This document shows positions 1-64,000 of a stretch of 64,000 nt of DNA, in pieces (within the stretch, counting starts at the first letter, position 1; each line of letters begins with the position of its first letter). Origin of the DNA: Parapedobacter sp. 2B3 (lineage in GTDB: Bacteria > Bacteroidota > Bacteroidia > Sphingobacteriales > Sphingobacteriaceae). The position numbers were made by a program, and so were the translations under genes. The notes beneath the pieces are model-generated. The model made no database searches and was not told where the DNA came from. It was given only the letters and a program-made list of their open reading frames with translations. Location of the stretch: contig NZ_JBHEUZ010000014.1 in the NCBI RefSeq assembly GCF_041925275.1, forward strand, positions 1 to 64,000, in the 5' to 3' direction.

Positions 1-195
1 CGAATCAAAGTTAAGTAAGCCTAAAAAGAGGCAACGCGCTGCCCTGGATGACGATTTCCGAAGCAGCCTGCTCGCCGCGTATTTTTAAAAGCGATTTCCC
101 TGGAATAACCTCCCGCACGTGTTTTCCTTCTGCCAATAATTCGTATATTGCGCTTTCCAACGATGGTTGGAACTGACCATAAAAAGGGGAAGCTG

Positions 196-1206
196 ATGAA
201 GGAAGGTAAACCGGCAACGATCAAGGAAATTGCGAAGCGGTTGAAAATTTCACCGTCTACGGTATCACGCGCTCTGAATGACCATCCGAGTATCGGGTTG
301 GTAACGACCATGCGGGTGAAAAAGGTGGCCGAGGAGTTGAATTATGAGCCTAATCAAACCGCCATTTTTTTCAAGCAACGTAAAACATTTACCATAGGCG
401 TGGTATTGCCCAGTCTGTCGGAGCCTTTTTTTTCGGCAGCCATCAGTGAAATTGAAAACGTAGCCAGCGGAAAAAATTATACGGTCATCATGGGACAGTC
501 GCTCGACGATGCGGACCGCGAACTTCGTATCCTCCAGACACTGAAAGCGCACCGGGTGGACGGGGTTCTCATGTCAATCGGAAAGAATACCCGTGCGTAT
601 CCTTTCATAGAGCTATTGGAAAGTGCCGGTATTCCCATCGTCTTTTTCGATTGCGTGCCCGATCTGGAAAATATCAATAAGGTGGTAAGCGATCTGGAAA
701 CGGGCATGCTGGAAGCCATTGATGTGTTCGTCTCCTGCGGGCACCATGCCATATCGCTCATCAACGGCCCACCGCTGCTCCCTGCAAGCATCGAACGTAA
801 ACGGGCATATCTTAAAGGGCTCAGCATAGGTGGTATCCCGTTCAAGGAGGAATACATGGTTCATACCGACCTTACCGCCGAAGGCAACGAGACAGCGATA
901 TCCCAATTGCTGGCCTTGCCGAAACGCCCGTCGGCCGTTGTTTCGTTCAATGACTATGTAGCATTGGACGTGATGAAGGTGGTCCGCCAACGGGGGGTCA
1001 CCCTTAACCAAGACATCCATTTCATTAGCTACGCGAACTACCCGCTCTGGAAGTACATGGAAAATCCGCCCATGGCATCCATCGAGCAGTTTCCCGGCGA
1101 GCAAGGGAAAAAGGCGGCGGAATTACTTTTCGAACAGATAGATGCCGTAGAACGGCCGGAACCGGTAAAGGTGACGTTCAAATCGCGGTTGGTTAATCAG
1201 GTTTAA
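196..1206 (+). CDS. LacI-family transcriptional regulator (HTH + periplasmic-binding-fold sugar-binding domain)
   Basis: N-terminal HTH 'TIKEIAKRLKISPSTVSRALNDHPSIGLVTTMRVKKVAEELNYEPN' typical of LacI/GalR; ATG at 196 precedes the HTH; ORF track frame 148..1206. Confidence 0.8.
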   Translation: MKEGKPATIKEIAKRLKISPSTVSRALNDHPSIGLVTTMRVKKVAEELNYEPNQTAIFFKQRKTFTIGVVLPSLSEPFFSAAISEIENVASGKNYTVIMGQSLDDADRELRILQTLKAHRVDGVLMSIGKNTRAYPFIELLESAGIPIVFFDCVPDLENINKVVSDLETGMLEAIDVFVSCGHHAISLINGPPLLPASIERKRAYLKGLSIGGIPFKEEYMVHTDLTAEGNETAISQLLALPKRPSAVVSFNDYVALDVMKVVRQRGVTLNQDIHFISYANYPLWKYMENPPMASIEQFPGEQGKKAAELLFEQIDAVERPEPVKVTFKSRLVNQV

Positions 1207-1312
1207 GTCTTTGTCGTAAGTCTTTGTCGTAAGTCTTTAGTCGTAAGTCTTTAGTCGTAAGTGCTGTTCTGGTTGACTTATGACTAACGACTAAAAAAGA
1301 CTTACGACAAAA
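1206..1312. repeat. Tandem 13-14 bp repeats (gtctttgtcgtaa x2, gtctttagtcgtaa x2) plus a downstream inverted copy (aaaagacttacgacaaa) able to form a long hairpin between convergent genes
   Basis: Read directly in sequence at 1206-1261 and 1279-1312; lies between the LacI stop and the lpd stop. Confidence 0.6.
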
Positions 1313-1315
1313 CAA

Positions 1316-2704
1316 CTATAAATGGATCACTTCGCCGTATGCATCCGCGGCGGCTTCCATAATGGCCTCGCTCATGGTCGGGTGCGGATGCACGGCTTTG
1401 ATAATTTCGTGCCCCGTGGATTCCAACTTGCGGGCTACCACCACTTCGGCGATCATTTCCGTCACATTGGTTCCGATCATATGGGCTCCGAGGAACTCAC
1501 CGTATTTGGCGTCGAAAATCACCTTTACGAAACCGTCTTTCGCCCCGGCAGCACTTGCCTTGCCCGATGCGGAGAAGGGGAATTTGCCTACTTTGACTTC
1601 GTATCCGGCCTCCTTGGCAGCTTTTTCAGTAAAGCCCACCGATGCAATCTCGGGTGTGCAGTACGTGCAACCGGGAATGTTGTTGTAATCGATCGGCGAT
1701 ATATCCAGCCCTTTTATTTTCTCCACGCAGGTAATGCCTTCGGCCGAAGCGACATGTGCCAGCGCTTGGCCCTTTACGATATCGCCGATGGCGTAAACGC
1801 CGTTTACGTTGGTTTTGTAGAAGTCGTCTACCACCACGCGGCCTTTATCCGTTTTGACACCGGCCTCCTCCAAGCCCAGGTTTTCGATATTGGGGGTGAT
1901 GCCAACGGCCGACAACACGGTTTCAGCTTCGATGGTTTCGGTTCCTTTGGCTGTTTTTATCTGTACCTTGCATCGTTTGCCCGAGGTATCCACCGACTGC
2001 ACTTCGGCACTCGTGAGGATGTTGATACCCGCTTTCTTCAGACTGCGCTCCAGTTGCTTGGAGATTTCTTCATCTTCTACGGGTACAATGCGGTCGAGGT
2101 ACTCCACCACGGTTACCTTCGTGCCAATGGCATTGTAGAAATAAGCAAATTCAACGCCGATGGCACCGGATCCGACAACAACGAGCGATTCGGGTTGCTT
2201 TTCCAAACTCATCGCTTGGCGGTACCCGATGATGCGCTTGCCATCCTGCTTTAGGTTGGGAAGCTCGCGCGACCGCGCGCCCGTAGCCAATATCGTATGC
2301 GTTGCGGTGTATGTTTTGGTGTCCCCGTCTGAACCTTTGACTTCCACTTGGCCGCCTTTTTTTATTTTGGCCGTACCCATAACCACATCGATCTTGTTTT
2401 TCTTCATCAGGAACTGGATTCCCTTGCTCATGCCGTCGGCTACGCCGCGGCTGCGCTTCACGATCGCATCGAAATCGGCTTCGCCACCATTTACCTTGAT
2501 GCCGTAATCAGCGGCATGGTTGAGGTATTCAAATACCTGTGCGCTTTTGAGCAACGCTTTGGTGGGAATACAGCCCCAATTGAGACAGATGCCCCCCAAT
2601 GATTCCCGTTCTACAATGGCGGTTTTAAATCCAAGTTGGGAAGCCCTGATGGCGGCCACATAACCACCCGGTCCACTCCCGATTACAATGATGTCGTAGT
2701 TCAT
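1316..2704 (-). CDS. lpdA: Dihydrolipoyl dehydrogenase (E3 component), paralog 1
   Basis: 462 aa; 'MNYDIIVIGSGPGGYVAAIRASQLGFKTAIVERESLGGICLNWGCIPTKALL' FAD/redox-disulfide motif; C-terminal 'HAHPT.SE' dimerisation motif. Confidence 0.9.
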   Translation of the reverse strand: MNYDIIVIGSGPGGYVAAIRASQLGFKTAIVERESLGGICLNWGCIPTKALLKSAQVFEYLNHAADYGIKVNGGEADFDAIVKRSRGVADGMSKGIQFLMKKNKIDVVMGTAKIKKGGQVEVKGSDGDTKTYTATHTILATGARSRELPNLKQDGKRIIGYRQAMSLEKQPESLVVVGSGAIGVEFAYFYNAIGTKVTVVEYLDRIVPVEDEEISKQLERSLKKAGINILTSAEVQSVDTSGKRCKVQIKTAKGTETIEAETVLSAVGITPNIENLGLEEAGVKTDKGRVVVDDFYKTNVNGVYAIGDIVKGQALAHVASAEGITCVEKIKGLDISPIDYNNIPGCTYCTPEIASVGFTEKAAKEAGYEVKVGKFPFSASGKASAAGAKDGFVKVIFDAKYGEFLGAHMIGTNVTEMIAEVVVARKLESTGHEIIKAVHPHPTMSEAIMEAAADAYGEVIHL

Positions 2705-2933
2705 ATATCTTAGTTGCTTTCTTGAGATTGATTCACGTTTCTGTTGCTATCCCGAACATGTAAGGTGGCTACAAACTTACATAAATTTTTTTAAGAAAAT
2801 CCTAAAGTCGCGGCCGTAAGCGATTGACCCGGGACCGAGGACTAACCCCTCCGTCACATTTCGGTCAAAGGGTGGTGGCGACGCTAACCTGCCGGGATAA
2901 TTGGCTATCTTGCGGCCACAAAAACGATCAAAG

Positions 2934-3236
2934 ATGGTTACAACGAAACAAACCCTCAAATGGTTCTGTAACATTGCCCTTATCGAAGGGATATCCATGG
3001 TGGTGTTGGTTGCCTTTTCGGTGTTGAAACGCACCACCGACTACGAATGGGCCCTGTTGGGCGTGAAATACGTGGGCTGGGCGCACGGTATCCTGTTCAT
3101 CGCGTATGTGTACTTGCTATGGGCGTGTACAGACCGTTATAAGTGGAAAATCGGGCGCGTAGCTGCCTTCTTTCTGGCTTCGCTGATTCCTTTTGCTCCC
3201 TTTTTCGTTGAGCGGAAATTACGTCGGGAAGATTGA
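2934..3236 (+). CDS. Small integral membrane protein, DUF3817-like
   Basis: ATG at 2934 (MVTTKQTLKWF...); three hydrophobic helices; family assignment from memory of DUF3817 N-terminal pattern. Confidence 0.45.
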   Translation: MVTTKQTLKWFCNIALIEGISMVVLVAFSVLKRTTDYEWALLGVKYVGWAHGILFIAYVYLLWACTDRYKWKIGRVAAFFLASLIPFAPFFVERKLRRED

Positions 3237-3239
3237 TCT

Positions 3240-3629
3240 TTACGGTTTGTTCCCGGCGTAAGCGTAGGTGATTTCTGTCTTGCCGTGCGGCGTAGGGTTC
3301 CCTTCTTTGTCGAGATTGACGAAAACCAGTTTATCTATTGTCAATATGCTCTTGCGCGTGATTTTATTGCGCACTTGGCAGGTCAGCGTAATAGAGGTGT
3401 AGCCAAAGTGCGTCGCGGTGATGCCGAGTTCGATAATGTCGCCTTGGCGGGCCGAACTCACGAAGTTAATTTCGGAAATGAATTTGGTGACCACGTATGG
3501 ATTGCCCAACTGGACGATGGCGTAAATGACCGCCTCTTCGTCTATCCATCGGAGCAACGTCCCTCCGAAGAGGGTTCCGTTCGGGTTCAGGTCTTCGGGC
3601 TTGACCCATTTTCGGGTATGGAAATTCAT
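3240..3629 (-). CDS. Acyl-CoA thioesterase (hotdog fold)
   Basis: 129 aa; 'WVKPEDLNPNGTLFGGTLLRWIDE' hotdog thioesterase signature. Confidence 0.7.
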   Translation of the reverse strand: MNFHTRKWVKPEDLNPNGTLFGGTLLRWIDEEAVIYAIVQLGNPYVVTKFISEINFVSSARQGDIIELGITATHFGYTSITLTCQVRNKITRKSILTIDKLVFVNLDKEGNPTPHGKTEITYAYAGNKP

Positions 3630-3722
3630 TCGAAAATAGTTTGTTCTTTATAGGCCTCATGGGAACCTGCATGTTCATCGCCTTTTGTGCCAGACGCTGA
3701 CAGGGCAGGTTTCATGTGTATT

Positions 3723-5129
3723 TTACATATGGATGGCACGGTTATCTGTCGCAGCGAGCGATGCCTCGCGGAAAGCCTCCGTATAGGTGGGATGGGCATG
3801 GCAGATGCGGGCAATATCTTCGGCAGAGGCCCGGTATTCCATCGCCAGGGTGGCTTCGGCAATCATATCTGCGGCGCGGGGGCCGATCATATGTACGCCC
3901 AGCACTTCATCGGTGCTGGCGTCGGCTAGCACCTTTACGAAGCCATCCGTATCGCCGCTGGCTTTGGCACGGCCGCTGGCTTTGAAAGGGAATGACCCTG
4001 TTTTATAGGCGCGGCCGTCGGCTTTCAGTTGCTCTTCGGTTTTGCCTACGCTGGCTACTTCAGGCCAGGTGTATACAACGCCCGGAATGAGGTTGTAGTC
4101 GATGTGGGGCTGTTGGCCCGCAAGGCGCTCGGCTACGTATACCCCTTCGTCTTCGGCCTTATGGGCCAGCATGGCTCCCTTCACCACATCACCGATTGCA
4201 TATACTCCGGGTACGGATGTTTCAAGGTGTTCGTTTACGGGTATCTTCTTACCCCGTTCTTCCAGCGTGATGCCGATGTTTTCCAACCCCAACCCTTCGG
4301 TATAGGCTGTGCGGCCTACGGCAACGATGCAGTAGTCGCCTTCCCATGTAACGGCTTCGCCCTTTGCATTTTCCGCATTGACGGTTACCTTCTTCCCTTT
4401 GGCGGTGGCTCCGGTTACCTTGTGGCCCAAGTAGAACTCCATGCCAAGCGATTTCTTCAATATGCGCTGCAATTCCTTACCTAGTCCGCCATCCATGGTC
4501 GGGATGATGTTTTTCTCGTACTCCACCACAGACACCTTAGCGCCCAAACGTGCGTACACGGAACCCAGTTCGAGCCCGATGACCCCGCCCCCGATGATAA
4601 TCAGGTGTTTTGGTACCTCGGTCAGTGTCAGTGCCTCCGTAGAAGTGATGATCCGTTTTTTATCGATAGGGAGGAAAGGAAGGGCGGTGGGTTTGGACCC
4701 CGAAGCGATGACGATGTTCTTGCCAGTGATCTGCTCGGCCTTTCCTTCGGCCCCGGCTATTTTCACCGTATTTTTATCGACAAACGAGCCGATGCCCACG
4801 AAGCTGTCAATTTTATTCTTCTTGAACAGGAACGCGATCCCGGCAACGTTTTGCGTGATGACTTCATCTTTCCTGGCGATCATCTGCTTCATGTCTACCG
4901 CAAGGTTGCTAAGGTTGATACCATGCGCACCGAACTGGTGGGCAGCGTTATGGTAATGTTCGGAGGAGTCTAGCAACGCCTTTGAAGGGATGCATCCCAC
5001 GTTCAGGCAGGTGCCTCCAAACGTACTGTATTTCTCGATGATAGCCGTTTTCAAACCCAATTGTGCGCAACGGATGGCGGCTACGTATCCGCCGGGCCCG
5101 CTACCGATTATAATGACGTCGTACTGCAT
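3723..5129 (-). CDS. lpdA: Dihydrolipoyl dehydrogenase, paralog 2
   Basis: 468 aa; 'MQYDVIIIGSGPGGYVAAIRCAQLGLKTAIIEKYSTFGGTCLNVGCIPSKALL'; about 50% identical to paralog 1 by eye. Confidence 0.9.
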   Translation of the reverse strand: MQYDVIIIGSGPGGYVAAIRCAQLGLKTAIIEKYSTFGGTCLNVGCIPSKALLDSSEHYHNAAHQFGAHGINLSNLAVDMKQMIARKDEVITQNVAGIAFLFKKNKIDSFVGIGSFVDKNTVKIAGAEGKAEQITGKNIVIASGSKPTALPFLPIDKKRIITSTEALTLTEVPKHLIIIGGGVIGLELGSVYARLGAKVSVVEYEKNIIPTMDGGLGKELQRILKKSLGMEFYLGHKVTGATAKGKKVTVNAENAKGEAVTWEGDYCIVAVGRTAYTEGLGLENIGITLEERGKKIPVNEHLETSVPGVYAIGDVVKGAMLAHKAEDEGVYVAERLAGQQPHIDYNLIPGVVYTWPEVASVGKTEEQLKADGRAYKTGSFPFKASGRAKASGDTDGFVKVLADASTDEVLGVHMIGPRAADMIAEATLAMEYRASAEDIARICHAHPTYTEAFREASLAATDNRAIHM

Positions 5130-5194
5130 GTGATGAAGTTATTCAATTCGATGGCCAAAGGTACGTAATAATTGTTCGTGGATGGAAAAAGGTA

Positions 5195-5232
5195 CAAAAA
5201 AAGACAGCCGGTTGACTGTCTTCTTTTTTATT
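5195..5232 (-). terminator. Intrinsic terminator downstream of the cupredoxin gene (stem agacag/ctgtct flanked by A- and T-runs, potentially bidirectional)
   Basis: aaaaaaagacagccggttgactgtcttctttttt read in sequence. Confidence 0.5.
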
Positions 5233-5248
5233 GCGTATGTCGTGCCTG

Positions 5249-5782
5249 TTACTCAGCGACAATCTTTCCCTGCATCACACCGTAGTGGCCAGGGAAACTG
5301 CAGACAAATGGATAGACGCCTTTGCTATCCAGGGTAAACTCAATCACATCCGTTTCGCCCGGTCCCAACAATTTAGTGTGGGCAATGATAGACGATGCAA
5401 ACGTTGCCGGGATGTATTCGGTATCAACCGCTTTGATGGCCTCACCACCGAAAGCCGGTAAATCCGTTCCCGGTTGCAATACAACAACGTTGTGCCCCAT
5501 GGACTCCTTGGGCATTTCGCCCACATTCTTGAATGTCAATTTCACGGTCTCACCCGCTTTAACCCGGAAGAGCGTTTTGTCATACTGCATCAAATCAGTA
5601 CCTTCCAGTGCAATCTCGTTGCTTACAGCCACATCCGCCAAACCGGGGATGTCTACAGCTGGTGCTTCCTGCTCGGTAGCCGTCTCCGTAGCTTCAGTCG
5701 ATCCTTCACTTGTTTGGTTGCCTCCGCAAGCAGCGGCAAGAACTGCACCCGCAACCACGGGGATTAAAAAAAACTGTTTCAT
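5249..5782 (-). CDS. Cupredoxin (plastocyanin/azurin-family blue copper protein), lipoprotein
   Basis: Signal + 'AAACGG' lipobox; C-terminal 'YPFVCSFPGHYGVMQGKIV' = Cys-x2-His-x4-Met type-1 copper ligands. Confidence 0.7.
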   Translation of the reverse strand: MKQFFLIPVVAGAVLAAACGGNQTSEGSTEATETATEQEAPAVDIPGLADVAVSNEIALEGTDLMQYDKTLFRVKAGETVKLTFKNVGEMPKESMGHNVVVLQPGTDLPAFGGEAIKAVDTEYIPATFASSIIAHTKLLGPGETDVIEFTLDSKGVYPFVCSFPGHYGVMQGKIVAE

Positions 5783-5919
5783 TTTGTGTTTTAAATCTAA
5801 TGTTCAGATAGTATTTTATCTATGCTAACAGCACAGCGAGCTGTTTTGTTTGCGCCTCAAAGGTAGTTGAATTTGGAAAGGAACAAAAGTGTATTTATCA
5901 CTAAATTGTAATTTTAGCA

Positions 5920-7533
5920 TTACGCATCCGTTTTGTCTTTAGCTTCGGTGAGCGTTTTGATCAACTGGTAAAGTGAAACGGGATCGAAAGGTTTTCCGAC
6001 CACGGCGTCGGCCCCCGCTGCATAGGCAGCTTGCTGTTCGCGTTGCAGCACCGACGCGGAAATGGAGATGATAGGGATCTGCCGGATGTGCGCACGGCTA
6101 TCGCTCCGAATGGTACGGATAGCTTCGAAGCCGCTCATAACGGGCATGTGCGCATCCATGAGTATCAAGCTATAGGATGTGTCTTCCACTTTGTCCAATG
6201 CCTCTTTCCCGTTCTTCACGGCATCTACCGCAATCCCCCATGTCTTCAGCATGTGGGTTACCATGAAGCTATTCAGTTCATTGTCTTCGGCAAGGAGTAC
6301 ATTGACATTGTTGAGCACCGGTAGGTCTGTGTATTGCTTCTTGTCCGATTTTGGTGCCGAATCGGAATCGGCCTCATCAAACCAACACTGGAATACAAAT
6401 TCACTGCCCTTGCCCAACTCGCTGTACGCGTGGATTTGCCCTTGGTGGAGGATGACCAACCGTTTCACAATGGCCAGTCCGAGCCCCGTGCCACCGAAGC
6501 GTTTGGTGATGCCTTCTTCGCCTTGCTCGAACGATTGGAAGATTTTGTCGATGGCATTGCTGTTTATACCGATACCGGTATCTTTCACCGAAAACTGGAT
6601 ATGGATGCGCTGTTGGGTACGGTTGAGCAATTTGGTTTCCAACACCACGCTGCCCTGCTCCGTAAATTTGATGCCGTTTGAAATGAGGTTGCTCAATATC
6701 TGCGTAAGCCGCAGCGAATCGGCCAGGATGTGCTTGGGTAGCTTGCTGTCATTGATTGCTTGGAAGGTGATGCCTTTCTGTTCGGCTTTGTAGCTAAATA
6801 GGTTGGTAAGCTCTTCAATGATGTTGGGTAACGATGTCCGTGAATAGTCCAGCCTCATTTTTCCCGAATCGATCTTTGAAAGATCGAGGATGTCGTTGAT
6901 GATGAGCAACAGCTGCTGCGATGCGTTTTCCAGGTAATCCAGCCATTCCGACTGCTGGTCATTGAGGGGCGAGTTGCGCAGCATGGTGGTAATCCCCGTT
7001 ATCCCATTGATGGGGGTACGGATTTCGTGGCTCATGTTGGCGAGGAAGTTCTCTTTTGACTTGCGTGCCTGGTCTGCCTCTTTTTTGGCTTTGACCAGCT
7101 CGATGTGCGAGCGCTCGAGCTCTTCGTTTTTACGTTTCAGCTCTCGCTGGATATATACCTGCTGCATGAACGATTTTACCTTGGCTACCGTGATATCCGA
7201 GTTGAGCGGTTTATAAAGGTAGTCTACGGCACCACTGTGGAGCCCCTTGAGCAGGAATTTGTCTTCTTTAGATATGGCCGTAACCATGATCACCATGATT
7301 TGCCATGTTTTCGGATTGCTTTGAAGCAATGAAACAAACTCGAAACCATTGATTTCGGGCATCTGCACATCTACCATGGCGATAGCGATGTCGTTGTTCC
7401 AGCAATAACGGAGGGCCTCGTTGGGGGAGGTACTCCCCCATATATCCAGGTTCTCTATATCCGCCAGCAATGCCTTCAGGCTGAGTACATTCTCTTCTTT
7501 GTCGTCTACGATGACTAACTTCAGTTTCTCCAT
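5920..7533 (-). CDS. Soluble hybrid histidine kinase, REC-HisKA-HATPase-REC
   Basis: N-terminal 'LVIVDDKEENV...MVDVQMPEINGFEF' receiver; H-box 'ANMSHEIRTPING'; G-box 'DTGIGI...GGTGLGLAIVKRLV'; C-terminal receiver 'VLLAEDNELNSF...LMDAHMPVMSGFEA'. Confidence 0.85.
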   Translation of the reverse strand: MEKLKLVIVDDKEENVLSLKALLADIENLDIWGSTSPNEALRYCWNNDIAIAMVDVQMPEINGFEFVSLLQSNPKTWQIMVIMVTAISKEDKFLLKGLHSGAVDYLYKPLNSDITVAKVKSFMQQVYIQRELKRKNEELERSHIELVKAKKEADQARKSKENFLANMSHEIRTPINGITGITTMLRNSPLNDQQSEWLDYLENASQQLLLIINDILDLSKIDSGKMRLDYSRTSLPNIIEELTNLFSYKAEQKGITFQAINDSKLPKHILADSLRLTQILSNLISNGIKFTEQGSVVLETKLLNRTQQRIHIQFSVKDTGIGINSNAIDKIFQSFEQGEEGITKRFGGTGLGLAIVKRLVILHQGQIHAYSELGKGSEFVFQCWFDEADSDSAPKSDKKQYTDLPVLNNVNVLLAEDNELNSFMVTHMLKTWGIAVDAVKNGKEALDKVEDTSYSLILMDAHMPVMSGFEAIRTIRSDSRAHIRQIPIISISASVLQREQQAAYAAGADAVVGKPFDPVSLYQLIKTLTEAKDKTDA

Positions 7534-7535
7534 GG

Positions 7536-8150
7536 TTAATTCCTAAAAATATGGTTGCTCAGCCCTTGGCTGAGGATGATGAGTTCGCCGTTGGTGAGGG
7601 TCAAGTCCACCGCGCCTTTCCTGATAGCCGCGGCAGGCATGGTTTCCACTTCGGCATCGCGCGGATGCTGCACGATGCATAGTCCATCCACCTTGCGGAC
7701 GGACTCCATGCCCTCGGCACCGTCTTGGTTGGCACCCGACAGCAGGATGGCTACGGTGGATGCGCCGTAGACGTCTGCGGCGCTCTGCATGGTCACATCG
7801 ATCGATGGTCTGCAGAAATGCACCGGCTCGGAGGTGTCCAGTGATAGGCTTCGATCGGGTTCTACCAACAAGTGGTACCCGGCGGGAGCAAAATAGGCCG
7901 TAGCGGGCCGGATGGGCTCTTTGTCTTCCGCTACTTTCACCACTATACGGCATTTGGCAGCAAGGTTCGCTTCGAGATGGGTTTCGTAGTTGGCATTCCG
8001 GTGGATCACCACTAAGACGCCAACGGGGAGGTTTGCTGGCAATGCTTTAAGCATCGTTAAAAGCATTCTGAACCCACCGGCCGAACACCCCAGCACGAGC
8101 ACCCCGGTATGTCGGAGCTTATTGGCGATATATGGGTTTGACTCAAGCAA
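7536..8150 (-). CDS. cheB: CheB-type protein-glutamate methylesterase/glutaminase, catalytic domain only (no receiver)
   Basis: 204 aa; 'VLVLGCSAGG...VIHRN...GANQDG' consistent with the Ser-His-Asp methylesterase fold. Confidence 0.75.
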   Translation of the reverse strand: MLESNPYIANKLRHTGVLVLGCSAGGFRMLLTMLKALPANLPVGVLVVIHRNANYETHLEANLAAKCRIVVKVAEDKEPIRPATAYFAPAGYHLLVEPDRSLSLDTSEPVHFCRPSIDVTMQSAADVYGASTVAILLSGANQDGAEGMESVRKVDGLCIVQHPRDAEVETMPAAAIRKGAVDLTLTNGELIILSQGLSNHIFRN

Positions 8151-8955
8151 TTTTCTGATAGATATTATGTGTTTTGCTGATTACCCTGAATTTGTGCCGC
8201 AGCCCGTTGGCAGGGAGCGTTTCCCTGGCCCCCAAGCATAAGAAACCGAATAGCGCGAGGCTGGCATAGAGGAGATTAACCACCTTATGTTGCAGATCCG
8301 CCGTGAAATAAATGAGCACATTACGGCAGGTAATCAATTGGAATTCATTGAAAACGCCATCGGAAACCAAATTGTGTGTGGAAAATAAGATATTCTTCCG
8401 CAATTCGTGATGGACAATGGCGGAGTCGTACATCGCCGTGTAATACTCGGATAGCGAATCGCCCGAATCTGTTTGCAGGTAATTGTCGGAATAGACTTTC
8501 ATTTTTTTCAGGTCAATGATGCCCTGTTTTGCACGTTCAAGGACCGCTGTATTGACGTCGGTGCCATAGATGAATGTGCGGCTGTATAATCCTTCTTTAC
8601 TAAGAAGTATGGCGAGGGAGTAGACCTCTTCGCCCGTAGCGCAACCGGCACTCCATACCTTGATGTGGGGAAAGGTGGCGAGGTAAGGATGTATTTCTTC
8701 GCGCAGGGTCTTGTAAAATGCCGGATCGCGGAACATTTCCGTCACATTTACCGTTACTTCAACGAGAAACTCGTTGAAAAAGCCGGGCGAATTTACCAGA
8801 CTGTCTTTCAGTCCTGCGAAATCGATTTGATAAATCGTTAGGATACGGGATACGCGGCGTTTGAGGGACGCGCGTGAGTAGCCGCTCAAATCGAAGCCAT
8901 GGACGTTGTTGACCAACGTGATCAGCTCTTCCAGATTTCCGAACGATACCACCAT
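8143..8955 (-). CDS. cheR: CheR-type protein-glutamate O-methyltransferase
   Basis: 270 aa; 'TEMFRDP', 'VWSAGCATGEEVYSLAILL', 'CRNVLIYF' CheR SAM-MTase motifs; overlaps cheB by 8 nt. Confidence 0.85.
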   Translation of the reverse strand: MVVSFGNLEELITLVNNVHGFDLSGYSRASLKRRVSRILTIYQIDFAGLKDSLVNSPGFFNEFLVEVTVNVTEMFRDPAFYKTLREEIHPYLATFPHIKVWSAGCATGEEVYSLAILLSKEGLYSRTFIYGTDVNTAVLERAKQGIIDLKKMKVYSDNYLQTDSGDSLSEYYTAMYDSAIVHHELRKNILFSTHNLVSDGVFNEFQLITCRNVLIYFTADLQHKVVNLLYASLALFGFLCLGARETLPANGLRHKFRVISKTHNIYQKIA

Positions 8956-8965
8956 TCCCTATCGC

Positions 8966-11900
8966 TTAACTTAACCACACCCGTAATAAGGAGAGTAACT
9001 TATTGACGTCAACTGGCTTAGCGATGTAATCGCTCGCGCCAACATCAAGTACATGTTGCCGATCTCCTTGCATGGCCTTGGCCGTAACCGCGATGATGGG
9101 CAACTCCACGAATCTTTTGTCCTCCCGGATTCTCGTAATCGCCTCATAACCGTCCATTTCGGGCATCATGATATCCATCAAAACCAAATCGACGCTGGGG
9201 TTGTTTTGTAACGCGTCCAGTGCCTCCCGCCCGTTATTGGCTGTTTCAATGGTCAGTTTGTATGGGGCAAATACCGAGCTCAATGCAAAAATATTCCGCA
9301 TATCGTCATCCACTAGCAAGATATGCTTGCCGTTGAGTACATCGTCCATGTGGATGGTTTCCGATTCGTCCCGAACCGATTGGACCCGGCTGGGAACGGA
9401 TTTGTCGTCATTAAGCCTGTTGATGAATAGGTGAACCTCGTCAAGAATACGGCGATTGGACTTGTCTGATTTCAATACCATGGTTTGGGTATGTTGCAAG
9501 ATACGGCTCACTATTTCGGTGGTGAGTTCCATCGCCGTATTGATGATCACGGGTATGTCTGCATATAGGGGGATCTGCTTAATCTGGTCGAGCAGGTCGA
9601 CCCCCGATATATCGGGCAAGACAATGTCCAGCACGATGCAGTCGTAACGTTCCTCCGATTCCAGGAAGTCCAGCGCTTCGGTACCGGTAAATGCCTGCCT
9701 TACGTCTACCCCGCCATCCAAGAGGAATGCTTTCAGGTTTTCACTTTGGATTTCGTGGTCTTCCACAACCAATACTTTCTTCAGTGGCGATGCGGTGATT
9801 TTGTGCAGGTGGGCGAACACCTCGTCGAGCGATTTCCTATCGATGGGTTTTTTTAAGAATCCCACCGCTTCGGCTTCCATACCGCTCTCTTTGGATTGGC
9901 CGGCCGACATGAGGTGCACAGGGATGTGTTGGGTTGCCGGATTGTTTTTTAATTTCTTGAGCACAGTCCATCCGTCGACGACAGGTAGCATGATGTCGAG
10001 GATGATGGCATCGGGCAGCAAATCGATGGCCATCTGCAGTCCGGTATCCCCTTGGCGGGCGAGCAGCGCGTCAAACCCTTGGTCCTTGGCATAGGTGGTC
10101 AGGATGTCGGCAAAATACGGGTCGTCTTCTACGATCAGCAAGCGCTTTGGCCAGGCAGGTTCCTGTACCCCTCGCTGCGGGAGCGCCCCCTGCACTACCG
10201 GCATATGGGGCTGGTTGTCCGGCTTATCCGGCAGGGGCTCGGTATAAGCCGCGGTCGCGTCTATTTCGGGCCCGTTTCGCAGCGGGAGGAACAAGGTAAA
10301 GGTGCTGCCTTTGCCCACTCCACTAGCCACGTGGATGTGACCCCCAAGGAGCGTTGCAAGTTCCCTGCAAATGGACAATCCCAGGCCGGTGCCGCCAAAT
10401 TGACGGCTCGTGGAACCATCTGCCTGCTTGAAGGCTTCGAAAATCAGTTGCTGCTTTTTTTGGGCGATGCCCACACCGGTGTCTGATACGGCGATCGCGA
10501 TGGCTTGGTCTGCCGTTATCCCTCCCGCCAATTCGCCATCCCAGCCGGGCGCTTCGCCCGCCGGTGTAAACTGCAACTCCACCCGGCCCTTTTCTTTCGT
10601 GAATTTGAATGCGTTGGAGAGCAGGTTCCTAAGTATTTGCCGTAGGCGCTGTTCATCTGTGGCGATGCGCGCAGGTAGTCCCTCGTTCACCGTGATACGG
10701 AACTCGATCGCTTTACTGTCTGCGACACTGCTGAAAAGGTCAAGCATATCTTCGGCGATGGACGACAAGGTGATGTCTTCCCACAACAGCTCAACATTGC
10801 CCGATTCGATTTTCGATAAATCGAGTATGTTGTTGATCAGGTCGAGCAGGTCTGAACCCGCGTTATGGATAACGGATACATATTTTACTTGTTCGGGCAG
10901 TAAGTTACCTGTTTTGTTGTCTTCAAGCAATTTCGCGAGGATAAGTATGCTGTTGAGCGGAGTGCGCAATTCGTGGCTCATATTGGCCAGAAATTCCGAT
11001 TTATATCTGCCCGATTGTTCCAGTTCGCCCACTTTCAATGCAATGGATTGGCGGGCTAGCTCGATGGAAATATTGCGTTCTTCCAGTAACCTTGCTTTTT
11101 CTTCGAGTGCTAGGTTAGCGTGTTTAAGTTCTTCCTGCTGCACCCGCAATTCTTCCTGCTGAGCCTCCAATTCTTCTGCCTGTTGCTGCGTTTCTTCATA
11201 GAGGAGGGTAAGCGTTGTATGTGCCTGCGCTACTTTACTGGCCACGGCCAAAGAAATGCCTGCCCGTTGCAGGAATTGGAGGGTTTCTTTGTCGACCTCA
11301 CGGAAAAAGCCGATCTCCATTACGCCGAGCACTTCCTCTTCGTAAACCAGGGGTTGAATGACAATGTTTTTCGGCTCGGTTTTTCCCAAAGAGGATGTGA
11401 TGGTGAGGTAATTTTCGGGTATATGCGATAATACAAGTTGTTTTTTGGCAGAAATACTCTCGCCCGCCAATCCCTGGCCATCCATGATCTTAGGAGGAAT
11501 GTTTTTTGTCTCAACGGCATACGACCCCGCATGGACATATACTTCTTCCCGGGAAAAGCTTTTGAGGTAAATCATTCCGACCTTTGCTTGTACATGTTGG
11601 CAAACCGTCCGGATCGCATTGGTGGCTATTTCTTTTTCGCTACGCCCACCACGCGTATGGTTATCCAGGGCAGCCAAGCCGCTGAGTATCCAATTGTCTA
11701 CCTCTTTTGTTTTCGATAGTTTATTGAGGTCACGGTTGGATTTGCGGATGCGGTAGGCGATTTCCTTGTAGTGTTCAAAGGTTTTTGTGATATAAACCAA
11801 CAGCCACACAATGAGCGCAAAGACCAATACCGAGGTGACAATGAAGGTGGTCCGGATACTGGCAAGTGTGGTATCGGCCACCTCTACCTGGTTGAAGAGC

Positions 11901-11995
11901 AAGGTGAGGTAGCGTAAACTAACAAGCAGGATCGCGATCAGGAGTGAGAAGCCTAGATAGATGTGTACCCTGAAGGTTAGTCGTTTCATAATCAA
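8966..11995 (-). CDS. Membrane-anchored GAF-domain hybrid sensor histidine kinase with three C-terminal receiver domains
   Basis: 1009 aa; two N-terminal TM helices; GAF-like region about aa 110-250; Q/E-rich coiled coil aa 265-330; H-box 'ANMSHELRTPLNS'; HATPase 'DTGVGI...GGTGLGLSICREL'; three D-x-x-P receivers ('LLIVEDDP', 'VLVVEDHE', 'ILLVDDDM'). Confidence 0.85.
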   Translation of the reverse strand: MIMKRLTFRVHIYLGFSLLIAILLVSLRYLTLLFNQVEVADTTLASIRTTFIVTSVLVFALIVWLLVYITKTFEHYKEIAYRIRKSNRDLNKLSKTKEVDNWILSGLAALDNHTRGGRSEKEIATNAIRTVCQHVQAKVGMIYLKSFSREEVYVHAGSYAVETKNIPPKIMDGQGLAGESISAKKQLVLSHIPENYLTITSSLGKTEPKNIVIQPLVYEEEVLGVMEIGFFREVDKETLQFLQRAGISLAVASKVAQAHTTLTLLYEETQQQAEELEAQQEELRVQQEELKHANLALEEKARLLEERNISIELARQSIALKVGELEQSGRYKSEFLANMSHELRTPLNSILILAKLLEDNKTGNLLPEQVKYVSVIHNAGSDLLDLINNILDLSKIESGNVELLWEDITLSSIAEDMLDLFSSVADSKAIEFRITVNEGLPARIATDEQRLRQILRNLLSNAFKFTKEKGRVELQFTPAGEAPGWDGELAGGITADQAIAIAVSDTGVGIAQKKQQLIFEAFKQADGSTSRQFGGTGLGLSICRELATLLGGHIHVASGVGKGSTFTLFLPLRNGPEIDATAAYTEPLPDKPDNQPHMPVVQGALPQRGVQEPAWPKRLLIVEDDPYFADILTTYAKDQGFDALLARQGDTGLQMAIDLLPDAIILDIMLPVVDGWTVLKKLKNNPATQHIPVHLMSAGQSKESGMEAEAVGFLKKPIDRKSLDEVFAHLHKITASPLKKVLVVEDHEIQSENLKAFLLDGGVDVRQAFTGTEALDFLESEERYDCIVLDIVLPDISGVDLLDQIKQIPLYADIPVIINTAMELTTEIVSRILQHTQTMVLKSDKSNRRILDEVHLFINRLNDDKSVPSRVQSVRDESETIHMDDVLNGKHILLVDDDMRNIFALSSVFAPYKLTIETANNGREALDALQNNPSVDLVLMDIMMPEMDGYEAITRIREDKRFVELPIIAVTAKAMQGDRQHVLDVGASDYIAKPVDVNKLLSLLRVWLS

Positions 11996-12075
11996 CTTGC
12001 TTTACCCCGATTCCTGCAAAAGTACGAAAAGTCAAGATATGAATCACACGCTTGTTACAAGTTCGAATCGGAAGG

Positions 12076-13302
12076 TCAAAGTATCGGATGCCTTTCGAAT
12101 GGCTTGGTAGGGTCAAATAAGTAGCGGTAGGTGTGGTGCGTTTTATAGATGGTGCCGCCGATATACCGGGCTACGTTCATCATTTTAGGGTTGAAATCGC
12201 CAATCCAATTCATCTGTATCTCTTCATACCGTACTTGCGAGGGATCTTGTACCACCTTTGTTGCGGCTACTACCAACGCGGCCTCCACTCCCTTCCGCTG
12301 GTGGTCTGGCACCACGCCGAATACGATGCCGAACATGGTCCTGCAGCGTTTGCGCCATCGGTTCCAGACGAACAGCAGTTTGCCCCACAGGGTCAGTCTT
12401 CCATCCATGTATTTGACGATGAGCTGATTTACGTCCGGTATATTCACCCAGAAAGCCACGGGTTGGCCGCGGTAGTAAGCAAACCATATGATTTTCGGGT
12501 CGACAATGGGTTTCATGCTTTGCATGAGCTTGCGGGCGTTTCCCACACTCATAGGGCCCACACCCTCGTGCCTCGCCCAGGCCTCGTTGTATACCGTACA
12601 GAAATCTTCGGCTGCTTTATCAAGTCTGTCGGCCCGTATATGGCTGAAGGTATAGCCGGCGTCTTGGAGCGTATTCATCGCTTTCTCGCTGACCTTGCTA
12701 GATAGCTTGGCGGCGATTTCGCGGCGGTAGGTGAATTGCTTGAAATAGACTTGGAAGCCGTATCGTTCGAATAATCGCTGGTAATAGGGCGGGTTGTAGT
12801 TGCAGCAATAGCACGGCGGATGGAAACCGTCTACAAGAAGGCCCCACCAGCGTTCGCGGTTGCCGAAATTGATTGGCCCGTCCATCGCCTGTATGCCTTT
12901 TTCCTGCAGCCATTCCTTTGCGGCATTGAAAAGTAGGTCGGCGGCCTGTTGATTGTCCACGCATTCGAAAAAACCACAGCCGCCGACGGGAAATTCGTCC
13001 CCCTCGAACGTACTGTTATTATAGAATGCCGCGATACGGCCGATGAAGCGGCCGTTGCCGTCGCGGAGCAGCCACCGGGCGCAATGGCCCGTGCGATGGC
13101 GCGGATTGGCGTCCGGATCGAATACCCGGTGCACGTCGTTATCAAACGGACGGATGTAATGTGGATCATCGCTGTACAACGTGGGCGCCATCGTTACGAA
13201 CGCCCGGGCCAGTTGCTCTCCGGTAACGGGTATGATTTCCATAGCTGCTGTCGAATCGATTCTGTCGGTGCTAAAAATAGCGGTTTGTTCCCGCTTCTCC
13301 AA
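12076..13302 (-). CDS. Putative GNAT-fold / FemAB-like acyltransferase (uncharacterised family)
   Basis: 408 aa; C-terminal 'VFGVVPDHQRKGVEAALVV' resembles GNAT motif A (R/Q-x-x-G-x-G/A); start could be the internal Met at 13242. Confidence 0.35.
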   Translation of the reverse strand: MEKREQTAIFSTDRIDSTAAMEIIPVTGEQLARAFVTMAPTLYSDDPHYIRPFDNDVHRVFDPDANPRHRTGHCARWLLRDGNGRFIGRIAAFYNNSTFEGDEFPVGGCGFFECVDNQQAADLLFNAAKEWLQEKGIQAMDGPINFGNRERWWGLLVDGFHPPCYCCNYNPPYYQRLFERYGFQVYFKQFTYRREIAAKLSSKVSEKAMNTLQDAGYTFSHIRADRLDKAAEDFCTVYNEAWARHEGVGPMSVGNARKLMQSMKPIVDPKIIWFAYYRGQPVAFWVNIPDVNQLIVKYMDGRLTLWGKLLFVWNRWRKRCRTMFGIVFGVVPDHQRKGVEAALVVAATKVVQDPSQVRYEEIQMNWIGDFNPKMMNVARYIGGTIYKTHHTYRYLFDPTKPFERHPIL

Positions 13303-13397
13303 GCGTATCCTGTGGGTTGGTGTCCATTCGGCATAAAAAAAGAGGTTGCTTGCAACGAATTGCGCTATGATGCGTCTTATAGGAAATAGTAACGATT

Positions 13398-14111
13398 ATG
13401 AATACAAGACTATCATCATTGGGCTGGCTGGTATTATTGTTGCCCTTTCTAGGTGTGGGCCTGGCCCATGCAGCGCTATCACCCTCATTCGGAGACGAAA
13501 CGCGCAATGTATCGGGGTTTCATGCCGTCGCCAATAGCGGGCACATCGTCGTCGAAGTGCGGTTGGATGGTAAAGAATCCGTCCGCCTAGCAGGGGACGA
13601 TGCGGCTATCCGGCAAATCGAAACCATTGTGGAAGGGGGTACCTTGAAGATCCGGTTTAAACGGCAATCGCAGCGCAGCAATTGGGGTAAGGTTACCGCC
13701 TACGTATCGGCGAAGCGGCTTGATGGACTATCGCAATCCGGCTCGGGCAGCATTACGGTATCGGACGTTATTTCGGGGAAGGAGCTTAACGCGTCATTGA
13801 GTGGTTCGGGGCGGATAACGTTTGAAGCGGCCACTGAGGCATGTAACGCATCGATAAGCGGCTCTGGACGTATACTTGCCACCGGAAGGGCTACGCAATG
13901 CAATGCATCGATCAGTGGTTCGGGCGTTTTCGATGGCGGTGAATTGAAAAGCCAAACCGCTAGCCTTAAGGTTTCGGGTTCGGGCAATATGAATATCCAT
14001 GTGGATCGGCAATTGGATGCATCCATCAGCGGTTCGGGAAATATCACGTATACCGGCGATGCGCAGACGAATGTACGGACCTCCGGTTCGGGCAGGGTAC
14101 GGAAGCGGTAA
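13398..14111 (+). CDS. Secreted DUF2807 / GIN-domain (putative adhesin head) protein with 7 internal SGSG repeats
   Basis: Signal peptide; repeated '(A/L)S(I/L)SGSG.I' about every 19-20 aa. Confidence 0.55.
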   Translation: MNTRLSSLGWLVLLLPFLGVGLAHAALSPSFGDETRNVSGFHAVANSGHIVVEVRLDGKESVRLAGDDAAIRQIETIVEGGTLKIRFKRQSQRSNWGKVTAYVSAKRLDGLSQSGSGSITVSDVISGKELNASLSGSGRITFEAATEACNASISGSGRILATGRATQCNASISGSGVFDGGELKSQTASLKVSGSGNMNIHVDRQLDASISGSGNITYTGDAQTNVRTSGSGRVRKR

Positions 14112-14252
14112 GCAGCATGGGCATGCCGTTATCCATCGGTCGGCCAACCATGCTGTCGTAGCTTTTGGCGGAAAAGGTTAATTTTTTTGAGTGCGCAGCC
14201 AAAAAAGTTGTATCTTTAGGAGCATAAACGCACTATAAAACGTATTGAACCC

Positions 14253-15251
14253 ATGGATCCGAGTATTACCCCCATTTTGATTATCGTAGGCGCTATTGTT
14301 GCCTTTTTCTTCCTGCTGTATCTCCTTCCCGTAAACCTGTGGTTTACAGCCCAGTTGTCGGGAGTCCGTATCAATCTGTTGAACCTGCTGCTGATGCGGC
14401 TCCGGAAAGTTTCCCCCGCACTGGTCACCAATGCCATGATTACTTCCACCAAAGCGGGATTGGATATCACGTCGAACGAGATCGAAACCCATTATTTAGC
14501 CGGCGGCAATGTCAATAATGTGATCAAAGCATTGATTTCTGCCGATAAGGCAAACATCCCGTTGGACTTCAAGCTGGCCACGGCGATTGATCTGGCCGGT
14601 CGCGATGTGTTTGACGCCGTGCAGCTATCGGTCAACCCACGGGTTATCAACACGCCGCCCGTGGCGGCCGTGGCGAAAGATGGTATCCAGCTTATTGCCA
14701 AAGCGAGGGTGACGGTAAGGGCCAATATCAACCAACTGGTAGGTGGTGCCGGCGAAGAGACCATCCTCGCCCGGGTGGGCGAGGGGATTGTTACGACCAT
14801 CGGATCGGCGGCAAATCACAAAGAAGTACTGGAAAATCCCGACCGTATCTCAAAAACCGTCTTGGCAAAAGGTCTGGATAGCGGTACTGCATTCGAGATC
14901 CTGTCTATCGACATCGCCGATATCGATATCGGCGAGAACATCGGGGCGAAATTGCAGACCGACCAAGCGGAGGCGGACCTCAAAGTGGCCAACGCACGTG
15001 CGGAAGAACGGCGGGCGATGGCTGTCGCCTCCGAGCAGGAAATGCGCGCCAAAGCGCAGGAGGCCCGGGCGAAGGTCATCGAAGCGGAGGCACAGGTGCC
15101 ATTGGCCATGGCAGAAGCATTCCGTAGCGGCAACCTGGGCGTAATGGATTACTACCGGATGCAGAATATCCAGGCCGACACCGATATGCGTGGGTCTATC
15201 GCCAAACCCGGTGGCGAGGCTGGCAAAGGCGGTGGCAGCAATAAAGGTTAA
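14253..15251 (+). CDS. floA: Flotillin-like protein FloA (SPFH family, YqfA/UPF0365)
   Basis: 332 aa; N-terminal TM '[18 protein letters not shown]'; '[18 protein letters not shown]...' typical FloA; A/E/R-rich C-terminus. Confidence 0.8.
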
Positions 15252-15257
15252 AAATCA

Positions 15258-15300
15258 AACAACCGTTTGTTTTGCCCGAGACAAACGGTTGTTTTCTTTC
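15258..15300 (+). terminator. Intrinsic terminator after floA (13-bp stem aacaaccgtttgt/acaaacggttgtt + T-rich tail)
   Basis: caaacaaccgtttgttttgcccgagacaaacggttgttttctttc. Confidence 0.55.
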
Positions 15301-15374
15301 GGGATGTTTTTTCATCACCTTCTTCTGGTAATTTCCGTCTATATTGGTGGTTCATTCGTTAAAGATAACGCACT

Positions 15375-16703
15375 ATGAAGATTGAATTTATTGCCATTCC
15401 GTTGTTTGTTTCCACCTTCTTTCTGATGTCGTCGTGCTCCGCACAGGATGCCCATCCCCATGGCGGCCCTACGCCGGATAGTCACGCCCAGTTCGTGCCC
15501 ATTGGTGGCAATACCTGGCAGCTGCCGCAGGAATCGCGACAGACGAGCTTCCTGGGAGAGCGTGGGGTAAATGGATGGGATGATACCTCCTACTTTTTCC
15601 AAAGCTACATCCGGTTCGCCGATAAGGGTAAACTTAGGCTTTGGCTGAGCTTGGAAAGCGATTCGGAAGATGCGAGGGTGTCGGTAGCCATCAACGGCGA
15701 GACCAAGGAAGTGCATATACCGGCCGATTTCTCCGGCGATGTTTTTGCCGGTACCTGGGCGGTTACCGACACCGGTTACGCGATGGTAACGCTGCGCGGC
15801 ATTGATCGGGGCGGGGTGCATTTCCCGCGAATCGGTGGGTACCGTATCGACGGCAGTGCAGTGTCTCCAGCTACCGCATATGTGAAAAACAATACCGGTG
15901 ATTTTTTCTATTGGGGCCGTAGGGGGCCATCGGTGCATCTCAATTACCGCGTCCCTGCCGATAAAGCCATCAAATGGTACTACAATGAAATCACCGTTCC
16001 CGAGGGGGATGACGTGGTTGGTTCCTATTACATGGCAAATGGTTTCAGGGGTGGCTATTTTGGTATCCAGGTGAATAGTGAAATTGAGCGGCGCATATTG
16101 TTTTCCGTTTGGAGCCCCTATGAAACGGATAATCCGGATGAGATACCGGAAGCGCAGCAGATTAAGCTATTGCGAAAGGGCGCAGATGTGCATACCGGTG
16201 AATTTGGTAACGAAGGATCGGGCGGACAGAGTTACCTCCGTTACCCGTGGAAGGCAGGGCATACGTACCGGTTTTTGCTGAGTGGCGAGCCCGTAGGGAA
16301 TAACCATACCGTATATACTGCTTGGTTCTTTGCTCCCGAAAAGGGAGAGTGGATGCTGATTGCCAGCTTCAGCCGTCCCGACACGGATACATGGTTGGAA
16401 GGTTTCCATTCGTTTTTGGAAAATTTCAGTCCGCAGCAAGGGCGTTACGAACGCCGCGTCTTTTTTGGGAACCAATGGGTGGCCGATAGGGATGGCAATT
16501 GGTACGAAATTACAGCGGCTAAGTTTACCGCAGACAATACGGCCCGGGTCGGATACCGGTTGGATTACGGTGGGGGCGAAGCAGGTAATCGTTTTTTCCT
16601 GCGAAACTGTGGTTTTTTTGCCGATTACACGGTGATCGATACTTTTTTTGAGCGCACGGCGGAGGGTAAGCAGCCAACGGTTGATCTTTCTACATTGCCC
16701 TAA
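15375..16703 (+). CDS. Lipoprotein of the DUF5077/DUF3472 type (Bacteroidota-specific, function unknown)
   Basis: 442 aa; signal + 'LMSSCSAQ' lipobox; family assignment from memory of conserved blocks (YWGRRGP..., W..I.A.F), not verified. Confidence 0.4.
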   Translation: MKIEFIAIPLFVSTFFLMSSCSAQDAHPHGGPTPDSHAQFVPIGGNTWQLPQESRQTSFLGERGVNGWDDTSYFFQSYIRFADKGKLRLWLSLESDSEDARVSVAINGETKEVHIPADFSGDVFAGTWAVTDTGYAMVTLRGIDRGGVHFPRIGGYRIDGSAVSPATAYVKNNTGDFFYWGRRGPSVHLNYRVPADKAIKWYYNEITVPEGDDVVGSYYMANGFRGGYFGIQVNSEIERRILFSVWSPYETDNPDEIPEAQQIKLLRKGADVHTGEFGNEGSGGQSYLRYPWKAGHTYRFLLSGEPVGNNHTVYTAWFFAPEKGEWMLIASFSRPDTDTWLEGFHSFLENFSPQQGRYERRVFFGNQWVADRDGNWYEITAAKFTADNTARVGYRLDYGGGEAGNRFFLRNCGFFADYTVIDTFFERTAEGKQPTVDLSTLP

Positions 16704-16707
16704 AAAA

Positions 16708-16742
16708 ACAAAACCCCGGTGATGGGCACCGGGGTTTGTTAC
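16708..16742 (+). terminator. Intrinsic terminator (aaaccccggtg / caccggggttt)
   Basis: aaaaaaacaaaaccccggtgatgggcaccggggtttgtta immediately after the stop codon. Confidence 0.65.
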
Positions 16743-17127
16743 TAACCAATTATAAACCTAAATTATGAAAAGACAACCTAAATCCCCAGTGTTATCCGGG
16801 CTAAAATCTTTATGCAAAGATATGTACTTTTTTTAATTTCCAACAATAGTTTTGTCGATGAATTGTCAAAAGAACTTCCGCTGAATCCGCGTCCACAAAC
16901 ATCATCCGCGTTTTCAGGGTGGTATTATCAAACCTCGTGCCAAACTGTAATTTTGGCTTACTTAGTGTTTTCTGTACACCAAATAGTGTCGCAGTAGGGC
17001 GTTGCTAGTTTCGGACCTTTTCCATTAACCCATACAGGGTGTCTGGATTTGTCTACAAAATGTTTTTTGGATTATACATTTTTAGGCTGCATATTTTGTT
17101 TTAAGTTTGGCCTATATTAGGTGGTAT

Positions 17128-17652
17128 ATGATATTATTTGATCGGTTTAAACAGGTGAAAGCTTTCATTTTTGCTGTCGACGGCGTATGCGCGGATGGTA
17201 AGGTATGGGTATCTGCGCATGGCGAGCCGTGGTCTGCGTTCCATCATCGTGATCGGTATGCCTTGCATTCGGCCGCGCAGCATTATCCCGTCGCATTGGT
17301 TGGAAACGGGTATGCCCCCGGAAGCGCCCAATGCCTGCAAGGGTTGAACCTGGCTGATTTGTTGCTTGCAACGGGCGACAAAAAGGCGGTATTGGGTGAC
17401 TGGATGTCAGACCGGGGGGTGGAAGCGGAAAATGTGTTGTGTATGGGGGGCGACGTGACCGATTTGGACGCCCTGATGGTGGCCGGATTCGGTACGTGCC
17501 CTGCTGATGCAGCGGACGACGTCAAAGCCATGGCTGCTTATATTTCGCCTTTTAGTGGTGGATCGGGCGCGGTGCGCGATGTCATCGAGAAGGTAATGAA
17601 ACTCCAAGGCACATGGGGTGTCGGCGGAGGTTCTCAATTGTCGGCCCTATGA
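17128..17652 (+). CDS. kdsC: HAD-family phosphatase, KdsC-like (3-deoxy-D-manno-octulosonate-8-phosphate phosphatase)
   Basis: 'KAFIFAVDGVCADGKVW' HAD motif I (DxD variant); about 175 aa as in the YrbI/KdsC family; the ORF-track start at 17107 is a TTG, and ATG 17128 is the likelier start. Confidence 0.65.
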   Translation: MILFDRFKQVKAFIFAVDGVCADGKVWVSAHGEPWSAFHHRDRYALHSAAQHYPVALVGNGYAPGSAQCLQGLNLADLLLATGDKKAVLGDWMSDRGVEAENVLCMGGDVTDLDALMVAGFGTCPADAADDVKAMAAYISPFSGGSGAVRDVIEKVMKLQGTWGVGGGSQLSAL

Positions 17653-18233
17653 AGGTTATCCTCGCTTCGCAATCGCCCCGCCGCCGGGAGCTCTTGTCGC
17701 TTATGGGAATCCCTTTTGAGGTAATTGTGCGTGGGGTCAACGAAGATTTCCCCGGTCAACTAGACCCGATAGGTGTGGTGCGGCATATTGCCGAAAAGAA
17801 GGCAATGGTTTTTAATGGGAAAGTTGCCGATGAGCTGGTTATCGCGGCCGACACGATCGTGACGGTAGACGGCCAAATCCTCGGCAAGCCGAAAGACCGG
17901 GCCGAGGCCGTCCGCATGCTCACGCGTCTGTCCGGCAGGAAACATGAGGTGATAACCGCCGTAACGTTGCTATACAACGGCCGTATCCTTACATTCCACG
18001 AGGTCACCGCGGTTTACTTCCGGGTATTGACCCAAGGGGAAATCGACTATTATGTCGATCGCTACCATCCGTTTGACAAAGCTGGCGCCTACGGTATCCA
18101 GGAGTGGATTGGCGCGGTTGCTATTGAGCAAATCGTGGGTTCGTATACCAACGTGGTAGGGCTGCCTACCCAGCAGCTCTACCACGTGCTCAGATCGTCT
18201 TTCCCCGAAGCGCTGCCACCTAATGTTTCTTAA
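17649..18233 (+). CDS. maf: Maf-like nucleoside triphosphate pyrophosphatase
   Basis: 'MKVILASQSPRRRELLSLMGIPFEV' canonical Maf N-terminus; ATG overlaps the kdsC stop (ATGA). Confidence 0.85.
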   Translation: MKVILASQSPRRRELLSLMGIPFEVIVRGVNEDFPGQLDPIGVVRHIAEKKAMVFNGKVADELVIAADTIVTVDGQILGKPKDRAEAVRMLTRLSGRKHEVITAVTLLYNGRILTFHEVTAVYFRVLTQGEIDYYVDRYHPFDKAGAYGIQEWIGAVAIEQIVGSYTNVVGLPTQQLYHVLRSSFPEALPPNVS

Positions 18234-18239
18234 CCAACG

Positions 18240-20798
18240 TTAATTGATGCTGAACCTTACCCCCGCATAAAATACCCTGCCCGTCAGTGGCCCCCACAGC
18301 AGCGAGGTGTCAAAAAACTCGCTGAATGGCTGGTCTGCCGCCAACACGGGATTTCGCTGGAAGAAGTTTGTCAGGTTTTCACCGCCGATATAGAGGTCGA
18401 AGGGTCGCACCTTGCCCATTGTTTTGCTTATTTGCGCATTCATGGTCATGTACGCCTTTGAATAGTCTGGCAGTTGGTAACCGGCCGGATTCGCCGAGGT
18501 AGATGGCAATCGCTTCTGCCCGGTGATGTTTAACGTGTAGTCGAAATGCCATCCGCCGCTATGGGTGTTGTATGCGAGGTTGAGAAACCCCCGATGGCGT
18601 GCCACAAGTGGCTTTTGCAGCAGCTCGTCGCCGTACGTGGTTTTCACGTCAAAGAAGCGGTAGGCCATCCGTGCCTCAAAGTGGGGTAGCGGCATGAACC
18701 GAAACTCCGTTTGCAAGCTATTTGAATACGACCGGCCATCGAGGTTGTAAAAAGCCAGTTCCCTCGGGTTTTCGTAATCCACCACTACCTGGTTGGTAAA
18801 ATCATTCCGGAAAAACTCCGTACTGAAGGAAGCTTCCCGATGGAACATGCGGAAGGACTGGTCGAAACTGATACCCGTGTTCCAGGCCACTTCCGGTTTT
18901 AGGCCATACGCGTTTTCCATTGTATTGGCAGCGATGCGGACGGTCCGGGCACTGGCCAATGCTGCCGTGTTCTCGGCAAAAACATTGGCCGTCCGTTGTC
19001 CGCGCCCCCCACTTATCCGGAAAGTCGTTCCCGCCACCGGCTGGTAGCGCAGGTGTAAGCGTGGCGTGGCAAACCACCCGTATAGGTTGTTGTAGTCGCC
19101 ACGGATACCAGCCACCGCATCGAATTTGTCTGATGGACTATACGTGTATTCGAAGAAGGCGCCCGGCACCACCTCGTTACGCGCAAACCGATCGGCCATA
19201 TAACGCTCGTCATAGCGGTCGTATTGCATGCTCAGGCCGGTACGGTACTTATGTACCACCGTACCAATGATGTCTTGATAAATGAGGTTGGCATACGCAT
19301 TCCGTTGTTCCGCATCATAGGTGCGTTGGCCGAAATAGGACGATTGGTTGTAGGATGTGCCCGAGAGCTGCAATCCGATACTGCGCTGCGTATGTTGGGG
19401 GAAGACATAGCCTATTTTAGCGAACGCTTCGTAACGCTCGATATCGAAGGCAAGCCCGTACCGGTTCTGTGTCAGCTTGTCCGTGGCGGGATTGAAATCG
19501 ATCTCCCCGCCCGTGCGGTCGTCGCTGAGGAACTTGACCCCGAATTGTACGATAAAACCTTTGCCATCTTCGTATTTCCAGCGGCCAACGCCCGAGAAGA
19601 GGTTGCCCACCGGCGAGTCGCGGAAACCGTTATTGCTGAAATTCATGCTTTTATTATACATGAAATTGTCATGCAGCAACAGGCTGCCCGACCAACGTTC
19701 GTTGAAATTGTGGGAGAGGTTGAGGTTTACATCCGTGCGCCCCATGTTGTTGCCATAGGCATTGAAAAACAGTTTCTCGGACGTGCCAGGTTTCTTCAGT
19801 TCCACGTTGATCTGCCCGGCGATGTTTTCGAACCCGTTCACTACGGATCCAATGCCCTTGCCTATCTGGATGGACTCGATCCAGGTGCCTGAGATACTAT
19901 TGAGCCCCAGCGGGGTGGCCAATCCACGCGGCCCGGGCAGGTTTTCTACGGTCAGTTGGGTGTAGTTGCCGCTGAGTCCCAGCATCTGGATCTGCTTGCT
20001 GCCCGTAACGGCATCGCTGTTCACCACGTCTACGGAGGCGTTGGTTTCGAAGCTTTCGCTCAGATCGCAGCAGGCCGCTTTGAAGAGCTCTTGTCCCGTC
20101 AGCACTTCAAGCCGTGTGGGGCTGAGGGCGGCGATGTAGTTTGAGCGCCGCCGTGCGGATACGGTCACTTCTGCCAATACGTTGTCTTTGGCCGTTACCA
20201 CCACCACTTCATGGGGGGCGGTTACAGCTATCGTATCGGGCTGGAGGCCGGCATAGGAGATGACAAGCTGTTTGTAGGTTGCCTCATGTGCAATCCGGAA
20301 TACCCCCGATTCGTCGGAACGTGCATTGACCGAAGTGTTTTCCAGCCAGTGCACGTTCGCATTTGCGATGGGGCTGAGCTGGCCGCGGTTGTTTTCCTGC
20401 ATGACCACGCCGGTAACCGTGTGGTCGTCGTGCCCATCCTGCCCACTGGTCTTATGCACGTTTTTTTCATCGTGGTACTGGCAGCAGGCGGGCAGTTTTT
20501 CGTAGGCTTCCTGTACGGCGGTGCGGCCGTCTGCGTCATGCCCCGCGGCGAGGATGCGTTGCTTGGCAGCTTCCACACTATATGAGGCGCTGTGGGTGAG
20601 GGTGAGTTGTTGGGTGCGCACGTCCCAATGGGCGCTTGTCAGCCCGCTGCCATCGGCGGCTTTCTCAATCCGCGCTTTGCACATGCCGCATACGCCGGCT
20701 ACGGTAAATGTAGCTGTGCTGTCTTGGGCTGCGGCCGACCAACTGGTTATGGCCAGCAGTATATATAACGTAATCGTTGCTTTAATGAAATGGGTCAT
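18240..20798 (-). CDS. TonB-dependent outer-membrane receptor with N-terminal heavy-metal-associated (HMA, CxxC) domain, His-rich linker and CarbopepD-regulatory-like domain
   Basis: Signal 'MTHFIKATITLYILLAITSWSAAAQ'; 'TFTVAGVCGMCKARIEKAA' HMA fold with CGMC; 'HDEKNVHKTSGQDGHDDH'; plug/barrel; C-terminal 'YAGVRFSIN' with terminal aromatic-x-aromatic-type OMP ending. Confidence 0.8.
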   Translation of the reverse strand: MTHFIKATITLYILLAITSWSAAAQDSTATFTVAGVCGMCKARIEKAADGSGLTSAHWDVRTQQLTLTHSASYSVEAAKQRILAAGHDADGRTAVQEAYEKLPACCQYHDEKNVHKTSGQDGHDDHTVTGVVMQENNRGQLSPIANANVHWLENTSVNARSDESGVFRIAHEATYKQLVISYAGLQPDTIAVTAPHEVVVVTAKDNVLAEVTVSARRRSNYIAALSPTRLEVLTGQELFKAACCDLSESFETNASVDVVNSDAVTGSKQIQMLGLSGNYTQLTVENLPGPRGLATPLGLNSISGTWIESIQIGKGIGSVVNGFENIAGQINVELKKPGTSEKLFFNAYGNNMGRTDVNLNLSHNFNERWSGSLLLHDNFMYNKSMNFSNNGFRDSPVGNLFSGVGRWKYEDGKGFIVQFGVKFLSDDRTGGEIDFNPATDKLTQNRYGLAFDIERYEAFAKIGYVFPQHTQRSIGLQLSGTSYNQSSYFGQRTYDAEQRNAYANLIYQDIIGTVVHKYRTGLSMQYDRYDERYMADRFARNEVVPGAFFEYTYSPSDKFDAVAGIRGDYNNLYGWFATPRLHLRYQPVAGTTFRISGGRGQRTANVFAENTAALASARTVRIAANTMENAYGLKPEVAWNTGISFDQSFRMFHREASFSTEFFRNDFTNQVVVDYENPRELAFYNLDGRSYSNSLQTEFRFMPLPHFEARMAYRFFDVKTTYGDELLQKPLVARHRGFLNLAYNTHSGGWHFDYTLNITGQKRLPSTSANPAGYQLPDYSKAYMTMNAQISKTMGKVRPFDLYIGGENLTNFFQRNPVLAADQPFSEFFDTSLLWGPLTGRVFYAGVRFSIN

Positions 20799-20909
20799 TG
20801 TCGTAAATGGTGTTAATCCTAAACATCGTGAAAAATAACGTGCAAAAGGCACAGGGTGCCGTGAACGGAGCTTTCCAGCCCGGCTCATTGGCTGCGATGG
20901 TTGGATGTA

Positions 20910-21362
20910 TCAGATACGATAGGTACAGTGCCTGATGAAGAGGGGCGTGGTTCCGGTATGCGGCAGGGCATTTGCCACTTCTGCCACGGTATAGCTGTCT
21001 AGCGGGAAGTCCGCCACGCGGATTAGCGTAAATACAAGGAGCTCCAGCGACTGTATTTTCAGTAGGTTTTTGTCGCTGCTGGGGAGGTGGTCGCCTGTCG
21101 TTTTCTGGGCATCTACCTGAATGTCTTGGCAATGGTCGTGCGACTGCACATCGGTGGCGCAGTGTTGGCTGCTATCGCAATCCGTATGCTCGTTGCTTTC
21201 GTTGTGGTTGGGGCAAAGCGTACACCTGTCATGGCCGGGGGCACGCTCGTTCTCCACGGATAAGTGCTGCAGTTTCCCGCAGCAGTAATGGAGGTGTACG
21301 GTGGCTCCCGTTGCCGAGAAAGCGTACACGAGCATCAGCCATATGGTGAGCACTTTTACCAT
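20910..21362 (-). CDS. Small His/Cys-rich putative metal-binding protein (HYCCG motif), one N-terminal TM/signal helix
   Basis: 'TVHLHYCCGKL', 'HDRCTLCPNHNESNEHTDCDSSQHCATDVQSHDHCQD'; lies immediately upstream of, and co-oriented with, the HMA-TonB receptor. Confidence 0.5.
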   Translation of the reverse strand: MVKVLTIWLMLVYAFSATGATVHLHYCCGKLQHLSVENERAPGHDRCTLCPNHNESNEHTDCDSSQHCATDVQSHDHCQDIQVDAQKTTGDHLPSSDKNLLKIQSLELLVFTLIRVADFPLDSYTVAEVANALPHTGTTPLFIRHCTYRI

Positions 21363-21383
21363 GGTAGGGGCAAAGATACGTAA

Positions 21384-21420
21384 AAACCCCGCAGTTTTCA
21401 ATATAGTTGCGGGGTTTGTA
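21384..21420 (-). terminator. Intrinsic terminator after the flotillin gene (ccccgca...tgcgggg + TTTTTA on minus strand)
   Basis: aaaaaccccgcagttttcaatatagttgcggggtttgt on + strand; the U-tract follows on the minus strand. Confidence 0.5.
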
Positions 21421-21422
21421 TG

Positions 21423-23006
21423 CTATTTCACTTCTTCGGCATCCTGTATGCCGTCGTCGGGCCCATTACCCTTGCGCTTTTTTCCGGGAGCCCCACCACT
21501 TGCAGACTGCAGGTTTTTGGCTTCGCCGAGGTAATTGGGCAGTTCCATTCCGGCCATGTCGAAGATGTCTTTGAGGGGAGGCACGGATTTATATAGCCCC
21601 GAGACGAAGTTGGCGGTTGATGTTTTGCCGTCTTCGCCGGAGCCGTTTCCACCGTCCCACACGGTTACCTTATCGATCTTGATGTTTTTGATGGCTTCCG
21701 TCTGCAGTTTTACAAGTTCAGGGAGCTTATCGGTAATCAGTAGCAATACGGCGTCTTTCGGGTTGTTGCCGGCAGATTTGACGATTTCATTGAGGCCTTC
21801 CGCCTGTTTGGTGAGCATCTCGTATACCCCCCTCGCTTCGGCCTCCAATTTGGCGAATATGGCATCCGCCTCGCCACGCGCTTTCTCGCGCAACTGTTCG
21901 GCTTCCGCCTGGGCTTCGATGATGGCTTTTTGCTTTTGGATTTCCGCCGCAACCACGATGGTCGCATTTTGTGCGGCCCGGTCGCGCTCGGCGCGGGCGT
22001 CTTCCGCCCGTTGCTCCGCTTTGTATGCTTCTTCCAATGCCAATGCCTGTTGTACCTTTTCGGCAGCGACGGCCTTCTTCAACGCTTCCGCCTCCCGTTC
22101 ACGGCGCTTCGCTTCAGAATCGGCAATCTGTATTTTAGAGAGGTTTTCGCCCTGTACGGCAATGGCGTTTGCATCGGCCACTTTCACGCGTGTATCACGT
22201 TCGGCCTCGGCTTTCCCGATATTTTCGTCGCGCGCCGCACCGGCGATGCTTACTTCTTTGTCTTTTTCGGCAATAGCTACTTCGGTATCACGGTCCCGCT
22301 GCATTTCTGCGACTTTGATATCCCGCTCCTTTTCTGCCTCTGTCTTTCCTATGTCACCCAATCGTTCCTGCTCAGCCACGCGGATTTTTGCCTCGTTGAT
22401 GGCTTTCGCTGCGGCTTCTTTACCCAATGCGTCGATGTAACCGCTCTCGTCTTTAATATCGGTGACGTTTACGTTGATCATCTTAAGACCAATCTTGTTG
22501 AGCTCCGCTTCGACATTCGTTGCAATATTGTGCAGGAATTTATCCCGATTGTTGTTGATCTCTTCGATATCCATCATGGCCACCACGAGGCGCATTTGAC
22601 CAAGGATGATATCTTTGGCCAACTCATGGATCTGCGGGCGTTGCATGCCCAGCAACCGTTCCGCAGCGTTCATCATTACTGTCGGTTCGGTAGAAATCCC
22701 CACGGTATACCTGGAAGGTACGTCTACCCGGATATTCTGCTTGCTGAGTGCGCTGGTGAGGTTTACCTCGATGGAAATGGGAGTGAGGTCCAGAAAGGAA
22801 TAGTCTTGGATAACCGGCCAGATAAAGGCGGCACCCCCATGGATGCATTTGGCAGCCCGGGTAAGGTCGGAGGCGTTTTTACCCACCTTTCCATAGACCA
22901 CCAAAATGCGATCTGACGGACAGCGTTTGTATCGCTTAAACAGCGAAATGATGAATACGAAGATGATGATGATGCCAACGGCAATGGCGATTAGGTAAAA
23001 TTCCAT
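21423..23006 (-). CDS. Flotillin (SPFH/band-7 family, FloT/YuaG-like) with long A/E/K/R coiled coil
   Basis: 527 aa; N-terminal TM; SPFH core; 'AEAERDTRVKVADANAI...EAEALKKAVAAEKVQQALALEEAYKAEQRAE' flotillin-type EA repeats. Confidence 0.8.
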   Translation of the reverse strand: MEFYLIAIAVGIIIIFVFIISLFKRYKRCPSDRILVVYGKVGKNASDLTRAAKCIHGGAAFIWPVIQDYSFLDLTPISIEVNLTSALSKQNIRVDVPSRYTVGISTEPTVMMNAAERLLGMQRPQIHELAKDIILGQMRLVVAMMDIEEINNNRDKFLHNIATNVEAELNKIGLKMINVNVTDIKDESGYIDALGKEAAAKAINEAKIRVAEQERLGDIGKTEAEKERDIKVAEMQRDRDTEVAIAEKDKEVSIAGAARDENIGKAEAERDTRVKVADANAIAVQGENLSKIQIADSEAKRREREAEALKKAVAAEKVQQALALEEAYKAEQRAEDARAERDRAAQNATIVVAAEIQKQKAIIEAQAEAEQLREKARGEADAIFAKLEAEARGVYEMLTKQAEGLNEIVKSAGNNPKDAVLLLITDKLPELVKLQTEAIKNIKIDKVTVWDGGNGSGEDGKTSTANFVSGLYKSVPPLKDIFDMAGMELPNYLGEAKNLQSASGGAPGKKRKGNGPDDGIQDAEEVK

Positions 23007-23096
23007 ACGGCTTATGTTCTAATTGTTAATGCTTAATTGTTGATACTTTCTAAGCTTTCTGAACGGAACGGTTAATTGACCATTAACCATTGACCA

Positions 23097-23699
23097 TTAA
23101 AAAGTCGTTTTCCCCGTTACCAATAAGATGCTTTCGTTTACGATTCCTACTACGGTTACCGGTCTCCCCGTCGGGATGTCGTCCTCGTCGTCGGTCAGCG
23201 CCCTCAGTTCCCGGAGGGAACCCTGCACGCGGATATGCACCTTCCCATAGCCACTGCGTACGGCCGGTATCCGCAGGTATGTTTCGGCCTGCTTATGCAG
23301 TGCATTCTGGATGCGCAAGGTGCCGCTAGAACGGAGCTTTGCCATCCGCGAAAAGAGGTAGAACATGATCAATACGATGGCCACACCCGATACGGTTGAC
23401 CAAATGACTACCTGCCCGATGGGAAGCCCGCTTTTCAGGCAACCCAGCCCCACCCAGCCGAAAACGGTGAAGAACGTAATGAAGTTCTTAATGGTGAAAA
23501 ATTGGTAGTCGATGCCCCCGTCGCCATCTACATATTCATCCGAATCGCCGAATGCCCCATCATCGTCGCCCCCGCCAATGAAAGCGAAGATCGTTTGCAT
23601 GACAAATAGGAACGAAAACAGCAAGGCGACCGCCCAAAAGAATTTCTCAGTGCCTCCGAGTGCCTGCCACCAAGTTGTTATGGATAGTGTTGTGTTCAT
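23097..23699 (-). CDS. NfeD-family membrane protein (flotillin partner, YuaF-like)
   Basis: 200 aa; 3-4 TM helices + acidic linker (DDDGAFGDSDEYVDGDGG) + C-terminal beta-rich OB-like domain; located immediately upstream of the flotillin gene as in yuaF-yuaG. Confidence 0.6.
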   Translation of the reverse strand: MNTTLSITTWWQALGGTEKFFWAVALLFSFLFVMQTIFAFIGGGDDDGAFGDSDEYVDGDGGIDYQFFTIKNFITFFTVFGWVGLGCLKSGLPIGQVVIWSTVSGVAIVLIMFYLFSRMAKLRSSGTLRIQNALHKQAETYLRIPAVRSGYGKVHIRVQGSLRELRALTDDEDDIPTGRPVTVVGIVNESILLVTGKTTF

Positions 23700-23881
23700 T
23701 TATCGCTTAGATTAAACGGTGTTTAACAATGGTTGCGTGTGGTCCGTTTATCCGTACCTAATTACGCGGTGTGTTTGTCCATTGGATGTCAAATTTGGGA
23801 AGATGTTACAACAATTCCTAATTTCCAAAGTTTTTCCTGTTTTGGACGCTTTTTTTGTAGGCGAAACAAAAAGGTAATACC

Positions 23882-24331
23882 ATGAAGAAATTACTGTTTG
23901 GCTTGTGTGTGTTGTCGCTGGCATACCTGCCCGCTGCCGCGCAGGGCGTGCAAAAGCGCGGTGTGCCCGCGGTGGTGCTGAATGCTTTCCAGCAGCAATT
24001 CCCGAAAGCACGGCAAGTGGAGTGGGAAAAGAAGCGCGATGGGAACTACGAGGTGGAGTTTGACAATGGTTTGTTCAGCCGTGACCACCAGGCAATCATC
24101 AGCCCCGAAGGGAAAGTGTTGCGCCATGAAGAGGAAATGTCGTCCTATTCATTGCCCGATGCGGTTAAGCAGCAAATCAAGGCAGAATTTGACGGGTACC
24201 GGGTGGGCGATGCCAAGAAGATTGATACGGCGGGCTCCATTACCTATAAGGTGGAGCTGGATAGCCGGTACGGCGATCTGGAGGTCATTTTCGATCCGGC
24301 CGGCAAGATCGTGAAGGAGCGGATGGACTGA
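23882..24331 (+). CDS. Secreted PepSY-like (beta-lactamase-inhibitor-like) domain protein
   Basis: Signal peptide; duplicated 'E.E.....Y.V' beta-hairpin pattern ('WEKKRDGNYEVEF', 'TYKVELDSRYGDLEVIFD'). Confidence 0.5.
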   Translation: MKKLLFGLCVLSLAYLPAAAQGVQKRGVPAVVLNAFQQQFPKARQVEWEKKRDGNYEVEFDNGLFSRDHQAIISPEGKVLRHEEEMSSYSLPDAVKQQIKAEFDGYRVGDAKKIDTAGSITYKVELDSRYGDLEVIFDPAGKIVKERMD

Positions 24332-24340
24332 TGTCCATCC

Positions 24341-25117
24341 TCATCCTTTTTTCAGCTGTTGTATAAACGGCGCTATCTTCGCGTGGTAATCCGCGTTGCC
24401 CAGCAGTTTCACGAAAGCACTACCTACAATGGCGCCATCGGCGTGGTCGGTAGCATGTACGAACGTGTCGTGGTTGGAGATGCCAAATCCGATGACCGTC
24501 GGATTTTCGAGATCCATGGCCGCGATGCGGGAAAAGTAGCTTTCCGTATTTTCCGAAACCGCCAGGTTCTTGCCGGTAGTAGCCGACGAAGACAACAGGT
24601 ATATAAATCCGGTGGATAGGCCGTCAATTTTCCGGATCCGTTCTTCGGATGTCTGTGGTGTAACGAGGAAGATGTTGCTCAACCCATGGGTGTTAAATAC
24701 CGATCGGTAATGCGTTTCATACTCATACATGGGTAGGTCGGGTACAATGGCTCCGTCTACGCCAACAGATTGGCATGCTTTGCAGAAATCCTCCACGCCG
24801 TACTGCAGCACCGGATTCACGTATCCCATCAGCAATACGGGAATGCTGACCCGCTTGCGTAAATCTTTCAGTTGATCGAAAAGTACGTCCAATGTCATGC
24901 CGTTGCGCAGTGCAACTTCTGAGCTGTGCTGGATAACCGGTCCGTCGGCTACCGGGTCGGAATAGGGGAAACCGATTTCGAGGAAATCGGCACCTGCGTT
25001 TTCCAATGCTTCGGCGATGTCCAATGTGCTATCGAGCGTCGGGTAACCGGCGGTAAAATAAATGGAGAGGACGCGCCTGTCGCCTTTTTCGGCGAACAAA
25101 TTCTTGATGCGGTTCAT
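24341..25117 (-). CDS. trpA: Tryptophan synthase alpha subunit
   Basis: 'LSIYFTAGYP...ADFLEIGFPYSDPVADGPVIQ' canonical TrpA. Confidence 0.9.
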   Translation of the reverse strand: MNRIKNLFAEKGDRRVLSIYFTAGYPTLDSTLDIAEALENAGADFLEIGFPYSDPVADGPVIQHSSEVALRNGMTLDVLFDQLKDLRKRVSIPVLLMGYVNPVLQYGVEDFCKACQSVGVDGAIVPDLPMYEYETHYRSVFNTHGLSNIFLVTPQTSEERIRKIDGLSTGFIYLLSSSATTGKNLAVSENTESYFSRIAAMDLENPTVIGFGISNHDTFVHATDHADGAIVGSAFVKLLGNADYHAKIAPFIQQLKKG

Positions 25118-25120
25118 TGT

Positions 25121-26305
25121 TTAAAATCCAAAGTACTTCATGTAGTTGTCTAAATCCTTGTCGCCACGACCCGATAGGCATACCACCACGTTCTCGTTGG
25201 CTGCGAACGTCATTTTCTCCAGCTGGGCTAGCGCATGGGCGCTTTCGATGGCGGGGATGATGCCTTCCAGTCGGGTAAGCAGCAAGCCGGCCTGCATGGC
25301 CTCGTCGTCCGTGGCATTGACATAGGTTGCCCGGCCCGTTTTGTACAGCCAGGCATGCTGCGGTCCGATACCGGGGTAGTCGAGCCCGGCCGAGATGGAA
25401 TATGGCTCCACCACCTGGCCGTCATCGGTCTGCATCAGGATCGATCGACTGCCATGCAGTACGCCTTCGCGGCCGAGCACCGTAGTTGCAGCCGATTCGC
25501 CCGAGTCGACGCCTTTGCCAGCGGCTTCCACTGCCACGAGTTTCACCTGCGGGTCGTCTATGAAATGGTAAAACATGCCCGCGGCATTGCTGCCACCGCC
25601 TACGCACGCCAGGACGTAGTGCGGTGTTTCGCGACCTGTCTTTTCGAACAATTGCTTACGGGTTTCGGCAGAGATGATCGATTGGAAGCGGGCCACCATG
25701 TCCGGGTAGGGGTGGGGCCCCACCACCGAGCCGATGATATAGTGAGTATCCACGGGGTTGTTTATCCAGTCGCGCAGCGCCTCATTGGTGGCGTCTTTGA
25801 GCGTTTTGCTGCCCGACGTGGCCGCCACGACCTCGGCGCCCATCATTTTCATGCGTGCCACGTTGGGGGCCTGCCGCTCGATATCGATGGCACCCATGTA
25901 TACCACGCATTGCAGACCCTTGAGCGCACATACCGTAGCGGTGGCCACGCCGTGTTGGCCCGCGCCCGTTTCGGCAATGATGCGTTTCTTGCCCAGCCGC
26001 TCCGCGAGCAGGATCTGGCCGATCGTGTTATTGATCTTATGGGCACCGGTATGGTTGAGGTCTTCCCGTTTCAGGAAGATGTTGGCGCCGTATCGGTCAG
26101 AAAGCCGCTCCGCAGGGTACAGGGGCGACGGCCGGCCGACGTAATCGCGCAGCAATTGGCCAAATTCCCGTTGGAAATCATCGCTTTGGATGATGCTCAG
26201 GTATTGCTGCTGCAGTTCCTCCACATTGGGGTATAGCATTTCGGGGATATAGGCGCCGCCGAAATCGCCGTAATAGCCATTGTCGTTTACTTGGTATTTA
26301 CTCAT
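25121..26305 (-). CDS. trpB: Tryptophan synthase beta subunit
   Basis: 'GRPSPLY...HTGAHKINN' PLP-lysine motif; 394 aa. Confidence 0.95.
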
Positions 26306-26924
26306 CGTTGATGGTCTGTAACGTGTTTCTCAATAATGCAATGTCTTTGACGCCCGGTGCGGTCTCGAACCGTGAGTTCAGGTCCAACGCGTAGAGGCGG
26401 CTGTCGTCAAGCCGCAGTGCGTCTGCTATGTTTTCAGCACCGATGCCGCCACTCAGGAAAAAAGGCGTGTTGCCCGTATAGCCGGCAAGCAGCGTCCAGT
26501 CAAAACGTTTGCCGGTGCCGCCGTGTTGGGTGCTTTGTGTGTCGAAAAGGAAGTAATCCACGATCGTTTCATATCCCCTTACTATTGTCCAGTCGAATCG
26601 CTCATTGATGCCGAAGGCCTTGATGATTTCTACGCCGCAATCTGCCAGTGTTGCGCAGTATGCCGGAGCCTCAGCCCCATGCAACTGCACGGCTTGGAAA
26701 CCGTATCGCTGGATGGCTGTTTTCACTTCATGGATGGCCGCATCTACAAAAATACCTGTTTTTTTGGTGCCATGCAACCCCATTACCCAATCGGCATCAA
26801 GCTGGTCGATAAAACGCCTGGAGCCGGGGTAAAAAATGAGGCCGATGTAATCCGGTTGCAAGGCGATAACCTCCCGGATGTTATCGGGTTGTTTTAAGCC
26901 ACATATTTTTATTTTTGGATTCAT
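26298..26924 (-). CDS. trpF: Phosphoribosylanthranilate isomerase
   Basis: '[16 protein letters not shown]...[13 protein letters not shown]'; 8-nt overlap with trpB. Confidence 0.85.
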
Positions 26925-27013
26925 TTGATCGTGCACGCAGAGTTCGCTAAGTTCTTCGCAAAGCACGCGAAGGGACTTTTTTAGACCCCACGTCTTTGCG
27001 CGAAATGAAAGAA

Positions 27014-28003
27014 TTAACCATCTATTAATTTTTTAAAACTTTCTAGAGCCTTCTTGCCCAGCAATGATGCTTCGGCTTCGTAGTAGCAGTCGCCAAAACT
27101 CTTTTCCGGATGGATGGTCTGTATGGCAACGGCTGCGTTGGCAAGGACCACATTGTTTTGTTCCGACGTGCCTTCGCCATGGAGTACCGTCGCGAAAATA
27201 CGGGCCGCCTCCTCCACGGTTTCCCCACCGTGGATACGATCTGCCGATATGGGTGTAAAGCCCAGCTGCTCGATGCTGTGGATATGTTCCCCTTCATTGC
27301 TGATGGTCTTGAAATCGCCTGTCAGGGACACTTCGTCGTACCCGTCCAGCGCGTGGAGGATGGTGTATCGCTTGTCCGTTTGTTGGTACAGGTAGCCATA
27401 GAGCCGCGCCAATTCCAGGCTGAATACCCCGACGGATTGGTAGTGGGGGTTGGTGGGGTTTACCAACGGGCCGATCATGTTGAAAAAGGTCTTTACACCC
27501 AGTTCGCGGCGGATGGGCGCTACCGTTTTCATGGCCGGATGGAAAAGCGGCGCATGGAGGAAGCAGATGTTTGCTTGCTCCAATTGGCGGCTGATGGTTT
27601 CCTTGTCATTGGTGAACCGGTAACCGAGGTATTCCATCACGTTTGACGACCCGCAGCCGGATGACACGCCATAATTGCCGTGTTTGGCTACGGGGTAGGC
27701 TGCTCCAGCCACTACGAAGGAGGCGAGGGTGGAAATGTTGAAGGTGTTTTTGCCATCACCCCCCGTACCGCAGAGGTCGATGAGTTTATAACCCGGAAAC
27801 TCCAATTGGAGGCACAGGTCGTACATTGCATCGCGGAAACCTTCCAGCTCTTCCACGCGGATGCTCCGCATGCCATAGGCCGTCATGAATGCGGCGATTT
27901 GGGAGTTGTTGTATTTCCCCGAAGCGATGTTAGTCAATATCTCATATGCTTCACGCTGCGTGAAGGTTTTGTATTCGAAGAGGTGCGTTAATATTTTTTT
28001 CAT
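27014..28003 (-). CDS. trpD: Anthranilate phosphoribosyltransferase
   Basis: 'IDLCGTGGDGKNTFNIST' glycine-rich PRPP loop; 329 aa. Confidence 0.9.
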   Translation of the reverse strand: MKKILTHLFEYKTFTQREAYEILTNIASGKYNNSQIAAFMTAYGMRSIRVEELEGFRDAMYDLCLQLEFPGYKLIDLCGTGGDGKNTFNISTLASFVVAGAAYPVAKHGNYGVSSGCGSSNVMEYLGYRFTNDKETISRQLEQANICFLHAPLFHPAMKTVAPIRRELGVKTFFNMIGPLVNPTNPHYQSVGVFSLELARLYGYLYQQTDKRYTILHALDGYDEVSLTGDFKTISNEGEHIHSIEQLGFTPISADRIHGGETVEEAARIFATVLHGEGTSEQNNVVLANAAVAIQTIHPEKSFGDCYYEAEASLLGKKALESFKKLIDG

Positions 28004-28022
28004 CTAATTATTTTTCTTTATC

Positions 28023-28180
28023 GGCTGATGAGAGCTCGATGTAAACAATGATTGCCCTGTGTGTCAATATTATTTACATCTCGGTTTCATCTACGTATTT
28101 TTTCCTCAATGGCTGATGAGAGCTTAATGTAAATAATCACGCCACGCTGTGTCGATGCTATTTACCTCTCGGTTTCATCT
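28023..28180 (-). repeat. Two imperfect 70-nt direct repeats (period 88 nt), each containing a 7-8 bp stem hairpin (gatgtaaa...tttacatc), in the trp leader region between attenuator and trpD
   Basis: Units at 28023-28092 and 28111-28180; identical 5' (ggctgatgagagct) and 3' (ctctcggtttcatct) ends, variable centre. Confidence 0.6.
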
Positions 28181-28192
28181 CGTCAGTATCCA

Positions 28193-28224
28193 ATAAAAAA
28201 GGCTTGCCGGTGATGGGCAAGCCG
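28193..28224 (-). terminator. trp attenuator: intrinsic terminator (ggcttgcc / ggcaagcc, 7-nt loop, U6 tail on minus strand)
   Basis: + strand aataaaaaaggcttgccggtgatgggcaagccg; the minus-strand transcript reads CGGCUUGCCCAUCACCGGCAAGCCUUUUUUAUU. Confidence 0.6.
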
Positions 28225-28271
28225 CTATACAGTTCAGTAACTATTACTTACATAGGAGGTTGCCACAGCGT

Positions 28272-28319
28272 TAAATGCTATGCCACCACCAAGTAATATG
28301 TCCACTTGTAACGTTCATT
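28272..28319 (-). CDS. trpL: trp operon leader peptide MNVTSGHITWWWHSI (three tandem Trp codons)
   Basis: Reverse complement of 28272-28319 = ATGAACGTTACAAGTGGACATATTACTTGGTGGTGGCATAGCATTTAA; lies within ORF-track entry 28271..28468 (-), so a longer N-terminus is possible. Confidence 0.55.
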
Positions 28320-28401
28320 TCTGTTGTGCGACAAATATGGGTTTTTGTTTTGAAAGATGCAAGATGTCGCGTCGTATTTTTATGGGGTTTGTTTAACAAA
28401 A

Positions 28402-28437
28402 CCGCCCCGCACGATGAGTGCGGGGCGGCTATTTTGT
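28402..28437 (-). terminator. GC-rich hairpin terminator (ccgccccgcac/gtgcggggcgg) after the DUF2795 gene; T/A-rich on both sides
   Basis: aaaaccgccccgcacgatgagtgcggggcggctattttgt. Confidence 0.5.
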
Positions 28438-28658
28438 CAGTATTCATCTTCGTTGAAGAAGAAATCATCCTTGGTCGGATAGTCCGGCCAGATCTCTTCT
28501 ATATTTTCATAGGGCTCACCGTCATCTTCCAGGGCTTGCAGATTCTCAATCACTTCCACAGGGGCGCCTGAACGGATACCATAGTCGATTAACTCGTCTT
28601 TCGTGGCCGGCCAAGGTGCATCTTCCAAATGTGAGGCTAACTCTAATGTCCAGTACAT
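28437..28658 (-). CDS. DUF2795-family small acidic protein
   Basis: 73 aa 'MYWTLELASHLEDAPWPATKDELIDYGIRSGAPVEVIENLQ' matches the DUF2795 pattern from memory. Confidence 0.55.
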   Translation of the reverse strand: MYWTLELASHLEDAPWPATKDELIDYGIRSGAPVEVIENLQALEDDGEPYENIEEIWPDYPTKDDFFFNEDEY

Positions 28659-28881
28659 AACCTTTCAATTTAAGCTTTTCAATTTTGCGCAAAAATATAA
28701 TATTTATAGAATGATTTTTAAATTTTTTATCAATAATTTATAACATTGGTGTAAGTTGTTGTTTTGTAGTTTATTAATGTTTTGGCTGGCTGTCATTTTT
28801 ACAGAAAAATGGTATTTGGTAAGGAGCGTAACACCCATTTTCCGGCTCACAGAACGCGTCCTGCTACGTAGGTAGGAAAAG

Positions 28882-29640
28882 TTAGATGTTCTCGAAATCG
28901 GAGCCCTTTTCGCGTAGTGCAGCCAGCCTGGGCGATACGTTCCGGATGTCTTTGTTGGGATAGTCGTCTTCGATGAGTCCATCGCGCATGCGGACGATTC
29001 GGTGGGCATGCTGGGCGATATCCTCTTCGTGGGTTACGAGGATAATGGTGTTACCCTTGTCGTGTATCTCCTCCAGCAGCTCCATGATTTCGATGGAGGT
29101 CTTGGTATCCAGGTTGCCCGTCGGTTCGTCGGCCAATATGATGGAGGGGTTGTTAATCAATGCCCGTGCTACCGCCACCCGTTGGCGTTGGCCACCGGAA
29201 AGCTCATTGGGCTTGTGGTCCACGCGGTTACCCAGCCCCACGCTTTCCAGCGCGCTTTGTGCCATCTCGCTCCGTGTTTTCTTGTTGTAGCCTGCGTATA
29301 TGAGTGGCAAGGCCACATTATCAAGCGAGGTGGAGCGGGGCAATAGGTTGAATGTCTGGAATACGAAACCGATTTCCTTGTTCCGTACATCGGCCAGCTC
29401 GTCGTCGGTCATGTCGCTTACATTGATGCCGTTCAGGATGTATTCACCACGTGTCGGGGTGTCCAAACAGCCCAGGATATTCATCAACGTCGACTTGCCC
29501 GAACCTGACGGGCCCATCAGTGCAACGAACTCCCCTTTATTAATCAGGAGGGTCACGGATTTCAAGGCATGGATGGTTTCCGAACCGATTACATATTTAC
29601 GTCCGATATCCGTGATTTGAATGAGCGGCTGCTGCGACAT
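28882..29640 (-). CDS. ABC transporter ATP-binding protein (MacB/LolD-like ATPase), no cognate permease adjacent
   Basis: Walker A 'GPSGSGKST', signature '[15 protein letters not shown]', Walker B '[11 protein letters not shown]'. Confidence 0.85.
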
Positions 29641-29685
29641 ATGATGTTCTTTTTTTTGTGGTAAGACGTGCTAATATAGGAAAAG

Positions 29686-30477
29686 TTACAGCCCCCCCGT
29701 TCGGTTCCAGTGTTTTTTTATGAGGGCGTGCACCTCATCCCGCAGTTGGTCGGCATGTTCCATACGGAGCTGGGTGGTAGCCATGGGGGTAAGCACATCC
29801 ACCTGTACCGTGCCCGGCCGGCTACCGAACTGCTTCGCGTCGTCCCAAAAGATTTTCCAGGCATTATGAATCACCACGGGTACGATGGGTATCCTTGTTT
29901 CGATGGCTAACTTGAAGGGGCCATTCTTGAAATCGTATAGATGCGGTGGGAACTCTTCGCCGATATGCCCTTCGGGGAAGATGGCCATACTTCGGCCATT
30001 CCGCAGGTTGCCATCGGCCCGCTTGAACGCTTTGAAAGCCGATATGTTGCTCTTCCGGTTCAGGGGGATATCAATGGTTTTAAAAAACATTCCAGTGACG
30101 GGATTATTGAGCAATTCGATTTTCCCCATGAAGGAGAAATCGGAAGGGCAGAGCAAGACCATGGCCGTGATATCCAGGTTGGATGTGTGATTAGCGCAGA
30201 TGATATAGGGCTTTGTCCAATCAATGGGGGTTTCGTAGCGGAATCGGTAAAAGACACCGACAAGTGTTGAGCTTAGAAAACCGATGATCCGTCGGCATCG
30301 GGCTATGCGATGGAAATTCCGTTCAGGATCCCTTGCTAAAAACACTAACAGCGGGTAAAAGAGTATAAAGAAAAATAAAACAGATGCCAAATACAGGCAT
30401 CTGTGTGTTTTTCTCAATAATTGGATCATTATCCAAAGGTATGCAATTGTTGGACAAGTGCCAAGCAAAAGCGGCAA
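29686..30477 (-). CDS. Lysophospholipid (1-acyl-sn-glycerol-3-phosphate) acyltransferase, PlsC family
   Basis: 'ICANHTSNLD' HxxxxD motif; 'FPEG' motif; N-terminal TM; start uncertain (several Met). Confidence 0.7.
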   Translation of the reverse strand: MPLLLGTCPTIAYLWIMIQLLRKTHRCLYLASVLFFFILFYPLLVFLARDPERNFHRIARCRRIIGFLSSTLVGVFYRFRYETPIDWTKPYIICANHTSNLDITAMVLLCPSDFSFMGKIELLNNPVTGMFFKTIDIPLNRKSNISAFKAFKRADGNLRNGRSMAIFPEGHIGEEFPPHLYDFKNGPFKLAIETRIPIVPVVIHNAWKIFWDDAKQFGSRPGTVQVDVLTPMATTQLRMEHADQLRDEVHALIKKHWNRTGGL

Positions 30478-30504
30478 CGATGAAATTGCCTACGCGAAAC
30501 CCGG

Positions 30505-32052
30505 CTATTGCAACACCAAAGGTTTCACATGACGTCCCTGGTCAGTTCCACGGATTCGTTGGAATTCTGTTACTAATTTCTTCAACGTGTCTTGTTGTTG
30601 CTTGGCAACATTCCGTTGCTGTCCCGGATCACTTTTGATATCAAACAGCTGGTATTCAGTATTGTTACCGAGTTCAATGTTTACCTGTTTGTTGATGGCG
30701 GGGCCATCATAAGGGGGAATCATTACCCAGTTACCGTGGCGTAATGCTGTCCGCGCCGATGCTTCGAGGATCAGTGAGGTTCTGCCCGCATTGCTTCTGC
30801 CTAACAACACATCCATATAGTCCTCGCTGTCACCGGTGCTTACGGTTGATCCCGTCAATTTGCCGAATGAAGCCAACAGATCAACCTGGCAAACCAACGC
30901 ATCGGAAACTTTCGGGCTGACGGTACCTTTCCAATAAACGATAAACGGAATACGGACACCTCCTTCATACAGACTGTATTTGCCGCCCCGGAAAGGACCG
31001 CTTGGTGTATGGTTCCCGAGTTTCTCCACCGCTTCATCTTGATAGCCATCGTTTACAACCGGTCCGTTATCACTGGTGAAAACGATGAGTGTATGTTCCA
31101 GCAGGTTTTCGTCGTCCAACAATTCCAGGAGTTGCCCCACGCACCAGTCTGCTTCCGCAATCGCGTCGCCACGGCTTCCCAGTCCGGTGGTGCCGGCAAA
31201 ACGTGGGTGGGGCGTGCGGGGGACATGTGGCTGCTGCATGGCGTAATAGAGAAAGAACGGTTTTTCTTTGTGCTCGGTAATGTATGCCCTCGCTTTCGCT
31301 AAAAATGTGTCAGCCATCTCTTCATCTTTCCAATGGGCGGCCGTTCCGCCTTTCATAAACCCGATGCGGGGAATGCCATTTACGATGCTGTTGTTGTGCC
31401 CATGATGCCATTTCAATTTCAGCAATTCCGGATGGTCAAGTCCGGTCGGCTCCCCTTCAAAATTCGTTTCGTAACTCACAAAAATGGGATCCTTGGGGTC
31501 CAGGCCTACGGTGCTGCCATCCTCGATATATACCGTGGGCACCCGGTCCTGTGTGGCCGCCATAATGAATGAATAATCGAAGCCGACTTCATTGGGTCCG
31601 GGTGTGATCCGTTCATTCCAATTCGCATTCCCGGCTCCCAAACCTAAATGCCATTTGCCTACCACCCCGGTATGATAACCGGCTTCTTTCAGCATTTTCG
31701 GCAGGGTCAGTTGGGCCGTATCAATCAGCAAAGGGGCGGTACCCGGCAGGATGCGTGCGTTTTCATTGCGCCAGGGATATACGCCCGTCAATAGGGCAAA
31801 CCGACTGGGCGTACAGGTGGCCGAAGTGGCATATCCGTTGGTAAACCGCACACCTCCCTCGGCCAGCCTATCGATGTTGGGCGTTTGCAGGGCCGTTGCG
31901 CCGTACGCTCCGATATCTCCGTAACCCAGGTCGTCCATGTTGATGACGATGATGTTCGGATGCGTCGCAGTTGCTTCCTGCTGCGCTCCGCCGTTGACCT
32001 GGCATCCGGTTGCAAATCCAATCAAAAAAAAGCCATATAAGATACGTTTCAT
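30505..32052 (-). CDS. Sulfatase (Cys-type, formylglycine-dependent)
   Basis: Signal/lipobox 'ATGC'; 'NMDDLGYGD'; 'CTPSRFALLTG' C-x-P-x-R motif. Confidence 0.85.
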   Translation of the reverse strand: MKRILYGFFLIGFATGCQVNGGAQQEATATHPNIIVINMDDLGYGDIGAYGATALQTPNIDRLAEGGVRFTNGYATSATCTPSRFALLTGVYPWRNENARILPGTAPLLIDTAQLTLPKMLKEAGYHTGVVGKWHLGLGAGNANWNERITPGPNEVGFDYSFIMAATQDRVPTVYIEDGSTVGLDPKDPIFVSYETNFEGEPTGLDHPELLKLKWHHGHNNSIVNGIPRIGFMKGGTAAHWKDEEMADTFLAKARAYITEHKEKPFFLYYAMQQPHVPRTPHPRFAGTTGLGSRGDAIAEADWCVGQLLELLDDENLLEHTLIVFTSDNGPVVNDGYQDEAVEKLGNHTPSGPFRGGKYSLYEGGVRIPFIVYWKGTVSPKVSDALVCQVDLLASFGKLTGSTVSTGDSEDYMDVLLGRSNAGRTSLILEASARTALRHGNWVMIPPYDGPAINKQVNIELGNNTEYQLFDIKSDPGQQRNVAKQQQDTLKKLVTEFQRIRGTDQGRHVKPLVLQ

Positions 32053-32054
32053 GT

Positions 32055-32096
32055 CGGTTATATTATATTGTTAATCGGTTATATTATATTGTTAAT
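32055..32096. repeat. Perfect 21-bp tandem direct repeat (tcggttatattatattgttaa x2) immediately upstream of the sulfatase start codon
   Basis: Read directly in sequence. Confidence 0.65.
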
Positions 32097-32115
32097 AAGA
32101 ATAATAAAGTGATCA

Positions 32116-33762
32116 TCAATCGATTTCCAATGCGCCCAAACTTGGTATATTGTCAGTCATTTTTCCTTCAATATCTTCTGTACTACGCAATCCCTGCATC
32201 AAGCCGATGGCATCGCTTTGGAGATAGGGGACTTTGACTCCCTTGCCTTTGACCAGTTTCGTGTTACGTGGCAGGTAGTCTGCCGGCAGCAAACCGCCTT
32301 TGGAAGTGAAATCCGGATCGCCGAATAACGGCGACTGATCTTGTATCGGTAAATCTGACGGCCAATTCCCGGATTTCAGATAGAGGTTGTTGCGGAAAAA
32401 GACACGGTTCAAGCCTCCTTCAAGCGGCGTGTCCGGCTTGTTCTGATCGCCCAATACGGTGAGGGAGGGGCCTTCAATGCAAAAAATATTGTTGGCGATC
32501 AACACGCCATCTGACCTGCCGTCTATCGCAAATTTGGTTTCGATGTCTTGACCCACATAAATCGTGTTGTTGTAGAAATAGGTGTTTACGGGGCCTTTTC
32601 GCTCCGTATTATTCCCCTGGTATCCGCTGAGCCAAAACAGTTTACCCTCCTGAAATGCGCCATTTACTCCCTTTACGCGATGGCCATCGTTGACGCTGAT
32701 GTTATAGCGGTAGGCGCAATTGTATGTATTACCCAATATTTCGCAAAATCCACCCGCATTGTGCGCACTGAAGTTATATTGGAGGACAACGTTATCGCAA
32801 TTGTAGTCGATGTGCGCTCCTGCAGAATCTCCGGGACCGTTGGCATACATGAACCGGTTCTTTTCGATAAGCACATTAGAAGCACTCCATGTCCACAAGC
32901 CGCTGCCGCGTCCCCATTTCCGGCTGTCATCCGCGCTGCCGGAGTAGGTGATTTCGTTGGTAGCCACATGGACAAACTTGACGTTCGACATTTGGATACC
33001 TGGCCCTCCTGTGCGGGTGATGTGGTTCGCATACAGCCAAACCCGGCTGATGTTATGTCTTCCCCTTGCACCGGTTAATTTTATGCCGGTATGCTCGATG
33101 TTTTCAATACGGCATGCCTCAATGCGGATGTTTTCTATCTTCGATGTTTCGTTGGTGCTCATCAGCCGGATTCCCCAACCATACGGCTCGCTCCCGTTGG
33201 CTGTCGTCACCTCGCTGGAAGGGCGTTTATAGCCGGGATTTTCGTGGAAAATATCCTGAATTCGGATGTTGGCCAAGACGATGCCTTCCGTGCGGCCGTT
33301 GGCCGTGGCGGTTACTAATATGCCGCAGCGCATTTCCGATCCCGGTTTCTTTTGGATATATCCATTCGCCTGGATGCGTAAGGAGTCGATATGGACATAT
33401 TGGCAATCGCGGACGAGCAGTGCCTGCGCGTGCCCCTTGGCATCAATAAGCGCCGGTTGATTGGTGTCATCCCCGGGCCAGGCCACGGACGTTATCGTAA
33501 TCGGGCGGTTTGGATGTCCTTGAAGGCCCACCAGTGACAATGAACCGGTATGGCGCTGGCCAGCGGCCAGCAATAAGCGATCACCGGGCGATAAAACCAA
33601 TTGGGATGCCCTTTCCAATGATCGGATAGCCTGGGCAGTGGATAATCCACTGTTGGCATCATTTCCTGCTACGGGATGTACGAAGTAATCGGTTGCACGG
33701 GCAAGGAAAGTCGCCGGTACCAAAAACAGCAGCGTCAAAAAAATACGGGTGTGAGTCATCAT
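32116..33762 (-). CDS. Secreted right-handed parallel beta-helix repeat protein (pectate-lyase-like fold; candidate polysaccharide lyase or glycosidase)
   Basis: 548 aa; signal peptide; repeated short N/G-rich PbH1-like segments ('NNIFCIEG', 'NVVLQYNFSAHNAGG', 'NVLIEKNRFMYANG'). Confidence 0.55.
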   Translation of the reverse strand: MMTHTRIFLTLLFLVPATFLARATDYFVHPVAGNDANSGLSTAQAIRSLERASQLVLSPGDRLLLAAGQRHTGSLSLVGLQGHPNRPITITSVAWPGDDTNQPALIDAKGHAQALLVRDCQYVHIDSLRIQANGYIQKKPGSEMRCGILVTATANGRTEGIVLANIRIQDIFHENPGYKRPSSEVTTANGSEPYGWGIRLMSTNETSKIENIRIEACRIENIEHTGIKLTGARGRHNISRVWLYANHITRTGGPGIQMSNVKFVHVATNEITYSGSADDSRKWGRGSGLWTWSASNVLIEKNRFMYANGPGDSAGAHIDYNCDNVVLQYNFSAHNAGGFCEILGNTYNCAYRYNISVNDGHRVKGVNGAFQEGKLFWLSGYQGNNTERKGPVNTYFYNNTIYVGQDIETKFAIDGRSDGVLIANNIFCIEGPSLTVLGDQNKPDTPLEGGLNRVFFRNNLYLKSGNWPSDLPIQDQSPLFGDPDFTSKGGLLPADYLPRNTKLVKGKGVKVPYLQSDAIGLMQGLRSTEDIEGKMTDNIPSLGALEID

Positions 33763-33874
33763 GCGTCAATGTTATGTTGGACGCCCAAAAGTAATGTGTA
33801 CCCATATCCAAGAGGGGGAAGGACAGACCAACATGAGGGGCAGGTGGTTCAAAATCGTTATTCACCACAGGAAA

Positions 33875-36800
33875 TTAAAGGTCAACCGTTGTTTTGTGCT
33901 GTTTAAGGTAGGCCGATGGGGTAAGTCCGAACTGCTGCTGGAAACTCCTGCGGAAATGTTTCAGGTCGTTAAAGCCGGTCTCGTAAGCGGCTTGCGTAAT
34001 ATTGAATTTTCCCGATTTCAGCAATACAGCACTCCGCTTCAAGCGGATCAGTTTGATGAATTCAGAACCGGATAAACCTGTAATGGTTTTTAATTTCCTG
34101 TAAAATGTGGATCGGCTCATATTCGCTATTTCCGCCAACACATCGGTGTTGAAATCCGGTGTAGCCAAGTGTTCCTCGGTATAGGAAACGATCCGCTTAA
34201 TGAAATCTGATTCAAATGTACCGAGATCGGTCTGGTCCTGATCCAGGTTGATGTGGCGGGCGAACTGATCCCGCAACTGTTGCCGGAGTGCTATTAAATT
34301 CTTTACATAAGATTTGAGAACCTGGGGGTTGAATGGTTTTGTCAGGTATACATCCGCGCCTTTGCTGATACCTTCAACGTATGCCTCGTCATCCGGCCGG
34401 GCGGTAAGTAATATGATGGGGATATGGGACGTTCGTTGATCATCCCTTAATTGTTGGCATAGGCTGAACCCGTCCCGCGATGGCATCATGATATCGCTGA
34501 TAACCAGGTCGGGAATGGTACTGAACGCCATTTCCAGACCATGCTGGCCGTCAGTAGCCTGAATGACGTTATAAAACGCACCAATAATGGAAGCCATATA
34601 ATCCCTGATTTCGGAATTGTCTTCCACGATTAAGACCAGGGGAAGGTCTTTTGTCAGCGTGTCGGCTTTTCGGCCGTTTTTTTTGCTATTTGTGTTGCTT
34701 GCAGCAGTGGCATCAACCGGATTATCTGCCGAAAACAAGATGTCCGCCCCTGCAGCGGGCAGGCTTATGTTGAACGTGCTGCCTGCACCCGGCAAGCTAT
34801 CGACGGTTATTCGGCCCCCGTGCATGCCCACCAACTCGCGGACAAACGCCAGTCCAATGCCCGTACCTGCCGTTTTATTGGGATGTCCTTTTTCGGCTTG
34901 ATAAAAGCGCTCGAATATCCTTTGGTGATCTTCCTCCCGGATACCGCTGCCGCTATCCGCCACACCGATCTCGCAAGAGGCATCATCTGTCGTTGCATTT
35001 GCCAGGCTTGCTGACAAGGTGATACGGCCACCGTCAGGCGTAAACTTAAACGCGTTGGAAAGCAGGTTGTACAGTACAATTTCGATTTTTTCCTTATCGA
35101 ATGAAAAGTATAGCTGCGTGGGGCAGTCCACTGAAAAACGGATATTCCTGCGTTCGGCTTCATCGGCAAATGAGTCAGCGACATACTTAGCGATTGACGT
35201 CAGGTCATGCGTGTTGACGTGGAGCGCAAGGCTACTGGCTTCCGCTTTCTGGAAGGCCAGCAATTGGTTCACGAGATGCAGCAGGCGCCTGGTATGGTTC
35301 AGCACGCGGCTTAGCGTGCCCCTCGTCCCGCCATCCAATTGGGATGCCGCTGACAGTTCGGACAGCGGCCCCATCATGAGTGTCAATGGTGTGCGGAATT
35401 CATGCGACACGTTAGTAAATAGCTTTGACCGTACCTGCGCAACTTCATGCTCCCGTTGGTAATTTAAGTTTGCGATTTCAAGTTTGTTGCGCAGTTTGAT
35501 CCTGCTGATACCGATATGGCGGGACAACCAAAGAAACGCAATCAGCAACGCTACATAAATGCTATAAGCCCACCAAGTCTTCCAGGGTGGAGGTAAGATC
35601 CGGATCGCTATGGACGTGCCTTCTTCGTTCCATACCTTGTCGCTGTTTGAAGCCATCACCGTGAACCGGTAATTGCCCGGCGGTAAATTGGTGTAGGTGA
35701 CCTGCCGTTGGTCACCGGCATATACCCAATCTTGGTCAAATCCCGATAACTTATAAGCATACTGATTTTTATCCGGTGCATGGTAGTCCAACGCTGCAAA
35801 CATAAGGGCTACAATGTTTTGTTTATAAGATAACGTAATGGTACGGGTGGCGAAGGGGGCATTGGATAACACTACGCGGCCAGCGATGGTATCGCCCACA
35901 GTGACATCTTCATTGTTCACGGCAAGGCCTGTAATGTATACTTGGGGAACTCGTTTGTTCATTGTAATGCTATCCGGGAAGAAAGACGTAATGCCCTTGA
36001 TGCTGCCGAAGTATAGTTCTCCCCGGCTGGAAATGAAGGAGCTGTTTTCGGAAAAGACATTGCTGATTAGACCATCCCTGGTATCGAAATGCTGGAATTC
36101 GCCTTTTTTTGTATCGTATTTGACGATGCCGTTATTTGTACTCATCCAGATGTTGCCGTGCCTGTCCGGCCGTATGGCATGAACGTAATCATTCGGGAAT
36201 CCATTTTGGGCAAAGTGATTCTCAAAGGTGTATTTGCCGGATTCATCTTCAATTAATTTATTGAAACCGTGTTGCGTGCCGATCCAAATACCCCCGCTTT
36301 GGTCTTCTGTGATGCACAGGACGGTATTGTTAGTCAGGCAGGCAGGCAGGTTGTTTTGCTGGCGGTAAACGATGAATCGGTCGCGGTCGTGGTCATAAAG
36401 GTGTAAGCCGTTGTAGGTGCCCATCCATAATCGTCCCTTCGAGTCAGACAGCATACAGCTTATGCGCTCGTTCTGTAGTGCGCCGTCTTTTCCGGGCTGG
36501 GCAGAATACCGCCTGAAGCGGGGTCTGCCACTATCGGTGAAGCCGATCACTTTGTTGAGCCCCGACTCCTGTGTACCCACCCAGACGGTGCCCCGCCGGT
36601 CGCGGGTTATTGAATTTATTTTCGGTCCGCTCAGGCTTTCCGGATCTCCCCTGTCGGATGTTACCGTGCGTTGGTTTCCCCCATAACGTTTGCCTTTGAT
36701 AATGACGATTCCCCGATTGGTATACATCCATAAGTCCCCGCCATATTCGAAAAAACCCCGCACCGAATTGACACCCGCAGGAGTGGGTATTTTCCTCAAG

Positions 36801-37978
36801 CCGCCCTGGCTGGTGAATAAATACGCCCCGCTTGCCCTCGTGCCGACCCAAAGTCCTTCCTCGTTCATGAATATGGATTGTACGTAGGTATCTATGGTGG
36901 AGAAATCGGTGTGGAACGCAAATTCGATATTATTGAACCGCTTTCTGCCGGGATCAATTTTATAAATGCCACCGCCATCTGTGCCGATCCAAAGAATGCC
37001 AGACCTGTCCTGCATAATGGATAATACGATGCAACGCTGGGATGCCCCATCATCCTCGGAATCGAGACGATAGCGTTGCAGGGTTTGCCCTTCGATGTTG
37101 AGGCGGTGGAGTCCGCCACCCCAGGTTCCGATCCAAACGTTGCGTGCCGCATCGATGAACACCCGGTAGGCGTTATTATTGCTTAATGAATATTCATTTC
37201 CGGGTTCATGCCGGTATTGCCTTACAATGCGGCCCGTTGCTGGGTCGAGCACCAGTACACCCATTTTCCATGTCCCTAAATAAAGTAACCCCGACACCGG
37301 ATCCCGCGCGATGGAGGTGACCTGTGCGGAGCTTCCTAAATCCCAGACAACTTGTTTGAATTTCCCATTGGAGAACTCGTAGGAAAAAAGCCCCAGGTCT
37401 GTACCCACCCAAAGGCCATCACCATACGACAACAAAGACAATACGTTGCGTTTTCTTGTTACCGGGCTATAGGTATCTGTGGCGGGTTCATAACGGAATA
37501 ACCCGCTGGATGCGCCGATATAGAGATAGCCATCGGTTTCATGCAGGGCCTGTATATTTTGGATGTTGATCTGCAGGCTATCCGGCGGTATTTGGTGGTA
37601 TATGGTATTGTGTGATAAGTCGTAGCGGTTTAACCCCGTCGTTTTGGTGCCGACCCAAAGATTGCCGTTTTCGCCCTCATGGATTACCTCAACGTATTGG
37701 CTGGTAAAATTGTTGCCCGATTTGGGATGATTCCGGATGAGTTTGAACGCATAACCATCGTACCGGTTGAGCCCGCCGCGCGTGCCCAGCCATAAAAAAC
37801 CATATCGGTCTTGGCACAGTGAGGTAACTTCATTATTCACCAACCCTTGCTCGATAGCGAGCGATGAAACCAGTTCGCTTTGGGCATAAACAAACCCCCA
37901 TATGCCCATCGAAGCCAGCAACAGCTTGACAATACGAGCAATCGATAGGGCGATGGTATACCACGATCTAAGATTCAT
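33875..37978 (-). CDS. Hybrid two-component system regulator (HTCS): periplasmic beta-propeller/Y_Y_Y sensor, TM, HisKA, HATPase, REC, AraC-type HTH
   Basis: 1367 aa; many 'WIGT..GL' propeller repeats; 'FTNVSHEFRTPLTL' H-box; 'DSGSGI...GTGIGLAFVREL'; 'LVLIVEDNSEIR' REC; C-terminal AraC helix-turn-helix. Confidence 0.9.
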   Translation of the reverse strand: MNLRSWYTIALSIARIVKLLLASMGIWGFVYAQSELVSSLAIEQGLVNNEVTSLCQDRYGFLWLGTRGGLNRYDGYAFKLIRNHPKSGNNFTSQYVEVIHEGENGNLWVGTKTTGLNRYDLSHNTIYHQIPPDSLQINIQNIQALHETDGYLYIGASSGLFRYEPATDTYSPVTRKRNVLSLLSYGDGLWVGTDLGLFSYEFSNGKFKQVVWDLGSSAQVTSIARDPVSGLLYLGTWKMGVLVLDPATGRIVRQYRHEPGNEYSLSNNNAYRVFIDAARNVWIGTWGGGLHRLNIEGQTLQRYRLDSEDDGASQRCIVLSIMQDRSGILWIGTDGGGIYKIDPGRKRFNNIEFAFHTDFSTIDTYVQSIFMNEEGLWVGTRASGAYLFTSQGGLRKIPTPAGVNSVRGFFEYGGDLWMYTNRGIVIIKGKRYGGNQRTVTSDRGDPESLSGPKINSITRDRRGTVWVGTQESGLNKVIGFTDSGRPRFRRYSAQPGKDGALQNERISCMLSDSKGRLWMGTYNGLHLYDHDRDRFIVYRQQNNLPACLTNNTVLCITEDQSGGIWIGTQHGFNKLIEDESGKYTFENHFAQNGFPNDYVHAIRPDRHGNIWMSTNNGIVKYDTKKGEFQHFDTRDGLISNVFSENSSFISSRGELYFGSIKGITSFFPDSITMNKRVPQVYITGLAVNNEDVTVGDTIAGRVVLSNAPFATRTITLSYKQNIVALMFAALDYHAPDKNQYAYKLSGFDQDWVYAGDQRQVTYTNLPPGNYRFTVMASNSDKVWNEEGTSIAIRILPPPWKTWWAYSIYVALLIAFLWLSRHIGISRIKLRNKLEIANLNYQREHEVAQVRSKLFTNVSHEFRTPLTLMMGPLSELSAASQLDGGTRGTLSRVLNHTRRLLHLVNQLLAFQKAEASSLALHVNTHDLTSIAKYVADSFADEAERRNIRFSVDCPTQLYFSFDKEKIEIVLYNLLSNAFKFTPDGGRITLSASLANATTDDASCEIGVADSGSGIREEDHQRIFERFYQAEKGHPNKTAGTGIGLAFVRELVGMHGGRITVDSLPGAGSTFNISLPAAGADILFSADNPVDATAASNTNSKKNGRKADTLTKDLPLVLIVEDNSEIRDYMASIIGAFYNVIQATDGQHGLEMAFSTIPDLVISDIMMPSRDGFSLCQQLRDDQRTSHIPIILLTARPDDEAYVEGISKGADVYLTKPFNPQVLKSYVKNLIALRQQLRDQFARHINLDQDQTDLGTFESDFIKRIVSYTEEHLATPDFNTDVLAEIANMSRSTFYRKLKTITGLSGSEFIKLIRLKRSAVLLKSGKFNITQAAYETGFNDLKHFRRSFQQQFGLTPSAYLKQHKTTVDL

Positions 37979-38292
37979 AATTTGGTCGTTTTGATGGGCT
38001 AATTTATCATATATAAATCAGAAAGATGAATAATCCTACGATGATTGCGTAAATAACCCATTCTGTAATCGTTATCCGTTTCATGCCCAAAGGTAAGTCG
38101 TCTTCAACGAACCCTTGGGGGTCTGGCGCTCACAAATGGGGAGGCTCGTTTCAGTTTTTGCCCTTAACCGCCGTTGTAGGATGACCAAACGATTGACCTA
38201 TTCCACCCGCATTTTGAAAGAATCTGCCCTATGCTCGTTGTCTGGGTGCCGTAATTTTGATCCGTACCAATTTGTAAACTAAATTCAATAAA

Positions 38293-40326
38293 ATGAAACA
38301 ATACAGGCTACATGGAAGGACTGGCAGGACAATCTGTCTGTTTCTTTGCTTGTTCGGTGCTGGCAGTTCATGCCAACGGTATCCGATGCAGCATGCGGAC
38401 ATGCAATCCACCGAAACCCTTCCTTTAACGGTTTTTCAGTACAACGATTATACAGGTGACGAAGCCGGAATTCCGTCACGTACAGTTTTTCGCGGAGACA
38501 CGATTCCGGACGGAATGAACGACAATTTTTCCTCTTTCCATCTCCTGCAGGGATTCATGGCTACATTTGCAGAGCACGAAGATGGTACCGGATTCGGTTT
38601 TTCGTATGTCGCACGAAGCAGTGATGTAACGGTAAACCTTCCGGCCCAATTGGCCAACAAGGTTTCATTCATCCGGGTGCTGCCTGTGCAAAATGTGCTG
38701 AAAAAAGGAGTGGGTAACACAAACAATACGCTGATAGATAGCCTGAATGTCTCCTGGTTTTACGATTGGGGGCCGTTAGATCATTCCACACCTACGCGGG
38801 AATATGTACCCATGGCTTGGGGCAGGGGTGCTGCCAACAATCCGAGTAGGGTAGATGCTTATATTGAAAAAGATACCGTAACCCACCTGCTCTCGTTCAA
38901 CGAACCTGATAATGCCAGTCAATCCAATATCCCCTATACAGAGGCCGTGTCGCTGCATAAATTGCTTTTACGTACCGGATATCGGATGGGATCGCCGGCT
39001 CCCGAGGAAGGGAATGCAGACAAATGGCTGCTTAATTTCATGAACAAAGCCGATCAGGATACCGTGAGGGTGGATTTTATGGCCCTGCATTGGTACGATT
39101 GGGGGAATTGGAGTAGTACTCATAATGCATCGCCCAATCCGGCGAATGTGTTCAATCGGTTTAAAAATTACCTCACACGGATCTACAATCTCTATAAAAA
39201 GCCAATATGGATTACAGAGTTTAATGCAAATCGGAATACGACCCCGGAGACGCATGCACGCTTCATGGAATTGGCACTGCCCTGGCTGGACGCGCAGCCT
39301 TTTATCGAGCGTTATGCGTATTTCTTTCCGCCCACCGTGCCTGCAATGGAAAACGACACACTCACGGAAGTCGGTAGGATTTACCGCGATCACGTTTCCA
39401 CCCCTTCCATTACCGGTAATATCATTTACGGTGACGGGTCCGGAGGCGAGGAAATTCCCGAGAACATGAGCATTATCCCGTTGACCAATGAACTGATATT
39501 GCCGCAATACGCTTACGCCGGCCAACAAACAACTGCAAGGCTCCATTATGTGTGTAGGTTACGACTGACCGGGCTGGCTCCGAATGCGACCTATAGGTAT
39601 TTCACAGGCCTTTCGGATCAGGCATACCGAACGACACAGACGCCGGGATGGTTGTTGGCTATCCAAAATAGCACTTCCCCGGCCGGTTATATTGTTGGCA
39701 TGTCGTCTTCCAATAAATCCGTTGGAGGCTCCCGTCTGGACAACAATGAAAATTATACCGGTACCGGCTCTAAATTTTCGACCTTCACCACCAATGCGTC
39801 CGGGAACTATACAGGGTGGTTTGCTGTAGTGCCGACCAATCAGGAACAGCATCAAGCAGGGAAGAATGTTTACTTTTTTGTGCAGGTAAACAATGGATCA
39901 GGGGGCACCAGCCTCAACCACACCTTCAGGACCCAATCAACGATATCCATGTTGGATTACAGCACCATTACCGAGGATATTGGTGGTGCCTCTGCGGTGA
40001 AAGGTATTTCTGCGGTGGGTGATGAGAAAATCGTTGTACTCTATTCAGATACTGCGATGAACGATAGGCCCTTGTATGCCTCGTTTACGGAAGATGACGG
40101 CATACCACAGCCGTATACCAACTGGTATGGCACCGTAAATGCAAGCGAGGGCCAGTGGGGAGCTATTATTCCGAATTACCTGACATCCGGCATACGCGCT
40201 ATCCGATATGTATCCATCAACGGCAGTCAACTGGCCCTCTTTACAAGTAGCAACGGAGAATGGGGGACAACCGAAACGGTGCACCCCGATAATGGATCGA
40301 CACCGATAACGATAGAAACTCCTTAA
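38293..40326 (+). CDS. Lipoprotein glycoside hydrolase with Glyco_hydro_cc / GH128-like catalytic core plus about 300-aa C-terminal domain of unknown function
   Basis: 'LFLCLFGAGSSC' lipobox; 'WFYDWGP', 'MAWGRG', 'LLSFNEPD', 'IWITEFNA' blocks typical of the Glyco_hydro_cc (GH128) fold. Confidence 0.55.
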   Translation: MKQYRLHGRTGRTICLFLCLFGAGSSCQRYPMQHADMQSTETLPLTVFQYNDYTGDEAGIPSRTVFRGDTIPDGMNDNFSSFHLLQGFMATFAEHEDGTGFGFSYVARSSDVTVNLPAQLANKVSFIRVLPVQNVLKKGVGNTNNTLIDSLNVSWFYDWGPLDHSTPTREYVPMAWGRGAANNPSRVDAYIEKDTVTHLLSFNEPDNASQSNIPYTEAVSLHKLLLRTGYRMGSPAPEEGNADKWLLNFMNKADQDTVRVDFMALHWYDWGNWSSTHNASPNPANVFNRFKNYLTRIYNLYKKPIWITEFNANRNTTPETHARFMELALPWLDAQPFIERYAYFFPPTVPAMENDTLTEVGRIYRDHVSTPSITGNIIYGDGSGGEEIPENMSIIPLTNELILPQYAYAGQQTTARLHYVCRLRLTGLAPNATYRYFTGLSDQAYRTTQTPGWLLAIQNSTSPAGYIVGMSSSNKSVGGSRLDNNENYTGTGSKFSTFTTNASGNYTGWFAVVPTNQEQHQAGKNVYFFVQVNNGSGGTSLNHTFRTQSTISMLDYSTITEDIGGASAVKGISAVGDEKIVVLYSDTAMNDRPLYASFTEDDGIPQPYTNWYGTVNASEGQWGAIIPNYLTSGIRAIRYVSINGSQLALFTSSNGEWGTTETVHPDNGSTPITIETP

Positions 40327-40352
40327 AACCATCGCTATCCTAATTCTTTATC

Positions 40353-43274
40353 ATGAAATTTAAAATCGTTAAGCTACTCCTTCTGGTATTCATTTTAATC
40401 CCCCTGTGTGATTACGCGCAAGATAAACGGCCCCGGCAACCGAATATCCTGTTTATTTTAGCCGATGACCTGGGATACCATGACCTCAGCTGTACGGGCA
40501 GTAGTTATTATGAAACGCCAAACATCGACCGTATTGCGCGGGAAGGGGCTGTTTTTACCGAGGGTTATTCCGCGTGTCAGGTCTGCAGTCCTTCAAGGGC
40601 GAGTATTATGACGGGGAAATTCCCCGCCCGACACGGTATCACAGACTATATCGGTGCGCCATACGGGACGGATTGGCGTAAACAGGGGCGGCACAACCAG
40701 TTGCTTCCAGCCGCCTATGATACGGCACTCCGCCATGCATACACTACGCTGCCGGAAGCCATGAAAGCCGCGGGTTACAAGACATTCTTTGCCGGGAAAT
40801 GGCACCTGGGCGGCCGGGGATCGTGGCCGGAGGACCACGGCTTTGATATCAACCGGGGTGGCTGGGAAAAGGGTGGTCCCAGCGGGGGCTATTTCTCGCC
40901 CTGGGAAAACCCCAACCTGGAAAATACAGTGCCCGGCGAAAACCTATCCATGCGGCTGGCCGCAGAGACTGTCAAGTTCCTGAAAGAAAATAACCCGCAG
41001 GAAACCGGGCAACCGGTGTTTGCGTTCCTGTCATTCTATGCCGTGCATGGCCCGATACAGACCACCCGGAAAAAATGGGAAAAGTACCGGGACAAAGCTG
41101 ATCGGAGTGGTATTGCAGAACAGGGCTTCAAAATGGAGCATTTTCTTCCCATGCGGCAGGTTCAGGATAACCCGATATATGCAGGCTTGGTGGAAACAAT
41201 GGATGATGCCGTCGGTGTGGTACTGCGTGCGCTCGATGAACAGGGATTGGCGGAGAATACCATTGTGGTCTTTACTTCGGACAATGGCGGTGTCTCGGCA
41301 GGTGATGCCTATTCAACCTCCAACCTACCCCTGCGCGGCGGTAAAGGATATCAGTTTGAGGGAGGAGTCCGGGTACCCTACTTCATGAAGGTTCCCGGCC
41401 TGACGAAGGGCGGCGAAGTCTATCATACACCGGTTATCGGTACGGATTTTTATCCAACACTGCTGGATTTGGCCGGTGCCGGGTTGAAGCCACAGGAACA
41501 CGAGGACGGGGTGAGTCTATTGCCGTTGCTTGAAGGCAATACGCTTTCCGGGCGACCCCTGATCTGGCATTACCCACATTATGGGAACCAAGGGGGAGAA
41601 CCCTCTTCCATCATCCGCCAGGGGCCCTGGAAACTTATCCACTACTATGAGGATGGACGGGATGAATTGTATAAGCTGGATGCCGATCCGCGTGAGCTAA
41701 CGGATGTGGCGAAGCATCATCGGCGGAAAGTAATGGAACTGTGCGCCACATTGGATGGATACCTGAAGCAGACCGGCGCCCGTTACCCGCAGCCCGATCC
41801 CGAGTACGACGCGGATAAGGAACGGCAATATTTGCAGCGGGTAATCACGGAAAAACTTCCCCAACTGGAAAGACAGCGTATGGAGTTCCTGTCACCTGAA
41901 TTTGATCCCGGAAACAACTGGTGGGGCAGCGAGGTCACGGCAATGAATCCGAATGTCGTGATTATCCTGGCAGACGACCTCGGATACGGAGATGTGGGCT
42001 TCAATGGCTGTGAGGACATTCCCACGCCCAACATCGATCGCATTGCGCGGAATGGCGTGAAATTTACCGATGCATATGTCACCTATGCCGTATGCGGCCC
42101 GAGCCGCGCCGGATTGATTACCGGTAGGTATCAGGACCGCTTTGGTTTTGGAAGGAATCCGCTTTTGGCTCCCAACGATCCCGATATGGGACTCCCGCTG
42201 TCTGAACAGACACTGGCAGACCTGTTAAAACCCGCCGGCTATCGTACGATGGCGATTGGAAAATGGCATTTGGGGTCGCATGCTTCTTTACATCCCAATA
42301 ATCGGGGGTTTGATGATTTTTTTGGCTTCCTCAGCGGTGGGCATCATTATTTCCCCGAACAATGGACATTGAACAGTGAGTTTGATGCCCGGTCCCAATA
42401 CGATGGGTATCGGACGAAACTTTTACGGAATTCAGATGCCGTGGATGAATCCGAATACCTGACGGATGCATTGTCGAGAGAAGCTGTGCGCTTTGTCAAA
42501 GACAACGCCAGTGCGCCCTTTTTCCTGTACCTGGCCTACAATGCGCCGCACACACCGCTTCAGGCCACGTCCAAATACCTCGATAGGTTTACACACATTG
42601 CGGATGAAAAGCGGCGGACTTATGCAGCGATGGTAAGCGCGATGGACGACGGGATCGGGCAGGTACTCGATGAGCTGGACGCGTTGGGCATAACTGACCA
42701 TACCATGGTTGTCTTTCTGTCGGACAACGGCGGTCCGGAAGCCGCGAATGCTTCGGACAACGGGCCACTGCGGGGAGGGAAAGGCAGCTTTTTTGACGGG
42801 GGATTGCGGGTGCCTTTTGCCATACAATGGCCGGATCACATCAGGCGTGGAACGGTTTGTCATTCTCCAGTCATCTCGCTGGATATCGCGGCGACGGTCG
42901 TTGCAACGATCGATCAGACGCATCCGCCGAAAAACGAATTGGATGGTATCAATTTATTGCCCGTACTGAACAATGCGGATACCGCTTCACGAAGCCGTCT
43001 GTTTTTCTGGCGCAATTTCGATAAAAAAATGCTTGCATTGAGAAGTACAGATTTCAAGTTGGTCATGCAGGATGGCCACACCCCGTCGCTGTTCCGGATC
43101 GGGGATGATGTGGCTGAAAAAAATAACCTATTCACCGGCCACGCGTCCACGGTCGACGGTTTGCATAAGCAATGGCAAAAATGGGCGTCGGAGCTGAAGG
43201 ACCCTGCTTTTTTGGGGCTGCTGCAGGATAAAGAATACAGTGAACAGCGAAAAGACCGGTTTGGCCAACCATGA
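40353..43274 (+). CDS. Tandem double sulfatase: two complete Cys-type sulfatase domains fused in one 973-aa polypeptide
   Basis: Domain 1 'NILFILADDLGYHD...CSPSRASIMTG'; about 50-aa linker; domain 2 'NVVIILADDLGYGD...CGPSRAGLITG'; continuous reading frame. Confidence 0.8.
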   Translation: MKFKIVKLLLLVFILIPLCDYAQDKRPRQPNILFILADDLGYHDLSCTGSSYYETPNIDRIAREGAVFTEGYSACQVCSPSRASIMTGKFPARHGITDYIGAPYGTDWRKQGRHNQLLPAAYDTALRHAYTTLPEAMKAAGYKTFFAGKWHLGGRGSWPEDHGFDINRGGWEKGGPSGGYFSPWENPNLENTVPGENLSMRLAAETVKFLKENNPQETGQPVFAFLSFYAVHGPIQTTRKKWEKYRDKADRSGIAEQGFKMEHFLPMRQVQDNPIYAGLVETMDDAVGVVLRALDEQGLAENTIVVFTSDNGGVSAGDAYSTSNLPLRGGKGYQFEGGVRVPYFMKVPGLTKGGEVYHTPVIGTDFYPTLLDLAGAGLKPQEHEDGVSLLPLLEGNTLSGRPLIWHYPHYGNQGGEPSSIIRQGPWKLIHYYEDGRDELYKLDADPRELTDVAKHHRRKVMELCATLDGYLKQTGARYPQPDPEYDADKERQYLQRVITEKLPQLERQRMEFLSPEFDPGNNWWGSEVTAMNPNVVIILADDLGYGDVGFNGCEDIPTPNIDRIARNGVKFTDAYVTYAVCGPSRAGLITGRYQDRFGFGRNPLLAPNDPDMGLPLSEQTLADLLKPAGYRTMAIGKWHLGSHASLHPNNRGFDDFFGFLSGGHHYFPEQWTLNSEFDARSQYDGYRTKLLRNSDAVDESEYLTDALSREAVRFVKDNASAPFFLYLAYNAPHTPLQATSKYLDRFTHIADEKRRTYAAMVSAMDDGIGQVLDELDALGITDHTMVVFLSDNGGPEAANASDNGPLRGGKGSFFDGGLRVPFAIQWPDHIRRGTVCHSPVISLDIAATVVATIDQTHPPKNELDGINLLPVLNNADTASRSRLFFWRNFDKKMLALRSTDFKLVMQDGHTPSLFRIGDDVAEKNNLFTGHASTVDGLHKQWQKWASELKDPAFLGLLQDKEYSEQRKDRFGQP

Positions 43275-45754
43275 ATAGGGCGAAGATGGGGAGCAAACGG
43301 ATGCTATTGCTCGGTTTGGTGATGTTGTTGACGGGTCCGGCCCCGTTGTCTGCGCAGGATACCACGGCGAGGGTTGTGAAGACATTACGTACGGACTGGC
43401 TTTTTATGAAAGGGGAGGTGCCCGATGGTGCGCGCCTGGATTATGACGATAGTCACTGGGACCGGGTCGATGTACCCCATGATTGGGCGATTGCCGGGCC
43501 GTTTGATGAAGATCATGATAAACAGGAAGTCACGGTTATTGAAGACGGCGAACGGGTGCCCAGCATACGGACCGGCCGTACAGGAGGGCTTCCCTATATG
43601 GGAGTAGGCTGGTACCGCAAGCAGTTGTCTTTTTCCGGGACGGCGAGCGATAAACGGGTGTTCATTGAATTTGATGGAGCGATGAGCAACGCCAAGGTCT
43701 ACCTGAATGGACAATGGGTCGGCGGGCGTCCTTACGGTTACTCATCTTTTGGGTTTGAGCTGACACCTTACATAAGGTGGGGCAGTACCAACGTGCTGGC
43801 GGTGAGGCTTGAGAACGAGCCGGAATCAGCCCGGTGGTACCCGGGCGCCGGACTGTACCGGGCCGTCAGGCTACTCGTGCTCAACCGCACCCATATCCCG
43901 CAATGGGGGGTGTGGGTGACCACACCGGAAATAACTCATCAGGAAGCGTTGGTTAATATCCGGACGGAAATCGCCACTAAGCCGCCCGTTCCCTCTGATA
44001 TCCGGTTGGAAACCGATATCATCGACCCCTCGGGAAAGGTCGTCGCTTCGTTGAAAAAGGATCTTTCGCCCGTTACCGGTAATACCGTGTCACAGCAACT
44101 GCGGCTAAAAGATCCCCGGTTCTGGTCTGCGGATAGCCCAAGGCTATATAAAGCGGTTTCCCGTATCAAGGCGGGAGGAAGGACCCTCGATGTGATGGAA
44201 ACCGTATTTGGTATCCGGACCATCCGGTTTACGGCAGACAGCGGGATGCTGGTCAATGGCCGTTGGGAAAAACTGAAGGGTGTCTGTCTGCACCATGATC
44301 TCGGAGCGCTGGGGGCCGCCTTCAATAAGTCGGCACTGAGACACCGCCTCACGTTGCTCAAGCAAATGGGATGCAACGCCATCCGGGGGGCGCATAATCC
44401 CCATGATCCCGCGATGCTTGAATTGTGCGATGAAATGGGTTTTTATTTCATTGATGAAGCATTTGATGAATGGAAGCTTCCGAAGACAGCAAACGGATAC
44501 AGTAAGTGGTTTGACGAATGGGCCGAACGTGACTTAACGGATATGATCCGGCGCGACCGTAATCATCCCGCTTTAATTATGTATAGTATCGGCAATGAGG
44601 TGCGCGAGCAGCAACAGCCCGAAGGCTATCGTGTCGCCCGCTTTCTCACCGCGATCTGTCATCGCGAAGATCCGTATCGGCCGGTCACCGCAGGCTTCAA
44701 CCAGTGGAAGCCCGCCATCGACAACGGGTTGGCCGGTGAAGTGGACATACCCGGATTCAACTATAAGCCTGCTTTCTACGGTCGTATCCGGCAGCTCCAG
44801 CCCACCTGGCCCATCTATGGCAGCGAGACGGCTTCCACCGTCAGTTCCCGGGGAAGCTATCATTTCCCCGCTCAGCGTTTATCAATGAAAGCCTGGGAAG
44901 ATAACCAGTCTTCCGCTTATGATTTGGAACATTGCAATTGGTCGCAATTGCCGGATGAGGAATGGAAGGCCTTGGAAGACCATCCCTTTGTGGCGGGAGA
45001 GTTTGTATGGACCGGCGTGGATTACCTCGGCGAACCTACCCCCTATAACAGCCGTTGGCCAAGCAGGAGCTCCTATTTCGGCATCCTGGATTTGGCGGGC
45101 ATCCCGAAAGATCGCTATTTTCTCTACAAAAGCCGATGGAGCGATCGTCCCACCCTACACGTGCTCCCACACTGGACATGGCCTGAAAAGGAGGGCGAGC
45201 ACGTCCCGGTTTATGTCTACACCAACTATCCCGAAGCCGAATTGTTTATTAATGGCAAAAGCCAGGGGAGGCAACGGTTCAATCCCCAAGAAATGCTCGA
45301 TCGCTACCGCTTGCGGTGGGAAGATGTGGTCTACCAACCCGGTGAACTGAAAGTAATTGCCTATGATGTGCAGGGAGAAATCGCGGATTCGGTCGTGACG
45401 GAAACGGCGGGGGCACCCTTCCGTTTGGTGCTCACAGCTGATAGGGACACCCTGACTGCGGATGGCGAAGACTTGATCTATGTCACCGTTGAAGTGCAGG
45501 ACCGGCAGGGAAACCTGTGTCCCCATGCGGATCATCCCGTTAATTTTTTCGTTGAGGGAAGTGGTTTTCTCCGGGCGGTGGATAATGGGAACCCCGCCAG
45601 CACCGAGCCCTTCCAGGCGCAATACCGCAACGCATTCAACGGGAAATGCGTAGCCATCGTTCAAAGCAACGGAAAAACGGGTGAAGTTTTTATCCGTGCA
45701 GCAAGCCAGGGACTTGTATCTGGAGAACTTAGGGCGGACTGCACGGCTAACTGA
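43271..45754 (+). CDS. Glycoside hydrolase family 2 (beta-galactosidase/beta-glucuronidase-like)
   Basis: 827 aa; signal peptide; sugar-binding jelly roll, Ig-like and TIM-barrel blocks ('NAIRGAHNPHDP', 'MYSIGNEV') characteristic of GH2; ATGA overlap with upstream sulfatase. Confidence 0.8.
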   Translation: MNRAKMGSKRMLLLGLVMLLTGPAPLSAQDTTARVVKTLRTDWLFMKGEVPDGARLDYDDSHWDRVDVPHDWAIAGPFDEDHDKQEVTVIEDGERVPSIRTGRTGGLPYMGVGWYRKQLSFSGTASDKRVFIEFDGAMSNAKVYLNGQWVGGRPYGYSSFGFELTPYIRWGSTNVLAVRLENEPESARWYPGAGLYRAVRLLVLNRTHIPQWGVWVTTPEITHQEALVNIRTEIATKPPVPSDIRLETDIIDPSGKVVASLKKDLSPVTGNTVSQQLRLKDPRFWSADSPRLYKAVSRIKAGGRTLDVMETVFGIRTIRFTADSGMLVNGRWEKLKGVCLHHDLGALGAAFNKSALRHRLTLLKQMGCNAIRGAHNPHDPAMLELCDEMGFYFIDEAFDEWKLPKTANGYSKWFDEWAERDLTDMIRRDRNHPALIMYSIGNEVREQQQPEGYRVARFLTAICHREDPYRPVTAGFNQWKPAIDNGLAGEVDIPGFNYKPAFYGRIRQLQPTWPIYGSETASTVSSRGSYHFPAQRLSMKAWEDNQSSAYDLEHCNWSQLPDEEWKALEDHPFVAGEFVWTGVDYLGEPTPYNSRWPSRSSYFGILDLAGIPKDRYFLYKSRWSDRPTLHVLPHWTWPEKEGEHVPVYVYTNYPEAELFINGKSQGRQRFNPQEMLDRYRLRWEDVVYQPGELKVIAYDVQGEIADSVVTETAGAPFRLVLTADRDTLTADGEDLIYVTVEVQDRQGNLCPHADHPVNFFVEGSGFLRAVDNGNPASTEPFQAQYRNAFNGKCVAIVQSNGKTGEVFIRAASQGLVSGELRADCTAN

Positions 45755-45846
45755 TTATAGTGACATGCTAAATAGACTACTTCTTTTCTTTTGTTTGATA
45801 ACGTTCGCATTTTCTTACACGAAACAGAACGTAAAATCCCCCTATT

Positions 45847-47334
45847 ATGAATACTAAAGCGATGAGGCAGCGAACGATCTGTATACTGCTGCCGTTGATA
45901 CCACTGGTTTTCCTGAATAGTAATAAAAGCGTGTCGGAACCCATCGGCCCGCAAAGCAGACCCAATATTATTTACGTATTTGCCGATCAGTGGCGCGCCC
46001 AGGCAACCGGCTATGCCGGTGACCCAAACGTGCAGACACCGAATATCGATGCATTAGCTGCTAAAAGCGTTAATTTCGCTAACGCGGTATCCGTGATGCC
46101 CATCTGTACGCCCTATCGGGCAGCATTGCTGACCGGTCGCTACCCGGCAAATACGGGGATGTTTTTGAACGACCTATACCTGCCCGCAGCTGAATTAACC
46201 ATGGCTGAGATTTACAAGGAGGCCGGATATGAGACAGCTTATATTGGCAAATGGCACCTCGATGGCCATGGCAGATCGAGTTATATCCCCAAGGAAAGAA
46301 GGCAGGGATTTGATTTCTGGATGGGGAACGAATGTTCACATGAATATTACCAATCGATTTATTATGCAGGTGAAGATACCACAGCCCGGTACTGGGATGA
46401 TTATGATGTTTTTGCGCAGACCAAAGCTGCTGAAGCGTATATCAACGGTCGGTCAGCGTCGGATAATCCGTTTATCTTGGTTTTGTCATACGGACCTCCC
46501 CATACTCCCCGTCATGAGGTTCCTGAAAGGTATAAAGCAATGTATCCTGTGGAGTCCATTAAACTGAGTCCCAACGTGCCGGAAAGGATGGCAAAAAGGG
46601 TAAGGGAAGAAGCGGCTGGGTATTATGCTAACTGTACAGCGATCGATTCCTGTATTGGTGCGCTGCAACGGACAATAAAGGCGGCTGGTATCCATGAAAA
46701 TACGATTTTTGTTTTTACATCCGATCACGGTGAAATGCTGGGGTCACATGGGGCCGGTTCAGGTACCAAGCAGCGTCCCTGGGAGGAGTCAATTAGGGTG
46801 CCTTTTCTGCTTTCCTATCCTGCCCGGTTAGGCGTCGAAGGAAAAGAGATCAACGTGCCCATCAACACACCGGATATCCTGCCAACTCTTCTTGGCTTGG
46901 CTGGGGTAGACAAACCCCAGGTGCTGGAGGGAGACGACCTGTCGGACCTGATAACCGGGGAACAGGTGATGGACGACCGCGCGGCCCTGATCATGAATAT
47001 GGCGCCTTTCGCGGACTATAAAGACGGCCACGAATACAGGGGAATACGGACAGCCCGCTATACTTACGTGCGGAATCTGGAAGGGCCGTGGATGCTGTAC
47101 GATAATCAGCAAGACCCTTACCAGTTGAATAATCTGGTAAATACCCCCGGGAAAAAGGGGCTTCAGGAGCGTTTGGACAGGGAATTGAACAAGCTGCTTC
47201 GCGCCACGGGAGATGAGCTATTACCGCGTGCTCATTACATCGAAAAGTGGGGCTATACGGTCAGTCCAAGAAATGGAGCTATTCCTTATGAGGGAGAATC
47301 ACATCGTGTGCAGTCACCCACAGGGATAGAATAA
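45847..47334 (+). CDS. Sulfatase (Cys-type)
   Basis: 'NIIYVFADQW', 'CTPYRAALLTGRYP'. Confidence 0.85.
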   Translation: MNTKAMRQRTICILLPLIPLVFLNSNKSVSEPIGPQSRPNIIYVFADQWRAQATGYAGDPNVQTPNIDALAAKSVNFANAVSVMPICTPYRAALLTGRYPANTGMFLNDLYLPAAELTMAEIYKEAGYETAYIGKWHLDGHGRSSYIPKERRQGFDFWMGNECSHEYYQSIYYAGEDTTARYWDDYDVFAQTKAAEAYINGRSASDNPFILVLSYGPPHTPRHEVPERYKAMYPVESIKLSPNVPERMAKRVREEAAGYYANCTAIDSCIGALQRTIKAAGIHENTIFVFTSDHGEMLGSHGAGSGTKQRPWEESIRVPFLLSYPARLGVEGKEINVPINTPDILPTLLGLAGVDKPQVLEGDDLSDLITGEQVMDDRAALIMNMAPFADYKDGHEYRGIRTARYTYVRNLEGPWMLYDNQQDPYQLNNLVNTPGKKGLQERLDRELNKLLRATGDELLPRAHYIEKWGYTVSPRNGAIPYEGESHRVQSPTGIE

Positions 47335-47424
47335 AAGAACGATTTACAATACACGATATAACATCTAACATAAGTGTTATATCAATTTATAGTTTTGATA
47401 TACCCTAACAATTACTTTGCGATC

Positions 47425-49077
47425 ATGAAGAAGCTATTGATTATACTATCCGGGCCATTTTTGGCGCTGACATTGATCTGCGGTTCTATTCCTTGCAACA
47501 GCCAGGAGTACCGGGCAGACATTGTCATATATGGCGGCACGTCGGCGGCCGTCATCGCTTCCGTGGAGGCAAAAAAGGCGGGCAAATCTGTCATCATTGT
47601 GTCTCCTGACCGCCATCTTGGCGGGCTATCCTCAGGGGGGCTTGGTTTTACGGATACAGGCGATAAATCTGTGATCGGGGGGCTTGCCCGAGACTTTTAC
47701 CACCGTGTCTTTTTACACTATCAGCAAGATGCCGCCTGGCGCTGGCAGTTGAAGGAAATGTATGGCAATCGCGGGCAGGGAACTCCCGCGATCGATGGCG
47801 ATGCCCGAACCATGTGGATTTTTGAACCCCATGTGGCTGAAAAAATATTTGAGGAACTGATTGCTGAAAACGATATTACCGTCTATCGGGATGAATGGCT
47901 GGACCGCGAGGGTGGGTCGGAGGTTGAAGACGGTTACATACGCGCCTTCCGCACCCTGAACGGGAAACGGTTTGAAGGGGAAGTATTCATCGACGCCACC
48001 TACGAAGGCGATCTGATGGCTGCCGCCGGAGTCCGTTATCATGTGGGCAGGGAGGCCAATAGCATATATGGTGAAAGGTGGAACGGCGTACAGGTCGGCG
48101 TGCTCCATCATGGCCATTGGTTCAGGGCGCCCATTAGCCCCTTCAACATACCCGGCGATTCTACCAGCGGCCTGGTCTTCGGCGTCTCGCCCGAACCTCC
48201 CGGTGAATACGGGACGGAGGACAAGAAAGTCCAAGCCTATTGTTTCAGGATGTGCCTGAGCAACCACCCGGATAACCGTGTACCCTTTGCGAAGCCTGAT
48301 AATTATCAGCCGGAACACTACGAACTGCTGGCACGCGTATTTGCTTCAGGGTGGCGCCAGACATTCAGGAAGTTTGACCCCATCCCCAACCGGAAGACGG
48401 ACACGAATAACCATGGGCCATTCAGCACGGATTTCATCGGCATGAATTACGATTATCCGGAGGCGGATTATGAGCTCCGGGAAGCGATCATACAAGCACA
48501 CCAGGACTACCAGAAAGGACTGATGTACTTCCTAGCCAATGATCTCCGCGTACCAGAGGAGGTGAGGCAAGAGATGGCGCAGTGGGGGTTGGCTAAAGAT
48601 GAATTTATAGACAACGGCCATTGGCCACATCAACTGTATATTCGTGAAGCACGCAGGATGATCGGCGCTTACGTGATGACCGAACACGATGTTTTCAGTA
48701 CAAGGAATGTCCCACATGCTGTGGGCATGGGTTCTTATACGCTCGATTCGCACAATGTACAGCGGTATGTGAAAGCGGATGGTTATGTGCAGAATGAAGG
48801 AGATATTGGTGTACACACCAAGGGGCCTTATCAAATTGCCTATGGAGCAATAACACCAAAACGCGAGGAATGCAAAAACCTGTTGGTGCCCGTATGTGTG
48901 TCCAGTTCGCATATTGCCTTTGGCTCCATCCGGATGGAGCCGGTGTTCATGATATTGGGGCAGAGTGCCGCTGCTGCCGCCTGCTTAGCCATTGACGGCG
49001 GCGTAGCGGTACAGGATATCAGCTACGATAGCCTGAAAGAACGCCTGTTAGTCGGCAAACAAATTTTGGGCCGATAA
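47425..49077 (+). CDS. FAD-dependent oxidoreductase family protein (PUL-associated 'FAD_oxidored' type)
   Basis: Signal peptide; 'DIVIYGGTSAAVIASVEAKKAGKSVIIV' Rossmann GxGxxA/G dinucleotide motif. Confidence 0.65.
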   Translation: MKKLLIILSGPFLALTLICGSIPCNSQEYRADIVIYGGTSAAVIASVEAKKAGKSVIIVSPDRHLGGLSSGGLGFTDTGDKSVIGGLARDFYHRVFLHYQQDAAWRWQLKEMYGNRGQGTPAIDGDARTMWIFEPHVAEKIFEELIAENDITVYRDEWLDREGGSEVEDGYIRAFRTLNGKRFEGEVFIDATYEGDLMAAAGVRYHVGREANSIYGERWNGVQVGVLHHGHWFRAPISPFNIPGDSTSGLVFGVSPEPPGEYGTEDKKVQAYCFRMCLSNHPDNRVPFAKPDNYQPEHYELLARVFASGWRQTFRKFDPIPNRKTDTNNHGPFSTDFIGMNYDYPEADYELREAIIQAHQDYQKGLMYFLANDLRVPEEVRQEMAQWGLAKDEFIDNGHWPHQLYIREARRMIGAYVMTEHDVFSTRNVPHAVGMGSYTLDSHNVQRYVKADGYVQNEGDIGVHTKGPYQIAYGAITPKREECKNLLVPVCVSSSHIAFGSIRMEPVFMILGQSAAAAACLAIDGGVAVQDISYDSLKERLLVGKQILGR

Positions 49078-49094
49078 GGTAGGTTTGCTATGCA

Positions 49095-50864
49095 TCAGTG
49101 ATCTGCGAAGTAATCCCTGATTACATGCCAGGCTTTCTTTTTTTCGCCATGTTCGGACAGTAATCCCTTCCGGTTCCACCCGTTCTGATAGCTGCTGTGC
49201 ATGCGGGTGGGGCTTCGGAAGTCGGCAAGTACCCAGGGACATACACCACGTAGCTGCGGATTCGAACGGAACATCCGGATGTTGTCTTCCATCACTTTCG
49301 CTTGGTATTCCTCTGTCCATGAACTGGCCGTATCGGCTGTACCGTGATTGCCATACACGGCCTCGGCGCCAAACTCGGAAATGATGAGCGGTTTTTTGTA
49401 AGTCGTTTCCCATTGTATATTTCCGGGCCCGGCAGGCCACGGGGTATACCAACCCATGTATTTATTTGCGGCCAGGATGTCGAGGTCTTCACTCAGCGGG
49501 TCGTCAATGATGATCTTATTACCTGAATACTTGAATTGATCAAAGGCAGAAGCGATTAAACGCGTTGGATCCAGCGTTCTCGAAAAGGAAGCCAGTGCGC
49601 GCAGCACGCGATTCCGATCGGGTGTTGGCCGAGTTTCGTTGGATAGGCTCCAGATGATAACGCCACACCTGTTCTTATCGCGCGAAATCATGTCCTTAAG
49701 CATGGTTTGTGCTTTTTCTGTAATTTCGGAGCTGGTGAAGTCGACCCCTTGCCATATGGGAATCTCCTCCCAAAGCATAAATCCCATTTCCTCTGCTTTA
49801 CGGATTAGGAATTCGTGCTGTGGATAGTGTGATGTACGGATGAAATTGCACCCCAGTTCGCGGGCTTGCAGCAGCAGTTGCATAGCATCGGCTTCCGAAG
49901 CAACCCGGCTTTTGCGTTGAGGAATCTCTTCATGGATACTGATCCCTTTCAGGAATATCGGTTCGCCGTTCAACAGCAACTCATCGCCCGCTACGTCAAT
50001 ATTTCGGAATCCTATCTTTTCACTGATTTGATCATGATCCGAGTTGATTTCTACGTGGTATAGTTTCGGATTCGAAGGTGACCAACGTTCCACTGCCGTA
50101 TGGAATGCGAAAGACACGTAACCATCTGCCGCTGCCATGAAGGTGTGCTTGATGCCGGCATCCGGTATGGAAATGGTGATGGGTTCACTACCCGTAACGC
50201 CATTGAGTTGAAGCCATCCCGCTATCGTGTCTTTACTCCCTTTTTTTAATTGGATGAAATAATCGGCGATATAGCTTGCGGGGGTTGTAATTAGGTTGAC
50301 ATCACGGGTGATACCACCATAGTTCCACCAGTCGAAGTTTAAGGCCGGTATGCCATTGGCCGACCTGCGGTTATCCACTTTGACGATCAGTTTGTTTTTC
50401 CCCGGGTGGAGCTGATCCGTTATTTCAAACTGAAAGGGCGTAAACCCACCTTCATGGGTACCCAGCAAGCTACCGTTGAGGTATACTTTGGCGGCATAGT
50501 TTACGGCACCGAAATGGATAAATTGCCGTTGACCGGGCTCGGGAGCCACTTCAAATTCTTTTTTATACCAGATCACGCCTTCGTAGTATTCCAGGTTGGG
50601 CCGCTGCGAGTTCCAATCGGCGGGGATGTTCAGGGTGGCATCACCAAAACTATATTCATTGAAACTGTTTTTGTTTTTTGGCGGTTCATCCAAGTGAATC
50701 CGCCGCTGCTCACCGCGGTCATACCAATCAACGATGGCTTGCCATTTGCCATTCAGGCTCATGGCATTCCGGCCGGCGACATTGGTCATACAGGGTCGTG
50801 TGTCAGCGTAGCCTTTGGGAGCGATGGTCAGTGCGAGGCACGTAGCAAGAAATAAACGGATCAT
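49095..50864 (-). CDS. Glycoside hydrolase family 2 protein (beta-glucuronidase/beta-mannosidase-like)
   Basis: 589 aa; signal; 'AKVYLNGSLLGTHEGGFTPFQFEIT' resembles the GH2 sugar-binding-domain motif; TIM-barrel 'IIWSLSNE'. Confidence 0.7.
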   Translation of the reverse strand: MIRLFLATCLALTIAPKGYADTRPCMTNVAGRNAMSLNGKWQAIVDWYDRGEQRRIHLDEPPKNKNSFNEYSFGDATLNIPADWNSQRPNLEYYEGVIWYKKEFEVAPEPGQRQFIHFGAVNYAAKVYLNGSLLGTHEGGFTPFQFEITDQLHPGKNKLIVKVDNRRSANGIPALNFDWWNYGGITRDVNLITTPASYIADYFIQLKKGSKDTIAGWLQLNGVTGSEPITISIPDAGIKHTFMAAADGYVSFAFHTAVERWSPSNPKLYHVEINSDHDQISEKIGFRNIDVAGDELLLNGEPIFLKGISIHEEIPQRKSRVASEADAMQLLLQARELGCNFIRTSHYPQHEFLIRKAEEMGFMLWEEIPIWQGVDFTSSEITEKAQTMLKDMISRDKNRCGVIIWSLSNETRPTPDRNRVLRALASFSRTLDPTRLIASAFDQFKYSGNKIIIDDPLSEDLDILAANKYMGWYTPWPAGPGNIQWETTYKKPLIISEFGAEAVYGNHGTADTASSWTEEYQAKVMEDNIRMFRSNPQLRGVCPWVLADFRSPTRMHSSYQNGWNRKGLLSEHGEKKKAWHVIRDYFADH

Positions 50865-52279
50865 TTTTTTACGTTATTCAAATCGATGGGCAATGGTACG
50901 AAGTCCTGGTAGCGTATCATCCACTTGTTCAGTGCCGCCAGAAGCTGTTGTTGCTGGCTGGCTAATTCGTTGTTGCCGTATAGATTATTTAGTTCATAAG
51001 GGTCTTTTTCCAGATCGAATAGCTCAAACATGGGACGGGGTCGCGCGAAAATTAATCGACGGAAGGACGCGTCCAACGCCCCGTCGTTGTTTAGGGCTAC
51101 AAGTTCTCTCCAAAAGGCTTGGCCGTTCATGTCGGTCGGCGTATAGGAAAGGGTAGGCAGCACATTATAAATCAATTTATAACGTTTCCCCATAACGCTG
51201 CGCGAAAGGTCAAATGCGTTTGTCGAAGTCGGCAGCATGTCAGCATGAGCACCCCGTTGCGCAAAGATATAATCAGTTGCCGCGTAGTCGCCGCCGTGTA
51301 ACAGTTCCTTAAAGCTGCGGCCCGACATTTGCTTGTCGGGTGGCACGCCTGCTATCGTAAGTACCGTAGGCGCGAGGTCTTCACCGGACAGCAAGGCATC
51401 GCTTACTGTTCCCTGCTTGATGCCCTTGTCCCAACGCAAGATGAGCGGTACACGTAGGCCGGCTTGGTAAAGTGTACCTTTGCCCCTCAGCAGGGCTGCA
51501 CCGTTATCGCCCATGAAGATGATCAACGTGTTTTCCATGAGTCCGCGGTCTCGGAGTTCGTTGAGGAGGAGTCCTACCTGTTCGTCCAGTTGTTGGATTT
51601 CTCCGTAGTAGGCCGCAAGATCCTTTCGCAGGTTCTCGGTGTCCGGATAGTCGGGTGGGAGGACTAGGCTACCCGGTGCGGGTAAAAATTCGGCAGGTGC
51701 CGTGTATGGACGATGCGGGTTGCTGTAGTTGACCCACAGAAAGAAGGGCTTGCTATCCGGTACGCTTTCGAGAAATGACCGCATCACGTTGAGGTTTTCT
51801 TCGTCGGGGCCGGTTTGAAGGAAATCGACCCGTCGATGGAAGGTCCGCAGTTGAAACTCGTCAAAGACCGCTGCCGCTTCGGGCGATTGCCGGCCGGAAC
51901 CGTCTAGGTGATAACTCCTGCCCTGGATGCCGGTATAATATCCTGCAGACCGGAGTAGCTCTGGAAACGTTACGATATCCGCCGGCAACGGTGCGGAAAA
52001 CCGGGTCATCCGGATGTCAACGGCATTCCTGCCGGTCATTAGCGTAGCCCGGGAAGGCACGCATTGCGGCGAGCCGGTATACATTTGTGTGAACCGCACA
52101 CCGTGGTGGGCAATCGCATCGATGTTCGGCGTATGGATGTTTGGGTCGCCGTAGCAGCTTAGGTGCGGTGCACTATGGTCATCACTCAGTATAAACAGGA
52201 TGTTGGGGTGTTGCCCGTTTTGGCAGAAAGAAAGCCCGGGCAACACCACCAACAGCATCGCTAAAAGGTGTGGTTTCAT
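50861..52279 (-). CDS. Sulfatase (Cys-type)
   Basis: 'NILFILSDDH', 'CVPSRATLMTGR'; start ATG at 52279 immediately abuts the SusD stop. Confidence 0.85.
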   Translation of the reverse strand: MKPHLLAMLLVVLPGLSFCQNGQHPNILFILSDDHSAPHLSCYGDPNIHTPNIDAIAHHGVRFTQMYTGSPQCVPSRATLMTGRNAVDIRMTRFSAPLPADIVTFPELLRSAGYYTGIQGRSYHLDGSGRQSPEAAAVFDEFQLRTFHRRVDFLQTGPDEENLNVMRSFLESVPDSKPFFLWVNYSNPHRPYTAPAEFLPAPGSLVLPPDYPDTENLRKDLAAYYGEIQQLDEQVGLLLNELRDRGLMENTLIIFMGDNGAALLRGKGTLYQAGLRVPLILRWDKGIKQGTVSDALLSGEDLAPTVLTIAGVPPDKQMSGRSFKELLHGGDYAATDYIFAQRGAHADMLPTSTNAFDLSRSVMGKRYKLIYNVLPTLSYTPTDMNGQAFWRELVALNNDGALDASFRRLIFARPRPMFELFDLEKDPYELNNLYGNNELASQQQQLLAALNKWMIRYQDFVPLPIDLNNVKK

Positions 52280-52280
52280 G

Positions 52281-53840
52281 CTATTTCCAGGCATCGTGTT
52301 GTATCAACGCCTTGTTGGCATCCAGTTCGCTGAGCGGAATAGGAAACGTTTCCGAGCGCTTGTTTTGGTATCGCGGATTGTAACCATTCAGGTTGTCGGC
52401 GACCATGCGTTCGTAAGCCTCGCTTACTATTCCCCAGCGTATCAGGTCGAAGAACCGCAGCCCTTCAAAAGCGAATTCCACGCGGCGTTCGTGCCGTATG
52501 ATGTCCCGTAGTTGCGGTTGTGACAGCCCCGTGCCCTCTGCTTCCTGTACGGTGGGCATACCTACTCCTGGCCGTTGCCGTACCTGGTTGATGAGCGAAT
52601 ACACCTCGTCACCGATCTGGTTATCTTCGATCAGCGCTTCTGCCCGCATAAGCAACACGTCTGCATAACGCAATATGTAAAAATCCTGGCCCCCGTTTCC
52701 AGCAGGGCCAATGCCCGCATCCGATGTCCTCGTGCGTATGTATTTTTTTAGGCCATAACCGGTTACATTATTGCCATTAAAGGCGTTTCCTACATCAGTA
52801 ATATAGATATCACCTTTAAACCATACGCTCGCGAGCAGCCTCGGATCCCGATTTTCTTTTGGATTACTGGGATTGTACAGATCGGAAACCGTAATTGGCT
52901 TGCCATCCGTACAATAAAAATCAGCCACGAGATTGGGCAGGGGCTGTTTATCGACCTTTGGCTGTCCAACATAGGTAGACGAGAACGTTTCGTTGGCTGA
53001 GAAGCCCGGGGTTTCTACGAATCGTACGGAGAAAACCACATCTTTGGAATTTTCTCCGTCTTCCGTAAATTGCACATCGTAGGGCAGACTCAAATCATAT
53101 TGCCCAAGCGCAATGACATCTTGCGCCGCGGCGGCGGCTTTTTTCCAATCCTGATCGAGAAGGTACACTCGGGCAAGCAAGCCGTATGCAGCACCTTTGG
53201 TGGCGTGTCCGTACCTATCCGCGGATTGTGTGGTCGGAAGAAGGTCGGCAGCTTGTTGAAGATCAGCGATGATTTGGTCTAGCACCTGCCGTTTGGGTGT
53301 TTTTGCCACCTGTGCTGTTTCCAGTGTTTGGGGTTCAGTGATTAGCGGCACGTCTTCATAATAGGTAACGAGATTTAAATAGAATAAAGCCCTTAAAAAA
53401 AGCGATTGTCCCATGAAGTTGTCCTTTGCTGCCGTGCTGATCTGGTCTTCGGTCATCTTGGGGAGGTTTGTGATTGCTTGGTTACTTCTCACAATGCCCC
53501 GGTAATTGGCCAGCCAGAAATTCTCGAACATCCCAGTTGTTGAGGCAGACACGTTTCCCTCCACGTAATTCCCCGGGCCTTCATATTTCCATAAGTTAAA
53601 GGAATTGTCGGTAAAACTGTCGTACATCGGGATGCCGGCATCGCCGTTGAGGTTGCCGCTGTAAAGCTGACGCGTTTGCAGTACGTCGTAAATGCCATTT
53701 ATTGCAAGCAAAGCATCCTTTTCATTTTGCCAGAAGTTGTCGGCGGCCAACTGGGTCAGCGAGTGTCGGTCCAAAAAGCCTTCCGAACATCCTATAAACG
53801 TTAAGGGGAGGGCAATGATGATTGTTAATATTCTTTTCAT
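52281..53840 (-). CDS. RagB/SusD-family nutrient-binding outer membrane lipoprotein
   Basis: 519 aa; lipobox 'FIGCSE'; TPR-like helical SusD architecture; located immediately downstream of SusC. Confidence 0.85.
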   Translation of the reverse strand: MKRILTIIIALPLTFIGCSEGFLDRHSLTQLAADNFWQNEKDALLAINGIYDVLQTRQLYSGNLNGDAGIPMYDSFTDNSFNLWKYEGPGNYVEGNVSASTTGMFENFWLANYRGIVRSNQAITNLPKMTEDQISTAAKDNFMGQSLFLRALFYLNLVTYYEDVPLITEPQTLETAQVAKTPKRQVLDQIIADLQQAADLLPTTQSADRYGHATKGAAYGLLARVYLLDQDWKKAAAAAQDVIALGQYDLSLPYDVQFTEDGENSKDVVFSVRFVETPGFSANETFSSTYVGQPKVDKQPLPNLVADFYCTDGKPITVSDLYNPSNPKENRDPRLLASVWFKGDIYITDVGNAFNGNNVTGYGLKKYIRTRTSDAGIGPAGNGGQDFYILRYADVLLMRAEALIEDNQIGDEVYSLINQVRQRPGVGMPTVQEAEGTGLSQPQLRDIIRHERRVEFAFEGLRFFDLIRWGIVSEAYERMVADNLNGYNPRYQNKRSETFPIPLSELDANKALIQHDAWK

Positions 53841-53859
53841 GATGGTGTTTTCTTTTTAT

Positions 53860-56800
53860 TTAGAAACTTACGTTAAGGCCACCCGTAATTACCTGATATA
53901 ATGGGACACTCCGTGCGTTGGTATTGCCGGCAGCACGTTCGGGGTCGAAATTTTTCATTTTGGTAAACGTCAGCATATTCTGGCCGGAGATAAAAAGCCT
54001 AATGCCGCTCACCTGGATTTTTTGCAACAGTGTGCGCGGCAATGTGTAGCCGAGTTCGATGTTTTTGAGGCGGAGGTAAGAGGCGTCTTCGACATAGAAT
54101 GTAGACAACACATGGTTGTTAGCCCCTCCCATACGCGGCAGCGAAGTGCTTGGGTTTTCAGGAGTCCAGCGCGACGTCCAATGGCTAAGCGAATTACTTC
54201 GTTCGTCATTTAATGGCTGTTGGCCATTTCCAATCAGGATGCGGTCCACATCCGCAATACCCTGTAATAAGATACCAAGGTCAATACCTTTATAGTTAAA
54301 ATTGGCGTTGAGACCAAATAGCCAAAGCGGGTACGGATTGCCGATTACAGTTCGATCGAACGCATCGATAATGCCATCGGGTTCTCCCGCAGGTCCACTT
54401 AAGTCGGCATAGCGGATGTCGCCGGCGGCTGTCCGTGGACTACCGAACTGAATAGGTGCCGCGGCTACTTCTTCGGCCGTTTGAAATATCCCTTCCATCA
54501 CATAGCCATAGTAAGCTTGAAAGGGATCTCCAGCACGCGTGATGGTGTTGCCATCAATGGTTTGAACTCCGGAGCCTAAGCTTGTTACGTTGTTTTTGGC
54601 AAAGCGTGTCATGTTGAGTCCGACGGCATAGTTAAATTCCCCATTTCTTTCGGTATAATTCAAGTTCAATTCAACGCCTTTATTAACCATTTCCGCAGCA
54701 TTCTGAGCCGCCAGGCTGTTGACGCCCAGCGTGCCGGGAATTGGGAAATTGGTGTAGAGGATATCGTAGCTCCGACGATTGAAGTAGTCCGCTTCCAGGG
54801 TTAGCCGGTTATTAAGCAAAGCGAGGTCCAGCCCGATGTTGTATTGCTCGGTGGTTTCCCACAGGATAGTCGGGTTTGCGAGGCTCGTCAAGGCAACGCC
54901 ACCGACAACAACACCGTCACCAAGTACGTAGTCAAGTCCTGCGTTATACGTTTGGTCGTATATGTAATTATCGATACCGTTATTGCCGGTACGTCCCCAG
55001 CTTCCGCGCAGTTTCAGGTCCGATAACACGGACGAAGACATGTTTTTGATAAAAGGCTCTTCGGATATCCGCCAGCCTGCGGAAAACGAGGGGAATGTAC
55101 CGTACCGATTGCCGGGACCAAATTTAGAGGATCCGTCACGCCGTATGTTGGCCTCGAACAAATACCTTTCAAGATAATCGTAATTTACCCGTCCGAAAAA
55201 GGATTGCATGCTTTGTTCGCTCGCACCCCCGGCTACAGTGGGGTTAGCAACCCCGCCGGCGTTAAATTCATGCAGGTTGTCGGAAGGGAAACTTTGCAGT
55301 GAGCCGTTGAAGTTATCATTCCGGTCATAGATGACTGAATGGCCCGCAAGGATTTGCAGCCGGTGATCCGAAAGGGCAGCCTGATAGCGTAAAAGATTTT
55401 CGCTCATCACCCGGTAGTGCTTGTTAAAGCTGTTTGATAACGAGTTGAGGTCGTTTGCACTGATGAGATTGCCATCGTAGTCTCTCCGTTCCGTGGTCGG
55501 GCGGAAGCTGGAATCGTCAAAAAAGTTCAGATTAAGTGTTGCTGCGCTTTCAAAGCTGAACCCTTTAAAGGTTGCTTTCATGCTAAGGCGATCATTGATG
55601 TTATAGTCGTGTGAAACGAAATCACCCAATTCACCGATTTGCATAGGCTGAAACTCGGTTCCTAATGACGGGTTGACGTTTCGCCACGCCCCATCAACAA
55701 ACCCATAGCCGCCGTGAGAATAATAGGCTGGAATGGTAGGTGGGTTCCTACGGAAGGAATAAATCATGTTATTCACCACCCCTGATCCACCCGACGGCCC
55801 GACGAACTTATTCAATGTTCCATTAAGATTATTACTAATGCTAAGCCAGTCTTTTAAGTCCGACTGGACGTTTGCTCGGAAGTTGTACCGCTTCGACCTG
55901 AATTTACCTATCACGATTGCGCCTTGGTCTAGATAGCCCAACGAAATCCTGTAAAGGGTGTTCTCGTTGCCTCCCGACAAGGAAAGGTAGTGATTCTGGA
56001 TGGGCGCGTCTTGCATTATTTCTGCCGCCCAGTCCGTATTTGCAAATTGATCTGGATTGGAGCCGTCCCGGATTTGCTGCAACTGCCCTTCCGTATAGCG
56101 GGGGTTGAAGGGCCTTCCATCAGCCTCATTTTCGTACTTCTCGTTCATCAATTCCGCATACGCTATCGCATTTAAAAAGGTAGGCATTATTGTAGGCCGC
56201 TGGAAGCCCACGTAGTTGTTGTATTCCACCTTGAATTTGGAGGCCTGTCCCTGTTTGGTTGTGATCACGATTACCCCGTTAGCTCCACGTGCGCCGTAGA
56301 TTGCCCCCGCAGACGCATCTTTAAGGACGGTAATCGTTTCGATGTCGGCAGGAGCCAACCTGTTGAACTCGGCAAGCCCAGTAAATTGCATTCCGTCGAT
56401 CACAACCAATGGCACTGAATTTCCGAATGTCCCCAGCCCGCGGATATTGATGGTTGAGCCATCAGTTCCAGGAAGTCCATTTCCCTGCGTGAGCTGGACC
56501 CCTGAAAAGCGACCATACATCAATTGGGCAGAGTTACTCACCGGTGTGTTAACCACACTATCCAGTTGGAGCGTTTGGACGGCACCCGTGAGGTTTACCT
56601 TTTTTTGCGTACCATAGCCGACTACTACAATTTCGTCCAATTCCGTTTTGGAAGCAGCTAGGGAGACTGTTAGATTTGCCGGACCATCGATGGCCACATC
56701 TTTTGATTGGTAACCAACGAAAGAAAAACGCAAGGTGCTTTGACCGCCCTTGACCGCCAAAGTGAAAGTGCCTTGGTCATCGGTTAGCATTGCATTTCCG

Positions 56801-56967
56801 GTCCCGATTTCTGTGACACTTACCCCTGCGAGGGGAGAATTGTCAGAGGCGTCGATAACCCTTCCCCTAACCGTCACCTGTGAGTAGGCTGCGCTTGTAA
56901 ATAGCAGAAGTTGCAATAGTAGAAATAGATTACATAACTTCGTTATTGAAAATATAAATATACGCAT
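53860..56967 (-). CDS. SusC/RagA-family TonB-linked outer membrane transporter
   Basis: Signal 'MRIFIFSITKLCNLFLLLQLLLFTSAAYSQ'; CarbopepD-reg 'VRGRVIDASDNSPLAGVSV'; plug 'VVVGYGTQKK'; C-terminal 'GLNVSF'. Confidence 0.9.
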   Translation of the reverse strand: MRIFIFSITKLCNLFLLLQLLLFTSAAYSQVTVRGRVIDASDNSPLAGVSVTEIGTGNAMLTDDQGTFTLAVKGGQSTLRFSFVGYQSKDVAIDGPANLTVSLAASKTELDEIVVVGYGTQKKVNLTGAVQTLQLDSVVNTPVSNSAQLMYGRFSGVQLTQGNGLPGTDGSTINIRGLGTFGNSVPLVVIDGMQFTGLAEFNRLAPADIETITVLKDASAGAIYGARGANGVIVITTKQGQASKFKVEYNNYVGFQRPTIMPTFLNAIAYAELMNEKYENEADGRPFNPRYTEGQLQQIRDGSNPDQFANTDWAAEIMQDAPIQNHYLSLSGGNENTLYRISLGYLDQGAIVIGKFRSKRYNFRANVQSDLKDWLSISNNLNGTLNKFVGPSGGSGVVNNMIYSFRRNPPTIPAYYSHGGYGFVDGAWRNVNPSLGTEFQPMQIGELGDFVSHDYNINDRLSMKATFKGFSFESAATLNLNFFDDSSFRPTTERRDYDGNLISANDLNSLSNSFNKHYRVMSENLLRYQAALSDHRLQILAGHSVIYDRNDNFNGSLQSFPSDNLHEFNAGGVANPTVAGGASEQSMQSFFGRVNYDYLERYLFEANIRRDGSSKFGPGNRYGTFPSFSAGWRISEEPFIKNMSSSVLSDLKLRGSWGRTGNNGIDNYIYDQTYNAGLDYVLGDGVVVGGVALTSLANPTILWETTEQYNIGLDLALLNNRLTLEADYFNRRSYDILYTNFPIPGTLGVNSLAAQNAAEMVNKGVELNLNYTERNGEFNYAVGLNMTRFAKNNVTSLGSGVQTIDGNTITRAGDPFQAYYGYVMEGIFQTAEEVAAAPIQFGSPRTAAGDIRYADLSGPAGEPDGIIDAFDRTVIGNPYPLWLFGLNANFNYKGIDLGILLQGIADVDRILIGNGQQPLNDERSNSLSHWTSRWTPENPSTSLPRMGGANNHVLSTFYVEDASYLRLKNIELGYTLPRTLLQKIQVSGIRLFISGQNMLTFTKMKNFDPERAAGNTNARSVPLYQVITGGLNVSF

Positions 56968-57170
56968 AAGTATATAGATTAATTGGTTATTATATGTGGA
57001 CAAAGGTAGGAATCGACGTAAAATCGAGAGGGGACAAGGAAGTCAATTATAGGGGACGTCGATTCAAATCGATCCGTATGAATGCGATGTGCGCATAAAA
57101 GCTAATAGGAAAGGACCTCAGCATAATTTAAGAGGTGCCTTTCTATCCGTTAAAGAGTAAAGTAGCGGAA

Positions 57171-58538
57171 TTAACTCAGCTCCGCAAAATATTTATGAAA
57201 CAGCGGGATGGTCTCAATTCCCTTGAGGTAGTTCGCGATGTCGTACTTTTCATTGGGCGAGTGCAGGTTATCGCTATCAAGCCCGAATCCCATCAATACC
57301 GTTTTCAGTCCCAGCTCGTTTTCAAATAGCGACACGATGGGGATGCTTCCGCCGCCCCGTGTGGGGATGGGCTTCTTCCCGAAGGCTTCTTCGATGGCTT
57401 TTTCCGCCGCACGGTACGCAGTGCTGTCGGTGGGCGTTACCGCCGGTTGCCCACCGTGGTGAGGAGTTACTTTCACCGATACGTAATCCGGCGCGATGCT
57501 TCCGAAGTGCTTGGTGAAGAGTTTGGTGATGGTATCCGAATCTTGGTTGGGTACCAGGCGCATGGAAATCTTGGCATGCGCCTTTGAAGGGAGTACCGTT
57601 TTTGCTCCTTCGCCGATGTAACCACCCCAGATGCCGTTGAGCTCGAGGGTGGGCCGGATACCGGTGCGCTCGATCGTGGTGTATCCTTTTTCACCCCAGA
57701 CGGCTTTGATGCCCAGATCGGCTTTGTATTCGTTTTCGTCAAACGGCGCTGCGTTCAGCGCCTTCCGCTCGGCGGCGTCCAGTTCGGCGACGTCATCATA
57801 GAATCCGGGAATGGCGATGTGGTTATTTTCGTCGTGCAGGGAGGCGATCATCTTGGCCAGGACGGTGATGGGGTTGGCTACAGCTCCGCCGTATACGCCC
57901 GAGTGGAGATCGCGGTTGGGGCCGGTTACCTCCACTTCAAGGTAAGACAGCCCGCGTAGCCCCGTTTCCAACGAAGGGGTGTCGAGACTGATCATGGCCG
58001 TATCGGAGATCAGCACCACATCGGCTGCCAGCCGCTGCTTGTTGGCTTTTACGAAAGTGCCGAGGTTGTCTGATCCCACTTCTTCCTCGCCCTCGATCAT
58101 GAATTTGATATTGCAGGCTAGGGTGTCCGTGGCTTGCATCAGTTCGAACGCTTTTACGTGCATATAAAACTGCCCTTTATCGTCGCACGCGCCACGGGCG
58201 AAAATTTTGCCGTCGCGTATAGTGGGTTCGAAGGGTGGCGTCTCCCAAAGCTCCAGTGGGTCGGGTGGTTGTACATCGTAGTGTCCGTATACCAATACCG
58301 TGGGCTTAGCGGGGTCGATGATTTTCTCGCCATACACGATGGGGTGCCCGTCTGTGGGGCATACTTCTACGTTGTCGGCACCTGCGTCGCGCAATTTTCG
58401 GGCTACATATTCCGCGGCGTTCCGTACGTCGCCCTTGTATTTCGGGTCGGCGCTGACCGAGGGAAAGCGGAGCAATTCGATCAATTCATCCAAAAAGCGC
58501 TGGGTATTCGCTTCCACATATTTTTTGATTGTCTGCAT
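57171..58538 (-). CDS. M20-family dipeptidase (Sapep/PepV-like)
   Basis: 'VYGHYDVQP', 'GACDDKGQ', 'MIEGEEEVGS' metal-ligand blocks of peptidase M20. Confidence 0.8.
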   Translation of the reverse strand: MQTIKKYVEANTQRFLDELIELLRFPSVSADPKYKGDVRNAAEYVARKLRDAGADNVEVCPTDGHPIVYGEKIIDPAKPTVLVYGHYDVQPPDPLELWETPPFEPTIRDGKIFARGACDDKGQFYMHVKAFELMQATDTLACNIKFMIEGEEEVGSDNLGTFVKANKQRLAADVVLISDTAMISLDTPSLETGLRGLSYLEVEVTGPNRDLHSGVYGGAVANPITVLAKMIASLHDENNHIAIPGFYDDVAELDAAERKALNAAPFDENEYKADLGIKAVWGEKGYTTIERTGIRPTLELNGIWGGYIGEGAKTVLPSKAHAKISMRLVPNQDSDTITKLFTKHFGSIAPDYVSVKVTPHHGGQPAVTPTDSTAYRAAEKAIEEAFGKKPIPTRGGGSIPIVSLFENELGLKTVLMGFGLDSDNLHSPNEKYDIANYLKGIETIPLFHKYFAELS

Positions 58539-58546
58539 ATCGTAAG

Positions 58547-58667
58547 GCTTTGTGGCAAACTTAGCTAAATTGCCAGAGATAGGCAAATTAGCGGTCTCTC
58601 ACCTGCCTTAGAAAATGATATGCCAGGTGAAACTTAGCTAAATTGCCAGAGATAGCCAAATTAGCGG
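58547..58667. repeat. Two 48-bp near-identical direct repeats (period 73 bp), each containing an imperfect 11-bp inverted repeat GCTAAATTGCC-n7-GGCAAATTAGC; operator-like, begins 9 bp upstream of the M20 peptidase start
   Basis: Units at 58547-58594 and 58620-58667 differ at one position (g/c). Confidence 0.6.
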
Positions 58668-58997
58668 TCTCTCACCTAAGGAAAATAGGTTCATTATGCA
58701 ACATCTGGCATCCCTGCGCGTCAAAGAAGTGATAGTGCAGCAAGGGCCGTTGGATATTTTCCCCGGGGTACAGTTTGGATTATTACTAATTTTTCGTAGT
58801 TTTACGGCAAATTCGAAATATGGATCCGGTAGCGGGCGTGAATGTAACGGATTTGCTAAAAAATGTTAAATAATAGTGGAAAAAATAAAAACTATTTTTT
58901 TAGTTCTATATTTGCCGGCGGTCGAAGACCGGTCGGTAGGTGAGCTGATACGGAAGGCATTTGCCACCATCCTTTAAATTGTAGTATAAAACCAACT

Positions 58998-61796
58998 ATG
59001 AAGAGATCGCTCGTTACGTTCCTTATGGCTTGTGCCTATTGGTTCTCAGTATCTGCCCAAGAAGGGGTGTACTCCATCACTGGTACGGTCGTAGATACGG
59101 CTTCCGGCCAAAAACTTGCCAAATCATCCATCGTGCTGGTCCACGCCAAGGATTCGATGTTATACCGCTTCACCCGCACGGACGAGGCGGGCAGTTTCAA
59201 ACTCGGTAATCTTGATACGGGTGAATATATGCTCTTCGCCACCTTCCCCGAGTATGCGGACTATGTGGAGCGTTTTACACTCGATAGCACATCCACGATG
59301 ATGGATTTCGGCCATGTTGGATTGGTATTGCGGTCTAAGTTGCTGGAAGAGGTGTTGGTAAGCCGAAGCCAGGCGATCACCATCCGGGGTGATACTACCG
59401 AGTACGATGCCGCTAGTTTTACGATACAGCCCAACGCCAAGGTAGAGGACCTTCTTAAGCAACTTCCCGGTATCCAGGTAGATCAAGATGGCAAGATCAC
59501 GGCGCAGGGGCAGACGGTGAACAAGGTGCTTGTGGACGGTGAGGAGTTTTTCGGTGATGACCCCACGCTGGTGACCCGCAACCTGCGAGGAGACATGGTA
59601 GACAAAGTGCAGTTGTACGATAAGATGAGCGACCAGGCTGAGTTCACCGGTGTGGACGATGGCGAACGTTCGAAAACGCTCAATATCAAGTTGAAAGAGG
59701 ATAAGAAGAAAGGCTACTTTGGTAAAGTAGATGCTGGCGCGGGGACCAATGAGATGTACCAGGGGCAGGCCATGTTCAACCGATTCGACAACAAGCAGCG
59801 GTTCTCTGCTTTCGGTACCCTCGGCAATACGGGCCGTACCGGACTTAATTGGCAGGATGCCGACCGCTATTCGCCGTCAGGCAACACAACACTGATGGAA
59901 GATGGCGGGATCATGATTTCATTCGGTGGCGGGCAAGACGAGATCGAGTCGTGGGGCGGCCGCTATGACGGGCGCGGTATACCTTCTGTATTGAATGGTG
60001 GTGCATTCTATAGCAATAAATGGAACGATGGAAAGCAGTCGATCAACGGTAACTACAAAATCGGCGAACTGGGCGTAAAAGGCTCCAGCAGCACCATCAG
60101 CCAGAATAACCTCCCTACCGGTACCATCAATACCGAAGCGGGCCAAACGTTCGATCGGCGTATATTCCGCCAGCGCGGCGGTGCCATCTTCGAGGCGCAG
60201 TTCGACTCAACGTCCAATGTGAAGGTTACCGTGAATGGCTCCCTCAGAAATGGGGAGACCACGGAGTTCAACGAATCGGAGGGTAGCAATGGTACCGGGC
60301 AGCTGCTCAACAGATCGACACGGAATACCAATAACAAGACCGAAGGACAGGATGTGTACCTTTCGGCACTCTGGACCAAAAAACTACGGAAAAAGGGACG
60401 TACCCTATCGTGGGAGGTCAATGAGACCATCAACCAGAGCAAGGCCAACGGATTCCTTTACTCCGAAAACTCATTTTACAATGATGCAGGCGGGGTAGAT
60501 AGCCTGCTGCTGGTAGACCAGCTAAAGATCAACGATACGAAAAGCTCGGTGTTTAATTCGAATATTACCTACTCCGAACCGTTCACAAATGCGCTTTCGT
60601 TGGTGGTGAACTACCGGCTTACGGCCAATAACGGTACGTCCCTCCGTCAATCGTTCAACCCCGCAGGCAGCGGTAGTTATACGGACTTGGACTCGCTATA
60701 CAGCAACGACTTTAAGTTAAATCAGTTAGCCAACCAATTGGGAGCCATCTTTAATTTCAAAAAAGGCAAATCCACGCTCAATTTCGGTACGCGGGCGAGC
60801 CAGGTACAATTCGATCAGACCGACCGTTACATCAACAATCGGTTTGAGCGCAGCTTCACCAACCACAACCCGCAACTCCGCTGGCAATACCGGTTCTCGC
60901 AGCAAAAATCGTTCAATGTTTCGTATAACGGCAACAATACACAACCAACCATCAACCAGATACAGCCGGTGCGGGTGAACGATGACCCGATGAATATCGT
61001 GCTGGGCAATCCCGACCTCAAGCCATCGTATACCAACCGGTTTAATATGTCGTATAATTCGTTTAAGGTGCTGGGCAACCAATACATGTATTTCTCCGGT
61101 AGTTTTTCCAACACCAACAACGCCATCGTAAGCAATACGTACACCGACTCGGTGGGGCGCAATACCTTCCAGTATGCCAACCTGGACAATAAGACGCCGA
61201 TGAACTACTACTTTTATTCCAATTTCAGCAAAAACCTCAAGAAGTGGAACATCAACGTAGGCGCGGGGCTGAATACGAATGGCAATATCTATTACAACCT
61301 CACGAACGGCGCACTCAACAAGACGGTGAGCTCGAGCTATTCGGGAACGGTTTTCCTGCGGCAATACATCCAAAAGAAATACGATTTCAACCTTAGTTTC
61401 GGACCCAGCTACACGTATGGCGAGTCTTCCCTGCAGCCGGATCGGAATAACAACGGCTGGGGAATGAGTGGCCGGTATTCCTTCAATATTTACCTGCCTT
61501 GGAAATTCCAGATCACTTCGGAGGGAAATTATATGTATACGGCGGCTACCCAATCGTTTGACGAAAATTTCGAACGGTTTATCGCCGATGCTTCGGTGAG
61601 CAAAAAATTCCTGAAAGACGAAACCCTCCAGTTTTCTGTGGGCGTAAACGATATCTTCAATCAGAACGTCGGTTTCAGCCGCTCGGCCAGCAGCACGTAC
61701 ATTACGCAAAACCGTTATACCACCATCACGCGCTTCCTGATGTTCTCGCTTACGTGGGATTTCAACAAAATGGGCGGCGCATCCATTCAAAATTAA
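58998..61796 (+). CDS. Outer-membrane beta-barrel protein with N-terminal CarbopepD-regulatory-like domain (TonB-dependent-receptor-like, OMP_b-brl_3 type)
   Basis: Signal peptide; 'ITGTVVDTASGQKLAKSSIVL' CarbopepD_reg; long beta-rich body ending 'TWDF' (aromatic C-terminus). Confidence 0.65.
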   Translation: MKRSLVTFLMACAYWFSVSAQEGVYSITGTVVDTASGQKLAKSSIVLVHAKDSMLYRFTRTDEAGSFKLGNLDTGEYMLFATFPEYADYVERFTLDSTSTMMDFGHVGLVLRSKLLEEVLVSRSQAITIRGDTTEYDAASFTIQPNAKVEDLLKQLPGIQVDQDGKITAQGQTVNKVLVDGEEFFGDDPTLVTRNLRGDMVDKVQLYDKMSDQAEFTGVDDGERSKTLNIKLKEDKKKGYFGKVDAGAGTNEMYQGQAMFNRFDNKQRFSAFGTLGNTGRTGLNWQDADRYSPSGNTTLMEDGGIMISFGGGQDEIESWGGRYDGRGIPSVLNGGAFYSNKWNDGKQSINGNYKIGELGVKGSSSTISQNNLPTGTINTEAGQTFDRRIFRQRGGAIFEAQFDSTSNVKVTVNGSLRNGETTEFNESEGSNGTGQLLNRSTRNTNNKTEGQDVYLSALWTKKLRKKGRTLSWEVNETINQSKANGFLYSENSFYNDAGGVDSLLLVDQLKINDTKSSVFNSNITYSEPFTNALSLVVNYRLTANNGTSLRQSFNPAGSGSYTDLDSLYSNDFKLNQLANQLGAIFNFKKGKSTLNFGTRASQVQFDQTDRYINNRFERSFTNHNPQLRWQYRFSQQKSFNVSYNGNNTQPTINQIQPVRVNDDPMNIVLGNPDLKPSYTNRFNMSYNSFKVLGNQYMYFSGSFSNTNNAIVSNTYTDSVGRNTFQYANLDNKTPMNYYFYSNFSKNLKKWNINVGAGLNTNGNIYYNLTNGALNKTVSSSYSGTVFLRQYIQKKYDFNLSFGPSYTYGESSLQPDRNNNGWGMSGRYSFNIYLPWKFQITSEGNYMYTAATQSFDENFERFIADASVSKKFLKDETLQFSVGVNDIFNQNVGFSRSASSTYITQNRYTTITRFLMFSLTWDFNKMGGASIQN

Positions 61797-61801
61797 CGAC
61801 T

Positions 61802-62584
61802 ATGAAGATAAGAACAGTTCAGCTATTCACGTGTTTGTTTGCGGCGGTGCTTTGTGCCCAGTCGGTGCGGGCGCAGTATGCCCGGTTTGTGGAGAGCGGT
61901 GTCATCGAGTTTGAAAAGCGGGTGAATATGTATGCCAAAATCAAGGACCGGATCGGCAACAGCAGTTTTATGGAGCAGGCCTATGAGCAATATAAGCGAT
62001 CCAACCCGCAATTCAAGGCGTTCAAATATAACTTGGCGTTCAACGGCACCACAACACGGTTTTGGCCCCAGGAAAGCCAGGCGGCGGCATCGGGCGGCTT
62101 CTTCGGCAGTGACCCGTCCATAGACATGGGCAATACCATCGTTACCGATCTGCTTGCCCAGCAAAGCACCGGCCAGAAAAGCATCTACGAGGAAACCTAT
62201 TTGATTACCGACAGCGTGCGCCAGATCCAATGGCGTTTCACCAACGAATCGCGTGAAATTGCTGGCTACGAATGCCGCCGCGCCAATGCACTGGTGCTCG
62301 ATTCCATCTACGTTGTCGCGTTTTACACCGATCAGATCCCTGTTTCGGGTGGCCCCGAATCGTTTACCGGCTTGCCGGGTATGATACTTGGGGTAGCTCT
62401 TCCCCACGAAAACGTAACCTATTTCGCTACCAAGGTAGACGACCGGCCGGTATCGGCCAAAGAGCTGGCACCGCCCACTAAGGGGAAGGCGGTCAACTAC
62501 CGCGAGTTGCGCGAGCAGCTGGAAGCTAGCCTGAAGAATTGGGGCGACTATGCGAAATCCATCCTGAAAGCCATGCTGCTCTGA
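61802..62584 (+). CDS. GLPGLI-family protein
   Basis: Signal peptide; signature 'FTGLPGMILGVALPHENVTYFA'. Confidence 0.7.
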   Translation: MKIRTVQLFTCLFAAVLCAQSVRAQYARFVESGVIEFEKRVNMYAKIKDRIGNSSFMEQAYEQYKRSNPQFKAFKYNLAFNGTTTRFWPQESQAAASGGFFGSDPSIDMGNTIVTDLLAQQSTGQKSIYEETYLITDSVRQIQWRFTNESREIAGYECRRANALVLDSIYVVAFYTDQIPVSGGPESFTGLPGMILGVALPHENVTYFATKVDDRPVSAKELAPPTKGKAVNYRELREQLEASLKNWGDYAKSILKAMLL

Positions 62585-62708
62585 TCCCGGCCATTCAGCC
62601 CCAAAACTCTCCTTAAATCCCTGCCATCAGCGTAATCTTTCAATGGCGGCGGAGAGATTAAGAGAATTTGCCTAAGTTTGTGCCTTCATTAAGGTGCAAG
62701 GAAACAGC

Positions 62709-63653
62709 ATGCCAGTAAAGATACCCGATAGTCTCCCAGCGATAGCGCAACTGAAGAATGAGAATATTTTTGTGATGGATGACCGCCGGGCCAACACGCA
62801 GGATATCCGTCCGATGCGCGTCATCATCCTTAACCTGATGCCGTTGAAAATATCAACCGAGACCGATTTTATCAGGTTGCTATCCAATAACCCGTTGCAA
62901 GTGGAGATTGAGTTTCTGCGCTTAGATACCCATACGCCCAAAAACACCCCTTTAGAGCACCTGGAGCTGTTTTACAAGGGTTTCAAGGAGGTGGCCGATA
63001 ACTATTACGATGGCATGATCATCACTGGTGCGCCGGTAGAACAGTTGGCGTTTGAAGATGTTTCCTATTGGGACGAGATGAAGATGATTTTTGAATGGGC
63101 GCGGACGCACGTTACTTCCACGCTGTATATCTGTTGGGCCTCGCAAGCGGCACTTTACCATTTTCACGATGTGAGGAAGGTGCCGTTGGATAGGAAGCTG
63201 TTCGGTGTTTTCAAGCATACGGCGCTTGATAAAAGACATCCCTTGTTCCGGGGGTTCGACGATGAGTTCTACATCCCGCATAGCCGCCATACCACCCTCG
63301 CGGATGAAGACCTGAACGGTGCGTTAGGGGTTGATGTCCTCGCTACGTCGGCGGAGGCAGGCGTGGCGATTGCGGCAACACGGGGCGGCAGAGAGTTTTA
63401 CCTGACAGGGCATTCGGAATATGCGCCATGGACCCTCCATGAGGAGTATATCCGCGACCTGGAAAAAGGGGCTCCCATCGACCTGCCGAAGCATTATTAC
63501 GCGGGCGATGATCCGAAAAGTGAGCCGGTAGTCCGCTGGGCCAGCCACGCGAACCTATTGTTCAATAATTGGCTGAACTACTTCGTTTACCAGGAGACAC
63601 CGTACGATTTGACGGATATCGCACATTTAGGGGAAATAAAACCGCACGGATAG
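62709..63653 (+). CDS. metA: Homoserine O-acyltransferase MetA (O-succinyl/O-acetyl)
   Basis: 'MPVKIPDSLPA...IRPMRVIILNLMP.K..TE.DF.RLL' canonical MetA N-terminus; about 315 aa. Confidence 0.85.
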   Translation: MPVKIPDSLPAIAQLKNENIFVMDDRRANTQDIRPMRVIILNLMPLKISTETDFIRLLSNNPLQVEIEFLRLDTHTPKNTPLEHLELFYKGFKEVADNYYDGMIITGAPVEQLAFEDVSYWDEMKMIFEWARTHVTSTLYICWASQAALYHFHDVRKVPLDRKLFGVFKHTALDKRHPLFRGFDDEFYIPHSRHTTLADEDLNGALGVDVLATSAEAGVAIAATRGGREFYLTGHSEYAPWTLHEEYIRDLEKGAPIDLPKHYYAGDDPKSEPVVRWASHANLLFNNWLNYFVYQETPYDLTDIAHLGEIKPHG

Positions 63654-63664
63654 CACGTCGCGCC

Positions 63665-64000
63665 CTATTTATAGAGTAGGTATTGTTTTCTCATCGTTTT
63701 ATAGGCCTCCAAGCCCGGTTCCCATGATTTGCGGATTTCCGCTGCTGCTACGCCTGCTTCGATCTGTTTCTTAAATTCATAGACACCGGCCAGGTAATCG
63801 ATATTGCCGATTTGCCGGTGTATGCTCCGATCGAAGAACTGGGCCTTGTCGGGGAATTTGGCATACAGCTCGATTATCCAATCCAGGTTGATTTGCTTCG
63901 CTGCCACCAGTTTTTCCAAGTCCTCATCACGGAGGTCCATGCCGTAGCATGTTTGGTCTTGGTAGATGGGATCTTCCGCTCGGCCGGGCATGGAGACAGG
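63665..64000 (-). CDS. 3' end of a gene continuing beyond the window; possibly DUF1343 / NamZ-like (exo-beta-N-acetylmuramidase family) C-terminus
   Basis: 108-aa C-terminal fragment; family call from faint memory of the 'YLAGVYEF' region and is weak. Confidence 0.3.
   Translation of the reverse strand, partial: PVSMPGRAEDPIYQDQTCYGMDLRDEDLEKLVAAKQINLDWIIELYAKFPDKAQFFDRSIHRQIGNIDYLAGVYEFKKQIEAGVAAAEIRKSWEPGLEAYKTMRKQYLLYK

Follow-up and report, generated by a model that had tools for sequence, protein, structure and literature searches.

Methylation-based adaptation is usually taught as a trait of chemoreceptor arrays. Which protein, then, is modified by a CheR/CheB pair that is encoded between two histidine kinases? 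Such a pair occurs in a 64-kb stretch of DNA from Parapedobacter sp. 2B3, the whole of which was analyzed and is referred to here as the window. Pfam matches and the sequence itself define a cluster of four minus-strand genes encoding a GAF hybrid kinase, CheR, a receiver-less CheB and a REC-kinase-REC protein, bearing out the original prediction of four co-directional, closely packed genes with these domains. The features of the locus are as follows.

Positions 12017-12024, minus strand: TACTTTTG, candidate match to the Bacteroidota -7 promoter consensus (pattern match, read from the sequence).
Positions 8966-11995, minus strand: RsbK/CfcA-type hybrid histidine kinase, 1009 aa (Pfam, orthologue alignment, AlphaFold2 model).
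Positions 11078-11212, minus strand: YEETQQQAEELEAQQEELRVQQEELKHANLALEEKARLLEE, signaling-helix segment of this kinase, aa 262-306 (heptad register, conservation, helix model).
Positions 8143-8955, minus strand: CheR-type protein-glutamate O-methyltransferase, 270 aa, CheR_N and SAM-binding CheR domains (Pfam).
Positions 7536-8150, minus strand: stand-alone CheB-type methylesterase/deamidase, 204 aa, CheB_methylest only (Pfam).
Positions 5920-7533, minus strand: second kinase, 537 aa, REC-HisKA-HATPase_c-REC, a hybrid response regulator/kinase (Pfam).
Positions 5249-5782, minus strand: azurin/plastocyanin-family cupredoxin, 177 aa, 137 nt downstream of the second kinase (Pfam).

The predicted spacing holds in two of its three parts. 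The cheR and cheB genes overlap by 8 nt (8143-8150, given a TTG start at 8150) and 2 nt separate the cheB stop codon from the start of the second kinase, but the gap between the large kinase and cheR is 10 nt (8956-8965), not 8 nt. In the NCBI annotation CheB is shorter, at 188 aa, and begins at V17; homologues of 204-210 aa span all 204 residues, which supports the longer form. For the large kinase, an ATG at 11989, two codons past the TTG, is also a possible start. The Bacteroidota -7 promoter consensus is TAnnTTTG, and TACTTTTG, which stands 28 nt upstream of this ATG, is by pattern match a possible operon promoter. Scans for sigma-70 promoters and terminators inside the operon were uninformative, their counts matching the shuffled expectation. 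The region has a single strong terminator-like hairpin, at 5196-5227, after the cupredoxin gene. The cupredoxin, whose NCBIfam azurin match falls under the cut-off of that model, also neighbors the genes in Sphingobacterium spiritivorum; it is a neighbor kept within Sphingobacteriaceae, and its membership of the operon is uncertain. A 408-aa upstream ORF (12076-13302) was considered as a further member and rejected: it has no family match, and the same position in Sphingobacterium holds a 143-aa gene that likewise matches no family.

A scan for related loci, seeded with the window CheB alone, returned 80 loci from at least eight phyla. CheR adjoins CheB in 74 of the 80. Of the 65 loci with 5 kb or more of upstream DNA, 64 encode a GAF-kinase-REC protein no more than 8 kb away in the same orientation. 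Directly after CheB, 58 of 80 loci encode a REC-first protein, 48 of these being REC-kinases. As this gene order recurs in 80 loci and many phyla, the arrangement is far beyond chance, and chance adjacency of the four genes is ruled out. The cassette is also carried on conjugative alphaproteobacterial plasmids, so the original description of the architecture as sporadic in Bacteroidota understated its range. No Pseudomonas copy was present in the plasmid collection or among the 80 genome loci.

It could be argued that CheR and CheB serve chemotaxis in the ordinary way, acting on chemoreceptors encoded elsewhere, and that the location of their genes between those of two kinases has no significance. 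In their catalytic domains both are typical members of the CheR and CheB families, and the part of the genome covered here is the 64-kb window. Within the window, Pfam was run on every gene-like ORF of at least 150 aa, and phmmer on all ORFs of at least 90 aa with MCP-signal, CheW and CheA-Hpt queries; Pfam confirmed the family of all three queries, and the MCP query worked in that it retrieved a real MCP in locus L090. Neither method gave a single match to MCP, CheW or CheA in the window, as had been predicted, and phmmer found no MCP, CheW or CheA-Hpt within 10 kb in 86 related loci. The gene order conserved between phyla in the 80 loci, none of which has MCP, CheW or CheA in its 10-kb surroundings, is difficult to reconcile with an incidental position, as is the near-universal lack of a receiver among the closest CheB relatives described below. 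Members of the Sphingobacteriaceae move by gliding, bear no flagella and as a rule have no che clusters. In Pseudomonas putida, the CheR and CheB of the cassette play no role in chemotaxis, according to the passage of PMC4951495 that cites Garcia-Fontana 2013. A chemotaxis function is accordingly very improbable, and synteny places the pair with the kinases rather than with a chemoreceptor array, as originally proposed. A conventional MCP cluster elsewhere in the genome, earlier named as a refuting observation, would not refute a kinase-dedicated pair, since Pseudomonas and Rhizobium own both systems.

The catalytic residues of both enzymes look intact from sequence comparison. The closest solved structure to CheR is Bacillus subtilis CheR (PDB entry 5FTW, E 1e-31), and alignment to it shows conservation of the SAM motif WSAGCxTGEE. 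Alignments to CheB catalytic domains in the PDB locate the triad Ser23-His50-Asp143 in CheB, and these three residues are invariant in 40 family members. Pfam finds no N-terminal receiver in CheB. Almost all of the closest 150 family representatives are of about 200 aa and lack one too, from which the receiver-less form is judged to be the norm across the whole family. The related loci show that CheB is usually translationally coupled to the downstream receiver-first gene; in some organisms the two are fused, as CheB-REC or CheB-REC-kinase, and CheR-CheB fusions are also seen among relatives. The original prediction that a receiver-less CheB escapes classical phospho-control is thus correct as to the missing receiver, but the coupling or fusion of CheB to a receiver-first protein means that phospho-control may still be exerted in trans.

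The large kinase comprises a GAF domain (aa 118-252), HisKA (332-399), HATPase_c (446-573) and three Response_reg stretches by Pfam, with receivers at approximately 617-730, approximately 739-860 and 892-1004. Its predicted phospho-accepting histidine is H341. By inspection, two hydrophobic segments (aa ~11-33 and ~49-70) joined by a short loop form the N-terminus. NCBIfam has no specific model for the protein, and all its kinase matches there fall under the cut-offs. A long signaling helix joins GAF to HisKA; in an AlphaFold2 model of aa 105-590, calculated with database homologues in the alignment (mean pLDDT 87.3), aa 236-359 form one unbroken helix. Pfam finds neither CHASE3 nor HAMP in this kinase. 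The N-terminal sensors of cassette kinases differ (CHASE3, NIT+HAMP, poly-HAMP, dCache+HAMP; the kinase of locus L016, for instance, has CHASE3), while the GAF-helix-kinase core is constant. Alignment with orthologues shows that some 130-150 aa are absent from the window kinase, the periplasmic sensor having been lost, and that the signaling-helix segment is shorter by 21 aa, exactly three heptads. Given these losses, the Parapedobacter kinase may be an atypical or decaying copy.

The unbroken helix of the model includes the segment YEETQQQAEELEAQQEELRVQQEELKHANLALEEKARLLEE, which contains three Glu-Glu-Leu (EEL) heptads. Their second glutamates, E275, E282 and E289, lie 66, 59 and 52 residues ahead of H341, and each is at least 90% conserved in 50 cassette kinases. 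Throughout the cassette kinases the second Glu of EEL always stands at H minus 52, 59, 66, 73, 80, 87 or 94, with conservation of 87-93% at H-87, H-80 and H-52. Of 64 cassette kinases, 63 contain the double motif EEL....EEL, compared with 5 of 566 other ORFs of at least 300 aa; four of these 5 are HK-REC or GAF ORFs that lie upstream in the same cassettes and were not picked up by the GAF+HK filter, and the remaining one is the L074 REC-kinase. In control loci seeded with the kinase, 2-5 in-register EEL heptads are present with CheR/CheB and 0-2 without (Mann-Whitney p = 0.001, for a small sample and with shared ancestry ignored). Because the heptads keep a strict register with the histidine, are specific to the cassette and are thinner in relatives without CheR/CheB, E275, E282 and E289 are the likely sites of CheR/CheB modification. 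The RsbK methylation sites, which we take to be E439 and E446, at H505 minus 66 and minus 59, would fall in the register of the window kinase; this correspondence carries no evidential weight here.

The same tract invites a different interpretation, in which the EEL heptads are merely a structural feature of the coiled coil and CheR and CheB modify the second kinase, a receiver domain or a protein elsewhere. Three kinase relatives with no CheR/CheB nearby (L088, L091 and L095) still have one or two EEL heptads, so the tract is partly a structural family trait. In some organisms CheB is fused to the REC or REC-kinase that otherwise follows it, which would bring the esterase physically close to that protein. 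The MCP methylation consensus is [ASTG][ASTG]xx[EQ][EQ]xx[ASTG][ASTG], which the EEL tract fails to match. A purely structural role is nevertheless unlikely. No comparable Glu-rich heptad tract is found in the second kinase or the receivers, and the tract of the large kinase is longer and more strongly conserved in loci that also have CheR and CheB. It also recurs in an unrelated architecture: 116 of 117 CheB/CheR-fusion HWE kinases have at least five consecutive heptads of this kind directly after the CheR domain. Finally, there is the demonstration in Bacillus cereus that the CheR-type enzyme RsbM methylates the RsbK S-helix (PMC4574943). The original prediction that one of the kinases is the substrate thus gains from the EEL tract and from the RsbK/RsbM precedent (PMC4574943), which together point to the large GAF kinase as the most probable target.

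Taken with the synteny, the lack of chemoreceptor partners, the fusions and the intact-looking catalytic residues, the tract, its register and this precedent suggest that Parapedobacter has here its copy of a widespread cassette that equips a two-component kinase with a methylation system of its own, a reading to which we assign a probability of about 0.65. What we infer in the following scheme is which glutamates are the substrate, which way their modification shifts the kinase, how phosphoryl groups travel and what the physiological output is. The large kinase would autophosphorylate on H341, and its output would be set by the signaling helix that continues from GAF into the His-bearing helix. 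CheR would methylate, and CheB demethylate or deamidate, the second Glu of the EEL heptads (E275, E282 and E289). By analogy with RsbK/RsbM of B. cereus, modification would alter the packing of the helix and so change either kinase activity or the docking of an inhibitory receiver. Phosphoryl groups would be transferred to the receivers as well as to the one with which the second kinase begins; this kinase would relay to an output regulator encoded elsewhere. As both CheR and CheB are present, the modification is expected to be reversible, and it could provide set-point control or adaptation resembling that of a chemoreceptor, with no MCP, CheW or CheA.

Methylation might instead act as a static brake, with CheR holding the kinase off constitutively and CheB serving as a one-off deamidase or slow reset, uncoupled from any stimulus. 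This is how the B. cereus methyltransferase behaves: lacking a companion esterase, it exerts constant negative regulation (PMC4574943). A receiver-less CheB is likewise missing the classical CheA-to-CheB feedback, and Gln residues read from the sequence beside the Glu pairs of the tract (QQEEL) could be targets of deamidation. The probability of this alternative is low, given that CheB, with its triad intact, is kept in nearly all cassettes and that its coupling or fusion to a receiver-first protein fits a regulated rather than a constitutive esterase.

It is tempting to extend the methylated-kinase reading further, although only tentatively and at odds that remain against it. The four-gene form could be a receptor-free adaptation circuit, in which the kinase phosphorylates the receiver encoded after cheB, this receiver activates CheB in trans, and the second Glu serves as the memory site. 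The Parapedobacter copy would then be a natural minimal version that senses via GAF or the membrane only. If true, a feedback loop like that from CheA to CheB would be built on an ordinary two-component kinase.

The cassette puts the enzymes of chemoreceptor adaptation on a standard histidine kinase. It is often found in soil and plant-associated bacteria, in Bacteroidota without flagella and on conjugative plasmids. As a concept it has been published before, for RsbK/RsbM and cfcABCDE. Details added here, and not found in the literature searched, are the site prediction, which picks out the second Glu of EEL at set distances ahead of the histidine; the constant GAF-helix-kinase core behind interchangeable sensors; and the finding that CheB is regularly coupled to a kinase that begins with a receiver, the roles of both being predicted.

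The claim that such an architecture had not been characterized mechanistically does not survive comparison with known systems: RsbK/RsbM has been the subject of biochemical and genetic work, the four-gene form has been named cfcABCDE (PMC4951495), and its context has been described for BmsA (PMC8175716). In B. cereus, RsbM represses the kinase together with the receiver of RsbK, and RsbK-like kinases have been reported from 10 phyla (PMC4574943). What RsbK-RsbM shares with the window is a kinase of GAF, signaling helix, HisKA, HATPase and REC followed by a CheR gene in the same operon. Likened by domain order and description, the window kinase has the core order of RsbK, with Glu heptads 52-66 residues before the histidine. 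However, RsbK has CHASE3, HAMP and one receiver, whereas the window kinase has three receivers and no detectable extracytoplasmic sensor or HAMP. The B. cereus module lacks the cassette CheB and the second kinase, both of which the window has. RsbK acts through the PP2C regulator RsbY and sigma-B, and the window contains neither; by Pfam, no SpoIIE/PP2C, RsbV/RsbW or sigma-factor gene was found among its ORFs.

The four-gene form is represented in P. putida by cfcABCDE, in which CfcB and CfcC are the CheR/CheB pair and CfcA requires H496 to activate CfcR (PMC4951495). Mutants in cfc genes other than cfcA keep the crinkly phenotype, according to an unpublished remark in PMC4951495, so the role of CheR and CheB there is putative. 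In Pseudomonas brassicacearum, the BmsA orthologue (gene 3082 of cluster 3082-3079) adjoins genes for CheR, CheB and a hybrid kinase (PMC8175716). The cfcABCDE and P. alkylphenolica BmsA clusters have the gene order of the window, GAF hybrid kinase-CheR-CheB-receiver protein or hybrid kinase (PMC4951495, PMC8175716, PMC6849547), and their first kinase signals via phosphotransfer from a conserved His; the likeness to the window is one of published gene order. The Pseudomonas kinases have a CHASE3 sensor, which the window kinase lacks, having lost it relative to its orthologues. Their target CfcR is a REC-GGDEF-EAL protein controlling c-di-GMP and biofilm; no GGDEF or EAL protein is encoded in the 64-kb window, and the Pseudomonas partner is itself unlinked to its cluster.

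In canonical chemotaxis the same CheR and CheB families act on Glu/Gln pairs, repeated every heptad along a coiled coil by which a histidine kinase is controlled. MCPs are modified at the second residue of each pair, and in the window it is the second Glu that is conserved. The two differ in that the HisKA-type dimer itself would carry the sites in the window, with no MCP, CheW or CheA and with a CheB that has no receiver; the site context, xNEELxx, also differs from the MCP consensus. The CheB/CheR-fusion PAS-HWE kinases, which databases annotate as 'two-component system CheB/CheR fusion protein', tie CheB and CheR to a histidine kinase with no chemoreceptor, as the cassette does, and have 5-7 [ED]E[LMI] heptads (EELETANEELKSSNEEMMSMNEELQSTNEEL) right after CheR. 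In contrast to the separate genes of the cassette, these are single polypeptides of the HWE type, with PAS sensors and no GAF. One copy of such a fusion kinase adjoins a cassette on a Rhizobium plasmid (L004). The cassette type is thus already described in Bacillus and Pseudomonas, and the Parapedobacter locus is a new copy of it, not a new kind.

The cassette occupies positions 5920-11995 of the minus strand and consists of four genes, all in the same direction, whose Pfam domains are those of the original prediction. Read from the sequence, the predicted 8-nt overlap of cheR with cheB and the 2-nt gap between cheB and the second kinase hold, and the gap between the window kinase and cheR is 10 nt rather than 8 nt.

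Features of the cassette and its surroundings
1316-2704 and 3723-5129, minus strand: two paralogous dihydrolipoamide-dehydrogenase-like flavoproteins (Pyr_redox_2 and dimerisation domain)
5196-5227: terminator-like hairpin (14-bp stem), directly after the cupredoxin gene
5249-5782, minus strand: azurin/plastocyanin-type cupredoxin gene, 3' of the cassette
5920-7533, minus strand: second kinase, 537 aa, REC-HisKA-HATPase_c-REC (Pfam)
7536-8150, minus strand: CheB, 204 aa, CheB methylesterase domain alone (Pfam)
8143-8955, minus strand: CheR, 270 aa, CheR_N and SAM-binding domain (Pfam)
8966-11995, minus strand: window kinase, 1009 aa, GAF (118-252), HisKA (332-399), HATPase_c (446-573) and three receiver stretches (Pfam)
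12076-13302, minus strand: 408-aa ORF, about 80 nt 5' of the window kinase
24341-28003, minus strand: trpA, trpB, trpF and trpD (tryptophan biosynthesis) in a row
30505-57003: polysaccharide utilisation locus with five sulfatase genes, GH2-family glycosidases and an FAD oxidoreductase
33875-37978: hybrid two-component regulator within that locus (beta-propeller/Y_Y_Y sensor, AraC output)
52281-57003: SusC/SusD pair, part of the same locus

The CheB triad (S23, H50, D143) is invariant across 40 family members and lines up with solved CheB catalytic domains. Parapedobacter sp. 2B3 has a CheB entry with 99% identity to it. NCBI annotates a 188-aa protein starting from GTG at V17; homologues of 204-210 aa span the entire 204-aa form, which starts from TTG at 8150 within the cheR overlap. 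Lack of a receiver is the family rule, as almost all of the closest 150 representatives (50% clustering) are about 200 aa long; the rare longer proteins are tandem CheBs or fusions (CheB-REC-kinase, CheB-REC, CheR-CheB, CheB-CheR). Among solved structures, CheR comes nearest to 5FTW, the Bacillus subtilis CheR, and its SAM motif is conserved.

Sphingobacterium spiritivorum shares the four-gene set and also its flanking genes; the cupredoxin neighbour is present there (locus L001, 12276-12809), and the arrangement of the flavoprotein pair directly downstream of the cassette is kept in Sphingobacterium. The 408-aa ORF has no Pfam or NCBIfam match and is probably not a cassette member, since Sphingobacterium carries a 143-aa gene without family match at that position. 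The rest of the window holds housekeeping genes and the sulfatase-rich polysaccharide utilisation locus.

The cassette is widespread, and not sporadic in Bacteroidota as originally predicted. When one genome per species was searched with a receiver-less CheB profile, 80 loci emerged, in Bacteroidota (several orders), Myxococcota, Desulfobacterota, Bdellovibrionota, Cyanobacteria, Alpha-, Beta- and Gammaproteobacteria, Planctomycetota, Verrucomicrobiota and Acidobacteriota. The module is also present on plasmids of Rhizobium, Sphingopyxis and Agrobacterium, and 66 plasmid records, many conjugative, match a related CheB query at E 1e-30 or better. Annotation covers all four genes for Sphingopyxis and Agrobacterium (the large hybrid kinase as 'response regulator', then CheR, CheB and a 'hybrid sensor kinase'); the Rhizobium record leaves the kinase without annotation and seemingly split. 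The synteny profiling that had been suggested places CheR immediately 5' of CheB in 74 of the 80 loci (domain maps) and finds a same-strand GAF-kinase-REC protein no more than 8 kb away in 64, where upstream sequence of 5 kb or more is available for only 65. Immediately 3' of CheB, 58/80 loci encode a receiver-first protein, and 48 of these 58 proteins are REC-kinases. In Cytophagales and Chitinophagales the order is permuted to REC-kinase, GAF-kinase, single REC, CheR, CheB.

As predicted, the 64-kb window contains no MCP, CheW or CheA (Pfam on ORFs; phmmer). Nor was there any match to MCP, CheW or CheA-Hpt in the 80 CheB-seeded loci, using queries verified by Pfam, of which the MCP query recovered an MCP in an unrelated locus. 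These searches cover the window and the loci; CheR and CheB could act on chemoreceptors encoded elsewhere in the genome, although beside the recurrent kinase neighbours we consider this very improbable.

On a Rhizobium sp. CC-CFT758 plasmid (L004, 11127-14535) a CheB/CheR-fusion PAS-HWE kinase, with a NEEL heptad run after CheR, adjoins the four-gene cassette, so that one plasmid bears both architectures linking CheB/CheR to a kinase. A Parachlamydiales metagenome contig (L099, 7001-14057) has a variant in which the GAF kinase bears a protoglobin sensor; a REC-guanylate/adenylate cyclase is the apparent output, with a cNMP-binding protein encoded next. In L097 CheR is succeeded by a REC-GGDEF gene, and outputs thus vary by lineage. 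In Parapedobacter koreensis (L011, 7617-9185) the kinase 5' of CheR is an HK-REC protein (ORF 523 aa; NCBI 511 aa, P0304) without GAF and heptad tract, possibly as the result of a truncation or frameshift there.

The N-terminal sensors of the cassette kinases vary (CHASE3, NIT+HAMP, eight HAMPs, dCache+HAMP; protoglobin in Parachlamydiales). What follows the sensor is common to all: a GAF domain and a long linker, then the kinase core with two to three receivers. In the linker, Glu-Glu-Leu recurs at seven-residue spacing (consensus LLEETQRQAEELQAQQEELRxxNEELEEQ...SEEELRVQQEELxQTNxELEEKAxLLEE). Strict EEL....EEL occurs in 63/64 cassette kinases versus 5/566 other ORFs of at least 300 aa in the same loci. 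Of these five, four belong to the same cassettes, being upstream HK-REC or GAF ORFs missed by the GAF+HK filter (truncated at a contig end, no GAF match, or split); the last is the L074 REC-kinase. Within the window the motif is confined to the 1009-aa kinase. Counted back from the phospho-accepting His, every seventh position from H-86 to H-37 is Leu (75-100%), and the Glu immediately N-terminal to it falls at H-52, -59, -66, -73, -80, -87 and -94 (93% at H-80 and H-52; 87% at H-87). The equivalents in the window kinase (H341) are E275, E282 and E289, at least 90% conserved across 50 cassette kinases; conservation is lower at the first residue of each Glu pair. An AlphaFold2 model of residues 105-590 (mean pLDDT 87.3) predicts a single unbroken helix (236-359) from the last GAF helix, via the heptad tract, into the His helix.

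The window kinase was aligned with orthologues from another Parapedobacter (63% identity), Sphingobacterium and Brevundimonas. It has about 130-150 fewer residues between two hydrophobic segments (region 1-110), where the orthologues have a CHASE3-like (periplasmic) sensor. Its heptad tract carries a clean 21-aa deletion at residues 283-284, exactly three heptads, apparently located between two QQEELR repeats and produced by recombination between them. Register to the His is unchanged, and the sites left are the three best conserved, equivalent to H-87, H-80 and H-52 of the full-length form.

A control sample of relatives was retrieved with a kinase rather than a CheB query (plasmid matches, and database matches on long contigs). 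Six with CheR and/or CheB nearby (two Deinococcus plasmids, CheR only, and four metagenomic contigs) have 2-5 in-register EEL. Twelve without (Mesorhizobium, Rhizobium etli, Ensifer, Azospirillum, Sphingobium, Novosphingobium, Nonomuraea, Streptomyces, Planobispora and three metagenomic contigs) have 0-2, often with Arg, Lys, Ala or Gln in place of Glu (Mann-Whitney p = 0.001, in a small sample with several close relatives). This trend favours a tie between heptad tract and CheR/CheB, short of proof. The CheB/CheR-fusion HWE kinases lend a separate line of support: in 116/117 full-length relatives the CheR domain is immediately followed by 5-7 [ED]E[LMI] heptads in a row, although at 50-95% identity these relatives amount to few independent observations. 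Some kinases without CheR/CheB nearby still hold two EEL heptads, and the tract might be purely structural, with another cassette protein as substrate; against the trend in EEL counts, this appears unlikely.

Our favoured reading, at a probability of roughly 65%, makes the kinase itself the substrate, with CheR and CheB acting reversibly on its signalling helix at the second Glu of the EEL heptads. Kinase output or the docking of receivers would depend on the modification state, and phosphoryl groups would pass to the receivers and second kinase and from there to an output regulator at an unlinked locus. The original observation is confirmed, and its view of the kinase as likely methylation substrate is judged sound, given the heptad tract and the published methylation of RsbK by RsbM. 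The value of the locus lies in its predicted modification sites and in the questions it raises about CheB and the second kinase, for which the published accounts found of such systems describe no biochemical role; nor do they describe the heptad register.

Bacillus cereus RsbK is a CHASE3-HAMP-GAF-S-helix-HK-CA-REC protein, with the RsbM gene directly 3' in the same operon; RsbM methylates the S-helix of RsbK, thereby repressing sigma-B (PMC4574943). The C-terminal receiver of RsbK is inhibitory, and its interaction with the S-helix region is stronger when RsbM is co-expressed (PMC4574943). That paper cites 127 RsbK-like kinases in 10 phyla, with reference to Chen 2012 and de Been 2010, 2011. 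The Deinococcus plasmids L087 and L094 (poly-HAMP GAF kinase, then CheR and REC-kinase) represent a similar methyltransferase-only form, no CheB being detected in either. Methylation could likewise be a static brake and not an adaptation loop; with a CheB of intact triad in the window cassette this seems a minor prospect, and reversible modification is preferred. In Pseudomonas putida, CfcA H496 is required for activation of CfcR, a diguanylate cyclase regulator, and CfcD bears a receiver (PMC4951495; PMC6849547). The biofilm/motility kinase BmsA of P. alkylphenolica has an orthologue in P. brassicacearum, gene 3082, whose neighbours encode CheR, CheB and a hybrid kinase (PMC8175716). In view of the RsbK/RsbM, CfcA and BmsA-type literature, both this kind of system and the idea of the kinase as methylation substrate are already published; the architecture, which the original prediction took to be mechanistically uncharacterised, is of a type already described in RsbK/RsbM (PMC4574943) and CfcA (PMC4951495).

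Follow-up and report, generated by a model that had tools for sequence, protein, structure and literature searches.

A conserved Glu-Glu-Leu heptad coil in a Parapedobacter hybrid histidine kinase: a candidate methyl-accepting signalling helix next to cheR and cheB

In the window, which is the whole 64-kb stretch of DNA analysed, a gene for a hybrid sensor histidine kinase was identified on the minus strand, followed by genes for a CheR-type methyltransferase, a CheB-type methylesterase and a second hybrid kinase (Table 1). The NCBI protein corresponding to the first kinase comprises 1007 aa, is 100% identical to the translated ORF and begins with an ATG two codons further in, so that 2 has to be subtracted from the ORF residue numbers used here to obtain the NCBI numbering. 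In order, the kinase consists of two TM segments, a GAF domain, a Q/E signalling helix, a HisKA domain (Pfam, 332-399), a HATPase_c domain (Pfam, 446-573) and three receiver domains (three Response_reg stretches in Pfam). The sensor region is matched by GAF_2 (118-244, 1.2e-11) and GAF (122-252, 1.4e-08). This GAF domain is the sole recognisable sensor module remaining in the window kinase, as a CHASE3 domain (PF05227), which most homologues carry along with GAF, is absent from its Pfam matches.

The first-pass annotation had described the kinase as encoded beside cheR and cheB. This could be confirmed with Pfam, since cheR lies 10 nt downstream and cheB comes next. The CheR protein matches the CheR domain (PF01739, 5.2e-40), with CheR_N staying sub-threshold at 26.8 bits versus a cut-off of 27. 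Its closest solved structure is CheR of B. subtilis (5ftw, E 1e-31), the motifs WSAGCxTGEE and RNVxIYF are retained, and it shares 42% identity with the kinase-linked CheR of Ureibacillus. The CheB protein matches CheB_methylest (PF01339, 3.6e-50) over the esterase domain only; an N-terminal receiver domain, as in the CheB of chemotaxis systems, was not found by Pfam in its 204 aa. The catalytic triad of CheB is Ser-His-Asp, and in the comparison with CheB of T. maritima (3sft, E 1.6e-25) the motifs of the serine (CSAGG), the histidine (VIHR) and the aspartate (QDGA) are in place, with the Ser of GxSxGG, the His of VxxH and the Asp of DG preserved in the alignment. Judged from these motifs, CheR and CheB of the operon both look active.

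Table 1. Features of the kinase operon and of the coil-bearing kinase; residue numbers are those of the 1009-codon ORF.
Feature	Position in window	Strand	Basis or remark
Hybrid sensor histidine kinase	8966..11995	-	ORF of 1009 codons; Parapedobacter sp. 2B3
GAF domain, residues 118-252	11240..11644	-	Pfam; union of two overlapping matches
Continuous helix, residues 236-359 (last GAF helix, Q/E coil, DHp helix 1)	10919..11290	-	AlphaFold2
Heptad coil (signalling helix), residues 262-331	11003..11212	-	Register, autocorrelation, alignment of 81 sequences
Q/E-rich part, residues 267-290, EETQQQAEELEAQQEELRVQQEEL	11126..11197	-	Translation; nearly invariant in homologues
Glu pair E274-E275, -67/-66 from His341	11171..11176	-	Candidate methyl acceptor, role inferred
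Glu pair E281-E282, -60/-59 from His341	11150..11155	-	Candidate methyl acceptor; repeat copy 2 (11150-11161)
Glu pair E288-E289, -53/-52 from His341	11129..11134	-	Candidate methyl acceptor; repeat copy 1 (11129-11140)
Phospho-accepting His341, H-box FLANMSHELRTP	10973..10975	-	Regex, numbering, HisKA match
CheR-type SAM-dependent glutamate O-methyltransferase, 270 aa	8143..8955	-	Pfam; starts past kinase stop codon
CheB-type methylesterase, 204 aa, catalytic domain only	7536..8150	-	Pfam; 8-nt overlap with cheR end
Second hybrid kinase, REC-HisKA-HATPase_c-REC, 537 aa	5920..7533	-	Pfam; last operon gene

In the region that separates the GAF domain from the phospho-accepting histidine, the minus strand of positions 11098-11205 encodes residues 264-299 with the peptide LYEETQQQAEELEAQQEELRVQQEELKHANLALEEK. 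The Q/E-rich heptad helix that had been noticed in this stretch is present as described. The whole coil spans ten heptads and keeps a regular register throughout, with L262, L276, L283, L290, L297, L304, I311, I318 and L325 forming the every-seventh-residue series and T269 being its sole break. In agreement with this, the autocorrelation of Glu and LIVM residues has its maxima at lags 7 and 14. Three Glu-Glu-Leu (EEL) units follow each other at seven-residue spacing, the second Glu of each being E275, E282 and E289. In the most economical register, Leu occupies position d and Gln, Asn or Ala position a. The three Glu pairs then fall on the non-core positions b/c (f/g in an alternative register), and the Gln-Gln pairs on g/a, in or beside the core, with one Gln of each pair in a core position. 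The two DNA units 21 nt apart that had been reported earlier were found as the 12-mer TTCTTCCTGCTG, whose minus strand codes for QQEE; both copies belong to a 21-nt direct repeat with 81% identity. Over the six frames of the window, the pattern EEL-x4-EEL occurs twice, both times within the coil, and the EEL heptad pattern exceeds chance.

The geometry of this region was predicted with AlphaFold2 using a 33-sequence alignment, in which model residue 1 corresponds to protein residue 105. An unbroken helix was obtained for model residues 132-255, with a pLDDT of about 87-94 in the coil and about 80-84 in the DHp part. The modelled helix is 124 residues long; the coil fills its N-terminal half, and the helix runs on into the DHp domain. 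E289 lies 52 residues upstream of His341, with about six further heptads of the same helix between them; contrary to the first-pass annotation, the Q/E coil is thus not immediately adjacent to the H-box or the DHp helix.

For the analysis of conservation and gene linkage, 80 genomic loci were retrieved with the coil motif alone as query, so that the sample consists of motif-bearing loci. They originate from Sphingobacteriaceae, Dyadobacter, Chitinophagaceae, Cyclobacteriaceae, Chryseobacterium and two Ureibacillus (Bacillales). In 78 of the 80 loci, cheR is located 0-680 nt downstream of the coil-bearing kinase gene and on the same strand. The exceptions are L027, in which the contig stops within the kinase gene, and L080, which keeps the motif with neither cheR nor cheB within 10 kb. 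A heptad-spaced EEL pair upstream of the H-box was found in none of the 59 other H-box kinases encoded in the 80 loci, among them the kinase that comes after cheR/cheB. A cheB gene is present in 50 of the 79 cheR-bearing sequences that were compared for conservation (49 fetched loci and the window itself), and the remaining 29 have cheR without cheB. The motif had been expected to be specific to kinases flanked by cheR and cheB. With regard to cheR this agrees with the data, as the motif outlasted the loss of cheR only once (L080), but with regard to cheB it does not, as the loss of cheB leaves the motif unrelaxed.

Across the 79 cheR-bearing sequences, the core EEL-RV-QQEEL is invariant or nearly so. 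The most conserved unit, Q(-55)Q(-54)E(-53)E(-52)L(-51) as numbered from the phospho-His, is invariant in all 79, and in the AEEL unit at E274-E275 the second Glu and the Leu never vary and the first Glu is found in 76. The coil segment remains nearly identical across families of the Bacteroidota and across phyla, whereas its flanks diverge. Length variants of the coil among the homologues (-21, -7 and +7 residues) always keep the heptad phase. This constraint on the non-core residues exceeds the need of a plain coiled coil and suits recognition by an enzyme.

In addition, a search of the 76-residue coil against 1.84 billion representative proteins gave 55 matches with E<=0.001, nearly all of them GAF-coil-kinase hybrids or fragments. 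A fused CheR was not found among these 55 matches, a search that misses the CheB-CheR fusion family described below. The coil helix is ancestral to a large kinase family and not a local acquisition.

Based on these features, the coil is probably a signalling helix that accepts methyl groups in a hybrid histidine kinase of the RsbK type, and a substrate of the neighbouring CheR. The proposal that the helix serves as a substrate of CheR and CheB is well, though indirectly, supported by the linkage to cheR, by the non-core position of the Glu pairs and by the analogy to RsbK; its part on Gln and CheB is not supported, as set out below. Anatomy, conservation, linkage of the genes and intact catalytic motifs in CheR and CheB are observed directly, while methylation of the window kinase, the residues that accept the methyl groups and the way in which the output shifts are inferred from comparative evidence. 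The kinase would dimerise by a long parallel coiled coil connecting the GAF sensor to the His341 helix, and CheR would use S-adenosylmethionine to esterify one or more of the exposed glutamates of this coil, the likeliest targets being the second Glu of each EEL unit. Removal of the negative charge could alter the stability or rotation of the coil. This would in turn affect the state of the DHp domain (kinase, phosphatase or phosphotransfer) and the way it works together with the three receivers. The receiver-less CheB would strip the methyl groups and make the mark reversible; CheB seems to be an accessory part of the system, because many relatives lack cheB. The signal would then probably be passed to the REC-kinase-REC protein encoded at the end of the operon.

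It was also considered that the coil is only a structural signalling helix, conserved for packing and inter-helix salt bridges, with CheR and CheB acting on the second kinase or on a target elsewhere. This is unlikely, as cheR adjoins the coil-bearing gene in nearly all loci (78/80), although L080 carries the motif without a nearby cheR. The Gln residues at g/a would fit packing, but the invariant Glu pairs lie outside the core. Furthermore, long helical linkers between sensor and DHp domain are common in kinases without CheR, but in RsbK it is such a helix that is methylated (PMC4574943). The second kinase was rejected as the target of CheR and CheB, since its 537 aa contain neither a heptad-spaced EEL pair nor Q/E heptads and since it is not always present: the loci of Sphingobacteriales and Dyadobacter encode a homologue after cheR or cheB, but it is missing from Chitinophagaceae/Chryseobacterium-type and Ureibacillus loci that keep cheR.

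The coil had further been interpreted as a transplanted adaptation region derived from a chemoreceptor, in which CheB deamidates Gln into new methylation sites as in MCPs. EE and QQ pairs in heptad register with both cheR and cheB adjacent would fit this, as would the small residues at +4/+5 after some EE pairs in the common long form of the coil (EELRTTN), which resemble the MCP consensus; the agreement with the chemoreceptor methylation consensus is only partial. However, such an origin is very improbable. An MCP-derived domain was rejected, as the MCPsignal family of Pfam gave no match in the kinase at E<=0.01, and with no homology to chemoreceptors detected the reading as a transplanted region is unsupported. 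The helix forms a two-helix parallel coil running into the DHp domain instead of a helical hairpin bundle, and the motif is found family-wide and across phyla instead of being locally acquired. Deamidation does not agree with the alignment either, since the Gln positions are never occupied by Glu and are equally conserved as Gln in the 29 cheR loci without cheB, one Gln per pair being in a core position. The Gln residues are therefore probably structural rather than deamidation sites. The Glu/Gln columns that do vary (-64, -85 and -94) track phylogeny and are uninformative on the presence of cheB.

Finally, a functionless chance low-complexity stretch or recent slippage repeat, as might be read from the two 21-nt DNA copies and from a 21-residue deletion relative to other homologues that suggests recombination between repeat units, has practically no probability and is refuted by the conservation, the protein being nearly invariant across families and phyla with diverging flanks and every indel keeping the heptad phase.

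If the coil is indeed methylated by CheR, the comparative data predict methylation at the second Glu of each EEL unit and not at the Gln residues. As a helix of the RsbK kind is combined here with a methyltransferase and a receiver-less esterase, the operon, with its four genes and its three candidate glutamates, offers a compact system in which reversible adaptation of a two-component kinase by methylation can be tested.

The closest known system is RsbK/RsbM of B. cereus, in which methylation of the RsbK signalling helix by the CheR-like RsbM represses the output of this hybrid kinase (PMC4574943). RsbM is homologous to CheR, and the sensory domains of RsbK are CHASE3, HAMP and GAF (PMC12848376). 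A total of 127 RsbK-like kinases in 10 phyla have been reported, and RsbM is described as an orphan methyltransferase with no paired esterase (PMC4574943). RsbK (WP_002197482.1) and the window kinase are likened here by architecture and published description. Both hybrid kinases contain GAF, have a helix that precedes the DHp domain and end in one or more receiver domains. In both, a CheR-type gene lies immediately 3′ of the kinase gene in the same operon, and methylation takes place (in the window kinase, as proposed here) on the helix that connects GAF with DHp. The methylated residues of RsbK, reportedly E439 and E446, would lie at -66 and -59 from H505, the same offsets as those of E275 and E282 from His341. 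In contrast, the window kinase has three receiver domains and RsbK one, and the CHASE3 domain that RsbK shares with most homologues of the window kinase is lost in the latter. The window operon adds a CheB methylesterase to the methyltransferase, the partner is a REC-kinase-REC protein instead of the RsbY phosphatase and sigma-B module, and the host belongs to the Bacteroidota. In a search seeded with the Ureibacillus homologue, the matches listed were other Bacillales kinases of the 4HB_MCP-HAMP-GAF type, with B. cereus not among the 120 listed. Both Bacillales loci obtained here encode a 4HB_MCP-HAMP sensor and not CHASE3, and these kinases are therefore regarded as relatives of RsbK and not as its orthologues. 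By analogy, CheR-type methylation of a kinase signalling helix is of an already known kind, of which the window kinase would be a further case. The original papers on RsbK are those of Chen et al. 2012 (Environ Microbiol 14:2788) and de Been 2011. In the literature searched on CheR/CheB with hybrid kinases in Bacteroidota or on CheB-CheR fusions, nothing relevant was found besides the RsbK papers.

CheR and CheB methylation is generally presented as a feature of chemoreceptors; Bacteroidota like the host of the window are not known to be flagellated. The window system resembles the adaptation helices of MCPs in the enzyme families CheR and CheB, in Glu pairs placed every seven residues on an exposed coil face, and in the expectation that charge neutralisation shifts the signalling equilibrium. 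It differs in that the coil is a parallel two-helix structure continuing into the DHp domain, whereas the MCP helices form an antiparallel four-helix bundle, and in that neither CheA nor CheW takes part. Furthermore, MCP sites interchange Glu and Gln, which the sites of the window family do not (79 loci), and unlike in the MCP system the CheB protein lacks a receiver domain and many lineages manage without cheB.

The DHp-proximal part of the coil also resembles the signalling helix (S-helix), which was reportedly defined by Anantharaman, Balaji and Aravind 2006. Both are helical heptad linkers with a sensor upstream and a catalytic domain downstream, and both have a conserved charged motif, LEERN in the window kinase, near the middle of this part. 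The Q/E-rich EEL heptads of the window kinase form an N-terminal extension outside the generic S-helix signature.

Another family of kinases, the CheB-CheR fusion sensor kinases of the KEGG K13924 type, carries a comparable coil in fusion with both enzymes; an example is WP_011428386.1 on p42f of Rhizobium etli CFN42. This coil contains six invariant Glu-Glu pairs, most of them followed by Leu (xNEEL). It aligns with the coil of the window family over 61 gapless columns (hhalign probability 95.9%, E 6e-9), values that coiled-coil composition may inflate. Instead of lying between GAF and a HisKA DHp domain, it shares one polypeptide chain with CheB and CheR and is followed there by PAS_10, more PAS domains and an HWE kinase; a function of this coil was not reported in the literature searched. 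That a related coil occurs in such fusion proteins of another kinase family suggests that the phenomenon is broader than this literature reports. It is tentatively proposed, with a chance somewhat short of even, that the EEL heptad coil is a portable methyl-accepting module outside chemoreceptors, serving as a substrate of CheR (and CheB) in two large families of sensor kinases without CheA, CheW and MCPs. The first family would consist of the GAF-coil-HisKA hybrids encoded beside cheR with or without cheB (the window, RsbK, many Bacteroidota and Bacillales), and the second of the CheB-CheR-coil-PAS_10 fusion kinases, which combine the coil and both enzymes in one polypeptide. RsbK/RsbM has demonstrated that a kinase helix can be such a substrate, but it is a single studied system without an esterase. 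If the proposal is true, adaptation by methylation would occur widely among ordinary two-component kinases and would for the most part have gone unstudied, and the cheB-containing operons would represent the reversible version that is missing from the B. cereus model.

The genes of the hybrid kinase, CheR, CheB and a REC-HisKA-HATPase_c-REC protein lie on one strand with nearly no gaps between them. A 1007-aa Parapedobacter sp. 2B3 protein, with its start placed two codons later, matches the kinase at 100% identity. Since the kinase N-terminus (window 11789-11995) keeps just two hydrophobic segments and an intervening loop of about 18 residues, GAF is its sole recognisable sensor. The 120 best homologues are all hybrid kinases of Sphingobacteriaceae, and most of them have about 1150-1170 aa and carry the periplasmic CHASE3 domain, which is absent here.

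Location of the operon genes in the window and of the domains in the kinase
Feature	Location	Strand	Source
Hybrid kinase, 1009 codons	8966-11995	minus	ORF listing, translation
GAF (overlapping matches)	kinase residues 118-252		Pfam
HisKA	kinase residues 332-399		Pfam
HATPase_c	kinase residues 446-573		Pfam
Three receiver domains	kinase		Pfam
CheR methyltransferase, 270 aa	8143-8955	minus	ORF listing, Pfam
CheB methylesterase without receiver domain, 204 aa	7536-8150	minus	ORF listing, Pfam
REC-HisKA-HATPase_c-REC protein, 537 aa	5920-7533	minus	ORF listing, Pfam

Directly upstream of the kinase, a 408-aa ORF (window 12076-13302, minus strand) gave no Pfam match at E<=0.01. Downstream of the operon (window 1316-5782), a cupredoxin gene (177 aa, Pfam) and two paralogous genes of 462 and 468 aa are located, the latter of which we take, from a reading of their sequences, to be dihydrolipoyl dehydrogenase-like. 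In Sphingobacterium and Parapedobacter loci, too, the operon is followed by ORFs that agree with these in size and order.

The Q/E-rich heptad helix described in the first-pass annotation was confirmed by translation, repeat spacing, autocorrelation and the rarity of the EEL-x4-EEL pattern. Residues 264-299 (window 11098-11205) read LYEETQQQAEELEAQQEELRVQQEELKHANLALEEK, and the DNA 12-mer TTCTTCCTGCTG, coding for QQEE on the coding strand, occurs at 11129 and 11150 with a spacing of 21 nt. From L262 to L325, every seventh residue is leucine or isoleucine with one exception, giving ten heptads, and the autocorrelation of glutamate as well as of hydrophobic residues peaks at lags 7 and 14. EEL-x4-EEL was found twice across the six frames of the 64-kb window, both times in the coil. 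The second glutamates of the three EEL units are E275, E282 and E289, at -66, -59 and -52 from the phospho-accepting His341. The helix had been placed directly N-terminal to the H-box, which has to be corrected, as the Q/E-rich part stops 52 residues short of His341, with about six further heptads of the same helix in between. The third H-box kinase of the window (around 35422, minus strand, LFTNVSHEFRTP) shows no EEL heptads ahead of its H-box.

An AlphaFold2 model of residues 105-400 (33-sequence alignment, mean pLDDT 85.4) predicts one helix (236-359) leading from the GAF end through the coil (pLDDT about 87-94) into the first DHp helix (about 80-84), which holds His341. In the most economical register the leucines occupy position d and Q280, Q287, N294, A301 and N308 position a, and N294 and N308 vary little or not at all within the family. 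The Glu pairs then fall on b/c and the Gln pairs on g/a. An alternative register places the Glu pairs on f/g, and in both registers they lie outside the core.

The helices of the homologues are near-identical, the usual form being QQQAEELESQQEELRTTNEELxxKxxxLQASEEELRVQQEELRQTNAELEEKA. Compared with this form, the window kinase and its nearest Parapedobacter relatives only have lost exactly 21 residues (three heptads), with the junction between two similar EELR units (window 11150-11176; alignment A1). As the further length variants are one heptad shorter or longer (-7 or +7 residues), the heptads stay in phase in every case. In the representative proteins P0128, P0137 and P0172, GAF is followed by several PAS domains with interspersed similar Q/E coil copies (QQQAEELKAQEEELRQNMEEL), and no kinase domain was detected.

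A genome scan with one genome per species, based on the coil patterns EEL[RHM]VQQE and [QH][IAT]NxEL[EQ]EKA only, yielded 80 loci in Sphingobacteriaceae, Dyadobacter, Chitinophagaceae, Cyclobacteriaceae, Chryseobacterium and two Ureibacillus (Bacillales). In 78 of them, the coil-bearing kinase is followed on its own strand by a cheR homologue at a distance of 0-680 nt. One exception (L027) has its contig end within the kinase gene. The only complete exception is a Flavihumibacter MAG (L080, kinase 8678-12283, full coil motif kept), in which neither cheR nor cheB occurs in the 10 kb to each side. A heptad-spaced EEL pair is absent from all 59 other H-box kinases of these loci. The gene cheB, found in 49 of the 80 loci and missing from most Pedobacter loci, was apparently gained or lost repeatedly. 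It is cleanly absent from L063 (12187-14682), a Parapedobacter MAG and the nearest relative of the window, with cheR and the coil unchanged. Two gene orders are common: in Sphingobacteriales and Dyadobacter it is kinase, CheR, optional CheB and REC-kinase-REC protein; in loci of the Chitinophagaceae and Chryseobacterium type it is kinase, single receiver protein, CheR and usually CheB.

Column statistics were obtained for 79 cheR-bearing sequences (78 loci and the window), 50 of them with cheB, including the window, and 29 without. With numbering backwards from the phospho-His, E(-59), L(-58), Q(-55), Q(-54), E(-53), E(-52), L(-51) and N(-47) show no or almost no variation, equally in both groups, and Glu/Gln interchange of the chemoreceptor kind was not seen at the conserved positions in these 79 sequences. 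Both enzymes appear active: CheR matches the B. subtilis enzyme in alignment (5ftw, E 1e-31), retains the SAM-binding motifs and shares 42% identity with the kinase-linked Ureibacillus CheR, and CheB aligns with the catalytic domain of T. maritima CheB (3sft, E 1.6e-25) with the Ser, His and Asp motifs present.

Comparison and the RsbK/RsbM precedent of Bacillus cereus give good support for reading the coil as a substrate of CheR, a candidate one in the window kinase. The first-pass annotation had proposed a joint CheR/CheB site, with the QQEE pairs tied to both flanking genes. The CheR part has this support; the CheB part is weaker, because the family can do without CheB and conserves the motif equally where it is absent. 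Deamidation of the glutamines is unsupported, since they are invariant, persist without cheB and have one residue of each pair in a core position. A transplanted chemoreceptor region is likewise unsupported, as Pfam gave no MCPsignal match in the window kinase and the helix is ancestral within a kinase family spanning phyla.

A similar repeat in CheB-CheR fusion kinases was tested for in a wider search. A synthetic NEEL-heptad query matched 304 short proteins, many of which JGI labels as CheB/CheR fusion fragments or which carry PAS_10, and on two contigs (L081, L082) the NEEL-coil fragment has a CheR gene on one side and a PAS_10 gene on the other. Searching plasmids by tblastn with a coil-plus-PAS_10 query gave 262 matching records, among them the intact 1324-aa WP_011428386.1 on Rhizobium etli CFN42 p42f (L083 2039-6013), with the order CheB_methylest, CheR_N, CheR, coil, PAS_10, further PAS domains and HWE_HK. 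The fusion coil has six heptad units with invariant Glu-Glu pairs, mostly NEEL, and matches the window-family coil in hhalign profile-profile comparison with 95.9% probability (E 6e-9, 61 ungapped columns), values which coiled-coil composition may inflate. Because both families share the linkage to CheR and CheB, the EEL heptad coil could, tentatively, be a general methyl-accepting module outside chemoreceptors, on which the papers searched contain no report.

The closest known system is RsbK of B. cereus, which combines CHASE3, HAMP and GAF sensory domains with a kinase core and a single receiver domain (PMC4574943; PMC12848376). RsbM, a CheR homologue encoded directly downstream, methylates its signalling helix and thereby holds sigma-B signalling off, and 127 RsbK-like kinases are reported across 10 phyla (PMC4574943). 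That RsbK and CheR are associated in genomes had already been observed by de Been and colleagues (PMC12848376). The window operon fits this kind, with the comparison of the helices drawing on architecture and related Bacillales kinases with a 4HB_MCP-HAMP sensor. Whereas RsbM is described as an orphan methyltransferase with no paired esterase (PMC4574943), the window operon carries cheB. Furthermore, the window kinase has three receiver domains instead of one and has lost the CHASE3 present in RsbK, and a second hybrid kinase, not a PP2C phosphatase, serves as its partner. Methylation of RsbK was reportedly mapped to E439 and E446 in a 2012 paper. These would presumably lie at -66 and -59 from H505, the same offsets as E275 and E282 from His341, which we take as a lead only. 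The segment is real and functionally interpretable, and its kind is already described in RsbK/RsbM.

Follow-up and report, generated by a model that had tools for sequence, protein, structure and literature searches.

To our knowledge, the passage of copper across the outer membrane and its trafficking in the periplasm have been described in only a few Proteobacteria (OprC/NosA, CusF, CopC and PcoC), and both are essentially unknown in the Bacteroidota, a dominant phylum of soil, rhizosphere and gut. We examined a 64,000-nucleotide stretch of the Parapedobacter sp. 2B3 genome (GCF_041925275.1 NZ_JBHEUZ010000014.1:1-64000, hereafter the window) that encodes a TonB-dependent transporter with a tethered metallochaperone domain and, directly upstream, a small Cys/His-rich protein. 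No described counterpart of this combination was found in the literature searched. The pair most likely forms a self-contained two-gene operon that moves a soft metal, with copper the likeliest metal, and it probably represents a path for copper across the cell envelope that has not been studied before.

Both genes and all features described here lie on the minus strand. The gene for the small protein, a member of the DUF8199 family, occupies positions 20910..21362 (ATG at 21362) and is separated by a spacer of 111 nt (20799..20909) from the gene for the 852-aa transporter (18240..20798, ATG at 20798). Translated from this ATG, the transporter was identical to NCBI protein P0055 (100% identity over 852 aa). 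An 882-aa ORF from 20888 was rejected, as the longer start is unused by orthologues. A flotillin (Band_7) gene lies upstream of the pair and a convergent Maf gene downstream.

As the preliminary description had proposed, a dedicated terminator separates the pair from the flotillin gene. This intrinsic terminator of the flotillin gene (21382..21417) has a stem of 10 bp around a 14-nt loop, followed by a U-run; the hairpin spans 21384-21417 and the T-run extends to 21382. Its folding energy is -16.6 kcal/mol (z = -4.1), a stability reached by 0 of 200 shuffled sequences, and other Parapedobacter loci (L005-L009, L019) retain the hairpin with compensatory changes. Directly past the terminator, the pair has its own putative Bacteroidota-type promoter (21371..21401), with TTG at -33 (21399-21401) and TAnnTTTG at -7 (TATCTTTG, 21371-21378), a motif that we take to be the consensus of Bacteroidota promoters. 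With L021 as an irregular case, nearly all 21 loci in the alignment had TAnnTTTG 6-12 nt 5' of the start codon, and its position was kept regardless of which gene is upstream. Because the -7 box in the window ends 8 nt before the ATG of the DUF8199 gene, the mRNA would have a very short leader or none. No second promoter was evident in the 111-nt spacer; hairpins there were not significant (z = -1.8), RNAalifold returned no consensus and Rfam no match.

The DUF8199 gene was directly upstream of the transporter gene in 15/15 Parapedobacter genomes found, in Huijunlia, and in every Sphingobacterium genome examined (S. faecium, S. paludis). Among 64 metagenomic receptor loci with 52-89% identity and at least 1 kb of upstream sequence, 63 contained it, and the contig of the single unpaired locus is probably too short. 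Pairing persisted on metagenomic contigs with differing flanking genes. It is obligate and far beyond chance, and the two-gene unit is conserved across soil Bacteroidota, which bears out the earlier coupling of the receptor to its HYCCG-bearing neighbor. The unit is also widespread and extremely conserved: the receptor scan returned at least 574 loci, and a profile search for the partner family returned 912 representative clusters.

The transporter begins with a predicted signal peptide (residues 1-24, MTHFIK...SAAA, cleavage AAA|QD; 20727..20798), read from the sequence at a start common to orthologues. It is followed by a module that we call HMA-CC (residues 29-108; 20475..20714), comprising an HMA fold with C37-G-M-C40, then G86-H87-D88, Y99 and the vicinal pair C105-C106. 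C37, C40, G86-H87-D88 and Y99 were invariant in the aligned transporter orthologues. The Pfam HMA model (PF00403) matched residues 30-87 of the window protein at 20.1 bits (E = 8e-4), under its gathering score of 24.8, and passed in orthologues (27.2 bits in L001; precomputed for most homologues). A 45-sequence family profile matched the solved HMA domains of CopA, CopZ and ATP7B, with E values of 4e-13 for CopA 1p6t (the best), 1.8e-12 for 2rml and 9e-7 for CopZ 6ff2. AlphaFold predicted a confident beta-alpha-beta-beta-alpha fold over residues 27-100 (pLDDT 75-89; E27-33, H38-47, E53-59, E64-69, H75-84), with the CxxC at the junction of loop 1 and helix 1. Profile and fold recognition therefore both uphold the N-terminal HMA domain with CGMC first noticed by eye.

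The order of segments after the HMA domain was likewise as originally described. A His-rich linker, HDEKNVHKTSGQDGHDDH, occupies residues 109-126 (20421..20474). Most orthologues in the alignment have such a linker here (e.g. HDHDHEH), and it was reduced or lacking in P0108, P0109, P0124, P0170 and L021. Residues 128-213 (20160..20417) form a CarbopepD_reg-like N-terminal extension (CarbopepD_reg_2; Pfam 29.5 bits, cutoff 32.2), modeled as a beta-sandwich with pLDDT 76-86, and the family profile matched the N-terminal extension of RagA. The motif VLAEVTVSA (residues 207-215; 20154..20180; conserved consensus DNVLxEVxVS) is, by its resemblance, a putative TonB box. The Plug domain (PF07715) spans residues 227-328 (19815..20120) at 29.8 bits (cutoff 23.9). 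It contains the vicinal pair C243-C244 in KAACCDLSESFETN (20067-20072), a CC motif present in 79/80 metagenomic homologues; the modeled plug has pLDDT <30, so the model gives this pair no reliable three-dimensional position. The transporter has exactly six cysteines, each of them invariant, in three pairs (37/40, 105/106 and 243/244).

Residues ~340-852 (18243..19781) form the beta-barrel (AlphaFold pLDDT ~75-85). The AlphaFold model and Foldseek together identify it as a 22-strand barrel, and Foldseek placed it among solved TonB-dependent transporters with E = 2.5e-17, matching PqqU, BtuB, FepA, ZnuD and OprC at 10-13% identity. The barrel model PF00593 (TonB_dep_Rec_b-barrel) was not significant in the window transporter and scored 88.7 and 93.2 bits in the orthologues from L001 and L004, respectively.

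The small protein belongs, as a divergent member, to a family that is catalogued but uncharacterized, Pfam DUF8199 (PF26622) or NCBIfam HYC_CC_PP (NF047658). These named families already existed when the preliminary description was made from the DNA alone. PF26622 is precomputed for 52/54 homologues, one of them 99% identical, and the window ORF scored 221 bits against a purpose-built HMM of the family. NF047658 gave 16.3 bits on the window protein, under the curated cutoff of 28; four relatives scored above it (L022 64.1, L026 51.8, L021 38.5, L035 31.6), L011 reached 22.2, and L036 and L002 had no match. The name-giving HYC is present as H25-Y26-C27. The protein belongs to a divergent HYC_CC_PP subfamily because it has H77-C78 where the family has CC, and L133-P134 where the family has PP. 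The CC within the HYCCG motif that drew attention initially is at a different position from the family CC. The length of 150 aa, the hydrophobic helix, the HLHYCCG motif and the eight cysteines given in that account all stand, and the histidine count is 12 rather than the 10 reported.

The N-terminal hydrophobic helix (residues 1-20; 21303..21362) is predicted to be a signal anchor or signal peptide. AlphaFold modeled a helix at residues 2-17, the Kyte-Doolittle peak was 1.74, with a mean of 1.8 K/R in the first six residues, and this is the only TM-like segment. Y13 within the helix was found in 111/111 family representatives and G19 is invariant or nearly so. The HLHYCCG motif (residues 23-29; 21276..21296) follows, with H25 in 103/111, C27 in 111/111 and G29 in 102/111 representatives; conservation marks H25 and C27 as family-wide candidate metal ligands. 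A conserved CxxC knuckle, CTLC (C47-x-x-C50; 21213..21224), retains C47 in 102/111 and C50 in 78/111 representatives and has a weak, motif-level likeness to the second HMBD knuckle (hhalign probability 72% over 12 columns). The protein ends in PLFIRHCTYRI (residues 140-150; 20913..20945), with P140 in 84/111, C146 in 97/111, R149 in 92/111 and a near-invariant C-terminal Ile (I150, 109/111). The AlphaFold model was of low confidence (pLDDT 46). The conserved N-terminal helix probably anchors DUF8199 at the inner membrane, and the remainder would be periplasmic, predicted to be largely disordered, with some five conserved Cys and a single conserved His.

Relatives of both parts recur in copper loci. 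In Chitinophagaceae, DUF8199 genes adjoin genes for stand-alone secreted proteins in which an identical HMA-GHD-CC unit is followed by a His-rich tail; the module in the window shares 44% identity over 82 aa (E = 2e-25) with one such protein, from Niastella. These loci encode P1B-1 ATPases with the Cu(I)-type signature CPC/YN/MALSS, a His-rich CPH (P1B-3) ATPase, CusA-like RND pumps, HMBD proteins and TlpA-like thioredoxins. A metal (Cu/Zn/Ni?) or metallophore uptake unit had been suggested for the pair. The link to metal held and, because relatives of both parts occur in loci of this P1B-1/P1B-3, CusA-like, HMBD and TlpA-like type, is narrowed towards copper; the metallophore part found no support.

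We tentatively favor, at somewhat short of an even chance, copper import with periplasmic hand-off from the transporter to its tethered HMA domain and on to DUF8199. The N-terminus of the transporter would place a MerP/CopZ-like HMA domain and a His-rich linker in the periplasm, ahead of the extension, the TonB-box-like motif, the plug and the barrel. Copper, either ionic or bound in a small complex, would enter through the barrel by TonB-energized import and be caught at the periplasmic exit by the Cys pairs of the transporter (plug CC, post-HMA CC and HMA CxxC). Ligand exchange would then transfer it to DUF8199, which may buffer the metal or pass it on. The direction of transport is suggested by the class of transporter and its TonB-box-like motif, and we infer that copper is the metal, that DUF8199 faces the periplasm and that metal passes from protein to protein. 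This reading is weakened because the window contains no other metal genes and no recognizable metal-responsive operator was seen near the pair. Cys-based sites in the oxidizing periplasm need a reductant, and the presence of a thioredoxin gene in only 13/80 loci, and its absence from the window, weakens the reading further.

The pair may instead serve copper tolerance or buffering rather than nutrition, which we consider unlikely without regarding the chance as negligible. The HMA domain and DUF8199 would then sequester periplasmic Cu(I), or sense Cu(I) and shut the transporter by feedback gating at the TonB box; the barrel would carry another substrate, or import copper for controlled disposal, as MerP/MerT do when Hg(II) is taken in to be detoxified. 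Tolerance rather than acquisition is possible because most non-Sphingobacteriaceae DUF8199 genes head efflux or resistance operons, the wider family preceding CusA-like RND, CopA and HMBD genes, and because in some loci the receptor is followed by genes for an AraC-type regulator and a CopB-type exporter. The stand-alone HMA module also scores about equally on MerP and CopZ models. Set against this, the Sphingobacteriaceae pair occupies a housekeeping, syntenic position (TrpA ... Maf, KdsC) without resistance genes, the TonB-box-like motif is retained, and the barrel shows extreme conservation between genera (55-89% identity), as expected of a specific transported substrate.

The choice of metal is open to a similar challenge. 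CxxC sites of HMA domains and His-rich stretches also bind Zn, Cd and Hg, and in ZiaA a His-rich stretch follows the HMA domain, as it does here. A ZnuD-like system importing zinc or a different divalent metal (Ni, Co, Cd), with the HMA domain and linker as the Zn(II) acceptor in the manner of the ZiaA and ZntA N-termini, would agree with the presence of ZnuD among the Foldseek matches and with matches of the family profile to the Zn-ATPase HMA domains 2ofg and 2ldi (~3e-6). We regard it as quite unlikely, as Cu(I) domains gave the best HMA matches, with an E value seven orders of magnitude lower, and the ATPases near relatives of both parts have Cu(I) or Cu signatures (CPC/YN/MxxSS, CPH). In addition, TM4 of the associated RND pumps is CusA-like with a single Asp, no Zur-type context was seen, and the first Cys lacks a preceding Asp (GVCGMC / GNCGMC), whereas the ZntA motif is DCxxC.

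For DUF8199 to be an exported metal scavenger, a hemophore-like 'metallophore protein' comparable to those of HmuY-HmuR or HasA-HasR, it would have to capture metal extracellularly and attach to the transporter. The gene order resembles that of hmuY-hmuR, in which a small protein is encoded upstream of its receptor; DUF8199 is Cys/His-rich and largely disordered, and its conserved extreme C-terminus could be a recognition element. The protein nevertheless has no lipobox and no recognizable T9SS C-terminal domain. The conservation of Tyr13 and Gly19 argues that the hydrophobic helix is retained rather than cleaved, and DUF8199 also occurs in transporter-free operons beside periplasmic HMA proteins and RND pumps, making export improbable. 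Finally, the notion of a generic receptor that happens to adjoin an unrelated small secreted protein is effectively refuted by the co-occurrence counts: the pair is kept in 63/64 loci despite changing flanks, the spacer is held at 83-124 nt in the 21 Sphingobacteriaceae-type loci, in some taxa the ORFs overlap or are 4-11 nt apart, and DUF8199 co-occurs with the free-standing form of the HMA module as well.

If the preferred reading of copper import is correct, it would supply the first function for DUF8199/HYC_CC_PP, a substrate for a large orphan transporter family, and a tractable model of metal hand-off at the periplasmic exit of a transporter.

Compared with known systems, the locus shares parts with several and belongs to none of those considered. 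Like SusC/RagA, the transporter has a CarbopepD_reg-like N-terminal extension. SusC-like transporters have a larger barrel than classical ones, whereas the plug and barrel here total ~640 aa, a classical size (the RagA chain has 997 aa). An assignment as a SusCD pair was rejected on this size and because no gene for a SusD/RagB-like lipoprotein lies downstream of the transporter. FecA and FpvA similarly have an additional globular domain in the periplasm that precedes the TonB box; theirs is STN, and the window transporter has HMA. Pfam gave no STN match in the window transporter and no ECF sigma/anti-sigma pair is conserved across the loci, so FecA-type transducer membership was also rejected.

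OprC/NosA of Pseudomonas (PDB 6z8s) is likewise a 22-strand outer-membrane TonB-dependent transporter implicated in copper, and OprC ranked 41 among the Foldseek matches to the window barrel. OprC/NosA has a CxxxM-HxM site, whereas the window transporter has neither CxxxM nor HxM and only its three N-terminal and plug Cys pairs; OprC in turn lacks an HMA domain and a DUF8199 partner. Sequence and family-profile searches detected no homology to OprC or other PDB transporters. Membership in OprC/NosA was rejected on the missing site and the lack of sequence homology. CusF and CusCBA find an echo in the Chitinophagaceae loci, which encode a small periplasmic metal-binding protein with a CusA-like pump alongside DUF8199 and a free HMA protein. 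CusF itself is a Met/His/Trp beta-barrel rather than Cys-based and, in contrast to CusCBA, the window has no pump, the partner being an importer-type barrel.

In MerP with MerT or MerF, too, a periplasmic CxxC HMA protein bearing a signal peptide has a small partner in the membrane, whose vicinal Cys pair lies within the first hydrophobic helix or just past it. MerT has three TM segments and MerF two, compared with one TM-like segment in DUF8199. The stand-alone HMA module scored 34.6 bits over the full length of the MerP model (cutoff 92.55), no Mer model reached its cutoff, and mer genes were found in no locus examined. Membership in MerP/MerT was therefore rejected, the models falling below cutoff and the copper-type loci lacking merA or merR context; here, moreover, the HMA domain is fused to an outer-membrane transporter. 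The fullest form of the copper route, which we consider rather unlikely in its entirety, is a complete Cys relay importing Cu(I) from the barrel to C243-C244, C105-C106, C37/C40 and finally the HxHYCC of DUF8199 at the inner-membrane surface. DUF8199 together with HMA-CC would on this view constitute a general and portable Cu(I) relay in the periplasm, which Bacteroidota combine with importers, as at the window locus, or with CusA-type exporters. For copper, such a relay would correspond to the MerP-to-MerT transfer of mercury, except that the counterpart of MerP would be part of an outer-membrane transporter.

The receptor gene (20798 to 18240, minus strand; 852 aa) lies head to tail with the small gene (21362 to 20910, minus strand; 150 aa) after a spacer of 111 nt, and its product matches an NCBI protein from Parapedobacter sp. 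2B3 at 100% identity. With its start at 20798 the receptor has a normal signal peptide (…SWSAAA/QD), and all orthologues and the NCBI entry share this start; a longer reading frame from 20888 was unsupported. By Pfam, the receptor scored below the gathering score for HMA (residues 30-87; 20.1 bits, E = 8e-4, gathering score 24.8), CarbopepD_reg_2 (128-213; 29.5 bits against 32.2) and CarboxypepD_reg (127-194; 26.1 bits against 32.3), and above it for Plug (227-328; 29.8 bits against 23.9). Receptor orthologues exceeded the HMA threshold, and PF00403 was precomputed in most of the best 120 homologues. The best PDB matches of a 45-sequence family profile were the HMA domains of B. subtilis CopA (1p6t, 4e-13; 2rml, 1.8e-12), ATP7B and CopZ, followed by Zn-ATPase domains at about 3e-6 and MerP at 9e-4. 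AlphaFold modeled residues 27-100 as a beta-alpha-beta-beta-alpha unit (pLDDT 75-89). The HMA assignment is therefore secure at the family level.

Receptor alignments were built from 24 and then 45 orthologues (55-89% identity). The N-terminal unit exceeded a plain HMA domain, forming a module of about 80 residues (FxVxGxCxMCKxRIEKA … GHD … Y..L..CC.Y), here termed HMA-CC, which occurs in one to three tandem copies among orthologues. Most of them carry a His-rich, HDHDHEH-like linker after the module; in the window this is HDEKNVHKTSGQDGHDDH, residues 109-126. The receptor has six cysteines in total, each of them invariant, which form three thiol pairs: C37/C40 (CGMC), C105/C106 (LPACCQY) and C243/C244 (plug motif KAACCDLSESFETN). 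Also conserved is a TonB-box-like VLAEVTVSA (207-215). As everything N-terminal to the plug of a TonB-dependent transporter is periplasmic, the HMA-CC module and His-rich linker should face the periplasm. The barrel was modeled at a pLDDT of about 75-85 and the plug (210-335) at below 30, with C243-C244 lacking a three-dimensional placement. By Foldseek the barrel resembled classical-size TonB-dependent transporters (among them PqqU, BtuB, FepA/PfeA, ZnuD and OprC) without singling out any one of them, identities being 10-13% throughout, and direct sequence search of the receptor against the PDB returned zero matches.

Close homologues of the small protein (37-99% identity), almost all from Parapedobacter, carry precomputed PF26622 (DUF8199). 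The NCBIfam model HYC_CC_PP (NF047658), which has a cutoff of 28 bits, matched the window protein weakly (16.3 bits). That cutoff was exceeded by relatives from Sphingobacterium, Huijunlia, Niastella and a Sphingobacteriales MAG, some of which are already named 'HYC_CC_PP family protein' by NCBI. A profile search of 1.84 billion representatives yielded 912 clusters at E ≤ 1e-3. Across 111 family representatives, Y13, C27 and C78 were invariant (111/111 each), and counts followed for I150, the C-terminal residue (109), G19 (106), H25 (103), G29 and C47 (102 each), C146 (97), P134 (92), C77 (88; His in the window protein) and C50 (78). Because its motifs read HYC-C, HC and LP where the family has HYC, CC and PP, we place the window protein in a divergent subfamily. 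Two paralogues of DUF8199 lie a few kb apart in some related loci (L022/L024, 3638-4030 and 5995-6393; L082, 93-479 and 6884-7357).

From an alignment of 46 sequences, AlphaFold gave no fold for the small protein (pLDDT 46), only two helices (2-17 and 100-116). Hydropathy showed a single TM-like segment, at the N-terminus and preceded by Lys/Arg. The invariant Tyr13 within this helix suggests that the helix stays in place as an anchor, which would put the rest of the protein, rich in Cys and His, outside the cytoplasm. Three other readings of the protein were rejected. A MerF-like topology with two TM segments does not fit a second hydrophobic segment with a median Kyte-Doolittle peak of 1.1, exceeding 1.6 in only 8% of members. 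Homology to HMBD was limited to an hhalign probability of 72% over only 12 columns, with no Pfam match in the 111 members, and is a motif resemblance only. Signal-peptidase cleavage after S-A-T-G-A would expose T-V-H as an ATCUN site, but this does not hold as a family feature: His23 is present in only 44 of the 111 representatives, and Tyr13 again argues for retention of the helix.

When genomes were scanned with the small-protein alignment, the small protein turned up in 15 Parapedobacter genomes and in Huijunlia, in every case followed by a large ORF with an HMA-CC unit. The receptors of Sphingobacterium faecium and S. paludis have a DUF8199 gene directly upstream, and the pair is kept on metagenomic contigs with differing flanking genes. 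For the converse test, metagenomes were scanned with the receptor alignment, which returned at least 574 loci, and the best 80 (52-89% identity) were examined with purpose-built HMMs. Among these best 80, at least one HMA-CC unit was present in 79 receptors, the remaining one being an incomplete sequence, and the plug CC motif likewise in 79. A same-strand DUF8199 gene lay upstream in 63 of the 64 that had at least 1 kb of upstream sequence. The sole exception, L108, has the gene order of L107, in which DUF8199 lies 2.6 kb upstream; L108 probably lacks the gene because its contig is too short. The gap between DUF8199 and receptor was at most 300 nt in 46 loci, and in some the ORFs overlap or are 4-11 nt apart. 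More distant loci hold in this gap HMBD proteins (PF19335), stand-alone HMA-CC proteins, TlpA-like thioredoxins or a protein of about 275 aa without a Pfam match. The evidence for a real pairing, with DUF8199 as obligate partner of the receptor, is overwhelming, and the preliminary description of an HMA-bearing receptor paired with an HYCCG protein was borne out.

The flotillin (Band_7) gene upstream of the small gene ends at 21423 and is followed by a terminator with a strong hairpin and U-run (21382-21417; -16.6 kcal/mol, z = -4.1), which is also found, with compensatory substitutions, in other Parapedobacter species. Directly after the hairpin is TTG…TATCTTTG, which we take to be a match to the Bacteroidota -33/-7 promoter pattern; its -7 box ends 8 nt before the small-gene ATG. 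A TAnnTTTG box occurs 6-12 nt before the small-gene start in nearly all 21 aligned loci (window, 21371-21378; equivalent position in L001-L019, L035 and L036), L021 being irregular. Because this box is kept near the start regardless of the upstream gene, the small gene and receptor gene are predicted to form a separate transcription unit whose leader is very short or absent. The position of the -7 box would imply leaderless or near-leaderless mRNA for the DUF8199 gene family. In the aligned loci, no metal-responsive operator was found upstream of the pair, only promoter and terminator being conserved there. In Sphingobacteriaceae-type loci the spacer (window 20799-20909; also L005-L019) has a conserved length of 83-124 nt and usually holds a hairpin of GTGC…GCAC type, in some cases with a T-run. 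The idea that the window spacer encodes a regulatory RNA or attenuator was rejected: there was no Rfam match, no RNAalifold consensus structure, and a non-significant hairpin (z = -1.8).

Downstream of the pair, the genes for Maf and a KdsC-like HAD hydrolase run towards the receptor gene in convergent orientation, and no other metal genes were found in the neighborhood of the window pair. The window holds two different flotillin-type genes within 8 kb, FloA (14253-15251; PF12127, 538 bits) and the 527-aa Band_7 protein (21423-23006), the latter preceded by a 200-aa membrane protein without a Pfam match, possibly NfeD-like (23097-23699). This Band_7/200-aa pair is an apparent insertion relative to the TrpA-DUF8199 arrangement of Sphingobacterium and metagenomic loci, as is a PepSY-like gene, except in L002-L004, which have one. 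A protein with DUF5077 and DUF3472 (15375-16703, plus strand; 367 bits) has a homologue whose gene is placed likewise in Sphingobacterium faecium (L035, 10550-11851), which makes it part of a conserved synteny block. The window also encodes a 1009-aa hybrid sensor kinase (8966-11995, minus strand) with a GAF domain, HisKA/HATPase and three receiver domains.

On the question of the metal and its direction, the loci of relatives were the most informative. In Chitinophagaceae and allied MAGs, HYC_CC_PP genes head heavy-metal loci, and often directly 3' of them lies a secreted protein of about 125 aa that is a free-standing form of the receptor module, with a signal peptide, HMA-GHD-CC and a His-rich tail in that order. 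Over 82 residues, the protein from Niastella shares 44% identity with the window module (E = 2e-25). Given these stand-alone proteins and the receptor-fused form, DUF8199 and HMA-CC associate in two architectures, with HMA either free and adjoining exporters or fused to a TonB-dependent transporter. The loci encode P1B ATPases with the Cu(I) signature CPC…YN…MALSS (L022, L028, L032, L034), RND pumps with a CusA-like, not CzcA-like, TM4 (AIGVIVDNGIIMSEN), HMBD and DUF3347-like proteins, and AraC regulators with an HMA-like N-terminus; in L080 a His-rich CPH (P1B-3) ATPase adjoins a receptor. By this kinship with copper loci, the chemistry around DUF8199 and HMA-CC is predicted to be that of copper, Cu(I) in particular.

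These loci have several further features. The CusA-like pump consists of two abutting or overlapping ORFs (about 430 and 640 aa; L020, 7136-10338; L022, 6882-10111; L028, 7193-10410; L030, 2381-5602; L034, 6884-10110), with a constant breakpoint directly behind the TM4 motif; it looks like a naturally split heavy-metal RND transporter, not sequencing errors. The AraC-family regulators (about 186-207 aa; L022, 4122-4745; L028, 2702-3262; L029, 4595-5155; L034, 1003-1566; L098, 6318-6884), whose N-terminus (MKLYIKNMVCNRCI…) resembles a degenerate HMA with CxxC, are candidate Bacteroidota copper sensors. Two more conserved proteins recur in extended receptor/copper operons, one of about 275 aa with the motif ELYVFSEPASNxPA and one of about 470-490 aa, secreted and with a His-rich start (L098, 1822-2655 and 7757-9169; L080, 3520-4995; L107, 3141-3971; L108, 658-1485); the two in L098, the only ones scanned, had no Pfam match. 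Between the regulator and P-type ATPase of receptor locus L098 lies a gene for a 242-aa protein (6971-7699) with an N-terminal HMA domain fused to a MauE membrane domain.

The proposal of a metal-uptake unit was thus partly supported: its metal link was sharpened to copper, with the direction only favored as import. Three features favor import: the receptor keeps a TonB-box-like motif, it has a transporter fold, and in Sphingobacteriaceae its synteny is of a housekeeping kind (TrpA … DUF8199-receptor, with convergent Maf and KdsC). A role of the pair in tolerance or buffering is a live alternative, as the wider DUF8199 family sits in an efflux context. Under import, copper would enter through the receptor barrel, driven by TonB, and on reaching the periplasm be caught by the CC pair of the plug and the tethered arm of HMA-CC and His-rich linker. 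Ligand exchange may then pass the metal to DUF8199 at the surface of the inner membrane, onto its H-x-H-Y-C-C, CxxC and C sites.

The receptor/DUF8199 module is widespread, catalogued and uncharacterized, and the window pair is an ordinary, somewhat divergent member of it. Our literature search found no paper on a TonB-dependent receptor with an HMA domain or on HYC_CC_PP, DUF8199 or PF26622; the copper paper on Bizionia deals with a homologue of OprC. The main value of the module is that it offers a clear hypothesis, open to testing, on a transporter family and a DUF that are both orphans in a major phylum.

Among known systems, the pair does not belong to the OprC, SusCD, FecA-type or Mer families, since their defining features were tested and not found. 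The OprC-type CxxxM-HxM site is absent from the receptor sequence; no Mer model reached its cutoff, and DUF8199 has one TM-like segment, not two or three. The free HMA-CC module scored about equally on MerP and CopZ models. In its manner of working, the pair would resemble a TonB-dependent transporter specific for a metal, such as OprC or ZnuD, joined with a periplasmic chaperone such as CusF or MerP, and the nearest working analogy to a receptor/DUF8199 relay is mercury uptake from MerP to MerT.

Follow-up and report, generated by a model that had tools for sequence, protein, structure and literature searches.

A short open reading frame (ORF) with three consecutive Trp codons, followed by a hairpin and a run of U residues, lies upstream of the tryptophan biosynthesis genes in a Parapedobacter genome. 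We have asked whether this arrangement is a ribosome-mediated transcription attenuator, as the first-pass annotation of the DNA had proposed, and what accounts for the long interval that separates the hairpin from trpD, the first structural gene. The window referred to throughout is the whole stretch of DNA analyzed, 64 kb in length, and the features described here are encoded on its minus strand. The window was compared with orthologous loci of Parapedobacter and Sphingobacterium, with Rfam and with metagenome and plasmid collections.

The trp genes and the comparative data set

Four trp genes were identified by matches to NCBIfam models: trpD (28003-27014; TIGR01245, 293.7 bits), trpF (26966-26298; NF002295), trpB (26305-25121; TIGR00263) and trpA (25117-24341; TIGR00262). 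The series trpD-trpF-trpB-trpA (24341-28003, minus strand) is best explained as the set of genes under attenuator control. The gene upstream is an ORF of 73 amino acids that ends at 28437. A terminator scan gives this ORF a strong hairpin of its own at 28428-28402, and thus the hairpin that begins at 28223 is not merely the terminator of the upstream ORF. When species-representative genomes were scanned with TrpD as the query, 80 loci were obtained, all from Parapedobacter and Sphingobacterium, in which TrpD is up to 93% identical to that of the window in the former genus and 74-79% identical in the latter. Seventy-eight distinct leaders are represented in the alignment on which the structural comparisons are based (alignment A1).

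The leader mini-ORF

The leader mini-ORF (28318-28271, minus strand) consists of 15 codons and a TAA stop (ATG AAC GTT ACA AGT GGA CAT ATT ACT TGG TGG TGG CAT AGC ATT TAA) and encodes MNVTSGHITWWWHSI. Its Trp codons are at 28291-28283 and its stop codon at 28273-28271. The ORF, the peptide and the three Trp codons are those of the first-pass annotation, with the correction that the ATG is at 28318 and not at 28319. The sequence TGGTGGTGG is found at just two sites when both strands of the 64-kb window are searched, and the second site (approximately 20206-20198) falls within the coordinates of a long ORF. No Shine-Dalgarno sequence precedes the mini-ORF.

Conservation of a WW(W) mini-ORF near trpD orthologs had been suggested as a check on the attenuator, and the mini-ORF is indeed retained at every Parapedobacter and Sphingobacterium locus: all 80 have an ATG-started mini-ORF with WW no more than 250 nt upstream of trpD. 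By chance, an ORF of at most 24 codons containing WW occurs in 4.4% of random 603-nt stretches from the same loci. The mini-ORF is exactly 15 codons long in 76 of the 80 loci. Its Trp run is WWW in 72 loci and WW in the other 8, and the first Trp of the run is codon 10 in 72 loci and codon 11 in 8. The N-terminal codons are free to vary, and 61 distinct peptides are encoded among the 80 loci. Preservation of length, frame and Trp position, but not of the N-terminal residues, is the signature of a sensor ORF and not of a functional peptide.

Promoter motif and probable transcription start

Promoters of Bacteroidota have a -33/-7 consensus of TTTG / TAnnTTTG, as in Bacteroides and Flavobacterium; the sigma-70 consensus is not known to be used in this phylum. 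Sigma-70-type promoter matches were set aside for this reason, and the pattern TTG-N17-23-AnnTTTG was used for the promoter scan instead. A promoter-like motif of the Bacteroidota type, TTGCATCTTTCAAAACAAAAACCCATATTTG (TTG-N-AnnTTTG; 28332-28362, minus strand), ends 13 nt before the mini-ORF ATG. A match to the scan pattern ends 10-20 nt before this ATG in 77 of the 78 distinct leaders, compared with 2% of random 70-mers. Judging from the motif, transcription likely starts about 10 nt upstream of the leader ORF. The position of the motif just before the ATG places the likely start site upstream of the mini-ORF; a start downstream of it had been named in the first-pass annotation as an observation that would speak against attenuation.

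The terminator

An intrinsic terminator is present between the leader ORF and trpD (28193-28223, minus strand), as identified by a terminator scan and the alignment of 78 leaders. The RNA consists of GGCUUGCC-CAUCACC-GGCAAGCC followed by UUUUUUAU; the corresponding DNA is GGCTTGCC-CATCACC-GGCAAGCC at 28223-28201, then TTTTTTAT down to 28193. The stem has 8 perfect pairs, 6 of which are G-C, and it begins 47 nt past the mini-ORF stop. A perfect hairpin with a U-run had been described about 50 nt downstream of the ORF, which agrees with this structure except that the leading C, quoted as a ninth base of the stem, is unpaired.

Among the 78 leaders the terminator helix is paired in 99.6% of cells. 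The 5' arm GCUUGCC is invariant but for one column, where a C in two leaders is matched by a G on the opposite strand. Three columns of the 3' arm vary, giving the forms GGCAAGCC, GGCAGGCC, GGCGAGCC, GGUAAGCC and GGUGAGCC, and nearly all of this variation produces G-U wobble pairs. A nearly invariant 5' arm opposite a drifting 3' arm is expected where the 5' strand has two partners.

The 1:2 hairpin

The RNAalifold consensus of alignment A1 yields two helices. The 1:2 hairpin, or anti-antiterminator (28252-28291, minus strand), pairs positions 28291-28277 with GCUGUGGCAA..CC at 28269-28252. It joins the last Trp codon and the following His/Asn(Ser) codons to the segment just past the stop codon, and the stop codon itself lies in the loop. 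In the window the stem is CAUAGC/GCUGUG, extended by UG:CA and GG:CC pairs with the Trp codons. In alignment A1 the hairpin occupies columns 42-57 with 64-80, of which columns 47-57 with 64-73 make up the main stem; the main stem is paired in 94.6% of cells and shows compensatory change at 5 pairs. The termination conformer as a whole, the 1:2 hairpin together with the terminator, is paired in 96.6% of cells, compared with 26-51% when the partners are slid. Seven of its pairs have changed on both sides, in 43 cells, and none of 500 column shuffles reached the observed covariation score.

The predicted antiterminator and the position of the ribosome

The nearly invariant GUGGCAA that follows the stop codon, together with a conserved CCUAU slightly farther along, has its complement in AUAG-(N)-GG(G)CUUGCC, which comprises the 5' arm of the terminator and the bases that precede it. 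The predicted antiterminator of the window (28216-28264, minus strand), obtained by masked-ribosome folding, pairs GGCAACCUCCUAU at 28264-28252 with AUAG-C-GGCUUGCC at 28228-28216. It uses the terminator 5' arm and encloses a small hairpin, AGUAAU/AGUUACU. The pairing of GGCAACCUCCUAU with AUAGCGGCUUGCC consists of 5 bp, a C-C mismatch, a C-G and a U-G pair, a second mismatch and 4 bp. The first-pass annotation had noted that the segment UGUGGCAACC could pair with the 5' half of the terminator; this segment is the 5' strand of the longer antiterminator predicted here. Twelve antiterminator pairs are formed in 87.8% of the cells of alignment A1, as against 31-50% with slid partners. No compensatory changes were found for this helix in A1, and its score is not above that of the shuffles, because its columns are nearly invariant. 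The antiterminator is a prediction from conservation and energy models.

The effect of the ribosome was modeled with ViennaRNA by keeping the leader single-stranded over a stretch that extends 12 nt beyond the A-site codon, and the transcript was folded as far as the terminator loop, which represents the state before the 3' arm emerges. With the ribosome at the middle Trp codon, the terminator 5' arm is predicted to pair with region 2 in all 78 leaders (median -14.25 kcal/mol); when region 2 is shuffled, this pairing is found in 34% (median -10.2 kcal/mol). A ribosome placed at the stop codon is predicted to leave the 5' arm free in 61 of the 78 leaders (median -6.15 kcal/mol). For the window, the predicted structure of the stalled state is the GGCAACCUCCUAU/AUAGCGGCUUGCC helix, at -12.8 kcal/mol. 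A search by RNA folding for mutually exclusive structures had been suggested as a check; in these models the antiterminator is predicted with the ribosome at the Trp codons and largely disappears with the ribosome at the stop codon. When the full-length RNA is folded at equilibrium, the terminator is preferred in every state, including the stalled one (-21.1 kcal/mol); thus the choice of read-through must be kinetic, as in E. coli trpL.

In the untranslated, truncated RNA of the window and of some close Parapedobacter relatives, the short hairpin and the antiterminator can coexist, and the state without a ribosome is predicted to be less clear-cut in these leaders than in those of Sphingobacterium. 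In the window this coexistence is helped by a pairing of GGUGGUGG, in the Trp codons, with CCAUCACC, in the terminator loop and 3' arm. This pairing is specific to the window and was rejected as a conserved feature, since the loop (columns 132-141) lacks conservation among the relatives, and it is not counted as part of the mechanism.

Proposed mechanism and alternatives

The locus is very probably a classical ribosome-mediated transcription attenuator of the Parapedobacter trpDFBA operon, homologous to the Bacteroid-trp leader of Rfam. This is also the reading of the first-pass annotation, and the mini-ORF, the promoter motif upstream of it, the terminator and the covarying hairpin all argue for it at the level of sequence. 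The leader has the conserved features of such a system, with covariation in the 1:2 and 3:4 helices and the potential for 2:3 pairing; we infer that the mini-ORF is translated and that the operon responds to Trp.

In the proposed mechanism, segment 1 would be the UGG run with CAU/AGC, segment 2 GCUGUGGCAACCUCCUAU, segment 3 AUAGCGGCUUGCC and segment 4 GGCAAGCC with the U-run. When charged tRNA-Trp is plentiful, the ribosome would reach the stop codon and cover GCUGUGGCAA; when no ribosome is present, GCUGUGGCAA would be locked in the 1:2 hairpin with the Trp/His codons. With GCUGUGGCAA covered or held in either way, the GGCUUGCC/GGCAAGCC-U6 terminator (3:4) would form and transcription would stop before trpD. 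When tRNA-Trp is scarce, a ribosome stalled on UGG-UGG-UGG would mask the 5' half of the 1:2 hairpin and free GGCAACCUCCUAU, which could then pair with AUAGCGGCUUGCC as the 2:3 antiterminator and allow RNA polymerase to read through.

The Trp codons could instead be an RNA signal, with the terminator controlled by a TRAP-like protein bound to the UGG triplets, by uncharged tRNA or by a small RNA, and with the ORF incidental. The UGG run and the CAC/AAC codons do lie in a covarying hairpin, and RNA structure alone could maintain some of this sequence. An element acting as RNA only would need neither the frame nor the ATG, the 15-codon length and the in-frame stop in the loop, all of which are kept in 76 of the 80 loci. 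TRAP requires 9-11 spaced (G/U)AG triplets, and there are just three contiguous UGG triplets here; moreover, no T-box or other Rfam family was matched in the region. We consider control of this kind improbable.

There is even less to suggest that the attenuator has become uncoupled from trpD in this genome by the 176-nt tandem insertion described below, through a promoter brought in by the insertion or in some other manner. The insertion is missing in nearly all relatives, and a sigma-70-like sequence, TCGACA-18-TACATT, lies inside its first copy (copy A). This consensus is, however, not known to be used by Bacteroidota, and the pattern TTG-N17-23-AnnTTTG is absent throughout 28192-28004. The leader itself is intact, with conservation equal to that in the relatives that are free of the insertion, and the start region of trpD is unpaired in the predicted fold. 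Uncoupling is therefore judged very unlikely.

Least probable of all is that the leader peptide acts like TnaC, as a nascent-chain sensor of free tryptophan that would halt translation where the ORF ends and so govern termination: the C-terminal WWWH with two further residues and a stop is strongly conserved and the stop codon lies within a structured loop, but arrest by free Trp would turn a biosynthetic operon on at high Trp, the reverse of what such an operon requires, pairing with GUUGUG and covariation at those columns account for the His/Asn codons, and a ribosome held at the stop codon is predicted to mask the antiterminator strand and so to favor termination. The conservation of frame, length and stop position, but not of the peptide, disfavors this sensor as well as control by a factor alone. 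Attenuation by a ribosome translating the mini-ORF is thus the reading that we retain.

Relationship to known trp leaders

The Bacteroid-trp family of Rfam (RF01692, Bacteroidete tryptophan peptide leader RNA) comes from the work of Weinberg et al. (2010, PMC2864571), where it is listed among the motifs of Bacteroidetes that are likely to be cis-regulatory without being riboswitches. Its covariance model aligns over its full length (1-131) to positions 28335-28216 of the window, with UGGUGGUGG and GGCUUGCC in register. The match has a score of 21.0 bits, below the gathering threshold of 49 bits (E = 9.1 in a search of 501 nt at E<=10), and RF01692 was absent from the results when 16 kb were scanned against Rfam at E<=1. 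The threshold is passed, with 49.0-54.5 bits, by 10 of the 32 orthologous loci scanned (L041, L044, L045, L057, L060, L063, L066, L071, L072 and L078). All ten are from Sphingobacterium, and no Parapedobacter locus among those scanned scored above the threshold. The leader of the window aligns column by column with the leaders that pass (alignment A1), and with a score below the threshold, the homology rests on orthology and this alignment and not on the model score. By these sequence comparisons, the leader is a divergent homolog of the known family RF01692 that is missed by the curated model.

The window and RF01692 have in common the phylum and the position before trp biosynthesis genes, here upstream of trpD-trpF-trpB-trpA. 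In both, the UGG run of a short ORF forms part of the 5' arm of a long hairpin, which is the same hairpin as 1:2 here, and the end of the model, GGCUUGYC, is the 5' arm of the terminator. They differ in that the window has a hairpin whose inner portion is shorter and of other sequence, and in that Rfam marks a single hairpin, the antiterminator proposed here being absent from the model.

The trp leader of E. coli (trpL; RF00513, Trp_leader) is the basis of Yanofsky's four-segment model, in which termination is the default in the absence of translation. The leader of the window resembles it in having Trp codons in segment 1, predicted alternative 1:2, 2:3 and 3:4 pairings with an intrinsic terminator as 3:4, and a peptide of 14-15 codons, and the proposed mechanism likewise has termination as its default without translation. 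It differs in having three Trp codons where E. coli has two, a stop codon in the hairpin loop, a promoter of the Bacteroidota type, no Shine-Dalgarno sequence and an operon that starts at trpD instead of trpE. The two share no sequence similarity, and RF00513 was not matched by the leader in the Rfam scan at E<=10.

The idea of attenuation in Bacteroidota is not new; candidate leader-peptide attenuators in Bacteroidetes were reportedly described by Vitreschak and colleagues in 2004, in a paper (FEMS Microbiol Lett 234:357) that appears among the references of PMC1262725. The remark of the first-pass annotation that trp attenuation in this phylum is little studied experimentally agrees with our search of the literature, which found no experimental work on leaders of the RF01692 type. 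Several other Rfam matches were rejected. The RAGATH-1 hammerhead match over the repeat junction near trpD scored 16.8 bits against a cutoff of 56.3, and the CUGAUGA core is missing on that strand. Matches at E<=10 to ClpQY_promoter, Arrc14 and other sRNAs reflect just a generic resemblance to terminator hairpins.

A tandem insertion at the trpD start codon

The mini-ORF had been placed 270 nt upstream of trpD. The order is correct and the distance from its stop codon to the trpD ATG is 267 nt, but this gap cannot be taken as a part of the attenuator, as approximately 176 nt of it are an inserted repeat. From the terminator hairpin to the trpD ATG there are 198 nt in the window, the longest such distance of all, compared with a median of about 24 nt in the relatives. 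The insertion consists of two 88-nt hairpin elements in tandem, 78% identical to each other. Copy A (28093-28180, minus strand) is the older and more diverged; it begins AGATGAAACCGAG and contains a 6-codon ORF, MKPRGK-stop. Copy B (28005-28092, minus strand) contains the ORF MKPRCK-stop, and its A-rich tail lies directly against the trpD ATG. An internal hairpin of the 16-bp class, GAUGUAAAUAAUAUUG/CAAUCAUUGUUUACAUC, is present in both. Both units begin with AGATGAAACCGAG and are followed by AGATGAAA, which after copy A is the start of copy B and after copy B is trpD's own AGATGAAAAAAATA.

Close relatives (L003, L004 and L012) have the empty site, ...GACGAT-ATGAAA-AAAATA. The filled site of the window is ...GACGAG-ATGAAA-[copy A]-ATGAAA-[copy B]-ATGAAA-AAAATA. 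Comparison of the two shows that the element coincides precisely with the start codon of trpD and is bordered by an ATGAAA repeat at either end. The former ATG has become the start of MKPRCK-stop or MKPRGK-stop, in or beside the hairpin, and the real start of trpD is in an A-rich stretch that is unpaired in the predicted fold. Initiation regions of Bacteroidota are A-rich and independent of Shine-Dalgarno sequences, which the predicted unpaired start suits. The greater divergence of copy A is consistent with insertion in two steps, in which the start codon rebuilt by the first element became the target of the next. Neither a promoter motif of the Bacteroidota type nor a terminator-like U-run is found in the insert, and it is thus expected to be a passive passenger on the read-through transcript.

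A diverged copy is present at the same trpD site in locus L010 (nhmmer E = 0.0025), and L001 has a 3' remnant of a copy of the L010 type. These copies may reflect either recurrent targeting of the trpD start codon or an old insertion that has since been lost precisely and more than once.

Distribution and nature of the element

No match to the 88-nt element was obtained by blastn among the 80 genome loci, and an nhmmer search of approximately 1.2 Mb of these loci, flanks included, found the weak copy in L010 and no further ones; the density of copies is thus low. A metagenome collection was scanned with a 20-base pattern drawn from both ends of the hairpin region, including the left ATGAAAC, and the matches were examined by blastn. 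Of 65 pattern matches, 38 were unrelated by blastn and were discarded; in so large a collection, a pattern of 20 bases is expected to find some matches by chance. The other 27 loci, representing 23 distinct sites, have full-length copies that are 80-95% identical to copy B. None of these 27 copies is near trpD, and their neighboring genes are unrelated to each other. G+C is 38-49% in the metagenome host contigs and 51% in the window. The plasmid collection contained no match to the element, no Rfam family matched it at E<=10, and nothing relevant to a start-codon-targeting repeat in Bacteroidota was found in the literature.

Every copy examined has the same orientation, lies exactly on an ATG-AAA start codon and restores that start; since the left ATGAAAC was part of the search pattern, the left repeat is an unbiased observation in the window and L010 alone, the only copies independent of that pattern. 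The right-hand flank was outside the pattern, and there (A)GATGA follows the element in all 27 loci and is invariant in their alignment (A2). In most of the metagenome loci the downstream ATG opens a real gene. Pfam domains that begin at residues 1-5 of the product are those of GDP-mannose dehydratase, threonine synthase, universal stress protein and FAA hydrolase, and other genes begun at the element encode a GH10 xylanase, a peptidase S58, a CBS protein and CcmE. The inverted repeat of the element is internal (A2 columns 27-46 with 59-76), and the A-rich tail beyond it is not palindromic. Covariation in this hairpin is weak, with 5 compensated cells, a count that 37 of 500 shuffles reach.

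The element resembles MITEs, REP/BIME, Correia and Rickettsia palindromic elements in being short and hairpin-forming, in encoding no protein and in being dispersed in copies of 80-95% identity. As in MITEs, it has a flanking direct repeat (ATGAAA) and both filled and empty sites among close relatives. Unlike those of MITEs, its inverted repeat is internal and not terminal, and its 3' end is an A-rich tail. We know of no described mobile element with an ATG-AAA start codon as its target. Tentatively, and at somewhat less than even chances, the element may be an undescribed kind of small mobile DNA with a preference for translation start sites as its target, a cassette of about 82 nt with a hairpin and an A-rich tail at ATG-AAA. 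Insertion would leave the old ATG as a 6-codon decoy ORF (MKPRCK-stop) buried in the hairpin and would give the host gene a new ATG-AAA within a rebuilt initiation region that is A-rich and free of structure.

Significance

The trp leader is real but ordinary, with a textbook mechanism and membership in a family that is already described. Its analysis extends RF01692, a family defined by computation, to Parapedobacter, where the Rfam model misses the leader, and offers an explicit predicted antiterminator and a model of ribosome position, both absent from the Rfam entry and supported by 78 orthologous leaders. The inserted element is more novel than the attenuator, and this by-product of the analysis may matter more. 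If it is mobile and directed to start codons, it would represent a new target specificity for bacterial mobile DNA. An insertion that rebuilds the start would, if this is true, be a natural case of an insertion repairing the gene that it interrupts, and such an element could spread through the 5' ends of essential genes without killing them, as it would have done twice at trpD. In this operon the element might also add a layer of translational control downstream of the attenuator.

Organization of the operon and its leader

The attenuated operon comprises trpD-trpF-trpB-trpA (24341-28003, minus strand), with trpD as its first gene; trpE, trpG and trpC are absent between the leader and trpA. 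The leader also directly precedes trpD in all 80 orthologous loci from Parapedobacter and Sphingobacterium (L001-L080). Within 28201-28291 (minus strand), in the window genome and its close relatives, the Trp codons, GGUGGUGG, are complementary to CCAUCACC in the terminator loop and 3' arm over eight pairs, one of them G-U, and this complementarity gives the untranslated RNA an additional predicted long-range pairing. The pairing is not conserved in Sphingobacterium.

A strong G+C-rich hairpin of 11 bp, CCGCCCCGCAC-GATGA-GTGCGGGGCGG, lies at 28402-28428, directly after the end of a 73-aa ORF (28658-28437). Since a T-rich run borders it on each strand, it resembles a bidirectional terminator. 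An Rfam match to ClpQY_promoter (27.9 bits against a cutoff of 42) is spurious and is explained by this hairpin.

A hairpin element at start codons

A hairpin element of ~88 nt is present twice in tandem at 28005-28180 (minus strand), its insertion point coinciding exactly with the start codon of trpD and an ATGAAA direct repeat flanking it on either side. The element rebuilds an A-rich start region and opens a decoy ORF of six codons (MKPRCK, then stop). Searches of Rfam and the literature found no family or publication describing it.

The spacer between the trp terminator and trpD is also long (75-113 nt) in several Sphingobacterium relatives (L023:~3890-4000, L027:~3910-4000, L061:~3910-4000, L079 and L069), where it contains hairpin-forming inserts of its own, such as AAATCGAGCG...GCTCGCTCATTGAAAA in L061. 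Their layout is superficially similar to that of the ~88-nt element (CGAG...CTC..TCAT), but its nhmmer profile does not detect them.

Among the orthologous trpD loci, a diverged copy of the element is present at L010:3900-4005 and a remnant at L001:~3950-4000. Further copies, 80-95% identical and always in the same orientation, were found in 27 metagenome loci, where they coincide with the ATG-AAA starts of unrelated genes; these loci had been selected by an end pattern that included a left ATGAAAC (L082, L084, L092, L096, L097, L099, L101, L102, L104, L105, L107-L109, L115-L118, L122, L124, L132-L135, L137, L138, L141, L143).
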